Below, one piece after another: positions 1 through 63,883 of a stretch of DNA of 63,883 bases; position 1 is the first letter of the stretch, and each line of letters begins with the position of its first letter. The notes under the pieces were generated by a model. That model saw nothing but the letters and a program-made list of their open reading frames with translations, made no database searches and was not told the DNA's origin. Both the position numbers and the translations under genes were made by a program. The DNA is taken from positions 1-63,883 of the forward strand of contig JAZNAO010000023.1 in the NCBI GenBank assembly GCA_045586565.1. The letters are read 5' to 3'. This DNA comes from Candidatus Enterousia sp. (GTDB lineage: Bacteria; Pseudomonadota; Alphaproteobacteria; Rs-D84).

Positions 1-52
1 AAACAACACAGGTGTTTTCAATAAAAAAAGCCCCAAATGGGACGTTTTATAA

Positions 53-130
53 TGGGGCGGATAACCGGACTCGAACCGGCGACATTTGGTACCACAAACC
101 AACGCTCTAACCAACTGAGCTATATCCGCC
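53..130 (-). tRNA. tRNA-His (anticodon GUG), with encoded G-1 and CCA
   Basis: The reverse complement folds as a cloverleaf. Acceptor GCGGATA/TATCCGC, D arm GCTC..GAGC, anticodon stem TTGGT/ACCAA with loop TTGTGGT, T loop TTCGAGT. An extra 5' G sits opposite C73, and CCA is present. Confidence 0.9.
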
Positions 131-144
131 ATACTGAATCTTTA

Positions 145-220
145 TGGTGGAGTTGATCGGACTCGAACCGACGACCCCTTGCATGCCATGCAAGTGCTCT
201 ACCAACTGAGCTACAACCCC
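145..220 (-). tRNA. tRNA-Ala (anticodon GGC)
   Basis: Reverse complement is GGGGTTGTAGCTCAGTTGGTAGAGCACTTGCATGGCATGCAAGGGGTCGTCGGTTCGAGTCCGATCAACTCCACCA. It has the G3:U70 Ala identity pair, a 76 nt cloverleaf and an encoded CCA. Confidence 0.92.
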
Positions 221-302
221 TTGCGACGACATATTCTATATTTCTTCTTGCCAAATGTCAAATCAATTTGCTAATCTTTTTTTATACCTAAGGAGTTTTA
301 TT

Positions 303-863
303 ATGGATTATTCGTTATTAAAGGCCGAAGTAGAACAAAAAACCGCACAAACACTGGAAGTTTTAAAGGGACAGTACGCAGGGCTGCGTACAGGACGTGC
401 ATCTGTGCATCTGTTGGATGCGGTACGTGTGCCTGTATATGGTGCCGAAATGCCAATCAATCAGGTCGCAACAGTCGCAACACCTGATAACCAAACATTG
501 TCTGTGACTGTTTGGGATATTACAAATGCACCGGCCGTAGAAAAAGCAATTCGCGATTCGGGATTGGGACTGAACCCAATGACCGCAGGTGGGGTTATCC
601 GTTTGAATATGCCACCGCTTACCGAAGAACGTCGCAAAGAATTAACCAAAGTGGCCGGTAAATACGCCGAAGAAGCAAAGATTTCTATGCGTAATATTCG
701 CCAGGATGCAATGGGCAAAATTAAACGCGCCGTCACAGACAAAGAAATTTCCGAAGATGATCAGCGCAAATTCGAAGATGATTTGCAAAAAGTCTTTGAT
801 AAACGTGGCACAGAAGTTGATGCAATGGCACGCGAAAAAGAAGCCGACATTATGTCTGTTTAA
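303..863 (+). CDS. frr: ribosome recycling factor
   Basis: Typical RRF sequence (LRTGRASVHLLD, VWD, IRDSGLGLNP, PPLTEERRKEL). AAGGAG RBS lies 6 nt before the ATG at 303. The ORF-track start at 255 is probably too far upstream. Confidence 0.93.
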   Translation: MDYSLLKAEVEQKTAQTLEVLKGQYAGLRTGRASVHLLDAVRVPVYGAEMPINQVATVATPDNQTLSVTVWDITNAPAVEKAIRDSGLGLNPMTAGGVIRLNMPPLTEERRKELTKVAGKYAEEAKISMRNIRQDAMGKIKRAVTDKEISEDDQRKFEDDLQKVFDKRGTEVDAMAREKEADIMSV

Positions 864-889
864 CACAATATAAAAATCGGGATTTAAAT

Positions 890-1651
890 ATGTTCAAACT
901 GTTTAAAAAGAAACAGAACACTGTCGCCGGCACGGCTGAAAAAGTGCCACAACACATCGCCTTTATTTGCGATGGCAATCGTCGTTGGGCGGAAATGCGT
1001 GGCCTGCCACCGTTGATGGGGCACCAGGCCGGGATTGCAAACTTTGAAAACTTGGTTGACTGGTTTATGCAACGCGGGGTTTCAACGATTACTTTCTATA
1101 TCTTTTCCACGGAAAACTGGAAACGCAGCAAGGAAGAAGTCGATTTCTTGATGGATTTGTTCTATACAGAACTGAAAAAGAATATGAAACACGCGGTTGA
1201 AAAAAATCTGCGATATCGGGTGATTGGTTCACGCGATAAGTTGCCAAAGCGTTTGGCGAACATGTGTGACAAACTGGAAGAGACATCCGCCGAAGGCAGT
1301 GCAGGAACCGTTGTGTTTGCATTGAATTATGGCGGCCAGGATGAAATTATCAATGCAGTGAATGCCGCAATTGATAACGGCGAACATGTCACACGCGATA
1401 CGTTTGAAACATATCTGGATACTGGTGATTTGTTGCCAGTTGACCTGATGGTGCGTACCAGTAACGAACACAGAATTTCTAATTATCTGTTGTGGAAATT
1501 GGCGTATGCAGAACTGATGTTCGTGCCAGAACATTGGCCAGATTTGGTGAAAAACGAAAAATTATGGCAAAGTGTGCTGGATGAATTTGCAACGCGCAAT
1601 CGCAGATTTGGTGGTGGCAAGAAAGCAAACTATCTGGGGCGGAAAAAGTAA
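890..1651 (+). CDS. uppS: undecaprenyl (isoprenyl) diphosphate synthase
   Basis: HIAFICDGNRRWA, FSTENWKR and the RTSNEHRISNYLLWKLAYAEL cis-prenyltransferase motifs. Lies in the frr-uppS-cdsA synteny. Confidence 0.93.
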   Translation: MFKLFKKKQNTVAGTAEKVPQHIAFICDGNRRWAEMRGLPPLMGHQAGIANFENLVDWFMQRGVSTITFYIFSTENWKRSKEEVDFLMDLFYTELKKNMKHAVEKNLRYRVIGSRDKLPKRLANMCDKLEETSAEGSAGTVVFALNYGGQDEIINAVNAAIDNGEHVTRDTFETYLDTGDLLPVDLMVRTSNEHRISNYLLWKLAYAELMFVPEHWPDLVKNEKLWQSVLDEFATRNRRFGGGKKANYLGRKK

Positions 1652-1672
1652 TACACAGCGAAAGGAAGGATT

Positions 1673-2317
1673 ATGTCAAATACATCACAAAGAATTATCG
1701 TTGGAATCGCAATGGCCATGGTCGCAGGCCTGGCGGCGTTGGGTGAATATTTTGGATTATCAACTGTGCGGTACCTGGGGATTGGTATCGTGTTGGCGAT
1801 GATTGTGGAATATGTTCTGTGTCTGAGGCGCGCGGATAAAAACACCATAAAAAAACATTTCATTACCTTTGCGGGATTTTTTGGGTTGCTGATTTTAATG
1901 CTGGGGGCGATAAATTCTGTGGGAACACGTCCGTGGATTGTATTATTGCTGTTGCTGATTATTGCGGGTGCAGATATTGGTGCATGGTTCTTTGGGCGAC
2001 TGATTGGTGGCGATAAAATGTGGGAAAGACTGTCCGCGGGCAAAACATGGTCTGGCCAGATTTCTGGTATTTTATGCGGGACATTTGCATCGGTTATGTA
2101 TGGTCTGTTGGGGGCCGATATGTTTATGCCACAATTGTTATGGATTGGTGTCAGTGTTGCGTTAATGTCACAGTACGGCGATTTAACCGCCAGTTATATC
2201 AAACGCACACTGGGCATCAAGGATTTCGGTTCTGTATTGCCGGGTCATGGCGGAATATTAGATCGATTTGATGGTTGGATTTATGCATTACCATTGGTGT
2301 GGTTGGTGATGTTGTGA
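1673..2317 (+). CDS. cdsA: phosphatidate cytidylyltransferase (short form, 214 aa)
   Basis: Polytopic membrane protein with the C-terminal CdsA signature SYIKRTLGIKDFGSVLPGHGGILDRFDG. Synteny also supports the call. Confidence 0.88.
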   Translation: MSNTSQRIIVGIAMAMVAGLAALGEYFGLSTVRYLGIGIVLAMIVEYVLCLRRADKNTIKKHFITFAGFFGLLILMLGAINSVGTRPWIVLLLLLIIAGADIGAWFFGRLIGGDKMWERLSAGKTWSGQISGILCGTFASVMYGLLGADMFMPQLLWIGVSVALMSQYGDLTASYIKRTLGIKDFGSVLPGHGGILDRFDGWIYALPLVWLVML

Positions 2318-2341
2318 TAAGAAAGGTAAAAAGGACGGGTT

Positions 2342-3415
2342 ATGCAAATTTTGGTTACGATTATTGCATTATTGGTGGTTTTAGGTGTCGTCGTGTTTGT
2401 TCACGAACTGGGGCATTTTTTGGCGGCACGTTGGGCCGGTGTTCGTGTTGATGCGTTCTCTATCGGATTTGGGCCGGCAATTATAAAGTGGCGCGATAAA
2501 CGCGGCACAATTTGGAAAATCGCATGTCTGCCGTTGGGTGGGTACGTGTCCATATATGGCCAAGAAGACATGTTTAATCGTAAAAAATACAAAGATTTGG
2601 CCCCGGAACAGAAAAAAGGACACTATCTGTCGGCGCCTGCGTGGAAACAATTTATAATAATCGGTGCCGGTGTATTTATGAACTTTATATTGGCGTGGCT
2701 GATATATACATCATTGTTTATGTTTAAACCAAGTCTGGTCAGCAATACCCAGTTGCCAGTTATCGGCCAGGTTGTCCAAGAATCTGTGGCGTTCAATGCC
2801 GGCATTCGTGCAGGCGACACAATTGTACGCATTGATGATGAAAAAATTTCAAACTGGGGCGATGTTGTTTTGGCCAAAGAAATGGCATCAGGACGCGATG
2901 CAGATGTTCTGATTGTGCGTGATGATAAACTGGTCCAGGTGACATTGGCACCGTCTGACCGTTGGGGCATGATTGCCGACGGCGCACGCAAGGCCGAACC
3001 AGAACATCAAAACATTATTCGCGCAATGTATTCTGGGGCACGCAAGACATATTATGAATCAAAAACGCTGTTGGTTGTATTGAAACAAATTATCACAGGC
3101 GAACGTTCATCAAAGCAATTGGGGTCATTTATCACAATCGCAGAATTTTCGGGACAAGCCATGGCCAAAGGATTCTGGACATTGATGGCGTTGATTGCGT
3201 TGCTGTCTGTGAATCTGGGCGTGTTGAATTTAATGCCGTTGCCGGTTTTGGACGGTGGGTATTTATTGATACTGATTATCGAGGCCATCACACGTCGCAA
3301 ATTACAGGGGCGCGGTATGGAAATCGCCATTATGGTTGGTTGGGTCTTGATATTGGGGCTGTTTATACTGACGATGTGGAACGATTTGGCACGTGTATTT
3401 GGAATAAATGGATAA
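2342..3415 (+). CDS. rseP: RIP zinc metalloprotease RseP (site-2 protease, M50)
   Basis: HELGHF zinc motif in the first TM, a central PDZ-like segment, and the C-terminal NLMPLPVLDGG motif. Sits upstream of bamA. Confidence 0.9.
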   Translation: MQILVTIIALLVVLGVVVFVHELGHFLAARWAGVRVDAFSIGFGPAIIKWRDKRGTIWKIACLPLGGYVSIYGQEDMFNRKKYKDLAPEQKKGHYLSAPAWKQFIIIGAGVFMNFILAWLIYTSLFMFKPSLVSNTQLPVIGQVVQESVAFNAGIRAGDTIVRIDDEKISNWGDVVLAKEMASGRDADVLIVRDDKLVQVTLAPSDRWGMIADGARKAEPEHQNIIRAMYSGARKTYYESKTLLVVLKQIITGERSSKQLGSFITIAEFSGQAMAKGFWTLMALIALLSVNLGVLNLMPLPVLDGGYLLILIIEAITRRKLQGRGMEIAIMVGWVLILGLFILTMWNDLARVFGING

Positions 3416-5714
3416 GCAAATGAAAAAAATATCGTTATTTTCATTATTGTCTGTGATTTGTGCCCTGCCCGCGGTGGCGGCGACCGTGTCGCGCATTGAT
3501 GTCAACGGGAATCAGCGCATGGATGCAGAATCAATCCGCATATTGTCTGATGTGAAAATTGGCGACAATGTTGGTGATGCGCGCAGTAATGAAATCGCAA
3601 AAAAGTTAAATGACAGTGGATACTTTTCAAAAATCAATGTGCGTATGTCTGGAAACGTGTTGAAAATTGACGTGACCGAGGCACCGATTATAAACATGGT
3701 CACCATCGAAGGAAATGATGAAATTGCCACCGATGATTTGAAAAAAGAAATCAGAACCAAGGAACGCGCATCATACGATGCCGCAACAATCGGCGCGGAT
3801 GTTCAGCGCATGTTGACCGTGTATCAGCGCAAGGGATTCTTTGGCACCAGAATTGAGCCCCAGCGAATTGAACTGGACGATAATCGCGTAAACGTTGTAT
3901 ATGAAATCACCGAAGGACATCCAACATGGATTACCGACATTAAATTCGAAGGCAATAAGAAGTTTAGCGACCGCACGTTGCGTGGTGAAATTCTGTCACG
4001 CGAACACGCGTGGTGGCGATTTATGGCGCAATTCGATACATTTGACGAAGACCGTATCCAATACGACGCACAAATGTTACGTCAGTTCTATCTGCGTAAT
4101 GGTTATGTTGATTTTACTGTCAAAGATACCACCGGGACATTTACCCCAGACCGTGAATATTATTCGGTTGTATTTACTGTTGATGAAGGGTTGCCGTATG
4201 ATTTTGGTAAAATAACTGTGGACAATCCGTTCCCGGATGTGCCGACAGACGAACTGATAGACGTTATAACCGCGAAATCTGGCAAGACATATAATGTTGA
4301 TTTGGTTGATGAAACAATGTCCGCCCTGCGCAGCAAGGTTGCAGACTATGGATATGCGTTTATATCCGTTGAACCAATTCCAACAAAAAATGATGATGAT
4401 AAAACAATCGATTTGAATTTTAAAATTCAAAAAACAAATCGTATATATTTGAATACTATCAATATCTTGGGTAATGTTCGCACATTTGATTCTGTGATTG
4501 AACAATTGATTCCTATGCGTTCGGGCGACCCCTTTTCATTACAGACCATCGAAGAAGGCCGTCAAAAGTTAATGCGTACGCGGTACTTTAAAGATGTCCA
4601 GATGATTCCAACACGCGTTGCAGAAACAAATATGATGAACCTGGATATCAAGGTTGAAGAACAGCCGACCGGCGAATTGTCGGGTGGATTTGGTTGGTCG
4701 AATATCAACGGTTTTATGGTTGATGCAGGTATTACCGAAAATAACTTTATGGGTCGCGGTCAGATTGTACAACTGCGTGCATCAATTGCAGAATATCAAA
4801 AGCAGGCGTTATTCAGTTTCACAGAACCATATCTGTTCGGACGTCAATTGTCTGGGGGTGTGGACGTATCGTATACAATGTATGATTACTCTTCATTGGG
4901 TGGATTTGGATACGACCGTGACAGTTTAATGGTGGCGGGTCGCATGGGTTGGCGATTGACAGACCATTGGACCCAGAACGTCAGGTTGTCGGCATCTTTT
5001 GACCAGAATTATGATATCCAGGCCAAAGATGGATGGCAAGATGCAACACTGTTCACACTTAGCACGAATTTCAGATACCATAATCTGGACACAAATTTTG
5101 AACAGAATACCCATACGGGTGTTGTGGCGAATTTGGGATTGGCATATACAGGGTTCGGTGGCACGGAATCTTATATGCGATACAGTGGCGACATTATCGG
5201 TATGGTGAATTTCTGGGGCGATAAGTGGCAACTGCGTTCATCGTTGGATTTCGGATATCTGCAACCGTTGGATGGCGACTATATTTCCCGTGTGTACCGC
5301 TATTTCTTGGGTGGGGAATCTTTGCGCGGATTTGATGTCGCGGGTGTTGGATCACGAAACTGGTATTATACAACGTATGCATTGGGTGGGCTGTGGAAAC
5401 TCAACGGTTCAACACAGTTGAATTTCCCAATCTTTATCCCAGATGAATATCAGATTAAGGGGTTTGTATTCGCAGATTACGGTATTCTGGGTAAACCACC
5501 AGCAGAGGAAAACACATATTCAATATGCTATAGCGCAACACAATGTATCACGCGTGACAACCATATCGACGACAATATTCGTACGTCTGTTGGGTTTGGT
5601 ATTTATTGGAATACGCCAATGGGGCCGATGAATTTCAGTTGGGGTTGGCCGCTAAAGATGACAGATTATGACCGTGAACAAAGATTCTTGCTGTCGTTCG
5701 AAACACAGTTTTAA
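3408..5714 (+). CDS. bamA: outer membrane protein assembly factor BamA
   Basis: 768 aa with a signal peptide, POTRA-like repeats, an Omp85 barrel and a C-terminal ...SFETQF beta-signal. The start could instead be the MKKISLF Met at 3420. Confidence 0.92.
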   Translation: MDKQMKKISLFSLLSVICALPAVAATVSRIDVNGNQRMDAESIRILSDVKIGDNVGDARSNEIAKKLNDSGYFSKINVRMSGNVLKIDVTEAPIINMVTIEGNDEIATDDLKKEIRTKERASYDAATIGADVQRMLTVYQRKGFFGTRIEPQRIELDDNRVNVVYEITEGHPTWITDIKFEGNKKFSDRTLRGEILSREHAWWRFMAQFDTFDEDRIQYDAQMLRQFYLRNGYVDFTVKDTTGTFTPDREYYSVVFTVDEGLPYDFGKITVDNPFPDVPTDELIDVITAKSGKTYNVDLVDETMSALRSKVADYGYAFISVEPIPTKNDDDKTIDLNFKIQKTNRIYLNTINILGNVRTFDSVIEQLIPMRSGDPFSLQTIEEGRQKLMRTRYFKDVQMIPTRVAETNMMNLDIKVEEQPTGELSGGFGWSNINGFMVDAGITENNFMGRGQIVQLRASIAEYQKQALFSFTEPYLFGRQLSGGVDVSYTMYDYSSLGGFGYDRDSLMVAGRMGWRLTDHWTQNVRLSASFDQNYDIQAKDGWQDATLFTLSTNFRYHNLDTNFEQNTHTGVVANLGLAYTGFGGTESYMRYSGDIIGMVNFWGDKWQLRSSLDFGYLQPLDGDYISRVYRYFLGGESLRGFDVAGVGSRNWYYTTYALGGLWKLNGSTQLNFPIFIPDEYQIKGFVFADYGILGKPPAEENTYSICYSATQCITRDNHIDDNIRTSVGFGIYWNTPMGPMNFSWGWPLKMTDYDREQRFLLSFETQF

Positions 5715-5773
5715 TCTTGACGGGGAATATGGATTTTTCTTATAATTCATATAACAACAGGAAGGAGACACAT

Positions 5774-5920
5774 ATGAAGAAAGTATTTTTGGGATTGTTT
5801 GTTGCATTGTGTCTGGCCGGATGCGGTCAGGTTTATGACCGTGAACCAGTCGGTGTCGGTTATGACAACAATGAATTGAAATTAAGCCCATGCGCGTGCA
5901 TCATGGTATATCAGGCATAA
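5774..5920 (+). CDS. small lipoprotein (48 aa), VirB7-like by position only
   Basis: GGAAGGAG RBS. Signal peptide with lipobox LAGC, plus two further Cys. Lies immediately upstream of a VirB8-like gene. Confidence 0.6.
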   Translation: MKKVFLGLFVALCLAGCGQVYDREPVGVGYDNNELKLSPCACIMVYQA

Positions 5921-5944
5921 ACCACTTCTGTTACGGGGGGCGGT

Positions 5945-6646
5945 GTGAGATATCCAGACGATTTTAATGTACCACCATTTCCGGCGGGCAAACATACGGC
6001 CGTATCCCGCATGATGTCGATTGCGGTGTCAATTGTATTACTGGGGATAATATTTACGTGTGGACTGCTGTTGTGGGCGCAACGTTCTGTGCGCGTTCAT
6101 CCTTTCTTGGTATCAATTGATGAAATTACAGGCACATGGACGGTGGTCGGACATCACCATACAGAAATACAAGAACTGTCCACTGTGCAAACAATGCAAG
6201 AATCTGTGATTGGTAAATTTATGCGCAATTGGTTTTTAATATCTGATAGTCCTGGCTTAAATGATGCACTGTGGCACGAATGTGACCGCGAAATCGATTG
6301 TGGCAACATCAATACGTCTGGGGTCAATTCGCGCGAATGTGCGCTGTATTGTGTTACGGGGGATGATGTATTTAAACGGTTTATGACAGATGTGGTGCCA
6401 GATTATCAAAACCGTTTGGCAAATGGGGAATTGTGGATACCAGATATGACATCATTGCAAATATCGCCAATAGGTGATGTTGATATCAATGGTAATGTAT
6501 GGCAAATTCGCGCAACGGTGTATTCAAATCAAAATCAAGAAATAAATATTTTGGCGTATGCCAAAGTTGCACGTGATGATACATTATACCAAACAACAAT
6601 GGGGTATTATGTCCAAGACTTTAACGCATATCGGGTAAGTGAATGA
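5945..6646 (+). CDS. VirB8-like bitopic membrane protein
   Basis: GTG start. Short cytoplasmic N-terminus, one TM, then a periplasmic domain with PFLVSIDEITGTWTVV (compare VirB8 PYVVrVDkaTGev) and a C-terminal MGYYVQDFNAYRVSE (compare NPLGFxVtsYR). Recognised from memory of the family. Confidence 0.55.
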   Translation: MRYPDDFNVPPFPAGKHTAVSRMMSIAVSIVLLGIIFTCGLLLWAQRSVRVHPFLVSIDEITGTWTVVGHHHTEIQELSTVQTMQESVIGKFMRNWFLISDSPGLNDALWHECDREIDCGNINTSGVNSRECALYCVTGDDVFKRFMTDVVPDYQNRLANGELWIPDMTSLQISPIGDVDINGNVWQIRATVYSNQNQEINILAYAKVARDDTLYQTTMGYYVQDFNAYRVSE

Positions 6647-7305
6647 GAAAATTGTTACTGTTTTTATCTGGTCTGTTGTTGTTCGCAGTAATGTGCGGTG
6701 CTTTGTTTTTAGCGGCGGCGGTATACGATACCACTGCCAAGACATCAATTGTGCCATATTTCTTTCAGCCGGACGACGCATACAACAGACGCCCCGGTGT
6801 TCCAGCATCACCAGATGACCTGGGGATGGGAATGACAGACCCTGAAAACAGCCGGATATACAATATGCTGATGTCGCGTATTGTCACACAGATGTTTTAT
6901 GTGACACCTGATGCGGATGAAATGCAACAACGTTTCAAGGGCACAACAGGACTTAGGGATATGATGTATCCAAACGTCTTTAAATTATGGCAAACACAAA
7001 TTGCACCAGAATTACAACAGATGACGGCAGACAAGAAATTGCGTATGGTACGCATTGTCGAAATCGTTCCAGAAGACCAATATCAAAAGGTAACATATGA
7101 ACTAAAAACATGGAACACACCAAATGATTTGGGCTCGTTACCAGAAATTAGTTATGGAACAATATATTTACAGATATTCTATTTGCCGGGTATGCGCCAA
7201 GAAATGGTGATGGCCAATAAAACAATAACAGAATATCTGGAAGACGGTGGCGATCCGGCGGCGGTATTTAGATTTGGTATTATGGATATGGCAATACCAC
7301 AATAA
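6643..7305 (+). CDS. second bitopic membrane protein, weakly VirB8/NTF2-like
   Basis: 4-nt ATGA overlap with the preceding gene. N-terminal TM, and size and topology similar to the upstream VirB8-like protein. Sequence similarity is only weak. Confidence 0.4.
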   Translation: MRKLLLFLSGLLLFAVMCGALFLAAAVYDTTAKTSIVPYFFQPDDAYNRRPGVPASPDDLGMGMTDPENSRIYNMLMSRIVTQMFYVTPDADEMQQRFKGTTGLRDMMYPNVFKLWQTQIAPELQQMTADKKLRMVRIVEIVPEDQYQKVTYELKTWNTPNDLGSLPEISYGTIYLQIFYLPGMRQEMVMANKTITEYLEDGGDPAAVFRFGIMDMAIPQ

Positions 7306-7318
7306 GATAGGGGATGAA

Positions 7319-8092
7319 ATGAAACGGTATGTTTTATATTTGATGTCTTTATTTATAATCGCGCCAATGGTTGCGTGTGCAGACGCGTTTGATTTCAATA
7401 ACATCGCCATCATGGACAGCGCAGATGCAGATATCACAATGGAAGATGTATACTTGAACGATGATGCAGATGTCGCCAATGTGGGCGGATTTGATTTGGC
7501 GGGGGTTATGCTGGGGATGACATTTGATGATGTTTACACATTATTTTACCGCGACAATGGGTTGTATGCCCCACGCGACAGTAACAGTATAATTTATACA
7601 ATTCACCCAGATTGGAAATATAACCTGGATTACGAATGTCGATTGGGCGGAACCGTAATCCCCGCAGAACTGGAAAAATGTATCAACAGTTTGGCACAGA
7701 ATCGTGGATTGATGTATGCATCGGAAATGCACCTGGTGCGTGAAAACACTGGCGAAACATTGGTTGTATATTTCACCAGTAACGCAACCGATAATCGCGT
7801 ATGGCGCGTGGTGTATAACAACGATGTCAATGAACTGGAAGGTGATGCAGAAAAATTCGCCAAACAACGTGAAAATAAAATATTGGCATTTTGGCAAAAC
7901 GTCTTGGATAAGTATGGCGCGCCAAATTCTGGGACAGATAAATGGATATCAACGACAAATTCTTTTGATCCGATGATGACGGCGTATTATGGCGCGTTAG
8001 ATTTGGTAGACAATGGTCGCAACGCGACAGACCTGGCAAAAAATATTCAGCAAGCGCGCGAGAACTTTAAGTCTAAACCTTATGCATTCTAG
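7319..8092 (+). CDS. secreted hypothetical protein (ends ...KPYAF)
   Basis: AGGGGA RBS and signal peptide MKRYVLYLMSLFIIAPMVACADA. I recognise no family. Confidence 0.55.
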   Translation: MKRYVLYLMSLFIIAPMVACADAFDFNNIAIMDSADADITMEDVYLNDDADVANVGGFDLAGVMLGMTFDDVYTLFYRDNGLYAPRDSNSIIYTIHPDWKYNLDYECRLGGTVIPAELEKCINSLAQNRGLMYASEMHLVRENTGETLVVYFTSNATDNRVWRVVYNNDVNELEGDAEKFAKQRENKILAFWQNVLDKYGAPNSGTDKWISTTNSFDPMMTAYYGALDLVDNGRNATDLAKNIQQARENFKSKPYAF

Positions 8093-8432
8093 GACATCAT
8101 ATTCAAAGGGATTGTGGGCGGAATTTTTGGCACGCATGTATTTGCGTTTACATGGGTGTCGTATTGTGTGTTCACGATATATTACCGGACGTCATACAAA
8201 TCGGGCCGAAATAGATATTATTGCGCGACATAAAAATACCCTGATTTTTGTAGAGGTTAAGCGCCGTGACACGGTTCAGTGTGCATGGGATGCAATTACC
8301 CCACGCCAGGCCGCACGCCTGCGCCGGGCGGCAGAAACATATATTGTGCAAAATCGGTGGAACGGGGATGCGCGATTTGATGTGATTATGGTTTGTGGGC
8401 GCAAAATCCACTGGGTAAAAAATGCCATCTAA
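8082..8432 (+). CDS. yraN: YraN family endonuclease (UPF0102)
   Basis: GLWAEFLARMYLRLHGCRIV...EIDIIARHKNTLIFVEVKRR...FDVIMV is the typical YraN/Holliday-junction-resolvase-like pattern. The Met at 8082 is preferred over the ORF-track start at 8013. Confidence 0.8.
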   Translation: MHSRTSYSKGLWAEFLARMYLRLHGCRIVCSRYITGRHTNRAEIDIIARHKNTLIFVEVKRRDTVQCAWDAITPRQAARLRRAAETYIVQNRWNGDARFDVIMVCGRKIHWVKNAI

Positions 8433-8501
8433 ATATATTGCATTTAGGATTTAAGTCTTGTATAGTTAATTCATGTTTAATCAAACACGAAAGGAGAAAA
8501 C

Positions 8502-8642
8502 ATGAAAAAAGTTATCTTGGCATTGGTTGCAGTATTGACATTGGCGGCATGTACAGGTTCTTATAAATCTGGCAATTGCGAATATGATTTCTTGTTGCAC
8601 AAAGATATTTCTATCTCGAAAATCATCGGCAGCTGCAATTAA
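8502..8642 (+). CDS. small lipoprotein (46 aa; too short for the ORF track)
   Basis: AAAGGAG RBS. Sequence MKKVILALVAVLTLAACTGSYKSGNCEYDFLLHKDISISKIIGSCN has lipobox LAAC and is followed directly by an intrinsic terminator. Confidence 0.6.
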   Translation: MKKVILALVAVLTLAACTGSYKSGNCEYDFLLHKDISISKIIGSCN

Positions 8643-8646
8643 TATT

Positions 8647-8670
8647 TCCCCCGTTTGGGGGATTTTTCTT
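8647..8670 (+). terminator. rho-independent terminator
   Basis: tccccc-gttt-ggggga hairpin followed by a T run. Confidence 0.7.
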
Positions 8671-8686
8671 GGCATGCCCTGCCCGC

Positions 8687-8715
8687 TTGACAATATGTGA
8701 AAATATTCATAAGAT
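8687..8715 (+). promoter_or_regulatory. sigma70-like promoter for the glycan locus
   Basis: TTGACA, 17 nt spacer, TAAGAT. Lies 33 nt upstream of the GT2 start codon. Confidence 0.5.
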
Positions 8716-8747
8716 TGTTTTAGTGATATATAAATTCTGGGGGTGTC

Positions 8748-9854
8748 ATGCCAAAAGTTTCCGTTATTGTTCCATGTTATAATGTTGCGCCATATGTGGC
8801 AAAATGTCTGGACAGTTTGGTCGCTCAGACTTTGCAGGACATTGAAATTATTTGCGTTGATGATAAATCAACAGACGACACCGCGAAAATTGTGGCAGAA
8901 TACGCCAAACGTGACAAGCGCATAAAACTGATTAAACAACGCAAAAATCAGGGTGTGTCCGTGGCCCGCAACACCGCAATCGATGCCGCCCATGGGGAAT
9001 TTATCGGGTTTATGGATAGTGATGATTTATTGCCAGACCCAGAAGTTTTATCCGACATGTATAATGCGGCCATACAAAATAAGGTTAAAATCTGTGGTGG
9101 CTCCATTATCAGATGGAACCCAAATACAGGTGAAGCAAAAATACACAGCAATCCTGTGGACAAATTTCCATCAAATGGCATGGTAAAATATTCAGATTGG
9201 CCCAACGATTATGGTTTTACACGCTTTATTTACGACAGAAAATGGTTGATAAAAAATAAAATTCTGTTTCCAACCTATATCCGACACGAAGACCCTGTGT
9301 TCTTTGTGCACGCAATGTGTTTGGCAGGAGAGTTTTATGCATTAAGTCGCCCAACGTATAAATATCGTGTATCTTATAAATCCGTAAATTGGACAGACCA
9401 ATCGGTTCATGATGTTTTTTGTGGTCTGCGCGATTGCCTGAATATCGCGAAAGAATTCAATATGCCCCAATTATATTTTAACATTGTCAAACACACAGAT
9501 AATTTCGTCAGACGTGTTCGGTCTGTAAACGAATACGCAGTATACAAAATAATATGTGACGTAATGGAACAAATTGCAGAATGTATGCCAAATAATTTTG
9601 TGCCTGCAAGATTCTATTTGAACATGCTGAAAAAACATAATAAAAAACTTTATGATTTCTATGTCAAAGATTCAATTCGCAACAAACATATTTATTTGTT
9701 TAACCTGATACCAATATTCCGTATTAAGTATGCGCGTTCGGGGATGAGTTTGTACTTGTTTGAGAGTCTGCCACTGGGGCGCTGTGACGCGGACAATAAA
9801 TCACGTAGATATTATTTATTCAACATAATCCCAATATTAAAAATCCGGGGTTAA
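8748..9854 (+). CDS. family 2 glycosyltransferase
   Basis: VSVIVPCYNVAPYVAKCLDSLVAQT...IICVDDKSTDDT...GFMDSDD is the GT-A/GT2 signature. The C-terminus carries repeated YLFNxIPIxxIK motifs. Confidence 0.88.
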   Translation: MPKVSVIVPCYNVAPYVAKCLDSLVAQTLQDIEIICVDDKSTDDTAKIVAEYAKRDKRIKLIKQRKNQGVSVARNTAIDAAHGEFIGFMDSDDLLPDPEVLSDMYNAAIQNKVKICGGSIIRWNPNTGEAKIHSNPVDKFPSNGMVKYSDWPNDYGFTRFIYDRKWLIKNKILFPTYIRHEDPVFFVHAMCLAGEFYALSRPTYKYRVSYKSVNWTDQSVHDVFCGLRDCLNIAKEFNMPQLYFNIVKHTDNFVRRVRSVNEYAVYKIICDVMEQIAECMPNNFVPARFYLNMLKKHNKKLYDFYVKDSIRNKHIYLFNLIPIFRIKYARSGMSLYLFESLPLGRCDADNKSRRYYLFNIIPILKIRG

Positions 9855-9857
9855 GAT

Positions 9858-10457
9858 ATGAAAAGAATTAAATTATTTGATCTTATAACTGTTGGTTGGA
9901 TACGGATAAAGCAGAATAAAACAACTGTTTATATCTTTGGCATACCAATCGTATCATTTAAAACCAAACGACATGTAAACGGTTTTAATAATGAGTGGAC
10001 ACGCGAGATATATAGAAAGTGTAAATGTGGTCAAAATGTTTGGTGCGGTGGTCCAACGCGGCTTACAAAACATTGTGAATTGGCAGACAATGTTTCTTTT
10101 AATGGATGCGAAGTACATGGTGATGGTCGCGTGGTGTTTGGCAAACATTTTCACAGCGGCGTTCAGTTACTGATAATCACCAGGAACCATAATTATGACA
10201 CAGGCCAACATATACCCTATTCACCTGATGATTATATCAGGAAAGATGTGATTATCGGCGATTTTGTATGGGTCGGTTCACGTGTTACGATACTGCCGGG
10301 AACCAAAATTGGCGAAGGTGCCATTATTCAAGCAGGTGCAGTTGTTCATGGCGATATACCGCCATGCGCGATTGTTGGCGGGAATCCTGCAAAAGTCTTT
10401 ATGTATCGTGATAAAGAACACTTTTATAAATTAAAAGAACAAGGTATGTTTCACTAA
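9858..10457 (+). CDS. hexapeptide-repeat (LbH) acetyltransferase
   Basis: IGDFVWVGSRVTILPGTKIGEGAIIQAGAVVHGDIPPCAIVGGNPAKV is a left-handed beta-helix O-acetyltransferase pattern. Confidence 0.85.
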   Translation: MKRIKLFDLITVGWIRIKQNKTTVYIFGIPIVSFKTKRHVNGFNNEWTREIYRKCKCGQNVWCGGPTRLTKHCELADNVSFNGCEVHGDGRVVFGKHFHSGVQLLIITRNHNYDTGQHIPYSPDDYIRKDVIIGDFVWVGSRVTILPGTKIGEGAIIQAGAVVHGDIPPCAIVGGNPAKVFMYRDKEHFYKLKEQGMFH

Positions 10458-10479
10458 AATATACAAGGGGTTAGGCAAT

Positions 10480-11754
10480 ATGTCTGTTATAACTTTTAAA
10501 GCCAGAAGTAAATATTTATATATCAAATTGTGCGGCATCCCGTTTCGAATAAAACACGGTAAACTGTCACGAAAAATGGTAGAACAATTGTTGGCAATGC
10601 GTTATAAGAAAAAGCTTAAAGTCATACGACAAAAGAAAAAAATTCGTGTTGGATTCTTGGTGGCAGAACCCGCCAAATGGGGGTATCAGTCTGTATATGA
10701 TGCGTTTGCAACGGAAAATCGTTTTGAACCAGTGATAATGACCACGAAACTGTCATTCGAACATAATAACGGAACAACCAATTATAAAACAATGGCAGAT
10801 TGTAAAGATTTCTTTGAACAAAAAGGGATGCGTGTAGAATCTGCATATGATGAAGCAAACAAACAATACATCCCGTTAAATAAAATGGATGTCGATATCG
10901 TTTTCTATGAACAACCTTGGGAATTAGACCAATCTCAACACCCAATAAATGTATCAAAATATGCAATCACTTGTTATTCATCGTATGGATTTGAATTGAT
11001 GAATTATTCTGGTTCTTATATGGAAAACTTTCATAGATGGATTGATTTTTTCTTTACCGTATCTGATGCGACATATGCATATATAAAAGACATTGCAAAA
11101 AATATGTCAAATGTATTTATTGTTGGATGGCCCAAGTTAGATGTATACCCAGATATTAAGCCGGCAAAACCCAGCAAGCCAATTATTATTTATGCGCCAC
11201 ACCATTCTTTTGAAGAAAACGGCCTAAATTTAGCGACGTTTCAATATAACGGGCAATTTATTTTAGATTTAGCAAAAAAATATGCCGATAAATTTGACTG
11301 GTACTTTAAACCACACCCCAGATTAAAACACGCACTGATAAAAAATAATATTATGACAGAACAGGAAGCCAATGATTACTATATGCAGTGGCAAAAAGTT
11401 GGTAAAATATGTGACAGCGGCGATTATTTTGAAATGTTTCAAGAATCATCAGCAATGATTACTGACTGTTGTTCTTTCTTGGGTGAATATTTGCCAACAG
11501 AAAAACCTGTTTTTCATCTTATAAATACAAAAGCACAGTTTAACGATGTGGCAAATTCATTTATTGGAACATATTATCAAATATACGATAATAAGCAATT
11601 GGTTAACGAGTTTGAACGTGTATTGATTGATGGCGACGATCATAAAAGAGCAATGCGTAAAAGTAAAATTCCATTGCTGTATGATAAAAATGAAAAAGCA
11701 GGTGTAAAAATATATAAAAAAATATTAGATTCATTGGAATACAAGGACGTATAA
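10480..11754 (+). CDS. CDP-glycerol/polyol-phosphate glycerophosphotransferase (TagB/TagF family)
   Basis: IIIYAPHHSF, FKPHPRLKH and SAMITDCCSFLGEYLPTEKPVFH match the TagF-family motifs (YAPTxR, HP, ITDYSS..fD....kP). Confidence 0.8.
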   Translation: MSVITFKARSKYLYIKLCGIPFRIKHGKLSRKMVEQLLAMRYKKKLKVIRQKKKIRVGFLVAEPAKWGYQSVYDAFATENRFEPVIMTTKLSFEHNNGTTNYKTMADCKDFFEQKGMRVESAYDEANKQYIPLNKMDVDIVFYEQPWELDQSQHPINVSKYAITCYSSYGFELMNYSGSYMENFHRWIDFFFTVSDATYAYIKDIAKNMSNVFIVGWPKLDVYPDIKPAKPSKPIIIYAPHHSFEENGLNLATFQYNGQFILDLAKKYADKFDWYFKPHPRLKHALIKNNIMTEQEANDYYMQWQKVGKICDSGDYFEMFQESSAMITDCCSFLGEYLPTEKPVFHLINTKAQFNDVANSFIGTYYQIYDNKQLVNEFERVLIDGDDHKRAMRKSKIPLLYDKNEKAGVKIYKKILDSLEYKDV

Positions 11755-11756
11755 AC

Positions 11757-12452
11757 ATGAAAAATTATGCAGTTATATTAGCATCGGGTATTGGCAGTCG
11801 ATATGGGCAAGAATTGCCAAAACAATTTGTTGTGGTGGCTGGCAAAACAATACTGGAACATACATTGGATATATTTCAACAAGCCAATAATATTGATGAT
11901 ATTATTGTTGTCATTACCCCAGAATACAGATATTTGGGCAAACAAATATTATCAAAAAATAATTATTCTAAAGTGTCACAATTATTAAATGGGGGTGCCA
12001 CACGCAAGGATAGTTCTGGAATTGGGATATCCGCAATTACAGATAAAGAAGCAAATGTATTGATTCACGATTGTGCACGTCCTTTCTTGAGCCAACGCAT
12101 CATCGATGATTGTGTTTCTGCGTTGGAAAAATATAATGCTATTGATGTCGCAATTCCTGCAACAGATACAATTATTGAAACCAATGATGACTTTATTTCA
12201 AACATACCAAACCGTGCGCGATTAATGTGCGGGCAGACACCACAATGTTTTAAGCTGTCTTTGATTAAACATGCACATCAATTGGCACAAAACGATCAAA
12301 ACTTTACAGACGATTGCGGTTTAATCTTAAAGTATAACCTATCGCCGATATATATTGTTCGTGGGGATGCAGAAAACATAAAAATCACCTATCCCAGTGA
12401 TATATTTTTGGCAGAAAAAATATTCCAGTCCAGACACGCAAAATCGAAATAA
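11757..12452 (+). CDS. IspD/TarI-family cytidylyltransferase (probably polyol-phosphate, TarI-like)
   Basis: The AVILASGIGSRYGQELPKQF N-terminal nucleotide-binding motif and the 231 aa length fit the family. The position next to a TagF-like gene argues for a glycan role rather than the MEP pathway. Confidence 0.8.
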   Translation: MKNYAVILASGIGSRYGQELPKQFVVVAGKTILEHTLDIFQQANNIDDIIVVITPEYRYLGKQILSKNNYSKVSQLLNGGATRKDSSGIGISAITDKEANVLIHDCARPFLSQRIIDDCVSALEKYNAIDVAIPATDTIIETNDDFISNIPNRARLMCGQTPQCFKLSLIKHAHQLAQNDQNFTDDCGLILKYNLSPIYIVRGDAENIKITYPSDIFLAEKIFQSRHAKSK

Positions 12453-12465
12453 TATGCATATACAA

Positions 12466-12494
12466 ATCTGGGGCAAAATGCCCCAGATTATTTT
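12466..12494. terminator. hairpin terminator between convergent genes
   Basis: atctggggc-aaaat-gccccagat followed by tatttt. It overlaps the stop codon of the minus-strand gene. Confidence 0.6.
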
Positions 12495-12748
12495 ATAACG
12501 GCGCTTTTGATGATGTTCAGGTCTTCTTTGATATCGTCGATTTTTATCTGAATCTGGCCGATGCCGGTTTCCAGTATCGTGGTGCGGTTCTCTAGTGCCG
12601 TTATGCGGACGTCAACACGTTCCAATTCGGCAATGGAAAAGTCTTGACGTGCCGCCCAATATATCAGACCCGCAACAAACGCAATTAAAAACCAACTGTC
12701 GCGCAAGAAATCAATTATCCCCAACGCCGAAGATGTACGTGTTGTCAT
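12488..12748 (-). CDS. phage-cluster small membrane/coiled-coil protein (86 aa)
   Basis: One TM (FLIAFVAGLIYWAA) followed by a coiled-coil-like tail. It is the last gene of the phage-like cluster and is tightly packed after the preceding gene. Confidence 0.5.
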   Translation of the reverse strand: MTTRTSSALGIIDFLRDSWFLIAFVAGLIYWAARQDFSIAELERVDVRITALENRTTILETGIGQIQIKIDDIKEDLNIIKSAVIK

Positions 12749-12749
12749 G

Positions 12750-12950
12750 TTATTTGTCCCCTTGGCCCCGCACTATATGCGTTTCAATTTGTTGAACCAA
12801 TGCACGTTGGGCCGCATGCCAGCGCAACTGGGCATCTGTGGCGTTTGCCCCCAACGTGCGATTAAAAATCGTTTCACGCAGGTGTTTTAACACCATCGCA
12901 CCAGATGGCGTCGAAAAACAACGCGCGTAATTTATATCAATGTCTGGCAT
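12750..12950 (-). CDS. Bbp19-like small phage protein
   Basis: YARCFSTPSGAMVLKHLRE... resembles my memory of the Bbp19-like phage domain. The ATG lies 1 nt after the portal stop codon. Confidence 0.45.
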   Translation of the reverse strand: MPDIDINYARCFSTPSGAMVLKHLRETIFNRTLGANATDAQLRWHAAQRALVQQIETHIVRGQGDK

Positions 12951-12951
12951 C

Positions 12952-14181
12952 TTATTCCCCCAGGGCTGTTTCAATTGCAGACATTTGGGCAATCGGTGCA
13001 ATATATTTTAATTCTGCATCGCCGTTTAATGTAATCGGTTCAATTACCCCGCGACGTGACAATATTTGCAGGCCCCTGTCGCACAGTGGTCGAATAAATT
13101 CATGCAACAGACGACCATATGTCGCCCCCAATATCCGCATCATGTCTGCATTGCGTGCCATAATTTCTGTGGCGGTCATTTCTTTTTCAGACAGCAACCC
13201 CAATCTGTCCGCCAGTAATGCATGGCGTATACGTTCGCGCAGGTCTTTCAGCACCAACTGCGACACGTCAAAGTCCGCGCCACTGGCCAACGGTGTCAGC
13301 CCAGACGACCCAACCGCCTTTGGTATAATCGCCCCCGGTGTCAGGTTGATATTATTCAAGTTTATAACACCATCATCGTCGGCCTGCCAGATGCCAGATA
13401 CGGCAATCGTTGCGTTCTTTAGAACCAATTCAACAACCTTGTTCGCAGTTTTTATATCTGGCAGTGCACGCAAGACAGGTCCACGGCCATACAATTCGCC
13501 CGATGATACAGACCAACGAAATATAATATATGGATTTGTTTCAAATGTACCGTGCGACACAATGTTATTTTCAATATCACCACCGACATCCAACCATGCG
13601 GTAAATTCTGTGCCAACCAGACTCTGCACCAGTTTTAGTGGGGTATCTGGGTCTTGTTTTATCGTATCGCGCAGATTGGCCGGCGGGGTCCATGTCGGAT
13701 ATTTATCCATGACTTCGCGTGCCGGCATTGATGTTGTATGAAATACTGCATTTGGTAAAATCGCAATATCAGACATTGGTATCGCCGTAAATGTAAATGC
13801 AGATGATGCACCAATTGGGGATTCTGCCATAAACAAACACGCCGTCCCCAATACGACCAAGTCCATATAACACTGATGAATAACCGTATAAAAATTAGAA
13901 TCGTTCAAATTTGCACGTAATTTGGATGTGGCAAATTCTGCATCAGGCGACAAAATACTTTCTGGCACCAGTGTCAGCCACATTGATTCTGGTGGGGTCA
14001 ACAGTGTGTATATCGATGCCGCCAGATTATCTGCCGCGTCCATCGCCGTTGCATCAAATAATGTTGCCGCATCATCATCAGCAGTTGGCATGGTATATTT
14101 GCGGGCATTATCCCAACGGTTTAACCATGGTGCGCGCATATCCAGTGCGCGTTTATACAAACTTTGCAGGTTTTGTTGCAT
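12952..14181 (-). CDS. podovirus head-to-tail connector (portal), T7 gp8-like
   Basis: Aligns by eye to T7 gp8. LYKRALDMRAPW..KYTMP matches VYERLKNDRAPY..QYTIP, NLAASIYTLLTPPESMW matches NLASKLMLALFPMQTW, the YGRGP block is shared, and TATEIMARNADMMRILGATYGRLLHEF matches TAEEIRYVASELEDTLGGVYSILSQEL. At 409 aa it is shorter than T7 gp8. Confidence 0.82.
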   Translation of the reverse strand: MQQNLQSLYKRALDMRAPWLNRWDNARKYTMPTADDDAATLFDATAMDAADNLAASIYTLLTPPESMWLTLVPESILSPDAEFATSKLRANLNDSNFYTVIHQCYMDLVVLGTACLFMAESPIGASSAFTFTAIPMSDIAILPNAVFHTTSMPAREVMDKYPTWTPPANLRDTIKQDPDTPLKLVQSLVGTEFTAWLDVGGDIENNIVSHGTFETNPYIIFRWSVSSGELYGRGPVLRALPDIKTANKVVELVLKNATIAVSGIWQADDDGVINLNNINLTPGAIIPKAVGSSGLTPLASGADFDVSQLVLKDLRERIRHALLADRLGLLSEKEMTATEIMARNADMMRILGATYGRLLHEFIRPLCDRGLQILSRRGVIEPITLNGDAELKYIAPIAQMSAIETALGE

Positions 14182-14210
14182 AAGGTTTCTCCTTTTGTTG
14201 TGTGTTATCT

Positions 14211-15074
14211 TTAAAGTTTGAAATTTGTGTTTGCAGTAAAAGTCTTTATCGTGCCACCAATTGGACGGGTTGGGGTTGGAACCTGGGCAATCGCGCCGGC
14301 AACTGCGTCCAGGCCGTCATCATGCATTCCACGCGCCAATGGCGACCATCCCAACATTTCAGATAATAGTGGTGTATTTTGAACACGTGTATGTGCATGC
14401 AGGCGTCCCGTGCTTAGCACTGGTTCAATCGCGTCCAGGATTCTGTCGGCCTTGGCACGTGTGTTCGATATGCGATTGACATAAATGTTTATGCCACGTC
14501 GCGACGCGCAATCGCGCATAATTTCTGGCAGACCGCCACCAATGCCATTGGTTTCAATTGTAATTCTATGTAAATTTCGTGCATGCATAAAATCTAACAC
14601 CATATCACATTGGCGCGACAGTGGAAATTGTTCGTCGTCTGAAACCGTCAGATATAAAATATCGTGAATAAATATATGGCGCGATTTATCGTCACGATAT
14701 AATAGCACGCATGCACTGCCGTCACGATGTGCACGGCCACTGGACGGGTCCCAATATAAAACACTGCCCGTGATATGCGATGCGCCAATTGTCGCGTTAC
14801 GCGGTTCAAATTCATCGTCATAAAAATGCAGTGCACCAGGATCCAGCCGTGCGCGTTCAGGGGACACAAATTCCAGCATCATCTGGGCAGAAAAATGTCG
14901 ATGTCCCACTGTTTCGCGCATTTGTTCGATTTTTTCAATCGGGAAAAGTTCCGGCCACGCCGGATTTCCGCACGTGTCTATTATCGGAATCTTTAATAAT
15001 TTATATCCGCATAAAAAAGGCGTTGAAAAAGCAAAATTTTCATATACCATTGAACCAAAGAAGGAATTAGACAT
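14211..15074 (-). CDS. large terminase, C-terminal (nuclease) half of a split gene
   Basis: CGYKLLKIP matches T7 gp19 RGYTTIIWP. RNase-H-like nuclease motifs are present: VLYWDPSSG, ITIETNGIGGG, HDDGLDAVAGA. The ORF is open up to 15149, and an in-frame ATG at 15074 is preceded by GGGGG. Confidence 0.8.
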   Translation of the reverse strand: MSNSFFGSMVYENFAFSTPFLCGYKLLKIPIIDTCGNPAWPELFPIEKIEQMRETVGHRHFSAQMMLEFVSPERARLDPGALHFYDDEFEPRNATIGASHITGSVLYWDPSSGRAHRDGSACVLLYRDDKSRHIFIHDILYLTVSDDEQFPLSRQCDMVLDFMHARNLHRITIETNGIGGGLPEIMRDCASRRGINIYVNRISNTRAKADRILDAIEPVLSTGRLHAHTRVQNTPLLSEMLGWSPLARGMHDDGLDAVAGAIAQVPTPTRPIGGTIKTFTANTNFKL

Positions 15075-16638
15075 GGATTTTACCCCCAAAACATTACCAA
15101 CAAATCTGGAAGCCGAACAGGCCGTATTGGCCGCAGTATTGATGAACAATCGCGCATTGGAACGCGTGTCTGAATTCCTGCGGGCGGAACACTTTTCGCA
15201 TCCCGCACACCAAGAAATATTTAAACTGGCCGAACGTCAATTCGCGGCTGGAATACCGTTTGATATTATTACTGCCAAGAACTATCTGGACCAACAAGGC
15301 GTTCTGGAATCTGTCGGTGGTGTAGATTATCTGACGCAATTGTCTGGCGCAGGCGCAACTGTTGTTAACGTTGAACAATACGGTCGCATCGTTTATGAAC
15401 ATGCAATGCGTCGCGATTTAATTGTACTGGGCCAAGATATTACAGACAAAGCATTTATCGAAGACTTGGATAATCCTGTGGCACGCCAGATTGAATTGGC
15501 GGAACAGAAACTGTTCGACATGGCAACCGCAGGGTCCGCAGAACGTGAAGTGACATCCATTTCAACAGCGTTACAGGCGGCACTGGCCGAAGCAGAAATC
15601 GCATACAAGGCCGATGGACAATTGTCGGGCCTTACCACTGGGTTAAGCGCACTGGACAAGTCAATCAGTGGTCTGCATCATTCTGACCTGATTATTATCG
15701 CAGGACGTCCCGCAATGGGAAAGACTACGTTGGCCATGAACATCGCGTTTAATGCCGCAAACGCAATCGCATACAATCGCGCAAACAAAAATTATAAGGG
15801 CGCCGTTGTTTTCTTTAGTTTGGAAATGTCTGCATCACAGTTGGCAGCACGTGTATTATCGTCACAATCAAAAATTCCGGCATCTGCAATGCGCGAAGGA
15901 ACGCTGACGGACGAAGACTTCTTGAAAATGTCACAATATTCTGCCGCAATCAGCAAGGTGCCACTGTTTATTGATGATACACCGGGTATGTCTGTGCCAA
16001 TGATGCGCACGCGCGCGCGTCGTTTGGCGCGTAAACACGGTGGAATTGCATTGATTGTGATTGACTATCTGCAATTGATGACCGCCCCAGGTGGAAAACG
16101 CAGTGATAATCGTGTTCAAGAAATTTCTGAAATCACACGTGGTCTGAAAATGTTGGCCAAGGAACTGGATGTACCGGTTATCGCCCTGTCCCAGTTATCA
16201 CGCAGTGTCGAAGCACGCGATGATAAACGTCCACAGTTGGCAGATTTACGTGAATCGGGTTCTATTGAACAAGACGCCGACATTGTTATGTTTACGTATC
16301 GTGAAGAATACTATCTGCAAAATCGCGACCCGTCCGAAAGATTGTCCAATACAACCAACAGTGCAATGGTGGAAAGTTGGCAAAAACGATTGGAACGCGC
16401 ACGTGGCAAGGCAGATATCATCATAGGAAAAAACCGTCACGGACGCCCAGAAACAGTGCGTACGGCATTCTTTGGCGATTACAGTTTGTTTGATAACCTG
16501 GACGAATTCCAGGCACGCGGCGAAAATGAATTTGCGTCCCCTGCACCAACGATTTCTGCATCTGCGTTGGAACCAGACCCAAATTTTGAACCGACTGCAA
16601 TTGATGCCGATGCAATCCCAGATGATATGCCATTGTAA
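15073..16638 (+). CDS. dnaB: replicative DNA helicase DnaB with acidic C-terminal extension
   Basis: N-terminal domain LEAEQAVLAAVLMNN, Walker A GRPAMGKTT, IVIDYLQLM, SQLSR and QDADIV motifs. AAGGAA RBS precedes the ATG at 15073. About 45 extra acidic/Pro-rich residues follow the conserved FDN end. Confidence 0.9.
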   Translation: MDFTPKTLPTNLEAEQAVLAAVLMNNRALERVSEFLRAEHFSHPAHQEIFKLAERQFAAGIPFDIITAKNYLDQQGVLESVGGVDYLTQLSGAGATVVNVEQYGRIVYEHAMRRDLIVLGQDITDKAFIEDLDNPVARQIELAEQKLFDMATAGSAEREVTSISTALQAALAEAEIAYKADGQLSGLTTGLSALDKSISGLHHSDLIIIAGRPAMGKTTLAMNIAFNAANAIAYNRANKNYKGAVVFFSLEMSASQLAARVLSSQSKIPASAMREGTLTDEDFLKMSQYSAAISKVPLFIDDTPGMSVPMMRTRARRLARKHGGIALIVIDYLQLMTAPGGKRSDNRVQEISEITRGLKMLAKELDVPVIALSQLSRSVEARDDKRPQLADLRESGSIEQDADIVMFTYREEYYLQNRDPSERLSNTTNSAMVESWQKRLERARGKADIIIGKNRHGRPETVRTAFFGDYSLFDNLDEFQARGENEFASPAPTISASALEPDPNFEPTAIDADAIPDDMPL

Positions 16639-16707
16639 TTATTTGCTTGCGCGGGAATCAAAATTTGACTATTATTTTGTCAAGAATTAGTCATTAGGAG
16701 TTTTGCC

Positions 16708-17715
16708 ATGGCACAAGAAGAAATTATATTTCCAAATAACATTCGCAACATCCGCTTGGCTGCGGGAATGAAAATGACCGAATTGGCGCGTCGCACAGGG
16801 TTGTCTTTATCTGCAGTATCAAAGATTGAAAAGGGCGTTCGTCGTTTAAACCAGAAACAATTGCTGAATGTGTGCAATATCTTAGGGTGCAAATTATCAG
16901 ACATCTTTATCAAAGAATCTGATGATGTCGCCGACCAATGGCAAAACGAAATTAAACGCCGTATGACAGACAACGAAAACAACGGTCTGAAAATATTCGG
17001 CAGTGGTCTGCGCAAAATCCGCCAACAGGCCGGCAAAACAATCGCACGCGCCGCCAAAGAAGCCGGAATGACATTATCTGTATATCACAAGATAGAGGTT
17101 GGTCAACGCGAAATATATACCGATGAAATTGAACCCTTGGCAAAATCTTTCGCATTGAATGCAGAACAAATGTTCGAAAAAATCGCAAACTTATACAAAT
17201 CAGGCGAATTGACCAAACAAATGAACAAGGTCAAAGAACGTGTGCAATCTGTGTTGGAACCGGGCAACCCACTGTCGGGAATGAATATCGGCGGCGGATT
17301 GTTTGGTGCGAAATTATATGACAGTGCACGTAAAAAATTGGTGCCTGTATTTGGAACACCGTCAGGCAAAGCCATCGCATTCAAAAAATCTGACAAAACA
17401 ATGATTGTGGCACCAATGTCATTGGAAGGACGTCGTGATATTTACGCCGTCATGCCTAATTCAAAGCGTCTGGGCGGTGTTATACCTGAAAAATCTTATG
17501 TTTTGGCAGACGCATCTGTCCCCGCACAGGTTGGTGATATGGCCATATGTATTGATGCGCAATTTGAATCATTAGATACAGATACAAATGTTACCGCACA
17601 TGTCGCGATGGTCAAGCAAGATGCCAAAGGTAAATTATACGGTCAACTGGTTGGACCAGATGAAAAAATAACATATCAAACAATGCACAAAGTTATTATG
17701 ATTGTGATGGAATAA
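16708..17715 (+). CDS. tandem XRE-HTH regulator with S24/CI-like C-terminal domain
   Basis: Two HTH_XRE-like units (IRNIRLAAGMKMTELARRTGLSLSAVSKIEKG and LRKIRQQAGKTIARAAKEAGMTLSVYHKIEVG). The C-terminal beta-rich region resembles the LexA/CI S24 fold (VPVFG..., GDMAI). Confidence 0.65.
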   Translation: MAQEEIIFPNNIRNIRLAAGMKMTELARRTGLSLSAVSKIEKGVRRLNQKQLLNVCNILGCKLSDIFIKESDDVADQWQNEIKRRMTDNENNGLKIFGSGLRKIRQQAGKTIARAAKEAGMTLSVYHKIEVGQREIYTDEIEPLAKSFALNAEQMFEKIANLYKSGELTKQMNKVKERVQSVLEPGNPLSGMNIGGGLFGAKLYDSARKKLVPVFGTPSGKAIAFKKSDKTMIVAPMSLEGRRDIYAVMPNSKRLGGVIPEKSYVLADASVPAQVGDMAICIDAQFESLDTDTNVTAHVAMVKQDAKGKLYGQLVGPDEKITYQTMHKVIMIVME

Positions 17716-17737
17716 CAACCATATACGGAGAGAGATA

Positions 17738-18376
17738 ATGAAAGCCAAAGCCAGCGCAACCGCACAAAGACTGTTAAATCTGTACCGCCAAGAACATGTG
17801 ATTGTCGGCGGGTGGGCAGTAATCAATCCGATATTTGTTGCAGATGCGTCTGATGATGTTATCGCAGAATTGCGCGACAAACCGAACGGTAACACGTTGA
17901 TAAAACATATCGAGAATCTGCGCAGTGGTAAAACACCAATGGATTCAATTGAACGTGAGCTGTTACCATATGGTGGTATGATGACAGAAGAAATTGCATC
18001 TATTACGTTGACACCGGCACAATGGCAAGAATTGACACAGGGAATTGAAAACTTTACCCCAGATCAAGCAGGATTGGATGTATTTCAGGCTTTAAACGTT
18101 GTTCGCACATTTGGTGCGGAATGGCCCGTAGCAATTCGTGCTGCATTATCAGCGCGTCCACAATTACTGGACAAATGGAATGTTATAAACCAAACGTATA
18201 ATGCATATAGACTGTGGAATACAGCACACGAAGTTATCGCAAACCCATTGTCGGAACGTGTCCGCGCCCAGGTCCAAGCAGATATGCCAGAATATGAAAC
18301 ATACCTGCCGATGTTTGGAAACGCGGGGGCGGAACTGTTGACCAAATTACGAACATTTGTCAGCAGTTTAAACTAA
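17738..18376 (+). CDS. hypothetical protein (212 aa)
   Basis: Clean ORF with GGAGAGAG RBS. I recognise no family. Its stop codon overlaps the stop of the convergent terminase N-half. Confidence 0.55.
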   Translation: MKAKASATAQRLLNLYRQEHVIVGGWAVINPIFVADASDDVIAELRDKPNGNTLIKHIENLRSGKTPMDSIERELLPYGGMMTEEIASITLTPAQWQELTQGIENFTPDQAGLDVFQALNVVRTFGAEWPVAIRAALSARPQLLDKWNVINQTYNAYRLWNTAHEVIANPLSERVRAQVQADMPEYETYLPMFGNAGAELLTKLRTFVSSLN

Positions 18377-18990
18377 TCTAATTTGTTTGTGCGATATATC
18401 GTATCGTGCGTGTGTGGCGTTCCAATGTATATCATTGCACCAGATGGCGATAGTATAAAATCCAATTCACGCAACCTTTCCCGTAATGCCGCGCGTTTTT
18501 GTGCTGTGTTTGATGTATTTGGCACTTCGACATCATCGCATAATATTAAATCTGCGCGCATGCCTGTGATATTGCCATGAATCCCCTGACAAATAACAGA
18601 CGGTTCACGTATACCGATGGGGCGATTGATTGTAATACGCCCAGACGCCCATTCTTTTTTATTCTTTGGAATCATATCTGTGCACCATGGATGATTTTCC
18701 AAAATATGCCGAATATGCCCAACCATACGGGTGGCCAAACCGTTTTCAGCTGATAAAATCAATATCCGTGTTTGGGGACGCAGGTATAACACACATGCGG
18801 CAAAAATCCCAACCACTGTGGATTTCCCAGAATGACGAAATGCCATCAACAAACCACGCCCCGGTGCATCAGAAAATATTTCAACCAGAAATTTCATTAT
18901 TTGGTAATGATGTGTGGGCGTTTTAAATCCTAAGACACGATTCCATTGATCTAAAAAAGTATTAAATTGTGTAATCATATTATTCCACAA
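18373..18990 (-). CDS. large terminase, N-terminal (ATPase) half of a split gene
   Basis: Aligns to T7 gp19. LLMAFRHSGKST matches ILQAFRGIGKSF (Walker A), ILILSAE matches ILIVSAS, RADLILCDDVEVPNTSNT matches RADIIIADDVEIPSNSAT (Walker B), and IYIGTPHTHDTIY matches [13 protein letters not shown]. It stops 6 codons later. Confidence 0.85.
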   Translation of the reverse strand: MWNNMITQFNTFLDQWNRVLGFKTPTHHYQIMKFLVEIFSDAPGRGLLMAFRHSGKSTVVGIFAACVLYLRPQTRILILSAENGLATRMVGHIRHILENHPWCTDMIPKNKKEWASGRITINRPIGIREPSVICQGIHGNITGMRADLILCDDVEVPNTSNTAQKRAALRERLRELDFILSPSGAMIYIGTPHTHDTIYRTNKLD

Positions 18991-19327
18991 TATTATCTAA
19001 TCTGGACAGCAAAGATTTTAATAAATTAGGCTTTTTGACGCGTGTTCCTTTTAACTTTTTCAGATTTTCGGCACTCTTTTTCTGATAAGGCATTGCAGTT
19101 TCTGATTGCAAGCGTTTTAATACCGCACCTTCGGTAATACCATTGCCAGACATCCCAAAAGCACCATATTTTGCACGCTGGGTTGCCAAAACTTTTTTAA
19201 TCAGATTTGTTTTTTCGGCATTATCTGCGGCCATTTGTGCCAAGATTTCTTTGCGTTCTGATTTTGCCGCTTTTTTACTGTCTTTGTAATCCAATATTTC
19301 TGTTACATCTGATACTAATTGTCCCAT
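18980..19327 (-). CDS. hypothetical phage protein (116 aa), possible small terminase by position only
   Basis: AAGGAAA RBS. Lys-rich and helical. Its 3' end overlaps the terL-N start by 11 nt. No family recognised. Confidence 0.45.
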   Translation of the reverse strand: MGQLVSDVTEILDYKDSKKAAKSERKEILAQMAADNAEKTNLIKKVLATQRAKYGAFGMSGNGITEGAVLKRLQSETAMPYQKKSAENLKKLKGTRVKKPNLLKSLLSRLDNIVE

Positions 19328-19355
19328 TTGTTTTCCTTTTTTTTGATTAAAAATG

Positions 19356-21071
19356 CTATACAGAATACCAACCATGCACACCAACAGATAAAACAGTCAA
19401 AGGATATGGTTCGTTGCTGTCAATTGTCCAGGTTGGCATAGAACAGTTTGATTGCGTCCCCAAAATATTTATTGATACATCGCCAGAAAAACCTGGGGAC
19501 GATATATCGTAAACATCATTGGGCAACGTAACACGTTTCCCATTTATATTTATAAACTTTGTGTTCATAATACGGGCAACAATACGATGTAATTTGATGT
19601 ATCGTGGAATATGACCTGACGCAATCATTGGAATGCCTGATGCGACACATGTGAAATCATATTTATCTGCATCACGCATTGTATCTGAATCAAAGTATTC
19701 CAAGAATATACCATCTGACCGATGGACAACAACATACGTCTGGTCATTGGATATACCAACTGAAATAAACTGACCATTGGTAGAATATCTTGCCCACGCA
19801 GAAATCCCCAGCGGAGAATTCTGATTCAGAACTGCCATATTGCCATCCATACCCACAACGTATAAACGACATAATGTATCATTATATGCAATATCCATCG
19901 GTGTATTCAGTATATGTTTCGCAAATGCGCACAAATCATTGGCATTATATTTTTCACCCAAATCATCTAAACCCAGTTCACGAATATCACGACCGTTTGA
20001 CGACACAAATATTGTTGCGCCTTTGATAGTCTGGGGTGGCAGATATCGTGACGAATACGATCCAACAGATGTATGTTGCCGTATATCAACATTCGATGGG
20101 GTTAAAGGCTTGCTGGATATTGCCCATTCACCGACATTTGTTAGTATTTGCAGATTATCACTGCTGACCACGGTACAGATTTGTTGACGATGTTGCGATA
20201 ATAATGAAACAAAAATCGCTTCGTCGTCCAAACCTGTCCCTGGGGCAAATGTAGTATGTTTCCCAACCTGGGATATCCATATACCAGACGGGTAATCACG
20301 TGACCCACCAAATATCAGTCGGTTTTGATGAAACGTTATACTGCGTGGCCAACCACGACGTGCGCTGAACGCTGCTTCTTGCCAATCGCTTATGGGTTCT
20401 GACGGTGTTTTATATGAACTATTTGTATGTGCAACAACCTGGGTCGGATTGATGTATTCTGTAATAACCCACTGTTGTTCCAATAAATACAATCGTGTGT
20501 TTACATTTTCTGGGGTCCAAAAATTCTGGTTGGTTGTTAGTGTGGCAAAATTATTGCCTTTGTCATTTATTGTAACTGTAATAGTTATTCCATCAGTATC
20601 TTCAAATTTCACAAATGGTATATTTGATGTCATATCATTGTCATTACGCGAAAAGTCAAAATCTGACATGCAGAACCCCTGTGACGTCTTGGACAAACAG
20701 ACAGGTCTGTAATCAGGGTGAACAAATATCATTGTTCCAAAACGTTGTGCGTATTGCAGATTCGACAAATCATCATATGACCATGGTGTGATTAAATCCT
20801 GGTATTTTTCATTGTCGTAATATATATACATATGATAATTAGTTAGGGCAATTAAATATTCTGTGCCATCAGATACAGACATAGAAATCAAGCGGGCATT
20901 ACCAGGTAATCGCGCCACTGATTTTAGGCCGCAACGCCGTGTTATACCCCCACCTGCTAAAACATCCATATTTTCTAGTTTTGACAAACCGTGTATATTA
21001 TCGTTTGTATAAAATTCTGGCGCAATTTCACCAGATGCAAATGTATTTTGCGTTTTAATAAAGTTAGACAT
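19356..21071 (-). CDS. tail tubular protein B (T7 gp12-like nozzle)
   Basis: The N-terminal SGEIAPEF...LENMDVLAGGGITRRCG resembles gp12 GGISQQPD...vNGwss..eGLQKRPP. ITFHQNRLIFGGS..GIWISQ matches gp12 VFFFRNRLGFLSGENIILSR. At 572 aa it is shorter than T7 gp12. Confidence 0.68.
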   Translation of the reverse strand: MSNFIKTQNTFASGEIAPEFYTNDNIHGLSKLENMDVLAGGGITRRCGLKSVARLPGNARLISMSVSDGTEYLIALTNYHMYIYYDNEKYQDLITPWSYDDLSNLQYAQRFGTMIFVHPDYRPVCLSKTSQGFCMSDFDFSRNDNDMTSNIPFVKFEDTDGITITVTINDKGNNFATLTTNQNFWTPENVNTRLYLLEQQWVITEYINPTQVVAHTNSSYKTPSEPISDWQEAAFSARRGWPRSITFHQNRLIFGGSRDYPSGIWISQVGKHTTFAPGTGLDDEAIFVSLLSQHRQQICTVVSSDNLQILTNVGEWAISSKPLTPSNVDIRQHTSVGSYSSRYLPPQTIKGATIFVSSNGRDIRELGLDDLGEKYNANDLCAFAKHILNTPMDIAYNDTLCRLYVVGMDGNMAVLNQNSPLGISAWARYSTNGQFISVGISNDQTYVVVHRSDGIFLEYFDSDTMRDADKYDFTCVASGIPMIASGHIPRYIKLHRIVARIMNTKFININGKRVTLPNDVYDISSPGFSGDVSINILGTQSNCSMPTWTIDSNEPYPLTVLSVGVHGWYSV

Positions 21072-21088
21072 TGCAAATCCCCCAGAAA

Positions 21089-21607
21089 TTAAAATCGATT
21101 GGTAATCAATGAAAAATCTTGCAATGCATCTGATGCAGATGTTGTACTGTCTATGAATTTGGCCGTTTGCAGTTCTGATTCGAACAGGGCCGCCAACATA
21201 CGAAACACCGATTGATTCCCGGTTAGAGGGATACAAAATTCCATTGCCAAACGTGTGGCAACCAACGATACAAAATATCCAGGGAACGCATCTGGCGATG
21301 TTCGAACTAATGCAGTAATTGTTATATCTGATGCATCTGAAATAATACGATTACCAATAATGCGACCATGTGTTTTTAATACACGTAAAACATTTGATGG
21401 AATCAGAAAATCACCATCAGCATTGCGCATCAGCGAAATTTCTTGGGTCGCAAAACGCCATGGATGTAGTGATAACAATGTATCTGTTACAGAATCATAC
21501 AATGTTCGTGCCAATTGTGACGTGGCAGAATCATCCGTAAAAGACTGAATTGGTGATTCCCCCAATTTTAACAATGCCATTGAACATAAATCTATCTTGG
21601 AAAGCAT
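21089..21607 (-). CDS. tail tubular protein A / adaptor (T7 gp11-like)
   Basis: CSMALLKLGESPIQSFTDDSATSQLARTLYDSVTDTLLSLHPWRFA parallels T7 gp11 [46 protein letters not shown]. Size is similar at 172 aa. Confidence 0.68.
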   Translation of the reverse strand: MLSKIDLCSMALLKLGESPIQSFTDDSATSQLARTLYDSVTDTLLSLHPWRFATQEISLMRNADGDFLIPSNVLRVLKTHGRIIGNRIISDASDITITALVRTSPDAFPGYFVSLVATRLAMEFCIPLTGNQSVFRMLAALFESELQTAKFIDSTTSASDALQDFSLITNRF

Positions 21608-21628
21608 TTTTGCACCTTTTGGTTATAT

Positions 21629-21661
21629 AAAAAAATTTGGGCGACAAAACATATCGCCCAA
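21629..21661 (-). terminator. rho-independent terminator after the capsid/76-aa unit
   Basis: On the minus strand: ttgggcga-tatgttttg-tcgcccaa followed by a T7 run. This is analogous to the T7 T-phi position downstream of the capsid gene. Confidence 0.7.
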
Positions 21662-21678
21662 TTATGAATTCGAATAAT

Positions 21679-21909
21679 TTATGCCAACGCAACGGTTGTA
21701 ACATTTAATTCTGTGATATTGATTTTTTTTATCGCAGTATTATCAGATGCATTCATTATAATAATATCGCCAATATTCATCAATGTTTTAACGTCATTAA
21801 AATATCCATTGGATGTAATTGTTGACAATGTTTCATTTGCACTGTAATGCCACAATGTAAATCCATTCGCATATGCGATAACAGACAAATTTTTATTCTG
21901 GAATGCCAT
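21679..21909 (-). CDS. small phage protein (76 aa) downstream of capsid
   Basis: Intact ORF with an AAGGAAAAA-type RBS, 40 nt after the capsid stop. No family recognised. Confidence 0.5.
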   Translation of the reverse strand: MAFQNKNLSVIAYANGFTLWHYSANETLSTITSNGYFNDVKTLMNIGDIIIMNASDNTAIKKINITELNVTTVALA

Positions 21910-21949
21910 GTGTTTTTCCTTTTGGTTTATGGGTTATTTAAATTGTGAT

Positions 21950-22771
21950 TTATTGTGCATCAGAACATTTGACACGAACAATACCATCACCATCAATCAA
22001 AACAGCGCCTTGGGACATACTGTTGCTGATAAAGTGTGCAGCACGTTCACCATGCCATGAAATATCTGTTTTGACTTCTTGGCCACATGCGTGACCAATA
22101 CTGGACGCGTGATAAATAAAGCAATCGCGTTTGTCGCCATCTGATGGCAAACCGTTGTACAGAACCCATGTGATACCCAACCATTTGCGGGCTTCGGCAC
22201 CGTTTAACAAAGGCAACGAATCACCAACATAATCAGCAGATACAAATTCGTCCATTGATAACAATTCATTCCATTGACGCACACCAACAACCGCAAAACG
22301 TCGACCGTCGTCCGGAACATCGTTTGTGTTTAAAACTTCTAATGCAGACAGAACCAAATCTTTGGTCATACCTGTGCTGTAATCACCAACTGTGGCAGTC
22401 GCAGCATTCATTGCAGACACAATCAATTCATCTGTTTTGCGTCCCAACGCATATGCGCCGGCAGATGCAACAACGCGACGTTCATCAACGTTTGTTTTTA
22501 ATTCGTCCAACGCATCAACCCAATCGCCCGCATAGTAATCCTGTAACAGGCATTCTACGGGTTCGTGATTTAGATTCATCACCGGAACAATACCGTGACG
22601 TGATTTTGTGCTGGCCATGCCACGACCAACCTTTTGGAAAGTGGTCGACGCACCAACAACACCAGATTTACTGCGAATTGTCGAACGCAGTTTTGTGCCC
22701 ATTTGCTGATATGCCAAATGAACATCGGCTTCGAATTGTTTCACAAATACATTATCTATGGAAACAGACAT
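21950..22771 (-). CDS. major capsid protein (T7 gp10-like)
   Basis: VFVKQFEADVHLAYQQ...TFQKVGRG parallels gp10 LFLKVFGGEVLTAFAR...QFPVLGRT. It follows the scaffold gene. AAAGGA RBS precedes the Met at 22771, so the ORF-track start at 22846 is probably too long. Confidence 0.72.
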   Translation of the reverse strand: MSVSIDNVFVKQFEADVHLAYQQMGTKLRSTIRSKSGVVGASTTFQKVGRGMASTKSRHGIVPVMNLNHEPVECLLQDYYAGDWVDALDELKTNVDERRVVASAGAYALGRKTDELIVSAMNAATATVGDYSTGMTKDLVLSALEVLNTNDVPDDGRRFAVVGVRQWNELLSMDEFVSADYVGDSLPLLNGAEARKWLGITWVLYNGLPSDGDKRDCFIYHASSIGHACGQEVKTDISWHGERAAHFISNSMSQGAVLIDGDGIVRVKCSDAQ

Positions 22772-22902
22772 ATAAAAATCCTTTGGTTTACAAATTGATA
22801 TTGATGTGAAAAACACATCACCAAATTTTGTGTTTTGGTTATGCATATAAAATGCGCCATAAATACAAAAAAAAATTTAGGGTCCGAATAATTCGGATTA
22901 TC

Positions 22903-22974
22903 CAAAAAAAATATCAGTCAGACTGTATATATCATCTGACTGATACTTTTAAAAATCCCCGCGAATGCGGGGAT
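22903..22974 (-). terminator. tandem rho-independent terminators after the Lys-rich gene
   Basis: On the minus strand: atccccgc-attc-gcggggat + tttt (22974..22947). Then an 11-bp-arm hairpin tatcagtcaga-N12-tctgactgata followed by T8 (22945..22903). Confidence 0.65.
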
Positions 22975-22978
22975 TATA

Positions 22979-23425
22979 TTATTTTTTCTTTACTGCTTTT
23001 TTTGCCGGTGCTTTTTTTGCAACTGGTTTTTTAACCGCTGCTTTTTTTGCCGGTGCTTTTTTTGCAACTGGTTTTTTAACCGCTACTTTCTTTGCAGGTG
23101 CTTTTTTTGCAACTGGTTTTTTAACAGCTACTTTCTTTGCAGGTGCTTTTTTTGCAACTGGTTTTTTTACCGCTACTTTTTTTGCAGGGGCTTTTTTTGC
23201 AACCGGTTTTTTTACCGCTACTTTTTTTGCAGGTGCTTTTTTTGCAACCGGTTTTTTAACCGCTACTTTTTTCGCTGCAGGTTTTGCAACAGGTTTCGCA
23301 GCCGCTTTCTTGGCAGGGGCTTTTTTTGCAACCGGTTTTTTAACCGCTACTTTTTTCGCTGCAGGTTTTGCAACAGGTTTCGCAGCCGCTTTCTTGGCAG
23401 CAGATTTTTTAAACAAGAATGCCAT
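22979..23425 (-). CDS. histone H1-like Lys/Ala/Pro-repeat basic protein (148 aa)
   Basis: Sequence [12 protein letters not shown]([28 protein letters not shown])n. AAGGAGAG RBS, with its own promoter and terminators. The + strand ORF 22965..23444 is its mirror artefact. Confidence 0.8.
22990..23400. repeat. in-frame tandem repeats (45-bp unit x ~5, 84-bp unit x 2)
   Basis: ctttctttgcaggtgctttttttgcaactggttttttaacagcta-type 45-bp unit (= [15 protein letters not shown]). An 84-bp unit is repeated at 23261 and 23345. Confidence 0.85.
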
Positions 23426-23482
23426 TCTTTCTCTCCTTACTTAAGTTTTGGATAGAACAAATCCGTTTTGTTCTTGATATGT

Positions 23483-23511
23483 ATTTTATCGTAAATACAA
23501 AACTTAGTAAA
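23483..23511 (-). promoter_or_regulatory. candidate promoter of the Lys-rich gene
   Basis: On the minus strand: TTTACT, 17 nt spacer, TAAAAT. Lies in the gap between the scaffold stop and the Lys-rich gene. Confidence 0.45.
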
Positions 23512-23531
23512 GTAGAAAGTGTATTTTTTTA

Positions 23532-24188
23532 TTACGAATATAATTTTTTAAAACCATTTTCTATTTTTCGAATGTATTCTGTATCTTTGTCACGCCAATA
23601 TTTTGGGTCACGCATCATACGACGCAAATCTGCATCTGTTAAATTTTTTATGTCAACAGAATTTATTTCAACACTGGGTTCCATTGACTGCATCATCTTA
23701 TACACACTTTGAATTCCCTGGGGTGTAGCGCACAAAGCATCAAATGCATCTTGTGGTAAAAATTTTTCACCGAATGTATTTATTGCATTTAATGCATCTG
23801 TCATTTTTTCATTACCACCAAAAAAATTTTTTAATTCATTTATTGCATTTGTTTCATTTTGTACGGAATATAATTCAGATATCACAGGAGATAAAAATTC
23901 ATTTGCAATATCATAAATTTTTTCAACCTGGGATACAGTTAATCCAATTTCTAAAAATTTATCACGCAACTTTTCATCATTATATAATTCGTGTGTTGGA
24001 TATTCCGATGCATTTTCTGGAACACCAATTGCACGATTAAATTTTCGACGCGTATCTGCATCAGAATCAGCACCTGGAACAGATATCATTGTGCCAATCT
24101 TTTTTTCTAGTTCTGTATACGATTTTACTAATGCATCTGCATTTAACGTGCCATCACTGTTTTGAAATTTTTCTGGTATATTATCCAT
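23532..24188 (-). CDS. capsid scaffolding protein (T7 gp9-like)
   Basis: The C-terminal LRRMMRDPKYWRDKDTEYIRKIENGF matches T7 gp9 MIKAMSDPRYRTDANYRRQVEQKV. Acidic, helical protein sitting just upstream of the capsid gene. Confidence 0.78.
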   Translation of the reverse strand: MDNIPEKFQNSDGTLNADALVKSYTELEKKIGTMISVPGADSDADTRRKFNRAIGVPENASEYPTHELYNDEKLRDKFLEIGLTVSQVEKIYDIANEFLSPVISELYSVQNETNAINELKNFFGGNEKMTDALNAINTFGEKFLPQDAFDALCATPQGIQSVYKMMQSMEPSVEINSVDIKNLTDADLRRMMRDPKYWRDKDTEYIRKIENGFKKLYS

Positions 24189-24379
24189 TATTGTTTTCCT
24201 TTGGTTTCATTAGATTTGCGTAAAAAATAAATTCCAGCCAACGTAAATATTGTTTGCAACATAGTGAATATATCTGTATCACCCACCAGGTATGCCGCCA
24301 CTGCAGATAATATCCCTGTCGCAGAAATTATATATGTTCTGTATCCGGTCAGATATCCACCCTTGATTATTCTTTTCAT
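24188..24379 (-). CDS. holin-like two-TM small protein (63 aa)
   Basis: Two hydrophobic helices and a charged C-terminus (RKSNETKGKQ). Lies between the lysin and scaffold genes, with ATG overlapping the scaffold start region. Confidence 0.5.
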   Translation of the reverse strand: MKRIIKGGYLTGYRTYIISATGILSAVAAYLVGDTDIFTMLQTIFTLAGIYFLRKSNETKGKQ

Positions 24380-24388
24380 GTTGATTAC

Positions 24389-24799
24389 CTATCTGTAAAA
24401 CAATACGCCATCAATATCTGCAATATAACCACGTGCAGTTGCCCAATCTGGTATAACATCATCATTATGAAAACGCGTTGCGCCGAAACATACATCTGGC
24501 AAATTTCCTGTCAACATACGTTGGGCGGTACGTACACACATTTGAAAACCACGATCATTTGCAGGAACATTTAATTTGATGTGGTTTGTAGCGTTATCAG
24601 ATAATACATCAAAAATTTTAATATCTTGTATAATATCTTTATAGGCGACATTATATGTTTTGGATATATTATCAATCATTGATGTCATTGCTTCGACCAG
24701 ATGCAGTGATGCACCACCTGTCTGTGCATATACAACACGTGCAATTTTATATGCCAACGATGCGGATGTATCCGAATTTTTGATAAGTGTCATTTGCAT
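24389..24799 (-). CDS. SleB/CwlJ-family cell wall hydrolase (lysin)
   Basis: ARVVYAQTGGASL...AMTSMIDN...GATRFHNDDVIPDWA resembles the Hydrolase_2 (SleB) pattern. GGGAGAG RBS precedes the Met at 24799. Confidence 0.6.
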   Translation of the reverse strand: MQMTLIKNSDTSASLAYKIARVVYAQTGGASLHLVEAMTSMIDNISKTYNVAYKDIIQDIKIFDVLSDNATNHIKLNVPANDRGFQMCVRTAQRMLTGNLPDVCFGATRFHNDDVIPDWATARGYIADIDGVLFYR

Positions 24800-24816
24800 G
24801 ATTATCTCTCCCAAAC

Positions 24817-24867
24817 AAAAAACCACGCAAATGCGTGGCAATAAAAAAACCACAACCAATGTTGTGG
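24817..24867 (-). terminator. two tandem rho-independent terminators
   Basis: On the minus strand: ccacaacattggttgtgg + T7 (24867..24843), and ccacgcatttgcgtgg + T6 (24838..24817). Both lie downstream of birA and immediately upstream of the lysin RBS. Confidence 0.75.
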
Positions 24868-24894
24868 ACAGTATTTGTGCTGTTGATGCATTAT

Positions 24895-24923
24895 ATATTA
24901 GCACATTTGTATACAAAAGTCAA
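24895..24923 (-). promoter_or_regulatory. sigma70-like promoter upstream of the tandem terminators
   Basis: On the minus strand: TTGACT (24923..24918), 17 nt spacer, TAATAT (24900..24895). Confidence 0.5.
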
Positions 24924-24958
24924 GAACAAAATGCATAAACCGCAGTTTTTCAATATTT

Positions 24959-25639
24959 TTAAACACTTATTTCATCACCGTATACCAGTAAATATCGTGA
25001 ACCGCGCCGCAATACCAACGCACCATTTTCATTTATGCCAATCAGTTCTGCCAATTCACCTTGATATTTTACAGGCCGATCCAAACACGATGCCAATTCT
25101 GTCCAGCGCGCACGCACCGCACGAAAATCTGTGCGACGCCATTTGTCGATATTGCGCATTAAGCGATTTAATAATTCATTCATCGGGATTTCAGAATAAT
25201 TATCCAGCTTTGTAGTCTTATACCGATCAACGGTTGGATTAGAATTTACATTTATACCAATCCCAACAATTACAAAATTTCCAGAATATTCAATCAATGT
25301 CCCAGATACTTTCTTATTATCAATCAAGATATCATTTGGCCATTTAATTGTGGGATGCACCCCAAATGACGCAATTGTATCCGCAATCGCCACAGCAATT
25401 GCATACGATAAGCGTGCATCACGTTCAGGACAATCGAATATAAAACTGATGTATAAATTACCGTGGTGCGATACCCAGGTGCGACGGAAACGTCCACGTC
25501 CCGCAGATTGGGCCGCCGCCAAAATCGCTGTATGATCACTGGCCCGCCCAGATGCAATCAATTCATGTGCGTAATCTTGGGTGCTGGGGATTTTATCAAA
25601 AGATAATAATTTATAATTTGCCAAGACTGTATACCCCAT
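24959..25639 (-). CDS. birA: biotin--[acetyl-CoA-carboxylase] ligase
   Basis: QSAGRGRFRRTWVS (GRGRxGR-type motif), KWPNDI, and a C-terminal SH3-like tail. No N-terminal HTH, so it is a group I ligase. The start is uncertain (25639 or upstream). Confidence 0.85.
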   Translation of the reverse strand: MGYTVLANYKLLSFDKIPSTQDYAHELIASGRASDHTAILAAAQSAGRGRFRRTWVSHHGNLYISFIFDCPERDARLSYAIAVAIADTIASFGVHPTIKWPNDILIDNKKVSGTLIEYSGNFVIVGIGINVNSNPTVDRYKTTKLDNYSEIPMNELLNRLMRNIDKWRRTDFRAVRARWTELASCLDRPVKYQGELAELIGINENGALVLRRGSRYLLVYGDEISV

Positions 25640-26030
25640 TTGTGTTTTTAATAAATCCACGGCCATATTTCTGGCGTAGTTGATAAATCGCGGCATCCAT
25701 CGCATGCGTTGCAACATCTGGCGCATATCCCAACGCAGTTTTTAACTGGGCAATGGTCATTCCGTTACTTTTATACAGTAATGCCACTATTTTACCTTGA
25801 ATATATGGCAGTGTAACATTTTCACCAAATACTGCAAATAAAACATCTGTATTATCCAACGCGCCCAAAATAAGTGATTTTAAATCCAATGGTGAAATAT
25901 TGTCTGAAACATCCAAATCATCAAAATTGATATCACCAGGTGTCGGAACGTTCAAAACAGTCGCGCCCAAATCGGCCAAGATTTGCCGCCATATGTCGTC
26001 TGATGCATATATACGAATGCCTGATAACAT
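25611..26030 (-). CDS. atypical OmpR-type winged-helix protein with half-size receiver-like N-terminus
   Basis: The C-terminal THAMDAAIYQLRQKYGRGFIKNTNGVYSLG resembles trans_reg_C (vdvhI..LRkK....I.Tv.G.GY.l). The N-terminal IRIYASDDIWRQILADLGATV looks receiver-like but is only about 60 aa. Confidence 0.5.
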   Translation of the reverse strand: MLSGIRIYASDDIWRQILADLGATVLNVPTPGDINFDDLDVSDNISPLDLKSLILGALDNTDVLFAVFGENVTLPYIQGKIVALLYKSNGMTIAQLKTALGYAPDVATHAMDAAIYQLRQKYGRGFIKNTNGVYSLGKL

Positions 26031-26066
26031 GTGTGAATATTAGTCCATAGTTAGTCAATTGTCCAA

Positions 26067-26103
26067 TAAAAAACCACAAAGCGGTTAAACTTTGTGGTTT
26101 TTT
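26067..26103. terminator. bidirectional hairpin terminator
   Basis: A run, then ccacaaag-N8-ctttgtgg, then T6. Confidence 0.65.
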
Positions 26104-26128
26104 GGGGTGTCGAAACCTGAAAAAAGCG

Positions 26129-26374
26129 TCAATTGCGTCCGTGGTCAGAGGGCTCTATGAACTTAGTGAAATCCTGAATTTTAGCTCCTGTGGATGATAA
26201 AATCTTAGAAATACTGTTCGTAGACGGCCATCGCGGCTGTCCTTCTTTGGACCAACGTTTACTTTTGTTAAAGGTTGTTGGGTCCAGCCCGCTGCACTTT
26301 GCCAGTCCAGAACAAGACATTCCATGTTCCGTGGCAAAGCGTTCTATGGCACGCCAAACATCGTCATGTGTCAT
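26129..26374 (-). CDS. HTH protein resembling the N-terminal domain of alphaproteobacterial S24/CI-like repressors (81 aa)
   Basis: GLAKCSGLDPTTFNKSKRWSKEGQPRWPSTNSISKIL matches the conserved N-terminus of HTH-S24 repressors as I remember them. No S24 domain follows. Confidence 0.6.
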   Translation of the reverse strand: MTHDDVWRAIERFATEHGMSCSGLAKCSGLDPTTFNKSKRWSKEGQPRWPSTNSISKILSSTGAKIQDFTKFIEPSDHGRN

Positions 26375-26523
26375 TTTTTTCTCTCCCTATTGTTAGCACA
26401 CATCAATACATCTTTGCATTGATGTACATTGATTTTATTCCAGAAATCCGGGCAAAACAACAAGTACCATTTCCTAGGAACCAATGCAAAAATACCACAC
26501 AAAAAAATTTTTTGACAAAACAC

Positions 26524-26552
26524 TTGACGAATCGATTTTTGTATACTATATT
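26524..26552 (+). promoter_or_regulatory. sigma70-like promoter of the candidate sRNA
   Basis: TTGACG, 17 nt spacer, TATATT. Confidence 0.55.
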
Positions 26553-26558
26553 TATTTT

Positions 26559-26750
26559 CGTCAAAGGAACAAAACCGATGACCAGTATGCGCAAGCAACT
26601 GTGGGGACCAGAGGTTCAGACTCCCTCCTACATTCTCTCTCCTCTGGACTCTGGGCCCCAGCATAAAGTTTAGAGTGTCCAATTTCTTTTTCTCCTTTCC
26701 TTCCTTTCGGGACACTCGGAAATACCGCCGGAAACGGCGGTGTTTTTTTT
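26559..26750 (+). ncRNA. candidate trans-acting sRNA with two CU-rich (anti-SD-like) loops
   Basis: Promoter-to-terminator unit of about 190 nt. Hairpin 1 is ccagagg/cctctgg, with a loop containing cuccCUCCu. Hairpin 2 is gagtgtcc/ggacactc, with a 29-nt loop uuucuuuuucuccuuuccuuccuuuc. Terminator is accgccg-gaaa-cggcggt + T8. Ends are approximate. Confidence 0.55.
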
Positions 26751-26771
26751 CTTTTATCTATAAGTTATGAA

Positions 26772-27683
26772 TTATAAACAGATATCTATATCGCTGTCTG
26801 TTGGTATGCGTGGAATAATTATGTCTGGGGAGTATTGAGTGCGAAACCATGTGCGTTGACGTTTGGCATACTGATTTGTTTTATTTACCCAATTTTCTAT
26901 ACATTGTGATTCGGATATTTCACCACGAATAAATTTACACAGTTGTGATGCACCAATCGCACGATTTTCATCCCATGCAGAATCGATTACAGATTGCGCT
27001 TCAATCAACGCACCACCTGCCAGCATTTGCGGAATACGTGTCGCGATACGTTCACGCAATATATTCGTATCAGGCATAATTAGGATACGTGTGACACTTG
27101 GCACAACTGCGCCAACACGTGGTGCGTTTTGATATTCTGTAATATGATGTCCTGTGGCCAAGAACACCTCCAGCGCACGCGCAACACGTTGCGGATCGGT
27201 GGCCTTGAATTCGGGTGGTAATAACCGACGCGCAGTGTCTAAATCAGACGACACCATGTCGCGCGCACGCGTTCGTGACACATCGTCAATATCAGGCATT
27301 GGTGAAATTCCGTTTAACAATGCATTTATATAATATCCAGTTCCACCAACAAATATTGGGGTGCGTCCTGCCCGATGTGCAGAATCATATTCAGCACGCG
27401 CCATTTCTAAATATTGCCCAACACTGATTTGTTCATCCAGCGGTAATATCGAGAATAACTTATACGGAATGCCATCTATTTCATCAGAAATTGGACGACA
27501 CGCAAACGGACTGGCCGAAATATTTTCAATACCCCGATAAATTTGCACGCTGTCACAGTTTATAATCGTGCCATTGGTCCGTAATGCCAAACGATGGGCA
27601 AATTCAGATTTGCCAGATGCAGTAGGACCAGTGATAATATAAGCGCGCTGTGTCATTTCCATTGGATTATATACCGAATGCAA
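26772..27683 (-). CDS. miaA: tRNA dimethylallyltransferase
   Basis: P-loop ITGPTASGKS, then IINCDSVQIYRG and GGTGYY motifs. The start may be one of the downstream Mets. Confidence 0.9.
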   Translation of the reverse strand: MHSVYNPMEMTQRAYIITGPTASGKSEFAHRLALRTNGTIINCDSVQIYRGIENISASPFACRPISDEIDGIPYKLFSILPLDEQISVGQYLEMARAEYDSAHRAGRTPIFVGGTGYYINALLNGISPMPDIDDVSRTRARDMVSSDLDTARRLLPPEFKATDPQRVARALEVFLATGHHITEYQNAPRVGAVVPSVTRILIMPDTNILRERIATRIPQMLAGGALIEAQSVIDSAWDENRAIGASQLCKFIRGEISESQCIENWVNKTNQYAKRQRTWFRTQYSPDIIIPRIPTDSDIDICL

Positions 27684-27766
27684 CGAATGTAAATAAAATA
27701 TTGTATTTGATGGCGGTCTGGTGATATTATAGGCATGTCTAATTATAAAAACGAAAGGAAAAATAT

Positions 27767-28765
27767 ATGTCTAAATTAAGAGTGGCAATAAACGGTTTCG
27801 GGCGCATTGGGCGTTTAGTACTGCGTGCGGCACTGGAAGCAAAGCGTGACGACATTGAATTTGTCGCAGTCAATGATTTGGCACCTGTGGAACAGAATGC
27901 ATATCTGTTAAAGTATGATTCTGTGCATGGGAATTTACCAATTGACGTAACTGTGGATGGTGAATATATCATCGCGGGAAATCAAAAAATCAAATGTCTG
28001 TCAGAACGTGACCCGGCAAATTTGCCGTGGGGCGAATTGAATATAGACGTTGTTATGGAATGCACAGGTATCTTTACCGCGGCAGATAAAGCACGCGTTC
28101 ATTTGGATGCGGGTGCAAAACGCGTATTGGTTTCTGCACCATCTGCGGGCGCAGATAAGACAATTGTGTATGGCGTCAACCAAGATACATTGACACCAAA
28201 CGATTTAATCGTATCAAATGCATCATGCACGACAAACTGTCTAGCACCGGTGGCCAAAGTTTTAAATGATACGTTTGGTATTATATCAGGCTGGATGACA
28301 ACTGTGCATGCATATACCGGTGATCAACAATTACTGGACAAGAATCATAAAGATTTCCGTCGCGCACGTGCGGCAAATCTGTCGATGATTCCAACCAGCA
28401 CAGGTGCCGCCAAGGCAATTGGATTAGTGTTACCAGAACTGGCCGGCAAACTGGACGGGATGGCAATTCGTGTTCCGACCCCAGATGTATCTGTGGTGGA
28501 ATTGGTTGCGAACCTGAAAAAAAATGCAACGGTTGATGAAATCAATAACGCAATGCACGCGGCGCAATCGGCCACATTTGGTTATAATGAATTACCATTG
28601 GTGTCGGTTGACTTTACGCACGATGCGCACAGTTCTGTATTTGATGCCGGGTTGACCAAGGTATTAGGTGATAAACTGGTTCATGTGACCGCGTGGTATG
28701 ATAACGAGTGGGGATTTTCAAACCGTATGTGTGATACCGCCGTTGCAATGGGGAAATTGATTTAA
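27767..28765 (+). CDS. gap: glyceraldehyde-3-phosphate dehydrogenase
   Basis: INGFGRIGR, SNASCTTNCLAP and WYDNEWGFS signatures. Confidence 0.95.
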   Translation: MSKLRVAINGFGRIGRLVLRAALEAKRDDIEFVAVNDLAPVEQNAYLLKYDSVHGNLPIDVTVDGEYIIAGNQKIKCLSERDPANLPWGELNIDVVMECTGIFTAADKARVHLDAGAKRVLVSAPSAGADKTIVYGVNQDTLTPNDLIVSNASCTTNCLAPVAKVLNDTFGIISGWMTTVHAYTGDQQLLDKNHKDFRRARAANLSMIPTSTGAAKAIGLVLPELAGKLDGMAIRVPTPDVSVVELVANLKKNATVDEINNAMHAAQSATFGYNELPLVSVDFTHDAHSSVFDAGLTKVLGDKLVHVTAWYDNEWGFSNRMCDTAVAMGKLI

Positions 28766-28788
28766 TAAACGTGCGAATGCCAATAAAA

Positions 28789-28823
28789 ATCCCCGCAATT
28801 ATATGTTTTGCGGGGATTCTTTT
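28789..28823. terminator. bidirectional terminator between gap and the M23 peptidase gene
   Basis: aatccccgcaa-N9-ttgcggggat flanked by A and T runs. Confidence 0.7.
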
Positions 28824-28841
28824 ATAATATTATAAGTTTTT

Positions 28842-30095
28842 TTATAACTGAATATACAGCGTTGGGTTCTTTTCCAGTTTTTCAATCCCCTGCTCTAACA
28901 ATTCACGATATTCGACAAACTTTTTCTTTTCGTTTTTATCTAAATTACTGATTGCAGGTAACTTTACCGTCATCGGATTGACATGCACACCATCTTTGAT
29001 AATTTCATAGTGTAAATGCGGGCCTGTGGAATATCCTGTGGAACCGACATATCCAATCGTCTGACCCTGGCGCACGTTGGTGCCAACATTTACGCCCTTG
29101 GCAAATTTAGACATATGCGCATACAATGTTTCATACGAACCATTGTGACGTATTTTTACAAAATTTCCGTGCCCCTTGTTATAACTGCGCGCGACAACAC
29201 GTCCCGCACCCGCGGCAGGAATTGGTGTGCCAGTAGATGCACGAAAATCAACCCCCTTGTGCGCACGCGTGTATCCCAATACAGGATGTTTACGATTACG
29301 TGAAAAACTGCTGGTAATTTTTGCATTGTTGATTGGTGTTCGTTTCAAAGATTTAATCGCCCCATTTCCGTCGGCATCATAATACCCAGTTGTTCCATCA
29401 GATTTTCTGAATCGGTACATTTGAACATTACCGCGTAATGCTTCGAATTCAACCGCCAAAACACGTCCATTATCAATCTTTTGACCGTTTGAAAAGTTTT
29501 CTTCATATAATACAGAAAATTTCTGGCCGGCACGAACGTCACGTTCAAAGTCCATTTCAAATGCCAACAAATCATAGACATCTATTAAAATGCCCGCTGG
29601 AATACCTGCGCGTTGTCCTGCCAAATAAAAACTGTCCCCATCCAGGATTTCACCGCTGCGATACACCGCACGAACATCGCGTTCAACATCAACAGTCTTG
29701 CAATCCCATGCACCATCGTCATTACATGTCAATTCCACCTGGCGCCATGGTGATGGCACAACAATAATCTTTGAAACCGGCGCATCATCAGCGACGCGAA
29801 CAAATTCCAATTTATCCCTGTCAGCACGCAGCGTTGTAATTTCTGCATCTGATTTTAACACCTGGGCGATGGTATGAACGTCATTGTGCGTCAATCCCTG
29901 ATCCAGTAATAACTTAGACAATGTATCCCCAGATGTCACCATAACCACAGATTTACATTCCGCATCCGCACGCACATAACGTGGTGTTCGTTTGGTTGCA
30001 ACTAAAAAAATGGCCACCAAACTCAACAAGACAGCCAACGCCATCACCAGTCGAGTCAAGTTGGTCGTATTCATAATATCTTTTGCTTTTTTCAT
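28842..30095 (-). CDS. M23 family metallopeptidase (murein endopeptidase-like)
   Basis: HKGVDFRASTGTPI, GNFVKIRH, YAHMS and GSTGYSTGPHLHYEI motifs, with an N-terminal TM. Start uncertain (30095 or 30074). The ORF-track start at 30131 would overlap the divergent prmC. Confidence 0.88.
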   Translation of the reverse strand: MKKAKDIMNTTNLTRLVMALAVLLSLVAIFLVATKRTPRYVRADAECKSVVMVTSGDTLSKLLLDQGLTHNDVHTIAQVLKSDAEITTLRADRDKLEFVRVADDAPVSKIIVVPSPWRQVELTCNDDGAWDCKTVDVERDVRAVYRSGEILDGDSFYLAGQRAGIPAGILIDVYDLLAFEMDFERDVRAGQKFSVLYEENFSNGQKIDNGRVLAVEFEALRGNVQMYRFRKSDGTTGYYDADGNGAIKSLKRTPINNAKITSSFSRNRKHPVLGYTRAHKGVDFRASTGTPIPAAGAGRVVARSYNKGHGNFVKIRHNGSYETLYAHMSKFAKGVNVGTNVRQGQTIGYVGSTGYSTGPHLHYEIIKDGVHVNPMTVKLPAISNLDKNEKKKFVEYRELLEQGIEKLEKNPTLYIQL

Positions 30096-30116
30096 AACAC
30101 CGATTATAATGCCTTT

Positions 30117-30896
30117 ATGGAAATAAATCAAGCATTCGCAATTTTACAACGTGCCGGTGGGATACGCGCTGCGCGCATAATTACGGAAAATTGCAAAAAA
30201 TTATCAAGAATCAAAGTCTGGCGCATGGCACGGCAATTGCGTCGTGGGGTGCCTGTGGCGAAAATCATACACCAAAAATGGTTTTATGGTTTAAAATTTT
30301 ATACAAATAAATATACGTTGGACCCACGACCAGATACAGAAATACTGGTCGAATCTGTTATTTCTGAAAGCAACGGTGATGATAACATTCGTATACTGGA
30401 CCTGGGGACGGGAACCGGGTGTATTATATGCAGTCTGATAAAAAATATTCATAATGCGTATGGGGTTGCGATTGATAAATCACGTCGTGCATTACGTGTG
30501 GCACGGCATAATATAAATTCAATGGGAATGGGTGACAGAATAAAGATACGACGTGCAACCTTTGACAAACCATACAATTTTCACGAACGATTCAATATCA
30601 TTGTATCAAACCCGCCCTATATTGCGATAAATGATTCACGCGTTGATAATGGTGCCACACACGATCCAAAAATGGCGTTGTATGCCGACGACAACGGATT
30701 GGCGGCATATAAATCGATTGCAAAAAATGCCCATAATTGGATAACAGAGAACGGCAAATTGTTCCTGGAAATCGGTATAGACCAAGGAACAGACATCAAA
30801 ATAATCTTTATGAACAACGGGTGGAATTTACTGCGTTGCGAAAACGATTTGTCTGGGGTTGAGCGCGTATTGGTATTTCAAAAGGCACACCGATGA
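30117..30896 (+). CDS. prmC: release factor glutamine N5-methyltransferase (HemK/PrmC family)
   Basis: ILDLGTGTGCI SAM motif and VSNPPYI catalytic NPPY motif. Confidence 0.82.
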   Translation: MEINQAFAILQRAGGIRAARIITENCKKLSRIKVWRMARQLRRGVPVAKIIHQKWFYGLKFYTNKYTLDPRPDTEILVESVISESNGDDNIRILDLGTGTGCIICSLIKNIHNAYGVAIDKSRRALRVARHNINSMGMGDRIKIRRATFDKPYNFHERFNIIVSNPPYIAINDSRVDNGATHDPKMALYADDNGLAAYKSIAKNAHNWITENGKLFLEIGIDQGTDIKIIFMNNGWNLLRCENDLSGVERVLVFQKAHR

Positions 30897-31267
30897 AACA
30901 ATTGACCGATACAGATATTGCAGAAATGATTGGTAACGAATTTCATGGGGACGATATTGCCACACGTCGCACAGTGCGCACTGAATTACACCTGTCAACG
31001 CGCATTCCTCACGAACGAAAAACACCACCAATGCACGCAACGCTGGATTTACACCAATTTACCGAAGAACAGGCATGGAACGCAATTATGGAATTGGCAA
31101 CATCTGGAACACGGACTGCGAACATTATCACAGGCGCCAGTGGCATTTTAAAAATAAAATTCCAACAATGGGCACACAACAGTCTGTTAAGCCCATACAT
31201 CATATCTTTTTCGCCAATAAATAATGGCAGTTTTTATGTCAAATTCAAAAAACAACCACAAACGTAA
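30893..31267 (+). CDS. Smr domain protein
   Basis: LDLHQFTEEQAW...IITGASG resembles Smr/MutS2 C-terminal domains. 4-nt overlap with prmC. Confidence 0.6.
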   Translation: MKQLTDTDIAEMIGNEFHGDDIATRRTVRTELHLSTRIPHERKTPPMHATLDLHQFTEEQAWNAIMELATSGTRTANIITGASGILKIKFQQWAHNSLLSPYIISFSPINNGSFYVKFKKQPQT

Positions 31268-31312
31268 TTATTGATATTTCAGACATTATTTTAGTGACTT
31301 GGTTTTAAATTT

Positions 31313-32269
31313 TTGGTATCAATGCAATCGATGGCAGAAGTCAAGACAGTTTATGATCACATTCGTCACAACAATATAAAGACAATATTGTTGGTTGTGC
31401 TGTTTCCGATGATTTTTATTGGGCTGATATTTCTATTCACATTATTTGTTGCCCCAATGCCCCAGGCCATAAATACGGCAATATCTGTCGCGATACCGAC
31501 ATTTATTGTGTGTGGGGTTTGGATGCTGATATCATGGGCATTTGGGGATACAATGATACTAAATACCGCTGGGGCGCACGAAATACACGCGACCACACCA
31601 CAAAATCGCGCGATATTTCAACGGGTTGAAAACATCGCGTTGGCGGCCGGAATCCCAATGCCGCGGGTCTATATTATCGAAACAGATGCGTTGAACGCGT
31701 TCGCCACAGGTCGCACACCACGCGATGCATCAATCGCATTGACACGTGGTATTATAAACAAACTAAACCCGTTGGAACTGGATGGGGTAATTGCACACGA
31801 AATGGCACATATTGGTAATCGCGACATTCGCCTGGACATGTTGGTAATCACGGGTATCGGGGTCACAGTATTTGTTGCCGATATTATTGGACGCAGTATT
31901 ATTTACGGCAACCACAGTTCTGACGATAATGGACAGAATAACAGTCGCGCAATAATGTTGATGGTATGGATGGCATTTATGGTGTTTAACACACTGATTA
32001 CACCACTGTTACGGATGGCAATATCACGTAACCGCGAATACGCGGCGGATGCCACCGGCGCATTTATCACACGCAACCCAGGCGCATTGGCATCGGCATT
32101 GCATAAAATCAGTCATAATTCACACATTCGTGGCACAGACAAAATAAAATCAATGTCATCTGTTTTTATTATGTCGCCTGAACCACGCGAATTGGTTGGT
32201 GATTTGATGTCAACCCACCCACCGGTTGAAAAACGTATTAAACGATTAAATTCAATGTCAATAAAATAA
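31313..32269 (+). CDS. htpX: M48 family zinc protease HtpX-like
   Basis: HEMAHIGNRD zinc motif, four TM segments, and a C-terminal STHPPVEKR motif. TTG start in the ORF track. Confidence 0.85.
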   Translation: MVSMQSMAEVKTVYDHIRHNNIKTILLVVLFPMIFIGLIFLFTLFVAPMPQAINTAISVAIPTFIVCGVWMLISWAFGDTMILNTAGAHEIHATTPQNRAIFQRVENIALAAGIPMPRVYIIETDALNAFATGRTPRDASIALTRGIINKLNPLELDGVIAHEMAHIGNRDIRLDMLVITGIGVTVFVADIIGRSIIYGNHSSDDNGQNNSRAIMLMVWMAFMVFNTLITPLLRMAISRNREYAADATGAFITRNPGALASALHKISHNSHIRGTDKIKSMSSVFIMSPEPRELVGDLMSTHPPVEKRIKRLNSMSIK

Positions 32270-32293
32270 AGCAAAACAAAGGAAAGGGGAAAA

Positions 32294-32875
32294 ATGGCAA
32301 ACTTACATTTTCATTACGGCGTGATGAGCAGTTCAAAATCTGCAGCATTGATAATAAACGCATACAATTTTAACAGAAATGGTAACAAGGTAGAAGTTAT
32401 CAAGCCTGCATACGATAATCGTTTTGGGACCCAAAAAATCGTTTCACGTATTGGATTAGAATGCGATGCAACGGCACTGAAAGATTTACAGCAATACACC
32501 CCAGCGCAAAAAACAGATGTTATATTGGTTGATGAAGTGCAATTCTTTTCCCCATCAGATATTGATAAATTGGTTCATTTTGCAGATCAACAAAATAAAA
32601 TTGTGATGTGTTATGGTCTGATGGTGGACAGTAATGAACAGATATTCCCCGCATCGCGCCGTTTAATCGAGGTTGGCGCAAAATTACATCGGATGGATTC
32701 AAACTGTCAAATAAACGGTTGCATGAAATTGGCGACGCATCATTTACGTTTTGATTCCACAGGGCGTGTAATACGTGCCGGCGAACAATTTGCACTGGGG
32801 GACAGTAATTATAAATCCGTCTGTCGTTCGCATTACAATGAATTATACCGTGGCATAAAACAAAAAACGAAATAA
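32294..32875 (+). CDS. tdk: thymidine kinase
   Basis: YGVMSSSKSAALI P-loop, DEVQFF, and the C-terminal zinc ribbon (CQINGC ... CRSHY). Confidence 0.9.
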   Translation: MANLHFHYGVMSSSKSAALIINAYNFNRNGNKVEVIKPAYDNRFGTQKIVSRIGLECDATALKDLQQYTPAQKTDVILVDEVQFFSPSDIDKLVHFADQQNKIVMCYGLMVDSNEQIFPASRRLIEVGAKLHRMDSNCQINGCMKLATHHLRFDSTGRVIRAGEQFALGDSNYKSVCRSHYNELYRGIKQKTK

Positions 32876-32929
32876 AAATATTATTTTCGCTTGCAATTTG
32901 AATAAAAAGGTATAAAATAACAATCCGTT

Positions 32930-33006
32930 GCATCCATAGCTTAACTGGATAAAGCATCTGACTACGGATCAGAAGACTGAGGGTTCGAATCCTTCTGGAT
33001 GCGCCA
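32930..33006 (+). tRNA. tRNA-Arg (anticodon ACG)
   Basis: GCATCCA acceptor, anticodon loop CTACGGA, T loop TTCGAAT, TGGATGC-G-CCA 3' end. Preceded by TTGCAA-16-TAAAAT (32891..32918). Confidence 0.92.
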
Positions 33007-33016
33007 CGAATTCAAG

Positions 33017-33040
33017 ACCGACCTTTTGGGGTCGGTTTTT
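33017..33040 (+). terminator. terminator after tRNA-Arg
   Basis: accgacc-ttttgg-ggtcggt followed by tttt. Confidence 0.65.
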
Positions 33041-33115
33041 AATTTGTGTTGCACCCCCAGGATTTGACCCCGAACATAAGGGTCGACAATAAGTAAGCAA
33101 GAACAAGCATAGCGC

Positions 33116-33176
33116 AGTAAACTTACCCCCCTGTCATTGCGAGGGAACGCAGTGACAAGGGTGAGTAAGTTTACTT
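33116..33176. repeat. 61-nt imperfect palindromic element
   Basis: The outer arms agtaaacttac/gtaagtttact enclose cctgtcattgcg-agggaa-cgcagtgacaagg. Seen only once in this window. Confidence 0.6.
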
Positions 33177-33186
33177 AAAAAAACTT

Positions 33187-33732
33187 TTATTTATCGCGTT
33201 GGCGCACATGTTCGCGTTCACGTTCCCGCACACCTATGTTTTTTTGCATTTCACGTGCGATAATATTTTGTATCGCATTTCGGGTATTGCGTTGCGCGAT
33301 ATCTGTTGTTTCAAATTCCATAATCTTATGGTGCAATATATCTGTCCCGTTTTGAATTTTGTTCTGGGCAGACGTTTCCCAATCACTACGTTTATCTGAC
33401 GGGCAAGATATCGTTTCATTTGCGTGCGGGGCATACATTGCCTTTACATGCCATTTACGTCGGTGAAAAAAGACCGCTTCGCGTGCATAGTTAGTGGCGG
33501 CATTGTTGACATCAATTGCAAATACCATATCACGCACAGTGTCCAACGCATAATTCCACGCATCGCGCAATATTCCACCACCCAGCCATCGTTGCAGACT
33601 TAAACCCGCAAATATCAGTTCGATGGCATTATCGATTTGTTGACGGTCTGTATCATTCAGTTGGCTTTTTGTAAATTCGTCGGGTGTTTTGCCATCCAAC
33701 ATAGCCATTGCTTTTTCAAAGTCCATATCCAT
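33187..33732 (-). CDS. hypothetical protein (181 aa), paralogue of the next gene's N-terminal domain
   Basis: Shares LIFAGLSLQRW...RDAWNYAL with LFAGFALAKW...RAWQNAI of 33748..34839. Confidence 0.55.
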   Translation of the reverse strand: MDMDFEKAMAMLDGKTPDEFTKSQLNDTDRQQIDNAIELIFAGLSLQRWLGGGILRDAWNYALDTVRDMVFAIDVNNAATNYAREAVFFHRRKWHVKAMYAPHANETISCPSDKRSDWETSAQNKIQNGTDILHHKIMEFETTDIAQRNTRNAIQNIIAREMQKNIGVREREREHVRQRDK

Positions 33733-33747
33733 TTGCGCATCCTGGGG

Positions 33748-34839
33748 TTATGCGGCGTTTTGACGTGCCTGGTTTATTGTAAAGATTGTTACCTGACGGC
33801 GAATCTGCATTTGTGCATGTGCACGCTGAATCGCAACGCGGTTTTCTGCGCATGCAAACGCATTGGCGCGTTCTGTTACCGTTGGCGCAACGTATGGTTT
33901 TTGTGCAGGTGCAACAGGCGCCACATTGCGACTGGGCGATTTAACGTCATTGACAGAAACATTTGGTGCAACATACGGTTTTTGGACCGGCGCAACTTGT
34001 TTTGCGACCATGGGTTCTTGTTTAACCATGGGTTGGGCAATTTGTGGTTGCTTTACCGGGACTGCGGGTGCCATAACGGGCTTTTCCATGGCCGGTTTTG
34101 CGTTTGCAACACGTTCTGAAACCGGTGTTGCGACGATGTTTTGTTTTGCGATTGGCTTTGCTGGACGCGCGTGGGCCGGTTCGGTCATCTGGGCCACCGC
34201 CTGTTGTGGTTGCGCGGTTGCAGGTGCCACTGATTTTTGTGGTTGTGGATGGGCGACCATTTGTGTTGCCGTTTGTTGTGGGGTGGGCGTCGCCATTTGC
34301 GTCGCCGGTGTTTGTGCCGTCTGTTGTGGGGCAGGAGTTTTTGATGTCTGGGCTTTTTCTTGCGACTGCGTCTGTTCGACAATCATTTCGTTTTCACGTT
34401 CGTTATAACGGCGCAGTATTTCCATAATTTTATCTGTCGCATCATTTATCATACGCATTGCATGTGCGCGCATCTTTTTTAAGTCTGTGTCCGATTCAAC
34501 CGTCTTGGTATCGCGTTCTGGGTGCGTCATAATTGTTTTTGACCAATGTTTTTTATATGCCGCATGCACGTTTTCTATATATTTTACAGCCATGTTATTC
34601 GGTGTCAGTTTCTTTTTGGCAATCATAATAATTGCACCATTTAAACTGATTGCGTTTTGCCATGCGCGTCCCCATGGATATTTTTTTGACCACTTTGCCA
34701 ATGCGAATCCGGCAAATAATTTTCGATATTGCTCGATTAGTTCCATGCGGATTTTTTTATCAACGCGTTTTGATATTTGTGGCGTCAGTGCAATAACCAC
34801 TTTTTCGTTGGTTTGTGCGGTTTTTAACTGATTTGTCAT
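33748..34839 (-). CDS. hypothetical protein (363 aa) with Pro/Gln/Ala-rich low-complexity centre
   Basis: The N-terminal domain is paralogous to 33187..33732. The central region is rich in PQ/PA/PV, with a repeated QKPYVAP(N/T)V. Confidence 0.55.
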   Translation of the reverse strand: MTNQLKTAQTNEKVVIALTPQISKRVDKKIRMELIEQYRKLFAGFALAKWSKKYPWGRAWQNAISLNGAIIMIAKKKLTPNNMAVKYIENVHAAYKKHWSKTIMTHPERDTKTVESDTDLKKMRAHAMRMINDATDKIMEILRRYNERENEMIVEQTQSQEKAQTSKTPAPQQTAQTPATQMATPTPQQTATQMVAHPQPQKSVAPATAQPQQAVAQMTEPAHARPAKPIAKQNIVATPVSERVANAKPAMEKPVMAPAVPVKQPQIAQPMVKQEPMVAKQVAPVQKPYVAPNVSVNDVKSPSRNVAPVAPAQKPYVAPTVTERANAFACAENRVAIQRAHAQMQIRRQVTIFTINQARQNAA

Positions 34840-34951
34840 ATCGAACTCCTTTGGTTAAAATCGAAGTTCTGTGGTCCCCCACAGCAAATATATATAGGTG
34901 TGATTTCGGATATGTCAACCCCTGTCAAGAAAAAAATGTTTTTGACACGAC

Positions 34952-35058
34952 CCCCATTATGGTGCAACAATGAATATGTTCTTATCGTAACAACATGCTG
35001 TTGCCAATAATGGGCGGTATGGGTAAGAACCCGCATCTTGCCAATAATGGGGGTGTGG
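34952..35058 (+). promoter_or_regulatory. repeated 14-bp motif upstream of the porin gene
   Basis: ttgccaataatggg occurs at 35001 and 35038 as an exact direct repeat, 37 bp apart. A degenerate inverted copy (cccattatggtgcaa) lies at 34953. Confidence 0.5.
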
Positions 35059-35085
35059 AATTCATCGAAACCAAGGAGTTAAAAG

Positions 35086-36096
35086 ATGAAAAAAACTTTT
35101 AGTGCAGCGGTCGCATTGTCCGTTTTGTCGGCACCTGCGATGGCGGCCAACCTGGAAAACCCACTGTATATGCCAAAACAGGGTGCAGTGTATTCCAAAA
35201 CATCTGCGGGTGTTATGTACAAAATCGCAGATGATTCGAACGCACATCAGAAAAAAAATCATGATGGCGCAACAGAATTCCCAATCTGGCGTGTTCACGA
35301 AGAATTGGGCTATGGTATCTTGGACAACCTGGAAGCGTATGCGAAATTCGGTTATACGCATGACGGGGATATCGACCGCAAGGGTATGCACCTGGGTCGT
35401 ACCGGTTTGAAATATCGTGCCTTTGAATCGACAGATGGCTTTGTTTGGGATGTTTATGCAGACGCACAATTGGGCGGTATCAGCGAAATGTCTGGTTCAT
35501 ATGGGGTTGACGGATTCACATATGACAATTATTCAAATGGTCGTTGGGGCTTTCATGTTGGAACCCAGGTCGGCAAAACATGGTCCAAATTAAGCGTTGC
35601 CGGATTTGCAGAAGTTCTGCGTACATTTGGTAACGACAACAATAATATTGATATTTCTGAATTCAAGACAGCGATGGGATTGCCAGCACAGTTTGGTATT
35701 CCAGATGAAATTTCTGTTGATTTGAAATCTGCAACAGAAGTTAACGCAGGTTTGAAAGCGTTTTACCAGTTGGATGACCGCTGGTCATTTGGTGCAGGAT
35801 TTACATTCAAACATCATTCTGATAATGGTGTAGAAGGTTTGGCATCAGATGTTAACCCAGCCCCAGGATTCGAAGCATATGCAGCAGGGGTTGTTCAGCA
35901 ATTAGAAGCAATGGTCGAAGATATGGAAGACGGATTCGATGAATATATCGTGTCTTTGTCTGCGGCATATCAGATGACTGATGCGATGCAGGTTGCTGTA
36001 TACGGTGAATATACATTCGATGAATCACACGCAAATTCGCAAAACGGTACAGACGTCAAGGCTGAATTGGGTGTTCGTTTAAATGTTCAGTTCTAA
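35086..36096 (+). CDS. outer membrane beta-barrel protein (porin-like)
   Basis: Signal peptide ...SAPAMA, alternating beta-strand pattern, C-terminal ...VRLNVQF beta-signal. AAGGAG RBS. Confidence 0.75.
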   Translation: MKKTFSAAVALSVLSAPAMAANLENPLYMPKQGAVYSKTSAGVMYKIADDSNAHQKKNHDGATEFPIWRVHEELGYGILDNLEAYAKFGYTHDGDIDRKGMHLGRTGLKYRAFESTDGFVWDVYADAQLGGISEMSGSYGVDGFTYDNYSNGRWGFHVGTQVGKTWSKLSVAGFAEVLRTFGNDNNNIDISEFKTAMGLPAQFGIPDEISVDLKSATEVNAGLKAFYQLDDRWSFGAGFTFKHHSDNGVEGLASDVNPAPGFEAYAAGVVQQLEAMVEDMEDGFDEYIVSLSAAYQMTDAMQVAVYGEYTFDESHANSQNGTDVKAELGVRLNVQF

Positions 36097-36286
36097 AACA
36101 GAACAAAAATAAAAAAACTAACATATATTGGACAAAATCCCGCATCCCGCGGGATTTTTTATCGATATTCTGGCGATGAATTAAAAATTCATTGTGATAT
36201 AAAATATTTTTATATGGATTGTTTACAAATACTTGCGCAGGGGGGTGGTTTTGTGATATAATAAGCCCAAAGGAATATTGAAAGGA

Positions 36287-37393
36287 ATGAAAAAGTTCAG
36301 CGTTTCTGCCGTGTTGACCGGTGTTTTGTTGGGACTGCCTGGGGCGGTCGTTGCAGCATATCCTGTATACCCGGGATATCAGATGCCTGCAAACAATGGT
36401 CAATCAGTGTATTTGCCGTCGACGAACAGTCGCGTTGTTTCTACGACAAATGGATATACTGGGTACAATATGCCGTATAATTCTGTTGCCGCGGCCCAGC
36501 CAACACGTGTAACAGGTGCATTGCCACGCGTGGGATCTGCCCAGACAACTGCGGGACGTCAGTATTATCAACCGGCTGATTACGATCGATTGGCGGACAG
36601 CGGCTTGTATGTTGGATTATCTGTTGGGTATACTGCGTCTGTGATTGGTTCTATCGGCGCGGACTATATTGGCGAAGCGGATTCTTATACCGTACCTGGC
36701 GCATTTCGTGATGCTGATTTTGATTCTGATTCGGTTATCCCACTGCAGGTTTCTGTTGGGGCGGCGATAAACAATGATATTCGTGTTGATTTTTCGTATT
36801 TGCGTTATTCGAATTTGTCATATCCGCGAACGGTTCAGACGTCTGATGGTGCCGGCGATTACGTTACTGCCCAGGTTGACGGTGGCGCAATTACATCGAA
36901 TACAACTATGTTGAATATCTATTATAATATTGATTCGTTTACTGGATATTTGGCGGGTGGTTCTTTGCGTCCGTATATTGGTGCCGGCGTTGGTATTTCA
37001 TTGAATACGATTGCCGATTATGTTGTGTATGACAATACGTTCTATTCTGTTATGGATCCACAATATGCCGGTGCGGGACAGTTGACCGGTGTGTCTGATA
37101 TTTATGCGTATCATAATGGTGGAACCACGGAACAATTGGCATTCATGCTGGAAGGTGGTTTAACAACCGAAATGGAAGGCGGGATAAAGTTAGACTTTTT
37201 TGTTCGCTATGCCAATCTGGGCAAGGTTAAAACATCAGGCAGTATCGTTTTATCCCAGGTTGAATGGCTGGGGGATGGTGCCGGCCTTGAATACGAAGCA
37301 CCTTATGACAGTGTTTTCCACTATACAAATTGGTACGAAAGCGGCCGATTGGGAATGGTTGACTTAGGTATTCGGTTAAGGTTACAGTTCTAA
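36287..37393 (+). CDS. outer membrane beta-barrel protein
   Basis: Signal peptide MKKFSVSAVLTGVLLGLPGAVVA and C-terminal GIRLRLQF beta-signal. The start could instead be the TTG at 36278. Confidence 0.72.
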   Translation: MKKFSVSAVLTGVLLGLPGAVVAAYPVYPGYQMPANNGQSVYLPSTNSRVVSTTNGYTGYNMPYNSVAAAQPTRVTGALPRVGSAQTTAGRQYYQPADYDRLADSGLYVGLSVGYTASVIGSIGADYIGEADSYTVPGAFRDADFDSDSVIPLQVSVGAAINNDIRVDFSYLRYSNLSYPRTVQTSDGAGDYVTAQVDGGAITSNTTMLNIYYNIDSFTGYLAGGSLRPYIGAGVGISLNTIADYVVYDNTFYSVMDPQYAGAGQLTGVSDIYAYHNGGTTEQLAFMLEGGLTTEMEGGIKLDFFVRYANLGKVKTSGSIVLSQVEWLGDGAGLEYEAPYDSVFHYTNWYESGRLGMVDLGIRLRLQF

Positions 37394-37451
37394 CATATTT
37401 GTCGGGCCGATGTCCGGCATTATGCGTTGTTCATACGTGCATGGGGGGATT

Positions 37452-39116
37452 ATGAAACGCAATAATTCAAAGTTTTATTATACGTTGATTGCAACACTGT
37501 GTGTTGTTCCGTCTGTATCATATTCTGCGGTTCGTGTTACCAATATTTCGCGAAATAATAAATCTGCAGGTTATCAGCAGGTGAATGCGGCGCGCTATCC
37601 AGATACATCTGCTGTTCAGTCTGTATCATCTGGGGTGTCGGCGGCCGCCGCCACACCAAATGGTGTTGTTTCTACGACGCCTGTTGTGCCAAATGTTTCA
37701 AATACCCCGGCAGATTTGACGTCAATGGAACGTTGCGAATCAATATATCCAAATGGTGAATTTGCATGGGCATATCCGACGGCAGGACGTGGTATTGGTG
37801 GGGCACCAACATGTACTGCGGTGGTAAAATTGTTGGCATTGGGTGCGGCTGATAATGGCGGCGATGTAGTTGTGGCAACTGTCAATTTGGCGGCTGGGGA
37901 TTCTATGCGCTGTAACATAGAAGATTTTCCAGAATCAACCCATTCAAATATCAACCTTGAAATTTCTGTTCCTGCGGATAACGAACCTACAATGGACGAT
38001 GTTATCAAGACCATGAACCAAGAACAAAAACAAAACGCGGCAATAAAGATTGTCAGTACTGCTGTTGTTGGTGCACTGGGGGGGAATATTGCGGGTGACA
38101 ATGCCCCAGGTTCTGATTCAATGTTGGGTGGTGGCAAGGACAAGATTCAAAGTACTGTTATCGGGGCGCTGGGTGGCGCGGCATTGGGCGTTGGAAATGT
38201 TTATGGTGGCAAGGTTGCCGGTGATATGATTTTGTCTGCGGGCGTAAATGCGGCAGCAGGCAGTGTTGTTGGAAACATTGCAGCATCAGGTAATTCTGTA
38301 TTACGTATCGAAAATTGCGCAACCGCAGATGGCACAGAAACTACATGTTTATGGGGAAAGTATGAAAAAACAGAACCATTGACGGATAAAAAAACATACG
38401 TGAATAAAACAAAATCCAGTTTTATGGTATGTGATAAAGACAGTAAAAATTGTGAATCTGCCAATTTAACAAATGTAAAAATTGCAAATTATAACCCTAC
38501 AACAAAAAATGGTAAAACAATCACACCAACGTTTGAAGATATGGTGCGTGAAAGTTTTGGGGGATATGATGGCACCGTATATACTTTGAAAGACAGCATA
38601 ATGAGCGCGGGCAGCCAAAACGACGAAGAGTTATGGATACCTATAGATTCGGCCAGCAAAGTAATAGAATCTACGCCCGCATTGATTGTCGAAGTCCATG
38701 ACAAATCATTTGGTTGGAAAACATCAGACTGGGGCGAATTAAAGAAACAGTTAGGTTCTTCCCGTCCTGTTTATCGTCGCACAGGTAATGGGGTTGTTGG
38801 ATCTGTGATTGAAGGCGCCACGATAGATGATTTTAAACCGCTGGATTTGTCGGCGTCTGATGGTGATATGATTGATTTAGATAGCAAGGCCAGATTAAAA
38901 GGCACATTGACCGGTGCCGGTGTCGGTGGTGCGATGGGTGCGTTTACCGCATACCAAGGCGCCCAAAGCGAAATCGAGCAACGTTGGGTTGCCGCAGTTC
39001 GCGAATACAAAGATTCACTACAAAAGGTTGTGTGTATGACAGGTAATCGTTTCTTGTCACAGTATAATGATACAGTTGCGATTCCACCAATGCCAGAACC
39101 TGTGGTATCCGAATAA
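37452..39116 (+). CDS. large secreted/surface protein with glycine-zipper-like segment
   Basis: GGGGGG RBS and a signal peptide. The central VGALGGNIAGD...VIGALGGAALGVGNVYGGKVAGDMILSAGVNAAAGSVVGNIAASG is Gly/Ala-rich. No family recognised. Confidence 0.6.
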   Translation: MKRNNSKFYYTLIATLCVVPSVSYSAVRVTNISRNNKSAGYQQVNAARYPDTSAVQSVSSGVSAAAATPNGVVSTTPVVPNVSNTPADLTSMERCESIYPNGEFAWAYPTAGRGIGGAPTCTAVVKLLALGAADNGGDVVVATVNLAAGDSMRCNIEDFPESTHSNINLEISVPADNEPTMDDVIKTMNQEQKQNAAIKIVSTAVVGALGGNIAGDNAPGSDSMLGGGKDKIQSTVIGALGGAALGVGNVYGGKVAGDMILSAGVNAAAGSVVGNIAASGNSVLRIENCATADGTETTCLWGKYEKTEPLTDKKTYVNKTKSSFMVCDKDSKNCESANLTNVKIANYNPTTKNGKTITPTFEDMVRESFGGYDGTVYTLKDSIMSAGSQNDEELWIPIDSASKVIESTPALIVEVHDKSFGWKTSDWGELKKQLGSSRPVYRRTGNGVVGSVIEGATIDDFKPLDLSASDGDMIDLDSKARLKGTLTGAGVGGAMGAFTAYQGAQSEIEQRWVAAVREYKDSLQKVVCMTGNRFLSQYNDTVAIPPMPEPVVSE

Positions 39117-39445
39117 TAATCCCCAAATTTGGGGATTATTTTTTATGGTGGATGCGCGGGATTGTATATTCCCATATGCGCTTGCGCTATATGGGCCACC
39201 TTTCGATATATATATATGCTTCAAACATTGTTTGCACTTGTTTTCACCAACTGACGCCCCGAACCCTGGGGGTTCTCATCCGACCATCGCAACATAAAAA
39301 CAAAACGTCCAAAATGGACGTTTATTTTTTATGGCGGATTTGTAATAAATGACGGTATTAGATATCTGTTGTGTATGGATTGTATACAAATATATTGCCC
39401 AAATAAAGTTTTTTTATAATAATCAAATGAACTAAAGGTGCTTTC

Positions 39446-40042
39446 ATGATAAAATATTTTTCAAAAGATTTACGCTCTGCAAGATTAGTGTTAAAACATT
39501 TAGAACCTAATATACAAAATGCAAAAATCATATTTGCTGCGTTAAAAAATGAAAATCCACAAGATTACAAATATGAACCTTTGATGAAAACTCCAAAAAT
39601 ACTGCCAACATCTGTCTCTGATACCTTGAAAATGATGCAATATCATGCAGAAAGCGAAAAAAACGATGCATGTATATTTTATATATTTCATAATAGTCAG
39701 TTCATCGGCGTCCGAAAAATATCTTTTTATAAAGAGAACCTATCATTAAAATTAAACACCGTATGGTTGCTATCAAATGCTCGTGGTCATGGTTTTGCCG
39801 CAGAATCATACCGCGCTATAGAAGAAATCGCATTTAATAAACTAAAGGTTAATAAAATCATGCGTGTAAATATTGTAGAAAATAAAGATTCTGCAAAGCT
39901 GGCTGAACAAACTGGTTTTATTTTAGATGGCGTTTCTAGACAGGCAGTTTATATGAACAAAAAATTTTATGATTTAATGACATGGTCAAAACTATATTCA
40001 GATTATTTGAAAGAACACAAAAACTACCAAAAACGGGCATAA
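39446..40042 (+). CDS. GNAT family N-acetyltransferase
   Basis: RGHGFAAESYRAIEEIAF (Q/RxxGxG/A-like acetyl-CoA motif), with RimJ/L-like length and layout. Confidence 0.7.
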   Translation: MIKYFSKDLRSARLVLKHLEPNIQNAKIIFAALKNENPQDYKYEPLMKTPKILPTSVSDTLKMMQYHAESEKNDACIFYIFHNSQFIGVRKISFYKENLSLKLNTVWLLSNARGHGFAAESYRAIEEIAFNKLKVNKIMRVNIVENKDSAKLAEQTGFILDGVSRQAVYMNKKFYDLMTWSKLYSDYLKEHKNYQKRA

Positions 40043-40190
40043 CATTTTTTGGCAAGTTATATAGTTGCAGTGGTGTTGGGCGGATTTTGCGCGGACGGTG
40101 ATATACACAGGTAATGTCGCCCACAAAAACCGCCGGAAACTGGGCGAAAAAGAACATCCCGTGGGATTGCTACGGGATGTTCAATATTAC

Positions 40191-40280
40191 TGGCGGATGG
40201 TGAGGGATTCGAACCCCCGGTGGAGTTGCCCCCACAACGGTTTTCAAGACCGCCGCATTCGACCGCTCTGCCAACCATCC
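40191..40280 (-). tRNA. tRNA-Ser (anticodon UGA)
   Basis: Reverse complement is GGATGGTTGGCAGAGCGGTCGAATGC...CTTGAAA...with a long variable arm GTGGGGGCAACTCCAC, T loop TTCGAAT and ACCATCC-G-CCA. A terminator hairpin lies at 40153..40181. Confidence 0.92.
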
Positions 40281-40306
40281 GAAACTGTCAACCAGGATAT
40301 TTTACA

Positions 40307-41104
40307 TTATTTTTTACGAAACGCAAATACAAAAATACCTAAACCTGCAAAAAACATTATCGATGACAATAATTGTCCCATGGTCAGCCCCCACGATGTC
40401 AAAAATCCAATCTGGGCATCTGGTGCACGAAACAATTCACAAAACATACGAAACAGTGCATACAGCATTCCCATAATTCCACCCAACGCACCCGGGTGCC
40501 GACGCAGATTTGTGTATTTATACAAACAATACATTATGATAAACAGCAATATTCCTTCGGTGGTGGCTTCGTATAATGGACTGGGGTGGCGCGGAATTGG
40601 CGTGCCCCCATTAAACACGACGGCCCACGGCACGTCTGTGGCGCGTCCCATTACTTCGCGATTGATAAAATTCGCAATTCGCCCAAAGAACAATCCGATT
40701 GGCGCAACAACCGACATAATGTCCAAGACAGACCATGGATTAAATTTTTGTCGCTTTGCAAACCAGAATACGGCGCAAATCACCCCCAGCAATCCGCCAT
40801 GAAAACTCATACCACCGTGCCACAGGGCCAATATTTCCAATGGATGCGAAATAAAGTACCCAAAATCATAGAACAACACATATCCTAATCGACCGCCGAT
40901 TATAACACCCAACACAACCGCCGTCAGTAAATCTTCCAACTGGGGCTGTGATATTTTGATTTGTGATGTTGGTTGCGATACCAGTTTACGAAACATCCAG
41001 TACCCAATGACAAACGCCGCCACGTATGCCAATGCATACCAGCGGACGTCCAAACCAAATACAGAAAATGCGACCGGTGAAATTGGATTGATTACTATTG
41101 CCAT
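40307..41104 (-). CDS. lgt: prolipoprotein diacylglyceryl transferase
   Basis: VRWYALAYV and HGGMSFHGGLLG motifs in a polytopic membrane protein. The Met at 41104 is preferred, although the ORF is open to 41125. Confidence 0.9.
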   Translation of the reverse strand: MAIVINPISPVAFSVFGLDVRWYALAYVAAFVIGYWMFRKLVSQPTSQIKISQPQLEDLLTAVVLGVIIGGRLGYVLFYDFGYFISHPLEILALWHGGMSFHGGLLGVICAVFWFAKRQKFNPWSVLDIMSVVAPIGLFFGRIANFINREVMGRATDVPWAVVFNGGTPIPRHPSPLYEATTEGILLFIIMYCLYKYTNLRRHPGALGGIMGMLYALFRMFCELFRAPDAQIGFLTSWGLTMGQLLSSIMFFAGLGIFVFAFRKK

Positions 41105-41131
41105 ATTCCCCATTCCCCCCAACAATACGGT

Positions 41132-41410
41132 TTAACGAATTCGGGCAAACATATCTTCTAAACGCTTGATACTGACGCCCAGACGTTCTTTGTATGCGCG
41201 TTCTTCCGACGTCAAACTAGGCTTTGCATCCAATACAGCCATACGTGCACGTTTTTCGTCTAATTTATTACGTAAACCGTCCAAACCATTTTGACGTTCG
41301 TTACGACCGTGCAATATCATATCCTGGATTTGCAGTTCTTGTGATCTTGGATTGTTGTATCGTTCTGAAAATGAAGACAGGTTTACGCGTCCACCATTGA
41401 TAAGTTGCAT
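41132..41410 (-). CDS. hypothetical small helical protein (92 aa)
   Basis: Intact ORF tightly coupled between the 41413..41673 gene and lgt. No family recognised. Confidence 0.45.
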   Translation of the reverse strand: MQLINGGRVNLSSFSERYNNPRSQELQIQDMILHGRNERQNGLDGLRNKLDEKRARMAVLDAKPSLTSEERAYKERLGVSIKRLEDMFARIR

Positions 41411-41412
41411 AA

Positions 41413-41673
41413 TTATTTTCCTTTGTTTAACAATTGTTTTTGCGCATAAATTGTGCATTCGCATGCATTTTTTACAGCCTGGCGATATGCGATTTTCTTG
41501 GTGTAGAAATCAATCAAGCTTTCATCATTTGATTTTTTGTACTTTTGTAATTGTTTATCGTCCCTGGCGATATTTTTACTTATTTCGCTGACTCTATTTT
41601 CCAAGAAAGCAATCAATGCCTGTTTTGTAGCCATAATATTTGATGGCGATGTTGTTTCAATATAAAATCCCAT
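41413..41673 (-). CDS. hypothetical small helical protein (86 aa)
   Basis: Intact ORF and the first gene of the apparent small-small-lgt operon. No family recognised. Confidence 0.45.
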   Translation of the reverse strand: MGFYIETTSPSNIMATKQALIAFLENRVSEISKNIARDDKQLQKYKKSNDESLIDFYTKKIAYRQAVKNACECTIYAQKQLLNKGK

Positions 41674-41746
41674 TTTTTATCCTTTTGGTCTTGAAATAGT
41701 ATGCATATTGTATTATATATTTTTCGAATGACAAGGAGAAAAGCAC

Positions 41747-42481
41747 ATGTCGACAAAAAATTTTTCAGTCAAACAAAAAGATAAAAAATCCCAGATTTCT
41801 GGGGAAGGTATGTATTTTAAACGAATTTTTGCCCTGATGTTTGGCGCTGTTGGATTGACTGCGGTGGCGTCATACCTGACAATTTGGGGTGGTGGATTAC
41901 GGTATTTATTTAACCCATATTCAGGTGGCATGTCGGGCCTGTATTACATATTATTGTTTGGTGGATTAGTGTTGTCCATATGGGCCCAGGTTCGTGTGTT
42001 TAGTATGAAACCGACCCGCGCAATGTTGATATTGGCCATATACGCGGCACTGATTGGTATTACCATGACACCACTGATTGCGGTTGCACTGGCGGTGAAT
42101 CCCGGGTCTATATTGATGGCATTTATTGTTGCGGCATTGATGTTTGCATGTATGGCAATGTTCGGATACCAGACGATAAAAAATTTATCTATGATGGGAA
42201 CTTTTCTGTATATGGGTATGATTGGATTGCTGATAATTGGTGTATTATCTTTTATATGGCCGGGTATTATGGGCGGAACATTTGGAACGATAGTATGCTT
42301 TATTGGCGTGTTGGTATTCGCGCTGTTTACCGCATACGATATGCAGAATTTAAAGCGTGCGTATGCTGTTATCGGCGATGATACACAAAAAAATCAGTTG
42401 GCAGTGTTGGGGGCATTGCATTTATATATATCATTTATTGCAATGTTCCAATATTTGTTAAGTTTGTTTAATCGCGATTAA
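41747..42481 (+). CDS. BAX inhibitor-1/YccA family membrane protein
   Basis: Seven TM segments and typical Bax1-I family length and pattern (…FTAYDMQNLK…). Confidence 0.8.
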   Translation: MSTKNFSVKQKDKKSQISGEGMYFKRIFALMFGAVGLTAVASYLTIWGGGLRYLFNPYSGGMSGLYYILLFGGLVLSIWAQVRVFSMKPTRAMLILAIYAALIGITMTPLIAVALAVNPGSILMAFIVAALMFACMAMFGYQTIKNLSMMGTFLYMGMIGLLIIGVLSFIWPGIMGGTFGTIVCFIGVLVFALFTAYDMQNLKRAYAVIGDDTQKNQLAVLGALHLYISFIAMFQYLLSLFNRD

Positions 42482-42501
42482 AAATCCCAAGGAGTAAAAA
42501 A

Positions 42502-42684
42502 ATGACATATAAAATTGATCCAAATAAATGTATTGGATGTCACACATGTATGGGTATGTGCCCAGTAATGGCGATATCGATGGCATCTGATGGCAAATGC
42601 GTTATCGATCCATCAAAGTGCATTTCATGTGGCACATGTGCATCAATATGTCCTGTTGGTGCGATTGCCCCGGATGCAAAATAA
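42502..42684 (+). CDS. 2x[4Fe-4S] ferredoxin (60 aa)
   Basis: CIGCHTCMGMCP and CISCGTCASICP cluster motifs, followed by a terminator at 42689..42712. Confidence 0.88.
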   Translation: MTYKIDPNKCIGCHTCMGMCPVMAISMASDGKCVIDPSKCISCGTCASICPVGAIAPDAK

Positions 42685-42753
42685 AAATCCCGCCGTTTGG
42701 CGGTTTTTTTTCACAGGTAATAAAATTTTATCTTTGTATCTGCCTGTTGCATA

Positions 42754-43995
42754 TTACTTGCACACGGCGACAAATGGTGGGCGGGATTTTGATGAGTCTA
42801 TTTCATGTTCACCACAATCCAAACAATTAAACTTTCTGTTTTGTGAATGTGATTTATCTATTGGAACCGCGATATCTGTCAAATCTGTGACATTGGATAT
42901 GTATGTGTAATTTGGAAATCCAAAATAAAACGCGCGCGTTGGGCCACTGCATTCACTGATTACACCGGGATAACACTTTGGGTCGGTCAGCTTTGTTGCG
43001 TCCGGAACACAATAAGAAACGCATGTTTCTGAATCCGTAATCATTCGTTCACAATCGGTACATGATGTTTGTGTGACACGCAATGTAGTTCCCAATGCCC
43101 CATAAACCATACCGCCAACAATATGGGAACATTTTTTTGTTGTTTTATCTTTGGTCGGGTCAACAACACATTCCCATTCCAATGTATTATAGTTCAAACG
43201 TGCAATCATATCGTTTGGGCATTGTTTTTCTGGGAATGGACTGATACATTCCCAAACATTGTCCACCATAACAGCGGTTTGGGTATCTGCGCACAGTGGC
43301 TTTCGTGATTCATCCGGGACACATTCATACAAATCAGAATCCCAAATCATATCACCACCACAGTCCGTCTTAACGTTATATGGAATGCATTGCCACCGCC
43401 CGAATCGATATGTCTTGGCGGTTCCCACCGGACACTGCACATCTGCCACAGGCGCAGTGGCAAATTGTTTACCGACATCTGGGATTTCATATTGCGTAAA
43501 GTATACCAATTGCCCATCTGTAATAGACATATCTTTTATTATCGCATCTGGGACAATTCGTTTTGAAGAGGTTCCGCCCGACATAATTTTACCATCTTGA
43601 ATCAATCCGAACGTTCCAGATTCTGAATAATACGTTTCCAGTATTTCCATCATCGCATTATAATTTTCCATATCCATTGGTGCAGATGCGGTTACAATGT
43701 AACTGTATGCGGGCTTTTTCCCGTTGGCGATGTCGCAACTGGTGACTTTAAAACGTGTATCCAGACATACAAATTTACTAACCAGACCATTTTGTTCAAT
43801 ACATACATCAATAAATTCTGTACCATTGATTTGTGCATTATGTAATGCCGTCGCACATTGTGCAATGGTGCGCAAATCAGACTGGGTAACGGCGTATTCT
43901 GTATCATGTTGGGCGACGCGTTGACTGGGGCTGTCCATCATATAGAATCCCGCCATAAACAACGCAACCAATATCATTATAAAAATATTCATCAT
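42754..43995 (-). CDS. cysteine-rich membrane-anchored/secreted protein (413 aa)
   Basis: N-terminal hydrophobic helix. The C-terminal half has recurring W(Q/E)C(I/V) and YECVPD / SYCVPD units. Confidence 0.6.
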   Translation of the reverse strand: MMNIFIMILVALFMAGFYMMDSPSQRVAQHDTEYAVTQSDLRTIAQCATALHNAQINGTEFIDVCIEQNGLVSKFVCLDTRFKVTSCDIANGKKPAYSYIVTASAPMDMENYNAMMEILETYYSESGTFGLIQDGKIMSGGTSSKRIVPDAIIKDMSITDGQLVYFTQYEIPDVGKQFATAPVADVQCPVGTAKTYRFGRWQCIPYNVKTDCGGDMIWDSDLYECVPDESRKPLCADTQTAVMVDNVWECISPFPEKQCPNDMIARLNYNTLEWECVVDPTKDKTTKKCSHIVGGMVYGALGTTLRVTQTSCTDCERMITDSETCVSYCVPDATKLTDPKCYPGVISECSGPTRAFYFGFPNYTYISNVTDLTDIAVPIDKSHSQNRKFNCLDCGEHEIDSSKSRPPFVAVCK

Positions 43996-44064
43996 TCCCC
44001 CTTGCGATTTATAAAAAGTCTAGGTAATATAGAGATAAATTGCAACAGGAAATCGGATATTGTA

Positions 44065-44550
44065 ATGAAAAAAATTTTTTTGATATTTTTATTGTTGATA
44101 ACATCGGCCTGTGGATTTAAGCCAATGTTCACTGGCCAGGATATGGACATCTATGTCCCACCAATCAGTGGTATCAACGGTATAGATTTGCGTAATGCAC
44201 TGTGGGCAGAATTCGGCGGTCAGCATGAACCAGGGGCAACGTATACGTTGACTGTTACACTGCGTCCCCCCCAGACCCAATACAAAGCAATTGATAGAAC
44301 TGGCGCCGCCACATGGCAAGAAATATCAATGACCGCAAATTATGTGCTGTCGCGTGGCAACCAGGTTATTGCCAATGGCACAGAAAAAACTGCCGAATCG
44401 TATACTTTGGTTGGTTATTTGGTTGCGTCCAATGCGTCTTATAATAATGCTGTGCAAAATGCTGTGCGTGTTTTGGCAGATAAAATCAGTGCGCGTGTTA
44501 TTGCAGAAACACATCGTGATTCAACAACGGATATAAAATCTAAAAAATAA
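44065..44550 (+). CDS. lptE: LPS-assembly lipoprotein LptE
   Basis: Lipobox ITSACGFKP. Size and position immediately upstream of holA match the conserved lptE-holA pair. Confidence 0.7.
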   Translation: MKKIFLIFLLLITSACGFKPMFTGQDMDIYVPPISGINGIDLRNALWAEFGGQHEPGATYTLTVTLRPPQTQYKAIDRTGAATWQEISMTANYVLSRGNQVIANGTEKTAESYTLVGYLVASNASYNNAVQNAVRVLADKISARVIAETHRDSTTDIKSKK

Positions 44551-45539
44551 TGAAATGGAAAGACGCAGATTTTAAGTCAGGTATCAGCAACATTCGTGCC
44601 GTTCTAATTTATGGGCCCGATGCCGGTCAGGTTGATGAATATTGTGACCGCGCCATTGAAATATTGCAGATTGAAAAAGATAACTTGTTCGCGTTGGATT
44701 CAAATGAAATTTCTGAAAAGCAAGATGCCTTGTTCGCCGAAAGTTGCAGTCCATCAATGTTCGGTGGTAATAAAATGGTATTGATATCCAATGCTGGCGA
44801 TGCATGTGCCAAGCAAGTTACAGATTTGGTAAATCATCCGGGGCTTTGCGCCACAGTTATTGTTGCAGGTAATGATTTGCGTGCCGGTGGTGGTCTGCGT
44901 AGTTTATTCGAAGGTGCAGATAACCTGGCGGCGTTGCCGTGCTATACAGACGATGCGCGCACGTTGGCGACACTTATCCGTAACGAATTATCTGCATCTG
45001 CGGGAATTCAACAGATAACCCCCGATGCCATGGCGTATATGACAACACACCTTGGTGGCGATCGTGGGATTACACGTGGATTTTTGGCGAAAATTGCATT
45101 GTATGTTGATGACAAACGTATTGTTGAACTGTCTGATGTTGAAAAATGCTTGCCAGATACGGGCGCGGCAGATACCGATGATTTTTTATATTCTTTAACG
45201 GCCGGACATATTCAACAGACTATGATGGCACTGGACAGATTGTTGTATGATAACAAAGAACCGAATATGTTGATACGTATGCTGGATACGCATTTCAAAA
45301 AATTACAAACTGCGGTTGTTGATGGCCAGTTGCCACGCCTGTTTTGGAAGGTCGAAGATAAATTTAAACAGGCCATGCGCATATGGCCAGAATCAGAGAT
45401 AACGGCTGTGTTGATGCGTCTGAATGAATTAGAACGTCAGTTGCGTACAACAGGTATGCCGGGGGAAATCTTGTTGCGCGATTTCGCACTAAAATTGGCG
45501 GTTCGTGCTGCAAAATTAGCGATTAAACGAAGGAATTAA
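44550..45539 (+). CDS. holA: DNA polymerase III delta subunit
   Basis: 329 aa. The N-terminal pattern (LIYGPD..) and synteny after lptE support the call. Confidence 0.75.
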   Translation: MKWKDADFKSGISNIRAVLIYGPDAGQVDEYCDRAIEILQIEKDNLFALDSNEISEKQDALFAESCSPSMFGGNKMVLISNAGDACAKQVTDLVNHPGLCATVIVAGNDLRAGGGLRSLFEGADNLAALPCYTDDARTLATLIRNELSASAGIQQITPDAMAYMTTHLGGDRGITRGFLAKIALYVDDKRIVELSDVEKCLPDTGAADTDDFLYSLTAGHIQQTMMALDRLLYDNKEPNMLIRMLDTHFKKLQTAVVDGQLPRLFWKVEDKFKQAMRIWPESEITAVLMRLNELERQLRTTGMPGEILLRDFALKLAVRAAKLAIKRRN

Positions 45540-45540
45540 A

Positions 45541-46302
45541 ATGTTGGCATCTGTTTATGCACCCAAAGATTTTAAACGCCTGCGTGCGGCAGGCGACATT
45601 GTTGCACGTTGTTTTGATTTCATTTCACCGTATATCAAGGCCGGTATTTCAACAGGCGAAATTGATCGTATGGTTGCACAATTTTTAAAAGAAAATGGTG
45701 CGCGTTCATCTGATTTGGGTTATCATGGATATCCAAAGCATATATGCACATCTGTAAATGATGTTATTGTGCACGGCATCCCCAGTGACGATGTTATTTT
45801 AAAAGATGGCGATATCGTAAATGTTGATTTAACGGCTGAATACAAGGGATTTCATGGTGATGCGTCGCGCATGTACATGATTGGTAATGTTACCCCCCAG
45901 GCACGAAAATTGGTCCAGGTATGTCAAGATGCATTAAATGCGGCAATTGCGGTATGTGCGCCGGGTGTTCCGTTATCTGAAATTGGCAAGACGATTGAAT
46001 CCGTGGTTTTGCCACATGGATTTTCAATATCCCATGAATTTGTTGGTCACGGCATTGGCAAGGTTATGCATGATGAACCACAAATATACCATTTTTATGA
46101 TAAAATGTGGGATAAGGTAAAAATGGTTCCTGGGTTGGTGTTTACGATTGAACCAATGATAAACACCGGGGCGGCAGAATCGAAAATTGATGCAGACGGT
46201 TGGACGGCACGCACAATTGATGGGGGACTGTCTGCCCAGTGGGAACACACTATTGGAATTACCGAAGACGGGGCGATTATTTTTACGGAAAAAATGATAT
46301 AA
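45541..46302 (+). CDS. map: type I methionine aminopeptidase
   Basis: VHGIP, DVDL/GFHGDASRM, HEFVGHGIG, FTIEPM and QWEHT metal-ligand motifs. Confidence 0.93.
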   Translation: MLASVYAPKDFKRLRAAGDIVARCFDFISPYIKAGISTGEIDRMVAQFLKENGARSSDLGYHGYPKHICTSVNDVIVHGIPSDDVILKDGDIVNVDLTAEYKGFHGDASRMYMIGNVTPQARKLVQVCQDALNAAIAVCAPGVPLSEIGKTIESVVLPHGFSISHEFVGHGIGKVMHDEPQIYHFYDKMWDKVKMVPGLVFTIEPMINTGAAESKIDADGWTARTIDGGLSAQWEHTIGITEDGAIIFTEKMI

Positions 46303-46306
46303 GATT

Positions 46307-47011
46307 ATGTCAAATACTGATTCAATGTTTCGCGCGGGTCATCGCGAACGTTTAAAGCAGAAACTGGCGGATGACAAACTAACAAGTTGTGAAAAACTTG
46401 AATTGTTGTTGACATACGCGATTCCGCGTCGTGATGTAAAACCAATTGCGTATGCATTATTAAATCGTTTTGGCAGTGTTCATCGTGTTCTGCATGCATC
46501 AATGGCAGAACTGGAATTGGTCCCAGGTGTTGGACATTGCACGGCCTTGTTGATACATTTGGTTCATGAAATGATAAATCTTTCTTTTTTAGAACGTCTG
46601 AAAGATGGCAATGTCTTGCAACAAGAACACGTTATCGAAGGATACTGCAGAAATGCACTGATTGGCAAAGACGTCGAAGAAATGCATGTTCTGTATTTGA
46701 ATCATGATTATCGTTTGATTGTCGATGAATTGCATAACCGTGGCACGATAAATGAAGCCAATGCATATCCACGTGAAATTGCGAAACGCGCAACTGTGGT
46801 AAATGCCAAGGCAGTAATCTTGATGCATAATCATCCGATGTCTAATAATTCATTTTCGGATACCGATGTTGAATTTACACAGAATGTAAAACAAGAACTG
46901 GAAAATATGGGCGTCCAATTTGTCGATCATTATGTTGTTGCAGCAAATGGTGTTGTTCATTCAATGCAAAACGAATGTTTGTTACGTCAATCATCATTTG
47001 TGATTGAATAA
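46307..47011 (+). CDS. radC: RadC-like JAB domain protein
   Basis: N-terminal HhH-like region (ELELVPGVG) and the JAMM motif MHNHPMSNNSFSDTD. Confidence 0.85.
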   Translation: MSNTDSMFRAGHRERLKQKLADDKLTSCEKLELLLTYAIPRRDVKPIAYALLNRFGSVHRVLHASMAELELVPGVGHCTALLIHLVHEMINLSFLERLKDGNVLQQEHVIEGYCRNALIGKDVEEMHVLYLNHDYRLIVDELHNRGTINEANAYPREIAKRATVVNAKAVILMHNHPMSNNSFSDTDVEFTQNVKQELENMGVQFVDHYVVAANGVVHSMQNECLLRQSSFVIE

Positions 47012-47611
47012 TTCGGTTACATCGCACACTGTGCGTAATGTTTCTGATTTTTTCAGAACCAATCTATCGTTTTTTATTTCATAAAGGGTGCGTGTTGCCA
47101 TACTGGGGGTGTTCCAAGAATCAACCCATGGACGTGATATTTTGATGATTTGAAAATCAGGGTGAAATACGAATTGTATTTTTTGTAATGCGCAATCTGC
47201 ACCATTGACTGTTCTGAAATCAGACGGTGTTATATCAACATATTGGCCATTTTGGACGATTTGAATATTGTATTCATCCCATGCATGCCCTGTCCCATTT
47301 TCATAATGTGTCCGAATAATCTTGTCGGTAAAGTTGTCTTGATTTACGTCTGTATAAAATATTTCCTGTTCGGATATGCCATTACCCGTTTCATCCAACG
47401 TGCCGTGCGCCACCTGGTGTGGGTTGTGCAAACCATCTGAAAACATGTCCCCAGATGTATGTTGTGACACACTGGGGGTTTGTGTGCCACGTGCCGTTTC
47501 TATATTGGATGGATTACGGGTGGGAACCAGTGTATAAATCATAACACCGACAATAATCAGTATCAAAACTATACCCCATGTCAAAGATATTCCGCCACGT
47601 TTATTTTCCAT
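46994..47611 (-). CDS. membrane-anchored hypothetical protein (205 aa)
   Basis: An N-terminal TM followed by an extracytoplasmic domain. Last gene of a three-gene minus-strand operon. Confidence 0.5.
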   Translation of the reverse strand: MENKRGGISLTWGIVLILIIVGVMIYTLVPTRNPSNIETARGTQTPSVSQHTSGDMFSDGLHNPHQVAHGTLDETGNGISEQEIFYTDVNQDNFTDKIIRTHYENGTGHAWDEYNIQIVQNGQYVDITPSDFRTVNGADCALQKIQFVFHPDFQIIKISRPWVDSWNTPSMATRTLYEIKNDRLVLKKSETLRTVCDVTELFNHK

Positions 47612-47614
47612 TGT

Positions 47615-48589
47615 TTAAATCCTTTGTATTTGTCCCGGCGTCCAGCCTTCGATTGTCCGTATGGCACGTGCGACCTGGCTTAATTCTGTCGCACTTAGCC
47701 CTGCCATAGGTTTATCAATGGACAACCCCGTCAGTTTTTCCAGCCTGCTATGATATGCCGCTGTATCATTTTCAAACGGTGGCGCATATCGCGAAATTGC
47801 ATCCCTGATTGTCAGTTTATTATAACTGTCGGTGCGCAATAAAGCCTCGATTGCGTACATACCGGTCGCTTCGTCTGGGAATACAGCGAATCCGCCGGCC
47901 TGACCAATTGCGCCAACACGACGTGAAAATTCAGAATATCTGATATTGCCTGGATTCGAATTACGCCATGCGCGTGTTCCGCCTGTTTTTTTTATACGTT
48001 GCCCGTCTGGCAAACTATAAATGACATCACGACCGTCCGCCGTGGCAGACACAGGCACATCTGCAATATTTATTGGTGTTTCATAAACATCCCCTGAATC
48101 TGCCAATTGTGTGTCGTCGTTGACCCCCGGCGTGGAATAAGACGCATCTGTCGCACCAGAATCATAAATATTGATATTTTCAAAGATGTCAAATTCACTA
48201 AAATCTGATAATTTTTCTTGGCGTAATTTAATCAATTCATTTATTTCTGATACAGGAATATTGATTATATCGCACCCACGTGCAAACAAATCGCCACCAT
48301 ATATAAAATTGACCAATGTCGGCACCAGTGTCATACCGAGAAATAAAAACGTTAAATTGCGCAGATTGGTAAATAAATTATCATATTTTGCACCACGTAT
48401 CAGTGATATTGCCCACCCCGTCAGCAGAAATGCCGTTATCGCCGCCATTGCCACCCATGCATAATCCAGAAACGTTTCAAAACTGCGTATAACACACGAC
48501 GGATCTTCCATATAGACAAATTCGGAATCCATACTGACACGATGAAATCCCGAATTGTTTAGTAATCTAAGAATCGTTTCTGTATTCAT
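47615..48589 (-). CDS. membrane protein with conserved C-terminal WRNSNPGN domain
   Basis: Two N-terminal TM segments. The C-terminal GTRAWRNSNPGNIRYS...GFAVFPDEATG...ISRYAPPFENDT block is one I recall from phage/secretion-associated proteins of unknown function. Confidence 0.5.
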   Translation of the reverse strand: MNTETILRLLNNSGFHRVSMDSEFVYMEDPSCVIRSFETFLDYAWVAMAAITAFLLTGWAISLIRGAKYDNLFTNLRNLTFLFLGMTLVPTLVNFIYGGDLFARGCDIINIPVSEINELIKLRQEKLSDFSEFDIFENINIYDSGATDASYSTPGVNDDTQLADSGDVYETPINIADVPVSATADGRDVIYSLPDGQRIKKTGGTRAWRNSNPGNIRYSEFSRRVGAIGQAGGFAVFPDEATGMYAIEALLRTDSYNKLTIRDAISRYAPPFENDTAAYHSRLEKLTGLSIDKPMAGLSATELSQVARAIRTIEGWTPGQIQRI

Positions 48590-48598
48590 AAATCGTCA

Positions 48599-49591
48599 TT
48601 ATGACCCTTGCTTGCGTGCCTGTGTAAAGAACTCAGGAATCGAAAAATCGTCATCATTTGCGGCAACGCCGGCCCATCCAAACAAATCGCCCATCAAACT
48701 GGAATCATCACGTTTTGCCTTTTTAAATGGCAATATGTTTTTCAGTTTGCCAATTTTTCCGTGTGATTCTGCCTTTGGTGATGCCACGATTTTATCTTGA
48801 TTTTCTGCAAATTCAGACGCCAATTGTGCCAATGTTGCATCAGTATCTGATTCTGCAAAGTTTTCATCTGTGTTCCATTCATCATTCATATCGGGTTGTT
48901 GTGCATGTGTCGCGATATCTTCACGCAGTGGCGTCATACTTTCCAATAATTGTTCCAGTGTTTTTTCAACGGGGGCAACAGGCGCATCATCTTCAATCAT
49001 ATCGCCAATAGTAATTTTTTCGACATCTTTATCATCGTCGGCCACCGGTGCGACCAGTTCTGTATCTATTTTAATATCTGAAATAACAACTGTTTCTGTT
49101 GGTTGTTCTGCCGATGTATCAACAGTGGGTGTTGTTTCAATTTCTGCTGTGGGAATCGTATTTTCTGGGTCTGTTATTTCTGGGACATCGTCAGATTTCT
49201 TTGATGCCAACACAGATAAAATAGGAATAACTGTATCTGAATTTATTTCCGTTGTTTCTTTGTCGACGACATCTGCAACGTCCACATGTTCTGATGGGAT
49301 TGTCGTATCCTGTATAATTTCTGTATTATCATATATTATGGATTCTGGTTCTGGGGATTCTTTGGGTAAATCTGGGGTGATTTCGGTTGGCTGTTGGATA
49401 TCACATACTGTTTGTTCTGTATCTGTTGTTGTGATGTTTTCTGACAATGCGCTGTCGCAATCCACAGGCACGCCAAACAACACGGTTTGTTCGTCCAACC
49501 CCAGTACATTGCGCACTTCATCAAACGCCGCACGAATTTGTTTAATTTCAAATGTTTCGCCACCAGAAATATAAATGATTTTAGTTTTCAT
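48599..49591 (-). CDS. highly acidic Thr/Glu/Asp/Pro-rich protein (330 aa)
   Basis: Small N-terminal folded module (KIIYISGGETFEIKQIRAAFDEV) followed by a long acidic low-complexity region. Confidence 0.5.
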   Translation of the reverse strand: MKTKIIYISGGETFEIKQIRAAFDEVRNVLGLDEQTVLFGVPVDCDSALSENITTTDTEQTVCDIQQPTEITPDLPKESPEPESIIYDNTEIIQDTTIPSEHVDVADVVDKETTEINSDTVIPILSVLASKKSDDVPEITDPENTIPTAEIETTPTVDTSAEQPTETVVISDIKIDTELVAPVADDDKDVEKITIGDMIEDDAPVAPVEKTLEQLLESMTPLREDIATHAQQPDMNDEWNTDENFAESDTDATLAQLASEFAENQDKIVASPKAESHGKIGKLKNILPFKKAKRDDSSLMGDLFGWAGVAANDDDFSIPEFFTQARKQGS

Positions 49592-49675
49592 ATAAATGTC
49601 TCCCCACAAAATACTAAATACATTATATCACATTTTAAGGTTGAACGCATATAAAAAATATCTTAAAGTGCAATT

Positions 49676-49891
49676 ATGCCAGATATAAAACAACAAATTT
49701 TTCAAGAACTGTCTAATTTAGAAGATGCGGCGGCTAAATTGCGCGGCACGGCCATACATGCCGGCAAACAAACGGACTTAGAGGTTGCAATACTGACGGA
49801 ACAGGTTCGTTCACTGCGCGACAAAAATGAACGCGCATGTCAGATGATTGACAGGTCTTTGTCTATACTAAACAAATTAAAGAAAAGTTGA
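49676..49891 (+). CDS. small coiled-coil protein upstream of zapA (DUF4164-like)
   Basis: 71 aa coiled coil. Its position directly upstream of zapA is as seen in alphaproteobacteria. Confidence 0.5.
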   Translation: MPDIKQQIFQELSNLEDAAAKLRGTAIHAGKQTDLEVAILTEQVRSLRDKNERACQMIDRSLSILNKLKKS

Positions 49892-49895
49892 TGGG

Positions 49896-50174
49896 ATGAG
49901 TGTTGTTTCAATACCAATTGTGAATAAAAATTATCCGATGGGATGTGAAGACGGCCAAGAATCACGTCTGATTGAATTGGGACGTATGGTTGATGCGCGC
50001 GCACGTGAAATATTGGATAAAATTGGCCCTTTGCCCGAAAGTGCATTGTTGGCGACATTGTGCATTGTCCTTGCGGACGAGGTTCATAACCGCCCTACCC
50101 CCGTGGCAACCGATGCAGATTTAAAAGAAATACTGGCGCGCATTCGTGAAATCCGCCACAAAATTACACAATAA
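49896..50174 (+). CDS. zapA: cell division protein ZapA
   Basis: VSIPIVNKNYPMGCEDGQESRLIELGRMVD matches the ZapA pattern (v.I.g..Y...C..gee..l). Terminator at about 50195..50218. Confidence 0.65.
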   Translation: MSVVSIPIVNKNYPMGCEDGQESRLIELGRMVDARAREILDKIGPLPESALLATLCIVLADEVHNRPTPVATDADLKEILARIREIRHKITQ

Positions 50175-50215
50175 CGAATCGAAAAACAAAAAAAATCCCC
50201 ACGTTGGGGACTTTT

Positions 50216-50848
50216 TTATTTGTAGTAACAATTACCCACTACTTCGTAATAACCGCTGGCGTTTGACAGTGCGGTGCCATCTGGGACATAACAACTGGTG
50301 ATTGATGATGCCCCGCCAGAGATTGTCACAGTACCACACTGACCAACTCTGCAATATACACCGTCACCACTATACTGTTCAACATATAATGGTTCGCTGG
50401 ACGTGGAATATATCAACCCATCGGGTGTTTCAATGGATGGGCATCTGGTGCACGTGGTGCCGTTGCCATAATATCCGTATCCACATCTGGACACTGTTGA
50501 GTATACAGATGCGCATTCCCCAGTGGCAACAAGACACGCCCTATACTGCACAGAATATGAATTTACGTCTGTGGAATCATCATCGGTAACAACGTCGCTG
50601 GTCGTAACTTCAATTGCGCCACAATCGCTGGGTTTTGCGCATGTAACGGTCGGCAGAACAGGCAGAACGCCCCCAGAATATACACATTTACATACCTCGT
50701 TTGCACATCCTGCAACGGTGCTGCATTGTAATTCTTGGTTTGCCCCGCAGAATGACATACTTATACACTGGTTATCATATGTTACGGCAGATGATGCGCC
50801 TGTAATCATCATTGTTGTCAACCCCGCCAAAATCCCGATTTTTTTCAT
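50216..50848 (-). CDS. cysteine-rich secreted protein (210 aa)
   Basis: Signal peptide, about 20 Cys, a CGYGYYGNGTTCTRCP unit, and a C-terminal GASSITSCYVPDG...GYY...NC module shared with 55956..56759. Confidence 0.6.
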   Translation of the reverse strand: MKKIGILAGLTTMMITGASSAVTYDNQCISMSFCGANQELQCSTVAGCANEVCKCVYSGGVLPVLPTVTCAKPSDCGAIEVTTSDVVTDDDSTDVNSYSVQYRACLVATGECASVYSTVSRCGYGYYGNGTTCTRCPSIETPDGLIYSTSSEPLYVEQYSGDGVYCRVGQCGTVTISGGASSITSCYVPDGTALSNASGYYEVVGNCYYK

Positions 50849-50916
50849 TCCTTTATCCCCTGTATTCCATTTAATTTTAATAAATTATATGGCATTTGGT
50901 ATAAAAACACAAATGT

Positions 50917-51843
50917 TTATTTTTCAAATACACTGAATATTTCCCAATGATTACTGCCGACGAATTGATCAACTGGAATCAATTTTATTATTTTGTATCC
51001 GCCGCTTTCCAATATTTTTGCATCGCGCATAAATGTATTCGGATTACACGAAACATAAATAATGCGTTTAACATTGCTGTGAATTATTTCGCGACACTGT
51101 TCCATTGCACCGGCGCGTGGCGGATCCATTACGATACATTCGTATTGATTCAGCATTCCAACCGTCAATGGCTTTTTGAACAAATCGCGTTTGGCACCTG
51201 TGCCGACAATATCAAACCCATCTGCATTCAACGCAAATGTAAAATTTCCCAACCCACAGAACAAATCTGCCACACGTTTAAAACCGTGTGCATTGGCTGT
51301 CACCAGTTCACGTAACGCGTTTGCACCACATACAGTTGGCTGTAAAAATGCCCCAGACGGATATTCAATGACGTGTTCACCAAATGTAACAATTGGTTGT
51401 GCGCTTTGTTTTATAATTTTACCGTTCCATGTGATACGAATGACGGGCAGGTTTATCGCTGCGCTACGAAATTCGGGTGTGAAATACGGGACGTTTGATG
51501 TAATTGCGATATCAATACCATTATCGCACGCCGTTATCAAACATGCACCCGCACATTCCCACGGTAATTGTGCCACAATTGGTAAAATACTATTTATTTC
51601 GTGTGCCAATCCTGGACAATTATCAATCGAAATAATGTCTTTGGTTTGTTTTACAAAGAAACCAAATTTACCGGGCGCAAATGCAAAATCTGCCCGTCGC
51701 CGATTGCCCGCCGCCACCCATATCGGTGCATCTGTTATGGGCATATTCTTTAATTCAGTGATTTTTTGTGTGCGATAATCATCGGCACTAAAATCATATT
51801 TGCACCCACCGCATATGCCAAAGAACGGACATTTATTGGTCAT
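50917..51843 (-). CDS. RNA (uracil-5-)-methyltransferase, RlmD/TrmA family (no TRAM domain)
   Basis: N-terminal Cys cluster CPFFGICGGCKY, DLFCGLGNF SAM motif, DPPRAG, and a C-terminal catalytic region (YVSCNP). Confidence 0.8.
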   Translation of the reverse strand: MTNKCPFFGICGGCKYDFSADDYRTQKITELKNMPITDAPIWVAAGNRRRADFAFAPGKFGFFVKQTKDIISIDNCPGLAHEINSILPIVAQLPWECAGACLITACDNGIDIAITSNVPYFTPEFRSAAINLPVIRITWNGKIIKQSAQPIVTFGEHVIEYPSGAFLQPTVCGANALRELVTANAHGFKRVADLFCGLGNFTFALNADGFDIVGTGAKRDLFKKPLTVGMLNQYECIVMDPPRAGAMEQCREIIHSNVKRIIYVSCNPNTFMRDAKILESGGYKIIKLIPVDQFVGSNHWEIFSVFEK

Positions 51844-51850
51844 GTTTTTT

Positions 51851-52486
51851 TCAGAAACTGATACGCGCACCTGCGCGGAATTGATGCCCAGATGGATTAA
51901 AATCGTTTAAACCGTTGATGTCTGGATTGTTCATATAGATATACCGGTATCCAAAGTCCAATGCAAATATCGGATTAAATTCAATACCTATGCCGGCCAT
52001 CGCAGCAAATGTTGGGACGATTTTGTGTTCTAGGGAGACACCTGTATCTGTATCCATCCACGTTGCACCAACCCCAATTCCAACATATGGAACAATCATT
52101 TGGTTATACAGTATGTTGTAGATACCGTCGATACGTGCGTCAATAATTGCATTTATCATTGCAGAATCTGATTGAATTGAAAACTGATTCCAACGTGCAT
52201 CTGTGTGTATATAGTTTGCCTCTATACGCCACACATCAGAAATACGCAGTCCCAAAAACGCATCAAATCCAGATGTATTCTTGCCACTGATGCTGATGCC
52301 GTTATCATCGGTATAATTTTGCCACATAGAAAAATCATATGCCCCGCCGATATAGAAACGATGTTCCGGCCCAGATAAACTGTCGCTGTCCGCCGACGAG
52401 CTTACATGTTGCGCCCTGTATGGGATTGCAGCATTTGCCATCATTGGCAAACAACATAACGCAGTTATCAGAATTTTTGCTTTCAT
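51851..52486 (-). CDS. small outer membrane beta-barrel protein (Omp25/OmpW-like size)
   Basis: Signal peptide ...MMANA and C-terminal RAGARISF beta-signal. Confidence 0.7.
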   Translation of the reverse strand: MKAKILITALCCLPMMANAAIPYRAQHVSSSADSDSLSGPEHRFYIGGAYDFSMWQNYTDDNGISISGKNTSGFDAFLGLRISDVWRIEANYIHTDARWNQFSIQSDSAMINAIIDARIDGIYNILYNQMIVPYVGIGVGATWMDTDTGVSLEHKIVPTFAAMAGIGIEFNPIFALDFGYRYIYMNNPDINGLNDFNPSGHQFRAGARISF

Positions 52487-52509
52487 TTATTTCCCCCGTA
52501 TCTGATGTT

Positions 52510-53283
52510 TTAGAAATTTGCACGCACAGACGCAACGATATTGCTGATATTATCAACGCCACCGTTATCGGCATCCCATCCAAATCCGTTGCCAATCATC
52601 ATTTGATATTGGTATGCGACATCAATGCCGATTAAATCGTTCAACATAACATTGAATCCAATCGTTGCACGTGGCGCCGCAATCACCATTCCATCGGCAC
52701 CATTTGGCCCCTGGAATTCATATGCACCAAATGCCGCACCAACACCGATAAATGGAACGAATGTGCGACGGAATGTTACGTCCCCAGATTGCACATACCG
52801 GCGCGCCAAATCAAAATATAATGTTCCACCAACCGTGTGATATGTTGCCTGTAATTTATCCAAGTCAGAAAATTTGAACACCGAATATTGCAAATCTGTT
52901 TCTGCACGCACGTATGACGACAAATTCCACCCCAGACCGATTTGTGTAGTATAACTGCCCGAGCTTTCAAATTCTGTACCATTGTATATGGCCTGGTCTG
53001 TGGCGAACCCCAGATTCAATCCGCCCCCAAAACGCAGATACATTGATGTCGGGACAAACAATTTTGTATCATTATCGACATTGCCGACAATCCGATAAAC
53101 TTCTGCCCCCAGTTCCCCAGGCGCCACCGTTGGTACGTCTTCGAATGTTTCTTGGGCGCTGATTAAATCCAACCCACGGACGACTTCAGACCGAAATTTA
53201 CCATTGTCATATTTTGCATGCGCACAGGTTGTGGCACACAATGCCGTCAAAAATCCAATATAAGATATTTTTTTCATATTCAT
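52510..53283 (-). CDS. outer membrane beta-barrel protein
   Basis: Signal peptide ...TCAHA and C-terminal ASVRANF beta-signal. Confidence 0.7.
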   Translation of the reverse strand: MNMKKISYIGFLTALCATTCAHAKYDNGKFRSEVVRGLDLISAQETFEDVPTVAPGELGAEVYRIVGNVDNDTKLFVPTSMYLRFGGGLNLGFATDQAIYNGTEFESSGSYTTQIGLGWNLSSYVRAETDLQYSVFKFSDLDKLQATYHTVGGTLYFDLARRYVQSGDVTFRRTFVPFIGVGAAFGAYEFQGPNGADGMVIAAPRATIGFNVMLNDLIGIDVAYQYQMMIGNGFGWDADNGGVDNISNIVASVRANF

Positions 53284-53361
53284 ATGCCTATGTATTGTTG
53301 ATTATAATTTTATCATAAATTGCGACTTGATTCCAGTGCGATTTATTCGTAACATACATGT

Positions 53362-54192
53362 ATGCATAATAAAGATACAGATAATAAAATTGCTTTGGTT
53401 GCCGGCGCACTGGATTTGCCGTTTTTCACCCGTGATGCGTTACGTCGTGCGGGATGGGATGTGTTTGTTATTGGATTAAAAAACTTTGTAAATCCGGAAT
53501 TGAACCCCGATATGATTGTTCGCTTGGGCGGTGGCGGACGTGCAGTTCGTGAATGCAGACGTCGCGGGATACGTCGGGTGGTTTTTGTTGGGGCGCTGGG
53601 GCATCCGAATTTATCTGATTTGCGTCCAGATTTATGGTCACTTATGACATTACTAAAAATAATAAAACATCAACGGGGGTATGATTCTATGGCGGTTGCA
53701 TTGAACAAGGTTCTGGAAAAACAAGGTTTTGAAATCTTGGCGGCCCAAGATTTGGCGCCAGAATTGGCATTTGAAACAGCGGGTGTTCAAACACGCGAAT
53801 GGCCCACAAAAAAAGATATGCAAAATATCGAACGCGCGATTGAGGTATCACATACAATTGGCGCCGCAGATATCGGTGCATCGGTGGTTGTTGATAAACA
53901 GGTTATTGCGGTAGAGGCTGCCGAAGGTACTGCAAAAATGTTGGAACGCGTTGTTGATATGCGAAAAAAGAAAAAGAAATCCAGTGGTATTTTTGCCAAA
54001 ATGACCAAACCAGGCCAGGATTTACGCATTGATATACCTGCAATTGGAGTCGATACGGTGAACGCAGTGTCATCGGCACACTTGCGCGGTATTGTGGTGA
54101 ATACAAAGACGTGCTTTGTTGTGGATAAACCTGCAGTTATTAAACGCGCCAACGAATTAGGGTTATTTATATTGGCAGTGGATGAAAAATAA
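53362..54192 (+). CDS. lpxI: UDP-2,3-diacylglucosamine diphosphatase LpxI (DUF1009)
   Basis: IALVAGALDLP, IGAADIGASVVVDKQVIAVEAAEGT and DIPAIGVDTV match LpxI as I remember the family. Terminator at 54194..54220. Confidence 0.75.
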   Translation: MHNKDTDNKIALVAGALDLPFFTRDALRRAGWDVFVIGLKNFVNPELNPDMIVRLGGGGRAVRECRRRGIRRVVFVGALGHPNLSDLRPDLWSLMTLLKIIKHQRGYDSMAVALNKVLEKQGFEILAAQDLAPELAFETAGVQTREWPTKKDMQNIERAIEVSHTIGAADIGASVVVDKQVIAVEAAEGTAKMLERVVDMRKKKKKSSGIFAKMTKPGQDLRIDIPAIGVDTVNAVSSAHLRGIVVNTKTCFVVDKPAVIKRANELGLFILAVDEK

Positions 54193-54216
54193 AAAAACCG
54201 CATTATTTGCGGTTTT

Positions 54217-54336
54217 TTAATATACAGGATACGATCTGGGGAATGTATCGTTTGGACGCGCCAAATCTGATTTAACGCCGCATCCCGTCAATGCGAACAC
54301 AGAAACAATCATAAAGCCAAATATAATCTTTCTCAT
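54217..54336 (-). CDS. small lipoprotein, LptM/YifL-like (39 aa; below the ORF-track cutoff)
   Basis: MRKIIFGFMIVSVFALTGCGVKSDLARPNDTFPRSYPVY has the lipobox LTGC followed by G-x-K..L..P, as in YifL-type lipoproteins. Confidence 0.5.
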   Translation of the reverse strand: MRKIIFGFMIVSVFALTGCGVKSDLARPNDTFPRSYPVY

Positions 54337-54445
54337 GTATTGATTATACGCAACTTGCATTACAAAAGTCAAATTTTTAATTTAAGATTTGTATCATATA
54401 CAAATTATGCTATAATCCACTCGTTACGATATCGAGAGAGAGAAA

Positions 54446-55645
54446 ATGCTGTTCAGAAAAACAAAATTGACCCGTGATATTAAATTGTTGTTATTGTTTT
54501 CTGCGATGCGTAATGTCACAGACTTGTTTTTGGGGACGTTTTTGATATCGTTTATAATGCACATTTCCCCCAGTCAAATTGTATCTGTTGGCATGTATCG
54601 TTTGTTTGAGTATGTTGCGCTGACCGCAGGATTCTTCTTATTTGCTAATCTATGTAAACACCATAATAAAACTTTTGTATTCGCATTAAACGAGATTCCA
54701 AAAATTGCGTTATTGATCGCATTGGTATTGTTGGGTGATAATGCAGTTGAATATATTATACCACTGGGGTTGTTATATGGTATTGGCGAAGCGATGTACC
54801 ACCTGCCGATGTCAACGATGGTTTCTGAAAAAACGAATGATGCAAGTTTGAAATTATACATGGGAACCAAGACCGCCATAAATTATACTGTGCGTTTGGT
54901 GGTGCCTGTGGTGTTGGGATTCTTTATTGACACAGGGTCTTTTGCACAGGTTGCAAATATCTTATTGGTTCTTTCTGTTATTGAATTGGCGTTATGTTGT
55001 TTTTTATCACCGTCACGTCATCGCAGCAAAAAGCCTGTTGATATTATCGGATTTATTCGTTGTATGGTGCGTTTCCCAGTCATTCGTCATATGGCCGTAA
55101 TGGAAGCGTTCCGCGGGTTCAGCGTGGGAATGTTGGCCACAGTAATAACAATGTACACGGTATTTATATTCAAAACAGACTTAAATCTGGGTATTTTAAC
55201 AACTGTATTTTCACTGTTTTCAATTATATCATCATGGCTGTTGGGGCGTTATGTTCGTATTCATAACTATGCGCATGTTTTAAAAGTATGTTTATTCATG
55301 ATTATATGCGGAATGACATTGTTTATATATAAAACGAACCCTGTAACATTTTTACTGTATAACTTTATTTATGCGACAGCTGTTGTTTTGCTGGAACAGA
55401 TATGCACCTTTAATATGTATCGTTTATCAAATTCCAAATGCGTGACATCAAATCATCGTGTTGAATATTTAGTTTTTCGTGAATGCGCATTGTTCATAGG
55501 CCGTTGGGTCAGTTGCGTAACATTGCTGTATATTGGTGTGTTTGGTGGATATGCATGGTTGCGATGGTATCTGCTTTTAATTTTATTGGGATTGATTGTA
55601 TGTGGTATATCTGCGATTAAATTGTTGCATAACACACGCAAATAA
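54446..55645 (+). CDS. MFS-type transporter (about 12 TM)
   Basis: 399 aa polytopic protein with two six-helix halves. Substrate unknown. Confidence 0.6.
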   Translation: MLFRKTKLTRDIKLLLLFSAMRNVTDLFLGTFLISFIMHISPSQIVSVGMYRLFEYVALTAGFFLFANLCKHHNKTFVFALNEIPKIALLIALVLLGDNAVEYIIPLGLLYGIGEAMYHLPMSTMVSEKTNDASLKLYMGTKTAINYTVRLVVPVVLGFFIDTGSFAQVANILLVLSVIELALCCFLSPSRHRSKKPVDIIGFIRCMVRFPVIRHMAVMEAFRGFSVGMLATVITMYTVFIFKTDLNLGILTTVFSLFSIISSWLLGRYVRIHNYAHVLKVCLFMIICGMTLFIYKTNPVTFLLYNFIYATAVVLLEQICTFNMYRLSNSKCVTSNHRVEYLVFRECALFIGRWVSCVTLLYIGVFGGYAWLRWYLLLILLGLIVCGISAIKLLHNTRK

Positions 55646-55686
55646 AATCATTTGCATTAAAATCATATTTCTGATAAAATGCACCT

Positions 55687-55775
55687 GTCGGTGGGATTTT
55701 TCACCGATGGGGTGTGATAGCCCGTATACAGGCGTTCGTGCACGATTGCATAACGCGCCATTGGCGTGTTTTTTG
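55687..55775 (+). ncRNA. candidate short RNA or leader (promoter 55652..55680 to terminator 55753..55775)
   Basis: TTGCAT, 17 nt spacer, TAAAAT. Then hairpin tcggtg/caccga, then terminator cgcgcc-att-ggcgtg + T6. Confidence 0.35.
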
Positions 55776-55955
55776 TGGTTTGTGTTATGTGGACGAAAAA
55801 TTTTCTCCTGATCTATTCGTGGTCAGGAGGGCTGTGAATATATTGAATAAGCACACAATTCCTGTAATTGCTATCAACCTCCTGGCCACCTTATGTTTAT
55901 ATGGTGGTTTTTGTTTAATTTGGCAAACAAAACAAAGGAAAGGGGGAAGTTTGTT

Positions 55956-56759
55956 ATGAAAAAATTTTTATTTGGCGGCGTATCCATGTTGGCAATCATT
56001 GCCACAACAAATGCAAACGCTGCGGGTTATACCTGTGAAAATTTAGTTGAATATACGTCGTGTAATGGTGGTTATACACTGTCTGTGGGGGAATGCGTCG
56101 AAATCCCAACATGCAGCGCGGGAACATATGCTAAATACCAATGTCCAAGTGGGTATAATTTACTGTTTGGGGTATGTATAGACGGTAATAACGGATACAC
56201 GGATGAGCAAATGTTCAGCGATGATTGTGATGGCGCTTACTATGAGTTTGCATGTGGCAATGGCAGTGATTATGCCAAGCCTGTTGAATACACCTGTGCA
56301 TCATGCCCATCAACAGGATTGGTTGACCCAAGCGATAATCCAATTTTGGCAACAACAAACACAGGCGCAACCAGTGTTGCAGAATGCTATGTAAAGCCGG
56401 GTATTGATATCAAGGGTGAATATGGAACATATCATTTTAAATCAAATTGCATATCGGTGAATCCGGGCAGTATAAAGACAGCGGCAGACTGTGAATGGTT
56501 GACGGCCGCGACAGGTGAAGATTGGGCATTTGGTGATTATGGCGATGGGTTTACTTTTTGTGAATATTACCCCCGTGGCGAAGACATATCTACTGTTGTT
56601 GCGCCAAAAACAGAATCGGAATGTCTGGCAATTAACGATTTAGAATATCACAAAAACTCAACACCAGAAGATACAACCTTTATAAACGGCGTGTGTAGCT
56701 GTCAAGGTGGAATGTGGTTTTTTGATTTTGAAGATGGAAAATTACGGTGCGGCGTATAA
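55956..56759 (+). CDS. cysteine-rich secreted protein (267 aa)
   Basis: AAAGGGGGAAG RBS and signal peptide ...TTNANA. Has CxxGY-type units and a GATSVAECYVKPG...GTY...NC module shared with 50216..50848. Confidence 0.6.
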   Translation: MKKFLFGGVSMLAIIATTNANAAGYTCENLVEYTSCNGGYTLSVGECVEIPTCSAGTYAKYQCPSGYNLLFGVCIDGNNGYTDEQMFSDDCDGAYYEFACGNGSDYAKPVEYTCASCPSTGLVDPSDNPILATTNTGATSVAECYVKPGIDIKGEYGTYHFKSNCISVNPGSIKTAADCEWLTAATGEDWAFGDYGDGFTFCEYYPRGEDISTVVAPKTESECLAINDLEYHKNSTPEDTTFINGVCSCQGGMWFFDFEDGKLRCGV

Positions 56760-56821
56760 AAATCCCCCCATCCGGGCCCCGCGCAAATATTTATTTGCGT
56801 GGGTGGACATAGGGGGATTTT

Positions 56822-57262
56822 TTAAATCTTGCGTTGCAAAAACATACGCAGATTATGTTCCCAGAATATGGACGGTCTAATCTTGCGCTGCCATAATACA
56901 CGCGCAATGTCATGATTCAGGCGCACCCCGTCCATAAAACTCAACTGGTCATAAAATTCACGAACACCATAATTGCTCAGGATTTCTTCACCAGCAATAA
57001 AATGAATTGGTTTCATGGCTAATTCAACATAATGTTTTCCACCTAATTTGTATGAACATGTGCATTCCATAGGCAACATTTCATGATTTGTTTTGTAAAC
57101 TTTGATAACATCACCTGGTTCAAATAATCCCTCGGTGTTCATGCAATGACGTCTATACGTGTGACCAGTTGGCCCAATCACAATAAAATCTTGTTCAAAC
57201 GGATCCAGACGTGGGTTGCCGGTCAATACTGTGTCATTTCTTGATACGATATATTTTTCCAT
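56822..57262 (-). CDS. small protein with SET-domain-like motifs (146 aa)
   Basis: KTNHEM...(33 aa)...IAGEEILSNYG resembles the SET NH...GEELxxxY spacing. Low-confidence motif call. Confidence 0.35.
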   Translation of the reverse strand: MEKYIVSRNDTVLTGNPRLDPFEQDFIVIGPTGHTYRRHCMNTEGLFEPGDVIKVYKTNHEMLPMECTCSYKLGGKHYVELAMKPIHFIAGEEILSNYGVREFYDQLSFMDGVRLNHDIARVLWQRKIRPSIFWEHNLRMFLQRKI

Positions 57263-57280
57263 TATTTAACTCCTTTGTGA

Positions 57281-59359
57281 CTACTCTGCCAATGTTCCAA
57301 CAGACATTGTGATACGGCGGATACCGCTGCTGATGGATTTTTCTTTGTTGATACGTGCCTTTAATATTTCGCCTGTGTGATAAACGTGTGTTCCGCCACA
57401 CAATTCGCATGACACATCGCCGGCCGTGATAACCTTTACCGTGTCGCCATATTTTTCACCAAACAATGCCATTGCGCCTTTTTTGACCGCGTCTTCCATT
57501 GACATTTCGTCATGTTCGACCGGCATATCCATCGCAATCCATTTGTTTATCAGGTCTTCGACCGCTTGTTTTTCTTCTGCGGTCATCGCGCGCCCAAAGC
57601 GAAAGTCAAAACGCACAGAATCAGGGCTGACCTTGGATCCGCGTTGTTCAACGTCTTCATTTAAAATCTGGCGCAGTGCCGCCTGCAGTAAATGTGTCGC
57701 GGTGTGTGCGCGTGCCGTCTGTTGACGTACAGATGCATTGATAATTGGGCTTACTACATCGCCAACAGATAATTCAGATGCCAATACGCCTTTGTGTATA
57801 ACGACATTATCAACACGTGCGGCTTCGGAAATATTCATAACTGTTTCGCCGTTGTGCTTTAATTCACCGCTGTCGCCAACCTGACCGCCCTGGGTGCCAT
57901 AGAATACTGTTTTATCCAATGCGACTTCGACTTCGTCACCGGCATTTGCAGTCTGCACAAATTCGCCATTACGCAGGATTGACAACACTGTGGATTCCAT
58001 ATCAACCGGCGCATACTTTGCCGTATCGTCTGTGTCTGCCAAATCCGTCTGGGATTCCCAGAATATGCGGGTTCCCTTAGTATTTGCGCGTGAACGTTCT
58101 TTTTGTTCGGCCATTGCGCGTTCAAATCCGGCGACATCAACATCGATATTTTTATCACGCAGAATCATCTGGGTTAAGTCCAATGGGAAACCATATGTAT
58201 CAAACAGTTTAAACGCAACATCGCCTGGTAAAATTGCATTGTTTAACTTTGGCAATTCCCCATCCAGCAATTTCATACCGTTTTGCAACATATCTGCAAA
58301 TGCGTTTTCTTCATTTTCCAAGATTTCCACAACGCGTTTTTCTTCACGTGCTAATTCTGGATACGCCGCGCCCATTTCCGTAATCAGGGCAGGGTACAGT
58401 TTTGACAACAATGCCCCCTTGTGTCCCAAGATTTGACCATGACGCATTGCGCGACGCAAGATACGACGGATAACATATCCGCGGTCTGTATTTGATGGAA
58501 TAACGCCATCTGCGATTGCAAACCCAACACTGCGCAGGTGGTCTGTGATAACCTTGAAACTGGCGATGTTTTCGGCTGTTTCTGCGACGCCTGTGACATC
58601 GCTGACTGCGCGTTTTAAGTTAACGAATAAATCAGTGTCATAATTGTCTGTCACACCCTGCATAATCGACGCAAAACGTTCCAAGCCTGCACCGGTATCA
58701 ACATTTTGTTTTGGCAGTGGTGTCAGATTACCATTGGCGTCACGATCATATTGCATAAACACGTCGTTCCAAATTTCGACCCAACGTCCACCATCTTCGT
58801 CTGCAGAACCCGGCAATCCACCCGGCAAATCATCCCCCATGTCATAATGCATTTCGGTGCATGGACCACATGGGCCTGTTTCACCTGCGGACCACCAATT
58901 ATCTTTGTCGCCCAAACGAATTGCGTCTTTGCCTGTCACTTTTTTCCATATTGCGGTTGCTTCTTCGTCACTGTGGTGGGTTGTGACAACAATGCGATTT
59001 GGATCCAGTCCAAATACATGGGTCAACAATTCCCATGACATTTCAATCGCGCCTTCTTTGAAATAATCACCAAAAGACCAATTGCCCATCATCTCAAAAA
59101 AGGTATGATGACGGCCGTCGAAACCTACATCTTCCAGGTCGTTATGTTTACCCCCGGCGCGAATACATTTTTGAACGTCGGCAACACGTGGTGCAAATGC
59201 CGGTTCTGTACCCTGTAAAATACCTTTCCATGGAACCATGCCTGCCACTGTAAACAGCAGGGTTGGATCATTCGGTATCAGTGATGCCGAAGGGACAATT
59301 GTGTGTCCTTTGGATTCAAAATAATTTAAAAACGCTTTTCTGATATCATCATATTTCAT
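57281..59359 (-). CDS. alaS: alanine--tRNA ligase (692 aa, lacks C-Ala/DHHA1 domain)
   Basis: Class II catalytic core (FTVAGMVPW, RAGGKHNDLE), editing-domain HTATHLL and CGGTHV motifs. The protein ends about 40 aa after CGGTHV. Confidence 0.93.
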   Translation of the reverse strand: MKYDDIRKAFLNYFESKGHTIVPSASLIPNDPTLLFTVAGMVPWKGILQGTEPAFAPRVADVQKCIRAGGKHNDLEDVGFDGRHHTFFEMMGNWSFGDYFKEGAIEMSWELLTHVFGLDPNRIVVTTHHSDEEATAIWKKVTGKDAIRLGDKDNWWSAGETGPCGPCTEMHYDMGDDLPGGLPGSADEDGGRWVEIWNDVFMQYDRDANGNLTPLPKQNVDTGAGLERFASIMQGVTDNYDTDLFVNLKRAVSDVTGVAETAENIASFKVITDHLRSVGFAIADGVIPSNTDRGYVIRRILRRAMRHGQILGHKGALLSKLYPALITEMGAAYPELAREEKRVVEILENEENAFADMLQNGMKLLDGELPKLNNAILPGDVAFKLFDTYGFPLDLTQMILRDKNIDVDVAGFERAMAEQKERSRANTKGTRIFWESQTDLADTDDTAKYAPVDMESTVLSILRNGEFVQTANAGDEVEVALDKTVFYGTQGGQVGDSGELKHNGETVMNISEAARVDNVVIHKGVLASELSVGDVVSPIINASVRQQTARAHTATHLLQAALRQILNEDVEQRGSKVSPDSVRFDFRFGRAMTAEEKQAVEDLINKWIAMDMPVEHDEMSMEDAVKKGAMALFGEKYGDTVKVITAGDVSCELCGGTHVYHTGEILKARINKEKSISSGIRRITMSVGTLAE

Positions 59360-59456
59360 TTTCTTTTTCCTTGTTTATTTTTTCAAGGGGCATTGTATAA
59401 ACATTATGCCCAGGTTTCAATCAATATATTTATAAAATTGTGATTTTTTTCTGTGA

Positions 59457-60278
59457 TTATTCTTGCCCCGCTGGGGCGGCTGCAACCAATGCGTCGCGAA
59501 CGACGGCATCATATTTTGCCAATACGTCCATGATATGTTTTTGCACATTTTTTTCTGGGGCCAACGGCATACCATATTTTGTGGTTGCGGTATCGATATC
59601 AATCGCCAGATAGTTTGTCTTATCCATGTATATCGGCGATATATTTGCGTTGTCATGACGTGATATTATGTTTAACGCAGACCACATCATCATATCAACC
59701 GGTGCACGAAAAGATAAAGATTCATCAATGTTATCTAAATCAGATTGTGCGCTGTTTAAAACGTCACCCATCCGCAACATTGCAGACCCCTTGACCAATG
59801 TGCCCGCCAGTCCAACGTGTGGTCGCACTAAATAAATATTTTCATTATCTATGACAAAGTCTGTTGGTTTTTTCATTACGCGCAAGACATCCACCAAACG
59901 CGTTCTGATAACCGCCATATTTTGAATAACTGCGAAATGTTTTTCAGAAATTTTTGGCGTGTCCAGATTTAGCAACACGTCATCATCATCAACAAATATA
60001 ATCCAATCTGATTTTGTGAAATGTTTTCGCACGTAATCCAGTATCGCCAATCGTGCGCGTCGTAATCCCATGTTGTTGGTGTTATTTATTATATGTAATT
60101 TGCCATGATAACCCATGCGACGAATTGACCGGCGCGTCACACGCGTATTAGGATTGTCATTGCATATAATCAACATGAATTCTTTTCTGACACGCGCCAA
60201 CCCAGGCACAGAAATGCCCAAATTTTCGTTGTTATACGTTGTCAACCCAACAACCAAATGCGCTTTTCGTAGAAACAT
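59457..60278 (-). CDS. glycosyltransferase-like protein (GT-A fold)
   Basis: VGLTTYNNENL... and IIFVDDDDVL (DxD) fit a GT2-like pattern. Confidence 0.55.
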   Translation of the reverse strand: MFLRKAHLVVGLTTYNNENLGISVPGLARVRKEFMLIICNDNPNTRVTRRSIRRMGYHGKLHIINNTNNMGLRRARLAILDYVRKHFTKSDWIIFVDDDDVLLNLDTPKISEKHFAVIQNMAVIRTRLVDVLRVMKKPTDFVIDNENIYLVRPHVGLAGTLVKGSAMLRMGDVLNSAQSDLDNIDESLSFRAPVDMMMWSALNIISRHDNANISPIYMDKTNYLAIDIDTATTKYGMPLAPEKNVQKHIMDVLAKYDAVVRDALVAAAPAGQE

Positions 60279-60356
60279 ATGAAAATATTAGCATAAAAGA
60301 TTCTAAAAATGCAATTATTTATGATATAATAACTGTGTGTTATATGGAGTTTTCTG

Positions 60357-60836
60357 ATGAAACCAACAATGATGTACACGTTGATTATTATTGCAGCCAT
60401 TATTTTAATGTCTGCATTTGGGCTGACCCTGTCGCCAACAGTTCCGTTAAAAGTTCCAGAAAATATGCTGGGGAATGTTCTGTATGTATGCCCGGCGGCT
60501 GATTCAATATGGGACGGCATTGCACGTGGCGTAATCCATATGCGCAAACCACTGATTATTGCTTTTTTATTTGCGATTATGTTATTGATGGCGGTGTGGG
60601 GATGGGCATTGTACCAGAATTTATTAAAAGACAAATTTAATCGTGATGCGTTTAAAAACCCGTGGTCATATACCAAGATGCTGTTCTGGGCAACGGTGAC
60701 AATTATTATTTTAATGTATACCCCAAACCACTTTCGTTCTGTGCATTTGAAAAATACTGGTGGCGAATGGGTTTTATGCGAAAATAATACGCCAGGCGCC
60801 CGTGCAGTACGCGCAAACATGGTTGAAACGCGATAA
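60357..60836 (+). CDS. membrane protein (159 aa, 3 hydrophobic segments)
   Basis: Preferred over the overlapping low-complexity minus ORF 60242..60931. Resembles the N-terminal membrane part of 47615..48589. Confidence 0.5.
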   Translation: MKPTMMYTLIIIAAIILMSAFGLTLSPTVPLKVPENMLGNVLYVCPAADSIWDGIARGVIHMRKPLIIAFLFAIMLLMAVWGWALYQNLLKDKFNRDAFKNPWSYTKMLFWATVTIIILMYTPNHFRSVHLKNTGGEWVLCENNTPGARAVRANMVETR

Positions 60837-61008
60837 AAATTTGTCAACAGCGCGGTTTTTTGCGGATTTAAAATTATTGTCTTGACATAAAGCCCAGAAT
60901 TCTCTACGATTCGGATAAGCAGTACAGGCAATGGCCTTGGAATAGTAGTGTTTCAGGTTACTGATGGCACTGCGGAACACTTTAAATTTCTATGAAAGGA
61001 GAAACATT

Positions 61009-61281
61009 ATGAATAAACAGCAATTAATTGAAGCAATCGCAAACGAAGTTGATGTAACAAAAGCAACAGCTGCTGCATGCTTAGACGCATTCATCAACAC
61101 AGTTACAAAAGTTCTGAAAAAGAAGGGCGAAGTTCGCTTGGTTGGTTTCGGCACATTCACATCTGCAAAACGCAAAGCAACAACAGGCCGCAACCCACAG
61201 ACAGGTGCAGCAATCAAAATCCCTGCATCTACTCAGCCTAAGTTCAAACCAGGTAAAGCATTGAAAGAAGCTTTGAACTAA
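61009..61281 (+). CDS. hup: HU family DNA-binding protein
   Basis: MNKQQLIEAIA...GFGTFTSAKRKATTGRNPQTGAAIKIPA...FKPGKALKEALN is the canonical HU sequence. AAAGGAG RBS. Terminator at 61306..61330. Confidence 0.95.
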   Translation: MNKQQLIEAIANEVDVTKATAAACLDAFINTVTKVLKKKGEVRLVGFGTFTSAKRKATTGRNPQTGAAIKIPASTQPKFKPGKALKEALN

Positions 61282-61381
61282 ATCGCAAGATTGCAAAAAT
61301 AAAAATTCCCCCGATTGGGGGATTCTTTTTGAGATATAAGACATGTGACATGAATAGTTATATAAATAAAAGTTTAGCGTT

Positions 61382-62641
61382 TTATCTGCGTATCTTTTTC
61401 TTATACGCCAAAACATAGGGCGCAAATTTATCTGCATGCATATCACCCAACCACACACGTGGTATCAAAATACTGTTACCCATACCAGCCGCCAATTTAT
61501 CAACACTTTCGCCGTTTTTAGCATTTATCAATTCGTGCAATGTAACCGACACGGAATCCATCGTGCGTGGCAAAATAAATGTTATCTTATCACCCACCCG
61601 GGTTTCATTACGCAATTCAAACGTAATATTTATATCATCAACCGCCGTAATCACGCCCGCCGCATGATAGTCAGATGTGGAACGTGTCGTTTCGTAATTG
61701 TGCGCATCTGGGGTCACCGGCCCATCAAAAAATGCCGTCGTATATCCACGCGTTTCCAAACGGTTTAAGTTTTCCATAAATGGCATCGCGTCAAAATTTT
61801 CTGGATCGCGCGCATACGCATCCAGCGCACAACGATATGCATGAACAACCGAACCAACGTAATATTCACTGCGATTACGCCCTTCAATTTTCAGACTATC
61901 TGGATTGGCAGACACGACTTCGCCCAATCGTGGCATCAGGCACAAGTCTTTGGAATTCATAATATATGCACCACGGTCGTCTTCATCAATCGGCATTTCA
62001 ATACCTGTGTCATGTTCACGTAAGATTACATCGTATTTCCAACGACACAACTGGGCGCATGCACCACGGTTGGCCGGACGACCCGTGATAAAATTCGACA
62101 ACAAACACCGACCCGAATAAGACATACACATTGCACCATGCACAAATATTTCTAAACCAATATCAGGACATTCATTGCGGATATTTTTAAATTCGTTATG
62201 TGACACTTCACGCGCCAACACACATAGTTTCGCACCCGCATTTTGCCAGAATTTTACCGTCTTGGCCGAACAGATATTCGCCTGGGTCGAAATATGAATT
62301 GGCATATCTGGAAAATTTTCGCGTACCCACATTACAATACCCGGGTCAGATACAATCAAGGCATCAGGCGCCAGATATCTAATCGTTTCGCCAACACGTG
62401 GCATATTCGCATATTCGTGATCATGCGCAAACAGGTTAAATGCTAAATAAACTTTCTTGCCCGCAGCATGTGCCAGTTCGATTCCTTGCTTTACTTCTTC
62501 GGTGTTGATTTTTGCGCGCGCACGCATAGAAAACCCGGGCAACCCTGCATAAATTGCATCTGCGCCATACAGGATGGCGGTTTTAAAAGCGTCTAGCGTT
62601 CCCGCAGGCGCCAAAAGTTCTGGTAATTTAATCTTTGTCAT
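61382..62641 (-). CDS. U32 family peptidase-like protein
   Basis: ELLAPAG, GADAIY and HGAMCMSYSGRCLLSN U32 signatures. Confidence 0.85.
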   Translation of the reverse strand: MTKIKLPELLAPAGTLDAFKTAILYGADAIYAGLPGFSMRARAKINTEEVKQGIELAHAAGKKVYLAFNLFAHDHEYANMPRVGETIRYLAPDALIVSDPGIVMWVRENFPDMPIHISTQANICSAKTVKFWQNAGAKLCVLAREVSHNEFKNIRNECPDIGLEIFVHGAMCMSYSGRCLLSNFITGRPANRGACAQLCRWKYDVILREHDTGIEMPIDEDDRGAYIMNSKDLCLMPRLGEVVSANPDSLKIEGRNRSEYYVGSVVHAYRCALDAYARDPENFDAMPFMENLNRLETRGYTTAFFDGPVTPDAHNYETTRSTSDYHAAGVITAVDDINITFELRNETRVGDKITFILPRTMDSVSVTLHELINAKNGESVDKLAAGMGNSILIPRVWLGDMHADKFAPYVLAYKKKIRR

Positions 62642-62843
62642 ATTGCTATTTTGCCTGAAATAAATCCAAAGGCAAGAAAATTTGCAAATCTGGTTCAAAC
62701 AAACAATGTTTTATAATAACAAAGAAAGTTGAATATCACCAATAAGGTATATACTTACGCATCTATAAAAAATAACAATCTGTTGGATTATATTTATTGA
62801 CATTGATTCCTTATGTCATACACTGATAAAAAAGGAGATATAA

Positions 62844-63644
62844 ATGCTGTTTGGCGCAATTATTGGCGATATTGTCGGGTCAGTTTATGAGTTCAATAAT
62901 TTACGTTCAAAAAACTTTCCGTTTATGACCGATCGATGCTTTATCACAGACGATTCTTGTATGACCATTGCCGTAGCCAGTGCAATTAAACAATGGAAAG
63001 AATCTGGGGGCGATTTGTCAGAGATTACTGCAAAAAATATGAGATTGATTGGCAGACGTTATCCAGACAAGGGTTATGGTGGTATGTTTTTTGGTTGGTT
63101 GAACGACCCTAACATGGGACCATACAACAGCTGGGGTAATGGTGCGGCGATGCGAGTGTCTGCCGCAGGATGGTTTGGCGAAACCTTGTCACAAGTTAAA
63201 CGTCTGTCATATATGGTAACATCACCCACACACGATCATATCGAAGCAATCAAGGGCGCCGAAGCAACAGCAGTGGCTGTATTTATGGCACAAAAAGGAT
63301 ATTCCAAAGATAATATTGCTGAACACATTCATACAAACTATTATCCGTCCTGTGATTGTGTAGAAGATTTACAGGCCGACTATGAATGGGATTCTTCTTG
63401 CCAGGGAACCGTGCCACCTGCCCTGCAGTGTTTCTTTGAATCTACAGATTTTGAAGACGCGATACGAAACGCAATATCTATTGGTGGTGACTCTGATACA
63501 ATCGCAGCAATAACTGGGGCAATTGCCGGTGCATATTATGGTATCCCAACTAAAATAATTAAACAGGCCAAAAAATTTATTCCGGACGATTTGTTGAAGA
63601 TTGCTGAATATTTTGATAGAGATAACTTTAAAACGTATATATAA
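62844..63644 (+). CDS. ADP-ribosylglycohydrolase family protein
   Basis: GAIIGDIVGSVYEF, GNGAAMRV and GGDSDTIAAITGAIAGAYYG motifs. Confidence 0.85.
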   Translation: MLFGAIIGDIVGSVYEFNNLRSKNFPFMTDRCFITDDSCMTIAVASAIKQWKESGGDLSEITAKNMRLIGRRYPDKGYGGMFFGWLNDPNMGPYNSWGNGAAMRVSAAGWFGETLSQVKRLSYMVTSPTHDHIEAIKGAEATAVAVFMAQKGYSKDNIAEHIHTNYYPSCDCVEDLQADYEWDSSCQGTVPPALQCFFESTDFEDAIRNAISIGGDSDTIAAITGAIAGAYYGIPTKIIKQAKKFIPDDLLKIAEYFDRDNFKTYI

Positions 63645-63883
63645 CTCAAACTACACTGCTTATCGCATCCATCACATCTATCCCCAAGATAAATATACAC
63701 CTGAACCTGTTGCGGAAAATTTCGCGACATTGTGGCATTATCAAAATATATTAGTCTACTTTGTATATCTTTTTCTGCATATTGAACAGATTTTTCAATG
63801 TTTATTACAATGGTATTTTGCAATGATTGGATTTGTCGACAATGACAAATCAATTCGAAAAAATAAGGAGCAAAAAGTGAGAG

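Follow-up and report, generated by a model that had tools for sequence, protein, structure and literature searches.

A cluster of T7-type phage genes in Candidatus Enterousia is, in our reading, a domesticated and vertically inherited derivative of a T7-like podovirus that is kept under selection by its host and most likely serves as a GTA-like particle factory. Judging from gene sequences and their comparison, we give this reading a probability of roughly 0.65. The cluster occupies positions 12488-24916 on the minus strand of the analysed stretch of 63,883 nucleotides (the window). Profile HMM searches (E-values down to 1e-82) reproduce all the T7-type family assignments that an initial annotation had made by eye. 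That annotation counted 11 co-oriented minus-strand genes; we find 14 minus-strand ORFs over approximately 12.4 kb, and the large terminase gene (terL) is interrupted by a 3.2-kb block of three plus-strand genes, which goes unmentioned in that annotation. Several start codons lie inside the longest ORF (capsid, gp12, lysin, TerL-C). The features, with per-gene dN/dS, are as follows.

12465..12489, strand unassigned: palindromic terminator-like hairpin at the distal cluster end, between the TarI-like gene and the 86-aa ORF (stem of 11 pairs, 6 GC)
12488..12748, minus: 86-aa protein, last cluster gene; N-terminal transmembrane segment and coiled coil (hydropathy), weak phrog_736 match; dN/dS 0.14
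12750..12950, minus: Bbp19-like small phage protein, 66 aa (PF25181, 5e-11); dN/dS 0.23
12952..14181, minus: portal (head-to-tail connector), 409 aa (PF12236, 3e-82); dN/dS 0.075
14211..15050, minus: TerL-C, 279 aa; last strand and lid of the ATPase, T7-type RNase H-like nuclease domain; dN/dS 0.17
15073..16638, plus: dnaB, host-type replicative DNA helicase, 521 aa (NF006606 equivalog); dN/dS 0.06
16708..17715, plus: regulator, 335 aa; two XRE/Cro-type HTH domains (HTH_3, 2.5e-20, two stretches) and a C-terminal domain; dN/dS 0.08
17738..18376, plus: 212-aa all-helical protein; its stop codon overlaps the convergent TerL-N stop by 4 bp
18373..18978, minus: TerL-N, 201 aa; Rossmann core of the terminase ATPase (Walker A, Walker B, C-motif); dN/dS 0.10
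18980..19327, minus: basic coiled-coil protein of 115 aa, encoded where relatives have their internal virion protein; dN/dS 0.18
19356..21071, minus: gp12-like tail tubular protein B (nozzle), 571 aa (phrog_376, 3e-81); dN/dS 0.175
21089..21607, minus: gp11-like tail tubular protein A (adaptor), 172 aa (PF17212 / phrog_394, 3e-31); dN/dS 0.18
21637..21661, minus: terminator-like hairpin, 3' of the capsid and 76-aa genes
21679..21909, minus: 76-aa conserved phage protein (phrog_18004, 1e-12); dN/dS 0.06
21950..22771, minus: major capsid protein, approximately 274 aa (PF19821, 3e-70); dN/dS 0.06
22979..23425, minus: Lys/Ala/Pro/Val-rich histone-H1/HC2-like repeat protein, 148 aa (PF07382 HC2, 1e-21)
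23532..24188, minus: T7 gp9-type scaffolding protein, 218 aa (PF05396, T7 capsid assembly, 7e-10); dN/dS 0.19
24188..24379, minus: 63-aa protein, called holin-like because of its two hydrophobic segments (hydropathy); dN/dS 0.13
24389..24799, minus: SleB/Hydrolase_2-like cell-wall hydrolase (lysin), 136 aa (PF07486, 2e-5; phrog_938 endolysin); dN/dS 0.29
24959..26374, minus: flanking birA, 139-aa ORF and 81-aa ORF, which travel with the cluster in all loci (synteny); dN/dS 0.04

The predicted products cover head assembly in full (portal, scaffold, capsid) and also include a short tail (gp11, gp12), a large terminase and a lysis pair. The portal has 68 orthologues at 82-95% identity, the capsid matches more than 120 clusters at 85-93% identity, and a homologue of the gp12-like protein is annotated as PF25675 (Phage_nozzle). 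The Hydrolase_2 score of the lysin (25.5 bits) is just under the Pfam cut-off of 27, and the phrog_938 match supports the assignment. Among the small proteins, the holin-like one is kept in 69 loci, the Bbp19-like one is conserved in relatives, and the 86-aa protein is 61-84% identical in relatives; our guess is that the last is a spanin or lysis accessory. The 115-aa protein, kept in 81 loci, may be the counterpart of the internal virion protein of relatives by its position only (phrog_418 stands there in the related element L150), and one weak tblastn match links it to the same assignment. The HC2-like protein is 39% Lys, and its gene consists of 8.2 copies of a 45-bp unit (tandem repeat 22996-23356). 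An equivalent ORF of 72-188 aa lies between scaffold and capsid in most Enterousia-type loci examined and is missing from relatives with an unsplit terL. It may have been gained in the Enterousia lineage, and its product could bind or condense DNA.

The cluster is tightly fitted between host genes. The gap is 35 bp on the side of the TarI-like gene and 42-160 bp on the side of birA, depending on the choice of lysin start, in agreement with the earlier estimate of 35-160 bp. The initial annotation had also seen neither a tRNA nor an att repeat at the edges; indeed no tRNA lies closer than position 32930 of the window, and the two edges have no direct repeat of at least 11 bp in common. Integrase, RNA polymerase, large ejection proteins and a full fibre are all missing from the cluster itself, as is any dedicated replication module, and we identified no small terminase or receptor-binding protein in the locus. 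Neither an integrase nor a polymerase nor any additional phage structural gene turned up when approximately 75 ORFs across the 64-kb window were scanned for the missing genes. Of the flanking genes, the 81-aa ORF shows 85-99% identity between species; by eye it resembles an HTH protein and may encode a regulator, and a homologue adjoins the distant relative L151.

The terminase is encoded as two polypeptides. TerL-N matches phrog_38 positions 273-459 (1e-40) and aligns to residues 54-214 of T7 gp19, while TerL-C matches phrog_38 positions 483-708 (2e-33) and the T7 RNaseH-like family PF22530. The cut falls in a variable loop approximately 10 residues past the C-motif, inside the ATPase fold rather than at a domain boundary. 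When the two halves are fused, they align in one piece to unsplit phage TerLs, with no sequence missing at the junction. In the AF2 model of TerL-C the nuclease domain is confident, with the PhiV-1 (T7-like) terminase 8dgc_E as the best PDB match (E 7e-11); the first approximately 67 residues are of low confidence when this half is modelled alone. The Walker A, Walker B and C-motif residues are invariant in 79 species and the nuclease D/E/D residues in 72. The initial annotation described terL as bisected, and it is split. The split is a conserved design, and the two halves would plausibly reconstitute an active enzyme.

Between the halves, dnaB is nested at the same spot in all 74 loci that cover it, with its start codon 22 bp from that of TerL-C on the opposite strand. 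It scores 614 bits against the NF006606 cut-off of 540, and its match to the phage model TIGR03600 (phage_DnaB) is under the cut-off of that model. The adjacent regulator is 75-84% identical in 76 loci. The 212-aa protein has no Pfam, PHROG or NCBIfam match, and its AF2 model (pLDDT 77) matches no PDB fold; the named homologues among the matches listed are all Alphaproteobacteria MAG proteins.

Related elements on chromosomal or viral contigs carry the same gene set, with capsids 59-68% identical, and include both forms of the terminase gene. In L138, L140 and L158 terL is split without dnaB: L138 and L140 are cut at exactly the same loop as Enterousia, and L158 likewise has two ORFs, separated by a short spacer. 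The spacers in these relatives are AT-rich, 0.2-0.5 kb long and contain no Rfam intron. In L139, L142, L148, L150 and L151 terL is unsplit, and the relatives of this type have a fibre of 650-760 aa and an internal virion protein before terL; in more distant relatives an unsplit terL is followed by a full tail fibre. The gene order, described at the outset as circularly permuted with the portal after the terminase, recurs in L140; in effect it is a circular permutation from which the core and early arc have been lost. The cluster had also been called fibre-less, which holds for this window; however, a 182-aa N-terminal stub of gp17, which is the Enterousia form of the fibre, survives in 80 of 128 related loci. 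It has disappeared on at least six occasions, this window included, and such repeated loss fits poorly with classical adsorption and delivery.

We compared orthologous loci in approximately 80 species-representative MAGs, which carry the name Ca. Enterousia or simply Alphaproteobacteria. The same cluster in the same order beside birA is present in every one of the approximately 80 species-level genomes of Ca. Enterousia (order Rs-D84) with enough flank, and genomes of 0.96-1.04 Mb show this architecture too. All 13 phage-derived genes are intact and syntenic despite near-saturated synonymous divergence, and per-gene dN/dS is 0.06-0.29. Pooled over close pairs only (unsaturated dS 0.13-0.40), dN/dS of the 13 genes is 0.034-0.071, far under 1 and equal to that of dnaB, birA and other host genes (0.036-0.049). 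Pairwise divergence of capsid, portal and terL follows that of birA and dnaB (Spearman 0.49-0.79) to much the same degree as dnaB follows birA (0.71), whereas gp12 follows host genes poorly (0.35). Capsid and scaffold show less synonymous divergence, a pattern that codon selection for high expression could explain.

Is the locus instead a frozen or decaying prophage remnant without function, which has so far escaped deletion or is shielded by a presumably essential dnaB inside it? The lack of integrase, replication genes, core proteins and fibre and the interrupted terL would fit, and the embedded gene, if essential, would make large deletions lethal. However, shielding from deletion cannot account for purifying selection at the protein level (dN/dS 0.03-0.29, as in host genes) or for invariant catalytic residues in the terminase. 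Moreover, the host is genome-reduced (<1 Mb) and streamlined, with 81-94% coding sequence and no accumulation of pseudogenes (PMC12306168). The choice between domestication and a frozen remnant, left as a question by the initial annotation, thus falls to domestication on tests which that annotation had itself proposed (intact synteny, low dN/dS and the absence of the missing genes from the window ORFs scanned), and we consider a remnant highly improbable. An element that is still spreading, either an active temperate podovirus or a cf-PICI-like satellite that borrows fibres, ejection and replication from a helper, is also improbable. Many of these loci are catalogued in IMG/VR as viral contigs, but such entries are excerpts of 10-12 kb in which the same host dnaB is found. 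Related elements L142-L151 do have full fibres and an unsplit terL, and the weak correlation of gp12 could reflect recombination; yet the locus lacks integrase, att repeats and a tRNA target, always neighbours birA, always encloses dnaB and co-diverges with host genes, and helper-phage genes are absent from the window.

Unlikely, though to be taken seriously, is domestication for a role other than transfer. The element might, for example, poison the assembly or packaging of infecting podoviruses, bring about programmed lysis that releases DNA, or deliver cargo to another organism on which its reduced host depends. The repeated loss of the fibre, the absence of ejection proteins and the gain of a lineage-specific Lys-rich, DNA-binding-like protein speak for such a role, as does a host in which standard transporters for sugars, amino acids and peptides seem to be missing and which may rely on partners (PMC12306168). 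On the other hand, DNA-filled particles are the simplest explanation for the retention of head, tail, terminase and lysis genes as a complete set in which the ATPase and nuclease residues do not vary. The purpose of the particles is the sole difference between this alternative and the GTA-like particle factory.

If the locus is such a factory, the minus-strand genes would be expressed in some cells. The hairpin at 21637..21661 lies at a position analogous to that of the T7 terminator T-phi, which is downstream of gene 10; standing after the capsid gene, it might likewise give scaffold and capsid in excess. Procapsids would form on the portal, and TerL-N and TerL-C would reassociate by fragment complementation and fill the heads with host DNA, without a recognisable sequence-specific small terminase; gp11 and gp12 would then close the head before the cell lyses. 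More speculatively, the nesting might interlock particle production with chromosome replication, since read-through of the particle operon would run antisense across dnaB and the regulator. Promoter-like sites in the locus are not above chance, so geometry is the sole sequence support for the operon and antisense model.

Among T7-like podoviruses, with which Enterousia shares a T7-type terL, the closest cultured relative is Pelagibacter phage EXVC031P Hodr. Hodr and the Enterousia locus share portal, scaffold and capsid (capsid 43%, portal 32-38% identity) together with gp11, gp12 and the small 76-aa protein, and the order of these genes relative to one another is the same. Hodr is, however, a 34-kb replicating phage with a fibre and approximately 40 other genes, none of which the roughly 12-kb Enterousia locus has, and its 783-aa and 1247-aa proteins after gp12, presumed by position to be core/ejection proteins, are likewise absent. 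The cf-PICIs, like our locus, are chromosomal, with their own capsid, portal and terminase and part of the virion missing. They carry an integrase, att sites and their own replication and regulation genes, are not known to have tail genes and move horizontally; the Enterousia locus has no integrase or att site, has tail-tube genes and is inherited vertically. BaGTA of Bartonella, compared by description, is also a domesticated phage element that co-diverges with host-associated Alphaproteobacteria. Its link to replication is a phage-derived run-off replication origin, whereas that of Enterousia is a chromosomal helicase gene inside terL. RcGTA resembles the Enterousia locus in that phage-derived genes for head, tail, terminase and lysis form a cluster fixed in an alphaproteobacterial chromosome, which is inherited vertically under purifying selection and is devoid of integrase and replication genes; PMC9765227 also reports signs of codon selection for high expression in RcGTA-type structural genes. 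In contrast, RcGTA resembles a siphovirus: its head is of HK97 type and its tail is long. In Enterousia TerL is split and dnaB is nested in it, and the parts are of T7 type (PF12236 portal, PF05396 scaffold, gp11/gp12 tail tube, TerL), and the locus therefore represents an independent domestication. Its head, if of T7 size, could probably hold the whole 12.4-kb locus, unlike that of RcGTA.

The initial annotation held that a podovirus-derived particle locus would be unusual. Such a class has since been reported from another gut bacterium, Faecalibacterium prausnitzii, whose GTA-like element FpGTA is described in the available text of its report as most likely podovirus-like in morphology (PMC12946183, Nat Commun 2026). 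According to the same text, the FpGTA host is a Firmicute, its two loci include a baseplate, a tail fibre and a receptor-binding protein, and its packaging was shown experimentally. That text describes no split terminase or nested dnaB (PMC12946183). Because of FpGTA, a podovirus-like GTA class is no longer unprecedented in itself; the lineage and the split terminase of the Enterousia locus are.

Profile searches of the cluster ORFs identified 14 minus-strand ORFs within 12488-24916, and they uphold the gene identities proposed in the initial annotation, as well as the distances measured there to the flanking genes. The gene for the large terminase (terL) is bisected, as had been noticed; what splits it, left unnamed at the time, are three plus-strand genes that together span 3.2 kb. 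The genes of the locus are as follows:

Minus strand: SleB/Hydrolase_2-like hydrolase (lysin; profile search)
Minus strand: holin-like protein, 63 amino acids, two transmembrane segments
Minus strand: scaffold, T7 gp9-type (PF05396)
Minus strand: Lys-rich HC2-like repeat protein (profile search)
Minus strand: major capsid protein (PF19821, 3e-70)
Minus strand: phage protein, 76 amino acids (phrog_18004)
Minus strand: gp11-like tail tube protein (phrog_394, 3e-31)
19356-21071, minus strand: gp12-like tail tube protein (phrog_376, 3e-81)
Minus strand: basic protein, 115 amino acids, the sole ORF between gp12 and terL-N
Minus strand: TerL-N, the first part of the large terminase (phrog_38 positions 273-459)
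17738-18376, plus strand: 212 amino acid protein without family match
16708-17715, plus strand: 335 amino acid protein with two XRE-type HTH domains
15073-16638, plus strand: dnaB, host-type replicative helicase (NF006606)
14211-15050, minus strand: TerL-C, the second part of the large terminase (phrog_38 positions 483-708; PF22530, T7 RNaseH-like)
Minus strand: portal, T7-type (PF12236, 3e-82)
Minus strand: Bbp19-like protein (profile search)
Minus strand: membrane/coiled-coil protein, 86 amino acids

A T7-type morphogenesis module (portal, scaffold, capsid, gp11, gp12 and large terminase) is present, and the phage-derived structural, packaging and lysis genes are chromosomal in the host, the related contigs being chromosomes of 0.96-1.04 Mb. 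There are two terminator-like hairpins, one between the Lys-rich gene and capsid and the other past the capsid and 76 amino acid genes, in the position that T-phi occupies in T7. Sigma-70-like sites do not exceed expectation (52 versus 46 +/- 8 in shuffled sequence), and we therefore claim no operon structure from them.

We compared every window protein with 84 related loci by tblastn. In every locus with enough flank (approximately 80 species), the whole gene set is found in unchanged order: terL-N, then on the opposite strand the gene without family match, the HTH regulator and dnaB, then terL-C. Species counts are approximate because one metagenome-assembled genome (MAG), RGIG4147, contributes three contigs (L015, L035, L076), each with a different copy of the cluster, and this bin probably mixes several Enterousia strains. 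On the lysin side, birA, a 139 amino acid ORF and an 81 amino acid ORF accompany the cluster in every locus, while the other flank and everything farther out vary between species. More than 120 database clusters match the capsid at 85-93% identity, and the contigs concerned reach 1.06 Mb. A scan of species-representative genomes gave 289 matching stretches, the best 80 of which all lie in MAGs that bear the label Candidatus Enterousia or Alphaproteobacteria and stem from the guts of ruminants, chickens, rabbits and humans.

dN/dS of cluster and host genes (Nei-Gojobori, all pairs with dS <1.5, most of them near synonymous saturation)
Capsid: 0.06
Portal: 0.075
terL-N: 0.10
terL-C: 0.17
gp12: 0.175
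gp11: 0.18
Scaffold: 0.19
Lysin: 0.29
dnaB (host): 0.06
birA (host): 0.14

Because most of these pairs are near saturation, we repeated the calculation on close pairs (dS 0.13-0.40); pooled dN/dS is 0.034-0.071 for 13 phage-derived genes versus 0.036-0.049 for host genes. In their pairwise protein distances, capsid, portal and terL track birA and dnaB (Spearman 0.49-0.79) roughly as closely as dnaB tracks birA (0.71). Among the cluster genes compared, gp12 is the exception (Spearman 0.35 against host-gene divergence), which may reflect recombination or shifted constraint; no hypervariable segment stands out in the gene, and the signal would be of interest if the nozzle took over receptor contact. 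Synonymous divergence is reduced in capsid and scaffold, which fits codon selection for high expression. The element is inherited vertically with its host and is under purifying selection.

In the locus and among the approximately 75 window ORFs scanned, we found no integrase, excisionase or replication module of the element's own, and no RNA polymerase, DNA polymerase or primase-helicase; the sole helicase is the host-type DnaB. Neither a tRNA at the cluster nor an att-like edge repeat was found, and the T7 core/ejection proteins (gp14-16) and a full fibre (gp17) are absent from the window locus. The initial annotation, which had called the cluster integrase-less, core-less and polymerase-less, was right for this set of ORFs. 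It had also asked whether the missing genes lie elsewhere as part of an inducible prophage, and whether the cluster is a frozen remnant. No fibre, core or other phage-like gene was found outside the cluster among the scanned ORFs, so a prophage reading is not supported at the locus. As for decay, the sister loci have the synteny and the dN/dS below 1 that were to be looked for: their genes are intact and in the same order, and values across both analyses span 0.03-0.29, similar to those of host genes. Taken together, the conservation, the selection, the co-divergence with birA and dnaB and the missing integrase and att sites lead us to reject, for this locus, both a frozen remnant and an ordinary inducible prophage.

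The divided terminase is the first of two unusual features. When joined, TerL-N and TerL-C align as one piece (residues 5-459) to unsplit phage TerLs. TerL-N matches T7 gp19 residues 54-214. The AF2 model of TerL-C has a confident RNase H-like nuclease domain (best PDB match: the T7-like PhiV-1 terminase, 8dgc_E, 7e-11), with the first approximately 67 residues of low confidence when modelled alone. Alignment with unsplit relatives places the break in a short, length-variable loop between a GTPHTxxxIY block, just past the ATPase C-motif, and a PFLxGYxxLxIP block, with no residues lost at the junction. From this position, the lack of missing residues and the general architecture of terminases, TerL-C seems to hold not just the nuclease but also the final strand and the lid of the ATPase, which implies that function would need both chains folding together. 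Across 72-79 species there is no variation in Walker A, Walker B or the C-motif, nor at the three acidic positions of the nuclease. Among 1.8 billion representatives there are many stand-alone TerL-C proteins (approximately 270-300 amino acids, 35-45% identity), and unsplit forms of 460-570 amino acids too.

We considered several ways of restoring a single terminase. We reject an intron (group I/II) or another RNA element that would join the halves, as there is no Rfam match (E up to 1) in window 12000-26500 or in two split relatives, L138 and L140. A split intein is rejected because the halves abut in the alignment with unsplit TerLs without extra residues, leaving no space for intein segments. 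Site-specific excision of the dnaB cassette is rejected as well, since we found neither a recombinase gene nor convincing junction repeats (one weak 24-nt, 71% repeat lies well inside the flanking genes). The database homologue P0391 (402 amino acids, 86% identical to TerL-C) is not an N+C fusion and has instead a tandem duplication of approximately 120 nuclease-domain residues, either an assembly artefact or real.

In L138, L140 and L158, two terL ORFs are separated by just 0.2-0.5 kb. L138 and L140, whose capsids are 65-68% identical to that of the window, have terL cut at the same point, and the L140 spacer is AT-rich. The split predates the insertion of dnaB. In a more divergent lineage (L136), dnaB and a different 834 amino acid gene lie between the halves. 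One or two proteins of approximately 150 amino acids with a prepilin-like hydrophobic N-terminus follow terL-C in L140 (10341-11267, upstream of portal) and L136 (10850-11317); they are absent from the window.

The second feature is the nested block itself. Against the replicative-helicase equivalog NF006606 (cut-off 540) its dnaB reaches 614 bits; the gene falls below the phage_DnaB cut-off and is as conserved as any other in the locus. The 212 amino acid protein has an all-helical AF2 model of medium confidence without PDB match. The start codon of dnaB lies 22 bp from that of terL-C on the opposite strand, and the stop codon of the 212 amino acid gene overlaps that of terL-N; a minus-strand transcript from terL-N to terL-C and portal therefore crosses all three nested genes antisense. 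That this geometry is used as a switch between replication and particle production is speculation.

The related loci also bear on the tail. In the unsplit relatives L142, L148, L150 and L151 (capsid approximately 59% identical), the genes follow the T7 order of portal, Bbp19, scaffold, capsid, gp11 and gp12, and the interval between gp12 and terL holds an internal virion protein (phrog_418, in L150) and a fibre of 650-760 amino acids whose N-terminal domain is gp17-like. Enterousia-type loci have, in place of this fibre, an intact 182 amino acid stub that comprises the tail-attachment domain plus a short helical stretch. The initial annotation's description of a fibre-less locus is correct for the window, where a 4-bp gap stands at the stub site, but 80 of 128 related loci retain the stub; it is cleanly missing in the other 48, which include the window. 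Neighbour joining places the stub as ancestral, with at least six losses. Most Enterousia-type loci examined have the Lys-rich protein (72-188 amino acids, approximately 36% lysine) between scaffold and capsid, and the unsplit relatives do not; the window gene contains 8.2 copies of a 45-bp repeat. The closest cultured phage, Pelagibacter phage Hodr (capsid 43% identical to the window's), has after gp12 two proteins of 783 and 1247 amino acids, presumed core proteins by position, which the locus lacks. The nearest phage-collection entry is MT838907.1, an unannotated 5-kb record titled "Bacteriophage sp." and derived from human faeces, with capsid 64% and portal 41% identical to the window's and in T7 order.

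Several observations concern the surroundings. A stretch at 8748-12452 (GC 35-39% versus approximately 43%) separates the cluster from a bamA-UPF0102 block. It encodes a family-2 glycosyltransferase, a hexapeptide acyltransferase, a 424 amino acid protein without Pfam match and an IspD/TarI-like cytidylyltransferase. Because the last has no tblastn match in the 84 related loci, the stretch looks like a strain-specific, horizontally acquired surface-polysaccharide cassette. Relative to bamA...UPF0102, a 14-kb block from the 81 amino acid ORF to the 86 amino acid ORF is flipped in comparison with L001 and L002 (window 3408-26374 versus L001 1-20284). In L003 the block adjoins a tRNA U5-methyltransferase, an OMP beta-barrel and LpxI, which in the window are 25 kb away (50917-54192). 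It is relocated and inverted as a whole, amid reshuffled surroundings.

Beside birA, the 139 and 81 amino acid ORFs (both in 25611-26374) have no Pfam or NCBIfam match. The former overlaps the birA start and may be a detached repressor domain, since its end resembles by eye the winged-helix N-terminal domain of class II BirA. The latter shows 85-99% identity between species (dN/dS 0.04) and looks, by eye, like the HTH domain found in phage-type repressors of Alphaproteobacteria; the distant relative L151 has a homologue with 53% identity beside it. Farther away, at 33187-39297, five large ORFs (181-568 amino acids) by a tRNA-Arg are all without PHROG match, and four of them scanned by Pfam gave one weak, sub-threshold OMP beta-barrel match. 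Composition there is strongly skewed, with AT skew falling to -0.24 and GC skew rising to +0.19; these are possibly lineage-specific envelope proteins. Many 10-12-kb "viral genomes" in IMG/VR (L085-L135) are excerpts of the chromosomal locus whose starting point is precisely the capsid gene, and the excerpts L134 and L135 include the host dnaB, which illustrates how domesticated elements come to be catalogued as viruses.

What kind of element is this? That it is selected, functional and domesticated we hold with high confidence. We infer its function from the genes, and favor, with a probability of roughly two in three, a domesticated T7-derived element working as a GTA-like particle factory. 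Over the locus and the scanned window ORFs, the gene content is that of a non-self-propagating element. It is not a T7-like virus, since it has no polymerases, core proteins or fibre, nor is it of RcGTA type: RcGTA consists of HK97-type siphovirus genes, whereas by family assignment all Pfam and PHROG families of the locus are T7/podovirus. Capsid-forming or other phage satellites (cf-PICI) have an integrase with att, a replication initiator and horizontal spread; the locus has no integrase, att or replication genes of its own, has tail genes, keeps a fixed position and is vertically inherited in step with its host, and so we exclude this class as well. The main rival is that the particles serve a purpose other than gene transfer, for which the repeated loss of the stub and the missing ejection proteins are the best arguments.

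To our knowledge, only a handful of independent phage-to-GTA domestications are known, none of them podovirus-like before 2026. Our searches of the literature on Enterousia, on Rs-D84 and phage, on podovirus or T7-like GTAs and on novel domesticated GTAs found no description of the element; those on split terminases found nothing specific, and no paper on a dnaB nested in a terminase came up. The locus is thus conserved and apparently undescribed, a domesticated element of podovirus origin that is unusual in two points of its design. The class itself is known, a podovirus-like GTA having been reported in 2026 in Faecalibacterium; that element belongs to another phylum, occupies two loci and has a fibre and a receptor-binding protein (PMC12946183).

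A GTA-like viriform is the most economical reading of how the locus works. The retained genes are those required for building a procapsid, filling it with DNA, sealing it with a short tail and lysing the cell, and the lost ones those for replication, integration, recognition of its own DNA and, apparently, T7-style adsorption and ejection. In a fraction of cells the cluster would be switched on, host DNA would be packaged indiscriminately and the cell would lyse; the two hairpins may tune stoichiometry. Genomes of the order Rs-D84, which includes Enterousia, are mostly <1 Mb and fermentative, without accumulation of pseudogenes (PMC12306168). A bolder hypothesis goes further. Once fired, the particle operon would shut down replication and the regulator through antisense transcription or transcriptional collision, and active dnaB transcription would block read-through to terL-C and portal. 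In these bacteria with genomes under 1 Mb, probably dependent on partners, the particles would supply recombination that offsets genome decay. This whole proposal, that of a previously undescribed, independently domesticated T7-type GTA with a two-polypeptide terminase, interlocked by a nested putatively essential dnaB and a repressor-like regulator, whose particles offset genome decay through recombination, is unlikely to be correct in every part.

A large terminase naturally split inside the ATPase fold would be useful for understanding motor assembly, and a putatively essential replication gene antisense inside a packaging gene is a possible switch between replication and particle production. 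Extant relatives display the steps of domestication, from a full fibre and unsplit terL, to a split with a short spacer, to a split with dnaB, to the stub and finally to no fibre. The element would add a T7-type GTA lineage fixed across a genus or order of uncultured, genome-reduced gut Alphaproteobacteria, and the retention of approximately 1.3% of the genome for it in organisms that gave up most of their metabolism implies a strong benefit.

Follow-up and report, generated by a model that had tools for sequence, protein, structure and literature searches.

How a T7-type large terminase gene can persist when its two pieces lie 3.3 kb apart, with a replicative helicase gene between them on the opposite strand, is the question raised by the DNA analysed in the present study, a stretch of 63,883 nt from Candidatus Enterousia (hereafter the window). 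We consider it likely, at a probability of roughly 0.7, that an ancient fission of terL gave rise to a terminase of two non-covalently joined chains, in a GTA-like T7-type cluster that is inherited vertically in Enterousia and Rs-D84. Piece 1, terL-N (18373..18978 or 18990, minus strand), and piece 2, terL-C (14211..15074, minus strand, 287 aa), stand in N-to-C order. The three plus-strand genes between them encode an alphaproteobacterial-type replicative DNA helicase (dnaB, 15073..16638, divergent from terL-C), a regulator with two N-terminal HTH_3 domains (Pfam) and a 165-aa C-terminal domain (16708..17715), and a lineage-specific, all-helical protein of 212 aa (unk212, 17738..18376). The arrangement is as tight as the initial annotation had described it, and its coordinates were reproduced: unk212 and terL-N overlap at their stops (TAA, 18374-18376, and TAG, 18375-18373, respectively), the ATG of dnaB (15073-15075) and the in-frame ATG of terL-C (15074-15072) have the palindrome CATG in common, and GGGGG stands 9-13 nt upstream of the latter. 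The start of terL-N is probably ATG 18978, 1 nt past the stop of the upstream gene, in an ORF that opens at TTG 18990, and that of terL-C is ATG 15074 rather than TTG 15149, at which its ORF (14211..15149) opens.

Profile matches and motifs identify terL-N and terL-C as two pieces of one T7-type large terminase. The ORF at 18373..18990 matches positions 1-191 of the 500 of NF033889 with 227.8 bits (cut-off 150) and positions 273-459 of phrog_38, and the ORF at 14211..15149 takes up the same two profiles at positions 330-500 and 483-708, respectively; PF22530 scored 23.6 bits on terL-C, below its cut-off of 27. The alignment of terL-N with the T7 and PhiV-1 terminases covers residues 45-211, and that with T7 gp19 stops at an 11-residue stretch, residue 210/211. 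The Walker A (FRHSGKST), Walker B with catalytic Glu (LILCDDVEV) and motif III (IGTPH) of an ASCE ATPase are all carried by terL-N. The three acidic catalytic residues of an RNase H-like nuclease are found in terL-C (WDPS, ETNG, DDGLDA), where they align to the same motifs in T7 gp19 and in intact relatives. Among 71-80 species there is little or no variation in Walker A, CDDVEV, IGTPH, WDPS and DDGLDA, and the ETNG motif is conserved. The locus departs from the family in one respect, namely that a T7-type terminase is a single polypeptide of about 480-590 aa, and all Enterousia loci have ORFs of about 201 and 287 aa instead. Since terL-C also carries about 80 residues of the ATPase domain, comprising the next core strand (KLLKI) and the lid subdomain, the labels "ATPase half" and "nuclease half" first given to the pieces are inexact.

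When the pieces are aligned with intact relatives (480-505 aa, about 50% identity), the break falls past motif III, in a variable loop of the ATPase domain; both pieces are collinear with these relatives in one frame, and nothing has been lost. The junction region measures 24 aa in the split version versus a median of 12 aa (range 3-27) in 80 intact relatives; the earlier claim that essentially no residues were lost or duplicated at the break stands as far as loss is concerned, but the split version has about 12 extra residues as new termini. In the window, terL-N ends 5 residues past DTIYRT, and across species it always ends 1-15 variable residues past this motif, and the head of terL-C reaches up to 19 aa and varies in both sequence and length. 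In 71 of 73 loci the ATG of terL-C shares CATG with that of dnaB, and it is preceded across loci, at a distance of 8-12 nt, by GGGGT or GGAGT. As judged from the median identity to intact relatives, terL-C (35%) evolves faster than terL-N (48%). The fused pieces are predicted by AF2 to fold confidently as a complete terminase (pLDDT 90.4, pTM 0.85) in which the junction alone, residues 201-220, is disordered or of low confidence, followed by a strand at 230-234 and then the lid helices. The best PDB match of this model is the T7-like PhiV-1 terminase (E = 1.3e-26), with about 285 aligned columns versus ATPase-only structures and about 204 versus nuclease-only structures. A break fixed to the residue throughout deep lineages, a conserved ATG with an SD-like site proper to terL-C and a confident fused fold together favour the two-piece terminase among the readings that had been offered at the outset.

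About 70 species-level MAGs of Candidatus Enterousia, in order Rs-D84, share the architecture described above. Among the best 80 genome hits, each from a different species, every locus that is long enough has the gene order tail, p134, terN, the three opposite-strand genes (unk212, HTH regulator, dnaB), terC and portal. This arrangement was also present in 74 of 75 informative IMG/VR fragments and in 60 of the 76 loci of a second scan. Both terL pieces are under strong purifying selection, with dN/dS of 0.10 for terL-N and 0.17 for terL-C compared with 0.07 for the portal, at saturated synonymous sites (pS about 0.7); saturation makes the values for tail tubular protein B and p134 unreliable. 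The dnaB gene (0.06) and the HTH regulator (0.08) are similarly constrained. In one species, L016, the portal and tail genes are gone and terL-C is truncated, while dnaB was kept; there, at least, the particle genes can be dispensed with.

In sister lineages the break point is the same and the gap content is different. The gap holds dnaB alone, on the strand of terL, in L258, and dnaB with an 834-aa gene in L256; dnaB is co-directional in L274 as well. In L309 dnaB is absent from the gap, which is reduced to a 0.45 kb non-coding spacer with its own intrinsic terminator, and in L259, L262 and L279 the terL halves are unlinked; in L259 and L264 dnaB lies right beside the cluster. This variety speaks for the independence of the two pieces and does not bear out the notion of a single 3.3 kb "dnaB cassette".

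The dnaB of the gap, to judge from its profiles, bears the hallmarks of the cell's own replicative helicase. It is a full-length equivalog match to NF006606 (614 bits, cut-off 540) and TIGR00665 (504.7 bits, cut-off 385.25), it stays under the cut-off of the phage_DnaB exception model (407.7 versus 498.65), and it is 48% identical to the dnaB of Azospirillum, which adjoins alr. It is probably the sole dnaB of its genome and essential, because the genomes are smaller than 1 Mb, its dN/dS is 0.06 and L016 retained it despite the decay of the particle genes. Its putative sigma-70-like promoter (15013..15050, plus strand; promoter scan) is embedded near the start of terL-C, at codons 9-21 and thus among the first 25, with -35 TTGAAA at 15023-15028, -10 TAnnAT at 15045-15050 and an A-tract upstream. 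The nucleotides of this promoter are conserved in 73 loci, and in codons 2-26 of terL-C synonymous variation is almost abolished (H3 0.36 versus a mean of 1.52; top-codon fraction up to 0.99). Synonymous-site analysis detected no conserved terL-C promoter inside dnaB. As for the other two genes, the C-terminal 165 aa of the regulator have no Pfam or PDB sequence match that would support its first label, "S24-like", and unk212 has no match in Pfam, PHROG, NCBIfam or PADLOC. The latter has 1245 relatives, of which the 120 matches listed all measure 211-215 aa and are named only "hypothetical protein", and its AF2 model (pLDDT 78) found no fold match. The convergent ends of terN and unk212 overlap by 4 nt in most species, within a range of -84 to +10 nt.

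Around the split gene lies a T7-like head-tail-packaging cluster, wholly on the minus strand. Directly downstream of terL-C is a T7-type portal (head-to-tail connector, 12952..14181; PF12236, 3.2e-82), and the cluster closes with an 83-aa conserved Bbp19-like protein (12750..13001; PF25181, synteny), an 86-aa conserved protein (12488..12748; synteny) and a bidirectional terminator (12465-12489; terminator scan). Just upstream of terL-N stands p134 (18980..19384), a conserved 134-aa protein present in all loci that had no family match in Pfam and PHROG searches; it occupies the place of a small terminase or an internal protein. Beyond it come tail tubular proteins B (19356..21236) and A (21089..21607), a pair matched by phrog_376 (2.9e-81), phrog_394 (2.8e-31) and PF17212. 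A head module and lysin block (21679..24916), in conserved synteny by lipB, then comprises the major capsid protein (21950..22846), a Lys/Ala-rich HC2-like protein (22979..23425), a T7-type scaffold (23532..24188), a cell-wall hydrolase (24389..24916) and a 76-aa protein; the block matches PF19821 (2.9e-70), PF05396 and PF07486, the last below its cut-off. No tail fibre, internal-core (ejection) or small terminase gene was recognised in the cluster by Pfam and PHROG searches, and without these genes it may not make transducing particles at all.

The cluster nevertheless resembles the known GTAs (RcGTA, BaGTA), being a compact, phage-derived set of head, tail and packaging genes. It is chromosomally fixed and vertically inherited, adjoining lipB in 61 of the 61 loci that extend far enough, and under purifying selection (dN/dS 0.07-0.17 for the portal and the terL pieces). 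On one side it is flanked by lipB, miaA and gapA, on the other by a glycosyltransferase island, and no integrase, excisionase or phage-type replication module occurs in the 12.4-26 kb region or its flanks. Its relatives in IMG/VR are only fragments of up to 21 kb, never a complete phage. The difference from the siphovirus-like RcGTA lies in its T7-like podovirus origin, with fibre and ejection genes not in the cluster, and no T7-like GTA turned up in the literature searched.

Several other explanations have to be weighed against an ancient fission. The window and all its relatives are metagenome-derived, which could point to an artefact of assembly or binning, but we give this no credence, as the same junctions recur in more than 130 independent assemblies from varied studies, hosts and assemblers, including the circular long-read (metaFlye) chromosome OZ007020.1. 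That host genes landed in the terminase and left two decaying relics, the "precise inactivating insertion" of the initial annotation, would agree with the decay of particle genes around an intact dnaB in L016 and with a cluster lacking fibre and ejection genes; it is nonetheless contradicted and very improbable, given that about 70 species have both pieces intact and that the two are conserved in all related genomes examined, with dN/dS of 0.10-0.17 at saturated dS, near-invariant catalytic residues, a conserved terL-C start codon and one break point shared by lineages with differing gap content. No more credible is a rejoining of the halves, whether by DNA excision of the skin or nifD type, by splicing of a group I or II intron or by a split intein in a "fractured gene", even though the halves are collinear on one strand and it is well known that phage terminase genes may be interrupted by group I introns, inteins and homing endonucleases (PMC12880540, PMC2677866). 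The intrinsic terminator between the pieces in L309, the unlinked halves of some genomes and the probably essential dnaB in the gap all speak against it. The gap has no recombinase, as first noted, nor any homing endonuclease domain (Pfam, PHROG, NCBIfam, PADLOC), and the longest flanking direct or inverted repeats around the insert are at chance level, with junction sequences that vary between species; an excised intervening element was rejected on these grounds. Rfam introns gave no match at E <= 0.1 in window positions 11000-27000, nor at E <= 1 in the L309 spacer, where only chance-level matches occurred, and a self-splicing intron was rejected in the lack of any group I or II ribozyme between the pieces. 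A split intein was likewise discarded: the tail of terN (1-15 aa) and the head of terC (up to 19 aa) are variable, without intein blocks, and shorter than the published N-terminal (88-105 aa) and C-terminal (33-122 aa) parts (PMC2677866).

A regulatory lock on packaging through nested head-on transcription, which is compatible with a two-piece terminase, appears possible though unlikely. Transcription at the locus is necessarily head-on by its geometry. Under a lock, terL-C and the portal, downstream of 3.3 kb transcribed oppositely from the dnaB promoter, would suffer mutual interference with that transcription, or the late transcript would serve as antisense RNA against dnaB and the regulator, so that packaging would be tied to the state of replication in the cell. 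Between the converging ends of terN and unk212 (-84 to +10 nt) no terminator would fit, the terminator scan found no strong minus-strand terminator in the gap, and the arrangement is frozen in Enterousia, all in keeping with such a lock, as are the extreme conservation of the dnaB promoter inside terL-C and the failure to detect a conserved internal promoter for terL-C itself. However, sister lineages do without it, with dnaB co-directional (L258, L274) or out of the gap (L309), or with unlinked halves (L259, L262), so that the nesting is not required for the element, and tight overlapping genes are expected anyway in genomes of less than 1 Mb and about 90% coding density (PMC12306168).

Comparison with known systems sets the fission apart. 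With the T7-type large terminases (gp19; NF033889; PDB 4BIJ, 8DGC) the Enterousia enzyme has in common the family, the fold, Walker A/B, motif III, the nuclease triad and the adjoining T7-type portal, scaffold, capsid and tail tube A/B genes; it differs from gp19 in being two polypeptides, broken past motif III, and in residing on the chromosome of a bacterial lineage, where it is passed on vertically, rather than in a phage genome. In Twort-like phages terL is interrupted by group I introns. Intron-interrupted terL genes, e.g., those of the Jug phages (PMC12880540), also consist of collinear fragments (two or three), but RNA splicing restores them, whereas here no ribozyme is detectable and 3.3 kb of opposite-strand genes lie between. 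"Fractured genes" combine a split intein with a free-standing endonuclease between the halves, one example being a T4-like terminase (Dassa et al. 2009, PMC2677866). Their halves, too, sit at one locus on either side of foreign ORFs, in their original order and orientation, and terminase is among the known hosts; unlike them, the Enterousia locus has no endonuclease and no intein halves at the junction, so that protein splicing is not possible. The nrdA of Aeromonas phage Aeh1 is described, in the account given in PMC2677866, as split by the homing endonuclease gene mobE, with pieces that reassemble non-covalently (Friedrich et al. 2007). Here, too, inserted DNA cut an enzyme gene into two collinear ORFs with a new stop and start at the insertion, but the terL pieces only presumably reassemble, the insert has no homing endonuclease, holds cellular genes (dnaB, regulator) and is mostly on the opposite strand, and the split is fixed across an order-level lineage, in which the halves can be unlinked.

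We therefore return to the ancient fission of terL in a chromosomally fixed cluster, whose hosts are Candidatus Enterousia and related Rs-D84 alphaproteobacteria, gut bacteria with small genomes. The break lies in a variable surface loop of the ATPase domain, just past motif III, and piece 1 (about 200 aa) and piece 2 (about 287 aa) would be translated separately, the latter from its own ATG with the SD-like GGGGT/GGAGT. The two may then reassemble non-covalently, probably via beta-sheet completion, into a working two-chain terminase, which would package DNA into particles made of the capsid, scaffold, portal and tail-tube proteins encoded alongside. In Enterousia, dnaB, the HTH regulator and unk212 occupy the gap, and piece 2 carries the dnaB promoter within its first codons. 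That the link between dnaB and the cluster is functional, making particle machine and replicative helicase one regulatory unit with chromosome replication coupled to packaging, seems distinctly doubtful to us. It would account for dnaB staying linked to the cluster, whether within the terL gap, in one orientation or the other, or right beside the cluster (L259, L264), and the coupling might act via antisense or head-on transcription, or via local helicase loading and run-off replication like that of Bartonella ROR/BaGTA. If it were true, the Enterousia cluster would represent a new, podovirus-derived class of GTA with a natural two-chain packaging motor.

The T7-type large terminase gene (terL) of this Enterousia chromosome is present in two pieces, and the reading we favour, at a probability of roughly 0.7, is that of an ancient fission into two genes whose products reconstitute a two-chain terminase, within a domesticated cluster for a T7-type particle resembling a gene transfer agent (GTA). 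The compact T7-like morphogenesis cluster occupies 12.4-25 kb of the window on the minus strand. In transcription order it opens with a cell-wall hydrolase gene (24389..24916) and a T7-type scaffold gene (23532..24188), which are followed by the genes for a Lys/Ala-rich low-complexity protein lying between scaffold and capsid (22979..23425), the major capsid protein (21950..22846), a 76-aa protein (21679..21909), tail tubular proteins A (21089..21607) and B (19356..21236), and a 134-aa protein (18980..19384) directly upstream of the first terminase piece, terL-N (18373..18990). The second piece, terL-C (14211..15074, or 15149 with an earlier start), precedes a T7-type portal gene (12952..14181), and two small genes close the cluster ahead of a bidirectional terminator at 12465-12489. 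Between terL-N and terL-C, on the plus strand, lie dnaB (15073..16638), the gene of a regulator with two HTH_3 domains (16708..17715) and that of a 212-aa protein without a family match (17738..18376). No fibre, ejection or recognisable small-terminase genes were found within the cluster, and outside it the window carries ordinary chromosomal genes (BamA, RseP, AlaRS, GapA, MiaA, LipB and tRNAs). The Lys/Ala-rich protein (22979-23425, minus strand) matches the histone H1-like HC2 family (PF07382, 78 bits), is conserved in sequence in the closest relatives only, and may serve to condense DNA or as an internal protein of the head. Adjoining the cluster at 8748-12452 is a low-GC island (31-35%) with glycosyltransferase, hexapeptide-transferase and IspD-like cytidylyltransferase genes; this is the flank that varies between species.

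The two terminase pieces match the same families over consecutive stretches of the profiles (phrog_38, positions 273-459 for terL-N and 483-708 for terL-C; NF033889, positions 1-191 and 330-500), and the alignment of terL-N to the T7 and PhiV-1 terminases reaches residue 210/211. A search of 1.8 billion representative proteins for intact relatives returned TerLs of 480-505 aa with about 50% identity to terL-N, and in the alignment with these the break falls between the helix after motif III (...TIYA) and the following strand (PFLxGFxRLxLPILD). The comparison of both halves with intact TerLs, which the initial annotation had proposed, is collinear and maps the junction: both pieces fall in one reading frame on 80 intact genomic relatives, whose junction stretch has a median of 12 residues (range 3-27) against 24 in the split version. 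No residues are missing at the break, as had been supposed from the sequence, and the surplus residues are new termini. Three representatives of about 200 aa (P0153, P0218 and P0238) were considered as other independently split terminases and rejected; they are probably fragments, because P0238 has as its relatives complete TerLs of 538 aa, encoded on viral contigs of 35-47 kb.

For the two pieces joined end to end, AlphaFold2 gave, from the alignment of intact relatives, a model with a mean pLDDT of 90.4 and a pTM of 0.85, in which the junction residues 201-220 alone fall to pLDDT 55-70. In this model strand 230-234 (KLLKI of terL-C) and the lid helices come before the nuclease, and we infer that the strand pairs with the terL-N sheet. 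Among PDB entries the fused model is closest to the terminase of T7-like PhiV-1 (E = 1.3e-26); the alignment of the model spans about 285 columns with ATPase-only structures (P74-26) and about 204 with nuclease-only ones (P22), and therefore some 80 residues of the ATPase domain reside on the supposed nuclease piece. According to these structure matches the cut lies inside the ATPase fold and not at the domain linker, so that the original labels of an ATPase half and a nuclease half are inexact.

Intact TerL of the same lineage, accompanied by homologous portal, scaffold, capsid and tube genes, was found in the genomes of hundreds of alphaproteobacterial species (>500), among them Magnetospirillum fulvum (L091), Terasakiella (L101), Elioraea (L151), Thalassospira, Roseomonas, Micavibrio and other gut MAGs; the uninterrupted gene sought in related genomes does exist. 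The order in these relatives is portal, s83, scaffold, capsid, s76, tubeA, tubeB and, after 0.8-5 kb, terL and hydrolase, and none of dnaB, the regulator and the 212-aa gene occurs near the intact terL of their loci (L085-L164). A compact version of about 8.5 kb, devoid of internal-core or fibre genes, is carried by the gut MAGs L104, L114, L118, L119, L122 and L147. The clusters with an intact terL could be T7-like prophages or members of a wider family of domesticated elements. From this gene order and the compact version we read the Enterousia cluster as a rearranged derivative, with the portal placed after terL and the hydrolase first.

A scan seeded with a divergent terL-N further reached sister lineages at 63-70% identity, several of whose MAGs are labelled "Rickettsiales bacterium" and bear isolate names suggestive of termite gut (the source is absent from the records). 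They keep the same break: terL-N closes with GTPHxxDTIYQV and a stop codon, and terL-C opens with M-S-PFL. The gap holds dnaB alone on the strand of terL in L258, dnaB together with a Cys-rich gene of 834 aa, opposite to terL, in L256, and in L274 the regulator and the 212-aa gene in opposite orientation with a co-directional dnaB. It is expanded to 9 kb in L282; in L309 it has no dnaB and comprises only 0.45 kb of non-coding sequence (10577-11060), in which a promoter-like site is accompanied by a strong intrinsic terminator. Elsewhere terL-N runs straight into the portal gene, with dnaB past s83 and no terL-C within 6 kb (L259), the 10 kb (L262) or about 4 kb (L279) of downstream sequence contain neither terL-C nor portal, or dnaB stands upstream of the hydrolase gene (L264). 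Since the break is the same and the gap content differs, the fission predates the present gap content, and the single 3.3 kb dnaB cassette of the initial annotation is not supported. This genomic comparison indicates that the two terL pieces behave as separate genes, and that dnaB stays near the cluster and is not part of a single mobile unit. In the L309 spacer the promoter-like site reads TTGACA-17-TATATT and the terminator follows about 150 nt further on; the spacer has no Rfam match above chance and could be a small RNA gene. The Cys-rich protein beside dnaB (686-834 aa; L256 7367-9871 and L259 14675-16735, both on the minus strand) has a Gly-rich C-terminal region and no Pfam match, and in L256 terL-C and portal are separated by two inserted genes, one for a prepilin-like product of 155 aa and one for a ParA-like ATPase.

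Re-reading of the sequence confirmed the tight ends first described, namely the overlap of the 212-aa gene stop with that of terL-N (18373-18376) and the CATG palindrome (15072-15075) common to the dnaB ATG and an in-frame terL-C ATG, with GGGGG upstream. Of the 73 loci listed, 71 have the shared CATG; an SD-like site (GGGGT or GGAGT) stands 8-12 nt upstream of the terL-C ATG, and the terL-N stop always lies 1-15 variable, mostly acidic residues past DTIYRT (71-80 species). A terL-C start at TTG 15149 (312 aa, 77-nt overlap with dnaB) was rejected in favour of the conserved ATG 15074, because dnaB codons 1-25 vary normally at synonymous sites (H3 1.54); the frame upstream of the ATG is open because DnaB is conserved. 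The probable terL-N start, ATG 18978, is 1 nt past the TAA stop of the 134-aa gene (GAA TAA T ATG; window 18976-18982), which suggests translation coupled to that stop. A scan of all six genes for suppressed synonymous variation gave two signals only. The signal at terL-N codons 4-13 falls on the initiation region, which is coupled to the stop before it. The second, at terL-C codons 2-26 (window 14997-15071; four-fold-site entropy 0.36 against a gene mean of 1.52), is due to the conservation of the dnaB promoter there, at which synonymous variation is nearly abolished over the first 25 terL-C codons (42-73 species). In a 73-locus nucleotide alignment this promoter (plus strand, 15013-15050) consists of an A-tract, a -35 TTGAAA (15023-15028) and a -10 TAnnAT (15045-15050), 23 nt upstream of the dnaB ATG. 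Read on the opposite strand, the A-tract and -35 region code for the AFSTPFL of terL-C, and the promoter within terminase codons is a clear instance of one coding sequence put to two uses. The same analysis detected no conserved terL-C promoter inside dnaB.

DnaB itself passes the cellular replicative-helicase equivalogs (NF006606, 614 against a cut-off of 540; TIGR00665, 504.7 against 385) and scores below the cut-off of the phage_DnaB model; only these NCBIfam cut-offs speak for a host-type DnaB. It is 48% identical to the chromosomal-type DnaB of Azospirillum, whose gene adjoins alr, and 44-49% identical to the best DnaBs of phage records, so that similarity alone does not decide its origin. 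The closest DnaB of the phage collection (49% identity) lies at 6269-7663 of MT835812.1 (L177), an unverified 17 kb "Bacteriophage sp." record from human faeces that contains none of the cluster genes and may be a bacterial fragment misassigned as phage. The 212-aa protein is restricted to this lineage (1245 relatives; 211-215 aa in 120 of the 120 matches listed, named only "hypothetical protein"); its predicted structure consists of helices throughout (pLDDT 78), and neither a family nor a PDB fold matched it. For the regulator, the "S24-like" C-terminal domain proposed earlier found no sequence support.

That the break is an assembly artefact, or that it inactivates terL, was considered from the beginning, and both appear unlikely. 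More than 500 terL-N relatives occur among GTDB species genomes, the best 80 of which are all gut alphaproteobacterial MAGs, many of them named Candidatus Enterousia. Every long-enough locus of these 80 shows the order tail, 134-aa gene, terL-N, the three opposite-strand genes, terL-C and portal, as does, from tail to portal, the circular long-read chromosome OZ007020.1 (958,618 bp). The cluster adjoins lipB in 61/61 loci reaching far enough, while the opposite flank varies. IMG/VR yielded 174 further relatives, all fragments of at most 21 kb, with the same junction in 74 of 75 informative ones; a junction recurring in MAGs, IMG/VR fragments and a long-read chromosome argues against an artefact. 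Against an inactivating insertion stand the dN/dS values (pairwise Nei-Gojobori over loci, synonymous differences near saturation, pS about 0.7) of 0.10 for terL-N and 0.17 for terL-C, compared with 0.06 for dnaB, 0.08 for the regulator, 0.21 for the 212-aa gene and 0.07 for the portal; values near 0.8 for tubeB and the 134-aa gene come from saturated, filtered pairs and were not relied on. Across 71-80 species there is little or no variation in Walker A (FRHSGKST), Walker B with the catalytic Glu (CDDVEV), motif III (IGTPH) and the nuclease motifs WDPS and DDGLDA, and ETNG is conserved with its N and G invariant. Selection keeps both pieces. Tube A/B and portal have been lost in one Enterousia species (L016; JAZLBQ010000007.1, 9500-14600), where terL-C is a truncated ORF of 169 aa, whereas terL-N and all three opposite-strand genes, dnaB included, are intact.

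The pieces could also be rejoined, by an intron, a split intein or excision, and interrupted phage terminase genes are indeed restored by intron or intein splicing (PMC12880540, PMC2677866). Unlike those, the Enterousia terL shows no sign of splicing, and rejoining is unlikely: the Rfam search gave no family at E <= 0.1 across 11-27 kb and chance-level scores only for the L309 spacer, domain scans revealed no endonuclease, intein or recombinase domain in the gap proteins, and the repeat search found no meaningful repeats flanking the insert, in agreement with the initial annotation. Moreover, a split intein would need termini much longer and less variable than these, published N-terminal parts measuring 88-105 aa (PMC2677866). 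A regulatory role for the nested, head-on dnaB, akin to the lock on packaging first envisaged, is possible; however, it is not needed to account for the data, and sister lineages do without this arrangement.

The two-piece terminase is thus the one of the original suggestions that is favoured, by selection on both pieces and by a break shared across lineages with differing gaps. Fission of terL would have preceded the present gap content, which differs by lineage; in Enterousia the gap would have been filled and frozen by dnaB and its two companion genes, and the two products would reconstitute the terminase without splicing. In function the closest parallel is the Aeh1 nrdA "gene in pieces", whose fragments, as discussed in PMC2677866, associate without splicing. 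No description of a two-piece terL arrangement or of a T7-like GTA turned up in the searchable literature, and the cluster is a candidate for a T7-like gene transfer agent of a kind not yet described.

Large terminases rank with the most powerful of known molecular motors, and are usually described as single chains in which ATPase and nuclease communicate through a linker. A naturally selected terminase cut inside the ATPase fold, and maintained in that state over long evolutionary time, would offer a system in which to dissect the cooperation of Rossmann core, lid and nuclease, and its break point a natural permissive site for protein engineering; the split terL would also document, for a machine of viral origin, the rare event of a gene breaking in two without splicing. 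The order Rs-D84, to which Enterousia belongs, has reduced genomes, mostly <1 Mb, and is apparently partner-dependent (PMC12306168); its searchable published descriptions make no mention of phage genes. In host genomes of <1 Mb, 9 kb of "phage" genes can be kept only if they earn their place, and the dnaB promoter within terminase codons is a clean example of dual coding from genome compaction.

Follow-up and report, generated by a model that had tools for sequence, protein, structure and literature searches.

Free-standing histone H1-like polycations are known from a few bacteria, and there they remodel the nucleoid. AlgP-type proteins, built of KPAA repeats, carry an N-terminal structured domain, which the Enterousia protein described here lacks. 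Virion-internal basic proteins are represented by T4 IPI-III, adenovirus VII and mu, and the protamines. Phage morons, as defined for lambdoid phages, are promoter-gene-terminator cassettes situated between phage genes, and RcGTA-type GTAs are siphovirus-like. Chlamydial Hc2 (HctB), a stand-alone protein, ranges from 165 to 237 aa among C. trachomatis strains, through gain and loss of repeats (PMC2848022). GTAs also occur in reduced endosymbiont genomes (PMC9254644; PMC9662315), the RcGTA type among them (PMC9254644), and the genomes of Enterousia measure 0.75-1.0 Mb (PMC12306168).

Here we analyse a 63,883-nt stretch of DNA from Candidatus Enterousia sp. (GCA_045586565.1, JAZNAO010000023.1:1-63883; hereafter called the window), in which a gene for a protein rich in lysine, alanine, proline and valine (K/A/P/V) lies among phage-derived head genes. 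The K/A/P protein defines a lineage-wide family of uncultured gut bacteria whose genomes are very small, and this family is marked by its own terminal motifs, by quick turnover of its repeats and by a tightly conserved regulatory cassette.

The repeat gene and its orthologues

The gene occupies positions 22979..23425 of the minus strand and encodes 148 aa with a net charge of +57 and a pI of 11.7. As the original prediction had stated, the protein consists almost entirely of four amino acids: lysine (57), alanine (45), valine (23) and proline (18) make up 143 of the 148 residues (97%), and aspartate and glutamate do not occur at all. An N-terminal MAFLFKK is followed by the repeat body and by a C-terminal KKK. 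On the DNA level we find an in-frame tandem array (22996..23356, minus strand) with a 45-bp unit that is repeated 8.2 times with 86% matches according to TRF, as well as an 84-bp unit that is present twice (23210..23293 and 23294..23377, minus strand; 90% identity between the two); repeat copy numbers are given as assembled in the GCA_045586565.1 contig. Translation of the 45-bp unit yields the predicted 15-aa unit, shifted in phase. About five copies of this unit and two of a 28-aa unit had been proposed; the exact 15-mer occurs in 6 copies plus one AAV variant, and the 84-bp unit is found in its two copies. The DNA repeats had also been described as near-perfect: they are indeed tandem repeats, but their perfection was slightly overstated, as the identity between units is 86-93%. 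The G/C content of the gene is 40.0% (versus 38% in the 2-kb bins around it), a value that is dictated by the codons for K, A, P and V. Within the 64-kb window, neither other nucleoid proteins nor K/A/P paralogues were found.

We recovered 83 orthologues with lengths of 72-164 aa. Taken together, their residues are 92% K, A, V and P, and their net charge has a median of +45. Common to the family are an N-terminus of the form M-[AGV]-F-x-F-[LKR] and the ending K-[KR]-K; furthermore, 1-4 cysteines occur within the C-terminal 20 residues of 70 of the 83 proteins, where they form part of motifs like PCAKKACAKKK, and the 13 proteins that have no C-terminal cysteine include the window copy. In-frame tandem arrays are present in all of them (83/83). 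The best-scoring periods lie between 15 and 174 nt and are always multiples of 3, although the units differ by lineage. Because the units are lineage-specific, the arrays must have been re-made repeatedly, with charge and spacing being kept. The repeat array turns over fast by gain and loss of units, and selection keeps the charge and composition, a pentamer-like spacing of KK, the M-A-F-x-F N-terminus and, in most species, a C-terminal (C-A-K-K)n-K. The anticipated length polymorphism is borne out by the predicted proteins between species (72-164 aa) and apparently exists within one species, too: three contigs with an identical capsid protein and flanks of 98.4-99.7% identity encode proteins of 138, 92 and 68 aa that begin and end alike, although these are short-read assemblies in which the repeat may have collapsed. 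In addition, 15 nt are missing at position 22994 in the contig of a near-identical strain. Owing to this variation in length among the contigs of a single species, the gene is a candidate marker for strain typing, as hctB is in Chlamydia. All 83 orthologues are intact in one and the same frame, their repeat periods are multiples of three and the termini, ribosome binding site and start are conserved; 22979..23425 on the minus strand is therefore a genuine gene.

Profile searches match the predicted histone H1-like character of the protein. It scores 78.3 bits with Pfam HC2 (PF07382; cut-off 40; residues 1-146) and 88.2 bits with NCBIfam NF038053 (histone H1-like DNA-binding protein; equivalog cut-off 80), and fails the NCBIfam Hc2 model NF038052 (60.1 versus a cut-off of 135). 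As controls, three composition-preserving shuffles gave no profile match at all, and the reversed sequence passed Pfam HC2 with 43.2 bits and stayed below the cut-off of NF038053 with 43.5 bits. Because even the reversed sequence passes Pfam HC2, the scores reflect the periodic KK pattern and not a demonstrable ancestry. A linker-histone globular domain was not detected in the Pfam scan, which returned HC2 and a sub-threshold extensin match only. When the K/A/P protein was used as the query of a homology search, only unrelated proteins with K/A/P tails were retrieved. Such tails are found fused to HU, SWIB, DksA, CarD, BlaI-type and other proteins, which would fit a role of the K/A/P repeat as a generic module for nucleic-acid affinity. 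When the K/A/P protein, five of its orthologues and the long capsid ORF were looked up by exact sequence, there was no entry for them in a protein collection that apparently does not contain low-complexity products, and a tblastn search of phage genomes with the K/A/P protein gave no match, a result made uninformative by the low-complexity filter.

The expression cassette and its transcripts

The original prediction assigned the gene a promoter, a ribosome binding site and two consecutive terminators of its own, and each of these elements is found again in the orthologues. The sigma-70-type promoter (23483..23521, minus strand; CACTTTCTnCTTTACTA) comprises a -35 hexamer TTTACT (23511..23506), a 17-nt spacer and a -10 hexamer TAAAAT (23488..23483). 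TTTACT-17-TAAAAT shares 9 of 12 bases with the consensus, which by itself is at chance level: 35 such sites were found in the window and 33 are expected from shuffles. As equally good matches are just as frequent in shuffled sequence, the promoter call needed support from outside. Indeed, both hexamers are invariant in 77 of the 82 orthologous upstream regions, and the spacer between them (17-18 nt) varies in sequence; a conserved CACTTTCT box precedes the TTTACT hexamer in the same comparison. Invariant hexamers around a variable spacer are the phylogenetic footprint of a real promoter, and on this comparative evidence we consider the cassette promoter to be real.

A perfect palindrome, AGAACAAA-N5-TTTGTTCT (23454..23474, minus strand), begins 8-9 nt past the -10 hexamer. 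It occurs once in 64 kb, where none is expected. Among the orthologues its arms are almost invariant and its loop varies (N4-6). Given its position, the palindrome would form the extreme 5' end of the transcript and could act either as a stabilising mRNA hairpin or as an operator; as the arms do not show covariation, we lean toward sequence-specific recognition. In a test for co-regulation, neither the palindrome at +1 nor the extended -35 box was found elsewhere in the window, each of them being single-copy. The Shine-Dalgarno sequence AAGGAGAG (23438..23431, minus strand) is located 5 nt ahead of the ATG at 23425 and is kept as AAGGAGAGA in the orthologues compared.

Downstream of the stop codon, hairpin scanning and folding revealed the terminator T1 (22951..22975, minus strand), a GC-rich hairpin AAUCCCCGC-AUUC-GCGGGGAUU followed by a U-run. 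Its stem varies in sequence among species with the hairpin being retained (covariation). T2, identified by folding (22904..22950, minus strand), is a long hairpin with the arms UAUCAGUCAGA..UCUGACUGAUA, an A-run before and a U8 stretch after it; among the species compared its arms UCAGUCAGA/UCUGACUGA are conserved in sequence. The region of both terminators (22975..22904) folds with -36.7 kcal/mol (z = -7.7 versus shuffles), and a loose custom scan detected two terminator-like hairpins past the stop codon in 82 of the 83 orthologues. Rfam yielded no family for the palindrome at the 5' end, for the terminators or for the capsid leader. Taken together, these conserved elements mark the K/A/P gene as a self-contained expression cassette with a predicted start site.

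The cassette is followed by the structured leader of the capsid gene, about 130 nt in length (22772..22903, minus strand), which consists of hairpin H3 (GGAUAAUCCG..CGGACCC, 22903..22880), hairpin H4 (GGCGC-stem-GCAUAACC, 22858..22837; the stem covaries), a variable hairpin H5 (22822..22803) and the RBS AAAGGA. As motifs related to H3 and H4 also precede the capsid gene in the lineages L134, L135 and L138, the leader is part of the capsid gene and not of the cassette. A reading of TGGCGC..TGCAT upstream of the capsid gene as a sigma-54 promoter was rejected, since the GG-GC spacing ranges from 11 to 14 nt between species.

The predicted independent transcription was followed up with RNA data from related species, namely assembler contigs of metatranscriptomes, in which repeats multi-map and are more easily matched across species. 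In a bovine-gut metatranscriptome 112 short contigs fall on the repeat body with a summed depth of up to ~390, as compared with 0 for the flanks, ~4 for the capsid gene and 37 for GAPDH. The loose ends of these contigs encode PCAKKACAKK, i.e. an end of the Enterousia type. This large excess over the neighbouring genes agrees with independent transcription, but two other RNA runs showed a smaller K/A/P excess or none, and one contig spans the 3' end of the scaffold gene and the start of the K/A/P gene, so that read-through or contaminating DNA is possible. A query with a yak MAG gave a single weak RNA run. On the whole, the data are suggestive of strong and separate expression of the K/A/P gene.

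The scaffold-capsid slot in a phage-derived cluster

On the minus strand, the head part of the cluster reads cell-wall hydrolase (24389..24916), 63-aa membrane protein (24188..24379), scaffold, K/A/P gene and major capsid. The upstream neighbour of the K/A/P gene encodes a T7-type scaffolding (capsid assembly) protein (23532..24188, minus strand; PF05396, E 7e-10). The major capsid protein gene (21950..22771, minus strand; PF19821, E 3e-70) has its conserved start at ATG 22771, versus 22846 for the longer ORF. After the capsid gene follow a 76-aa protein, tail tubular proteins A and B, a 134-aa protein and a 205-aa protein, the latter representing the ATPase half only of the large terminase. 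Its nuclease half (14211..15149) lies 3.2 kb beyond, adjoined by the portal gene (12952..14181). Three genes on the opposite strand split the terminase, coding for a 212-aa protein, a regulator with two HTH motifs (16708..17715) and DnaB; this DnaB passes the equivalog model of alphaproteobacterial replicative helicases and fails the phage-DnaB model. We did not find an integrase, a replication module, an RNA polymerase or T7-type core proteins in the cluster. Profile searches for a prohead protease gene were negative, and no spanin-like gene was recognised there. The cluster is flanked by birA, miaA and gap and is AT-richer than its surroundings (38% versus 42-45% G/C).

Relatives of the capsid protein number in the thousands, the best 120 being 79-93% identical and originating from gut metagenomes and MAGs. 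Among contigs restricted to one genome per species, 323 stretches encode a capsid relative. The best 80 of these 323 come from MAGs that bear the name 'Candidatus Enterousia', Alphaproteobacteria or, less precisely, (proteo)bacterium, and their hosts are ruminants, horses, birds and humans. In each of these best 80 loci the order is identical (80/80): p81-p139-birA, hydrolase through terL-N, p212-HTH-dnaB on the opposite strand, terL-C and portal. Their capsid identity to the window is 87-93% (median 90%), with 87% for DnaB and 73% for BirA, and it co-varies with that of BirA (Spearman rho 0.85) and DnaB (rho 0.70). Because of the synteny in all 80 loci and the co-variation of the capsid with BirA and DnaB, the genomic comparison presents the cluster as a vertically inherited, strongly constrained and reduced podovirus-like unit with GTA-like genetics. 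The carrier is not an ordinary T7-like prophage: the cluster is chromosomal, vertically inherited and syntenic in 80/80 loci (the best 80 of 323), lacks an integrase and a replication module and has essential host genes inside. In the searchable literature, a description of the cluster was found neither among the papers on Enterousia nor in searches on GTAs. In our view this apparently domesticated podovirus-like cluster with its dnaB-split terminase is a more surprising object than the K/A/P protein itself.

A K/A/P ORF stands directly upstream of the capsid gene in every locus with sufficient flank (83/83). Thirteen genome loci are without this ORF only because their contigs stop 300-600 bp before the capsid gene is reached, which tells us that assemblies break in the repeat; assembly is thus often interrupted at the K/A/P repeat, and MAGs are fragmented there. 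Scanning viral contigs, we obtained a graded series of 80 loci with capsid identities from 93% down to 46%. All flanked loci with a capsid identity of at least 81% carry the K/A/P gene. L135 (capsid 75%) has the same birA-linked synteny, and its slot holds an unrelated 188-aa multi-pass membrane protein; L134 (77%) represents a rearranged version of the cluster in which the K/A/P gene is absent from the slot. In L136 (68%) and L137 (66%) the terminase halves are contiguous and the slot is empty, and in the phage-like contigs with capsid identities of 46-62% the capsid gene is not preceded by a K/A/P ORF. Scaffold and capsid genes adjoin each other in contig MT838907 (64%) and in the Pelagibacter phage EXVC031P Hodr (43%). 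This graded pattern identifies the scaffold-capsid junction as an insertion slot. By this comparison, the K/A/P cassette entered the slot once, in an ancestor of the lineage with capsid identities of at least 80%, and is an ancient, fixed cassette of the moron type. The predicted moron layout is thereby upheld, since the cassette is missing at the junction in phage relatives and a sister lineage carries other cargo. Only the repeat arrays are young; the insertion is ancient.

Function of the protein and comparison with known systems

With slightly better than even confidence, we regard the protein as a DNA-condensing polycation resembling Hc2 and H1 tails, which is expressed on its own and serves as a cellular nucleoid protein more probably than as an obligatory component of a particle. 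The binding and compaction of DNA are inferred from its composition and from known analogues. An ancestor of the Enterousia lineage acquired the cassette at the scaffold-capsid junction of its podovirus-derived cluster, and the cassette has been inherited vertically with the chromosome since. Its product may attach to DNA, and probably to RNA too, through the phosphate backbone and without sequence specificity, and could then bridge or condense the bound nucleic acid; the C-terminal cysteines, where present, might cross-link molecules. In this manner the polycation would act for the cell, in genomes of less than 1 Mb, as a protein of the nucleoid or of DNA compaction, its expression being independent of the neighbouring phage-like genes. 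In genomes of only 0.75-1.0 Mb, the retention of the gene implies that it is of use. The gene is kept in the head module of every species examined, an observation that would be made likewise for a particle protein.

The original prediction had considered an internal DNA-packing protein of the capsid, and this is the alternative that fares best, although we hold it to be unlikely. The protein would enter the podovirus-like head, or load onto the DNA during packaging, and would neutralise the charge of the DNA in the manner of protamines, T4 IP or adenovirus VII, with the cysteines locking the condensate and M-A-F-x-F being a head-targeting peptide. The conserved N-terminal motif could be a targeting peptide. 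The position between scaffold and capsid in 83/83 loci, the presence of the cassette in every examined cluster lineage with a capsid identity of at least 80% and the cysteines within the last 20 residues of 70/83 proteins would suit such a role as well, and as the T7-type internal core genes are lost, the head may need another filler. However, the cysteines are missing in 13/83 proteins, the window copy among them; no prohead protease is available to process a targeting peptide; and L134, though rearranged, does without the gene in its slot. Moreover, packaging motors normally strip DNA-bound proteins. We favour the cellular over the particle role because the cassette is insulated on both sides, with a promoter and palindrome unique to the gene and a double terminator that isolates the capsid gene from it; because it shares no regulatory motif with other genes of the cluster; because a two-fold change in length is apparently tolerated within a species; because the gene is absent from the slot in L135 (replaced by the unrelated membrane protein) despite the same synteny; and because the K/A/P RNA signal is high, the RNA contigs suggesting a level far above that of scaffold and tail genes. 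The role as an internal capsid protein is thus unproven and on balance disfavoured.

A more specific version, to which we give somewhat less credence again, makes the K/A/P protein the protamine of a podovirus-derived GTA in gut Alphaproteobacteria, in which it would be recruited via M-A-F-x-F, replace the core, neutralise host DNA and be cross-linked through its cysteines. If this were true, it would be the first bacterial virus-like particle with a dedicated histone-like condensing protein, in a GTA previously undescribed.

It is improbable that the polycation is a silencer that functions like the xenogeneic ones, covering the AT-rich phage-like genes and holding them inactive until there is a signal, and that its gene is located in the cluster for this purpose. 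Such a function would go with the higher A/T content of the cluster (38% versus 42-45% G/C around it) and with a gene that is embedded in the cluster yet expressed separately. Chlamydial Hc1 represses transcription and translation upon its expression in E. coli, according to literature cited in PMC12619734, and this counts in the same direction. However, nothing indicates that the protein prefers particular sequences or AT-rich DNA, K/A/P tails are considered to bind without specificity and L135 does without the gene in its slot. Silencing would also be a special case of the nucleoid function preferred above and not a distinct mechanism. We consider it highly improbable that the protein is a lysis accessory that, once released at lysis, destabilises the outer membrane as a disruptin-like substitute for a spanin beside the hydrolase and the 63-aa membrane protein. 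Polycations do permeabilise outer membranes, a spanin-like gene was not recognised in the cluster and the K/A/P protein has a short hydrophobic N-terminus; it is, however, not amphipathic, far longer than known disruptins and devoid of a signal sequence, and as a cytoplasmic polycation it would be bound to nucleic acid. The scaffold gene, furthermore, separates it from the lysis genes, it has its own promoter and its RNA signal is high without a signal from the lysis genes. The idea that a non-coding tandem repeat has given rise to the ORF as a side effect can practically be dismissed: the opposite strand (159-aa ORF, 22965..23444, plus strand) and a second minus-strand frame are also open over the array, but promoter, Shine-Dalgarno sequence, ATG, terminal motifs, stop and terminators are conserved only for the minus-strand frame across 83 lineages, the periods remain multiples of 3 with differing units and RNA contigs cover the ORF.

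Compared with known systems, a nucleoid protein of the kind we prefer resembles the eukaryotic linker histone H1 in the C-terminal tail only, as the K/A/P protein is all repeat and has no winged-helix domain. The C-terminal tail of mycobacterial and actinobacterial HU contains the same type of repeat, whereas the Enterousia module is free-standing and has no folded partner domain. With virion-internal basic proteins it shares the highly basic character and the location among head genes, and the cysteines near its end recall the cross-linking of protamines; on the other hand, there is no sequence relationship, the Enterousia protein is rich in Lys and not in Arg, and neither a prohead protease nor a cleavage motif accompanies it. 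As for T4 IP-type internal proteins, an N-terminal motif (M-[AGV]-F-x-F) is present here, but the protease gene is absent from the cluster.

The cassette is like a phage moron in adding a gene to a junction that relatives leave uninterrupted, in having its own promoter and terminators and in the alternative cargo of a sister lineage. It differs in that its carrier is a chromosomally fixed, vertically inherited cluster, in being ancient and lineage-wide and in its G/C content, which is not distinctive. The cluster as a whole is comparable to GTAs, as it consists of structural, packaging and lysis genes only, has a fixed position, co-diverges with its host under strong purifying selection and resides in genomes of < 1 Mb; it differs in its podovirus (T7/HTVC010P-like) ancestry, as opposed to the siphovirus-like RcGTA type, in a terminase that dnaB splits into ATPase and nuclease genes and in the lack of core and ejection proteins.

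Among free-standing proteins, those of the Burkholderia/Bordetella type (NF038053; BpH1/BpH2) are similar in their K/A/P repeat chemistry and in being proteobacterial, while the Enterousia protein is alphaproteobacterial, belongs to a reduced genome and another gene neighbourhood and has lineage-specific terminal motifs. Chlamydial Hc2 belongs to another phylum; the Enterousia protein has no developmental-cycle context, is encoded inside a phage-derived cluster and bears the M-A-F-x-F N-terminus and the C-terminal Cys motif as additions, and common descent of the two is unproven. Both are nevertheless stand-alone, Lys/Ala-rich proteins in which lysine-rich pentamers are contained in longer repeats of varying copy number, and the activity to be expected of both is non-specific binding and compaction of DNA and RNA.

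A conserved gene cluster beside birA

A reduced podovirus-like cluster occupies the minus strand at 12952..15149 and 18373..24916 and recurs in loci L001-L080 and L083-L133, of which L001-L080 are the best 80 of 323 capsid-relative stretches found in one-genome-per-species contigs and the later series includes viral contigs. It comprises genes for a hydrolase, a small membrane protein, scaffold, capsid, a 76-aa protein, tail tubular proteins A and B, a 134-aa protein, terminase and portal. The cluster adjoins birA, a chromosomal position that is constant in all of the retrieved species genomes (80/80, i.e. the best 80 of the 323 stretches). Across species genomes the capsid protein is 87-93% identical, which exceeds the conservation of BirA, and its divergence tracks that of host genes. 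We found no account of the cluster in the searchable literature.

Capsid leader and the scaffold-capsid slot

The capsid gene is preceded on its 5' side by a conserved structured leader (22772..22903, minus strand), in which GGAUAAUCCG..CGGACCC is followed by GGCGC, a covarying stem and GCAUAACCAAAA, and then by a variable hairpin. Related motifs also lie upstream of the capsid gene in relatives at 60-77% capsid identity, high-GC ones included. The leader matched no Rfam family; a reading as a sigma-54 promoter was ruled out by the spacing of the elements. The longest capsid ORF (21950..22846) begins at 22846, within this leader; from the alignment with relatives and a conserved RBS, the true start is the ATG at 22771, which gives a protein of 273 aa.

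Upstream lies the gene of the histone-H1-like K/A/P repeat protein (22979..23425, minus strand). Contigs very often end at the capsid start or a few hundred bases upstream of it, i.e. in or adjoining this repeat (L003, L007, L011, L018, L020, L022, L023, L038, L040, L041, L069, L070 and L077; likewise many IMG/VR contigs among L083-L133). In MAGs built from short reads, assembly breaks systematically at this repeat, so counts of its units in them are uncertain. MAG RGIG4147 holds three capsid-region contigs of differing sequence (L009, L041 and L071; 92%, 89% and 88% identity to the window), probably because the bin mixes strains and not because the region is present three times.

In the sister lineage L135 (capsid 75%, birA-linked synteny kept), the scaffold-capsid slot is occupied by the gene of a 188-aa multi-pass membrane protein (L135:2121-2687) unrelated to the K/A/P protein, so this junction serves as a slot for cargo genes.

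Split terminase, neighbouring genes and likeness to GTAs

Two genes, each conserved in its own right, encode the large terminase: the ATPase half (18373..18990) and the nuclease half (14211..15149) are separated at the domain boundary and lie 3.2 kb apart. The insertion between them (14974..18376) carries, on the opposite strand, genes for a 212-aa protein, a two-HTH regulator and a host-type replicative dnaB. All loci with capsid identity of at least 75% and enough contig extent have the split; in relatives with capsid identity of no more than 68% (L136, L137, L145, L147 and L148), the ATPase and nuclease parts directly adjoin.

Many species carry an extra gene of ~183 aa or more between those for the 134-aa protein and the ATPase half (L163:7320-7828 and equivalents), with a weak match to the T7 tail-fibre N-terminal domain PF03906. 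Judged by the spacing of the flanking genes, it is absent from the window species (junction 18990..19000) and about 15 others.

The region 26129..26705 holds an 81-aa protein gene and an apparently non-coding stretch. The protein, 84-99% identical between species and among the region's best conserved, had no family match, nor did the region match an Rfam family; in two metatranscriptomes, the depth of RNA contigs peaks in the bin 26175..26705, non-coding stretch included.

In its genetics, the podovirus-like cluster resembles a GTA.
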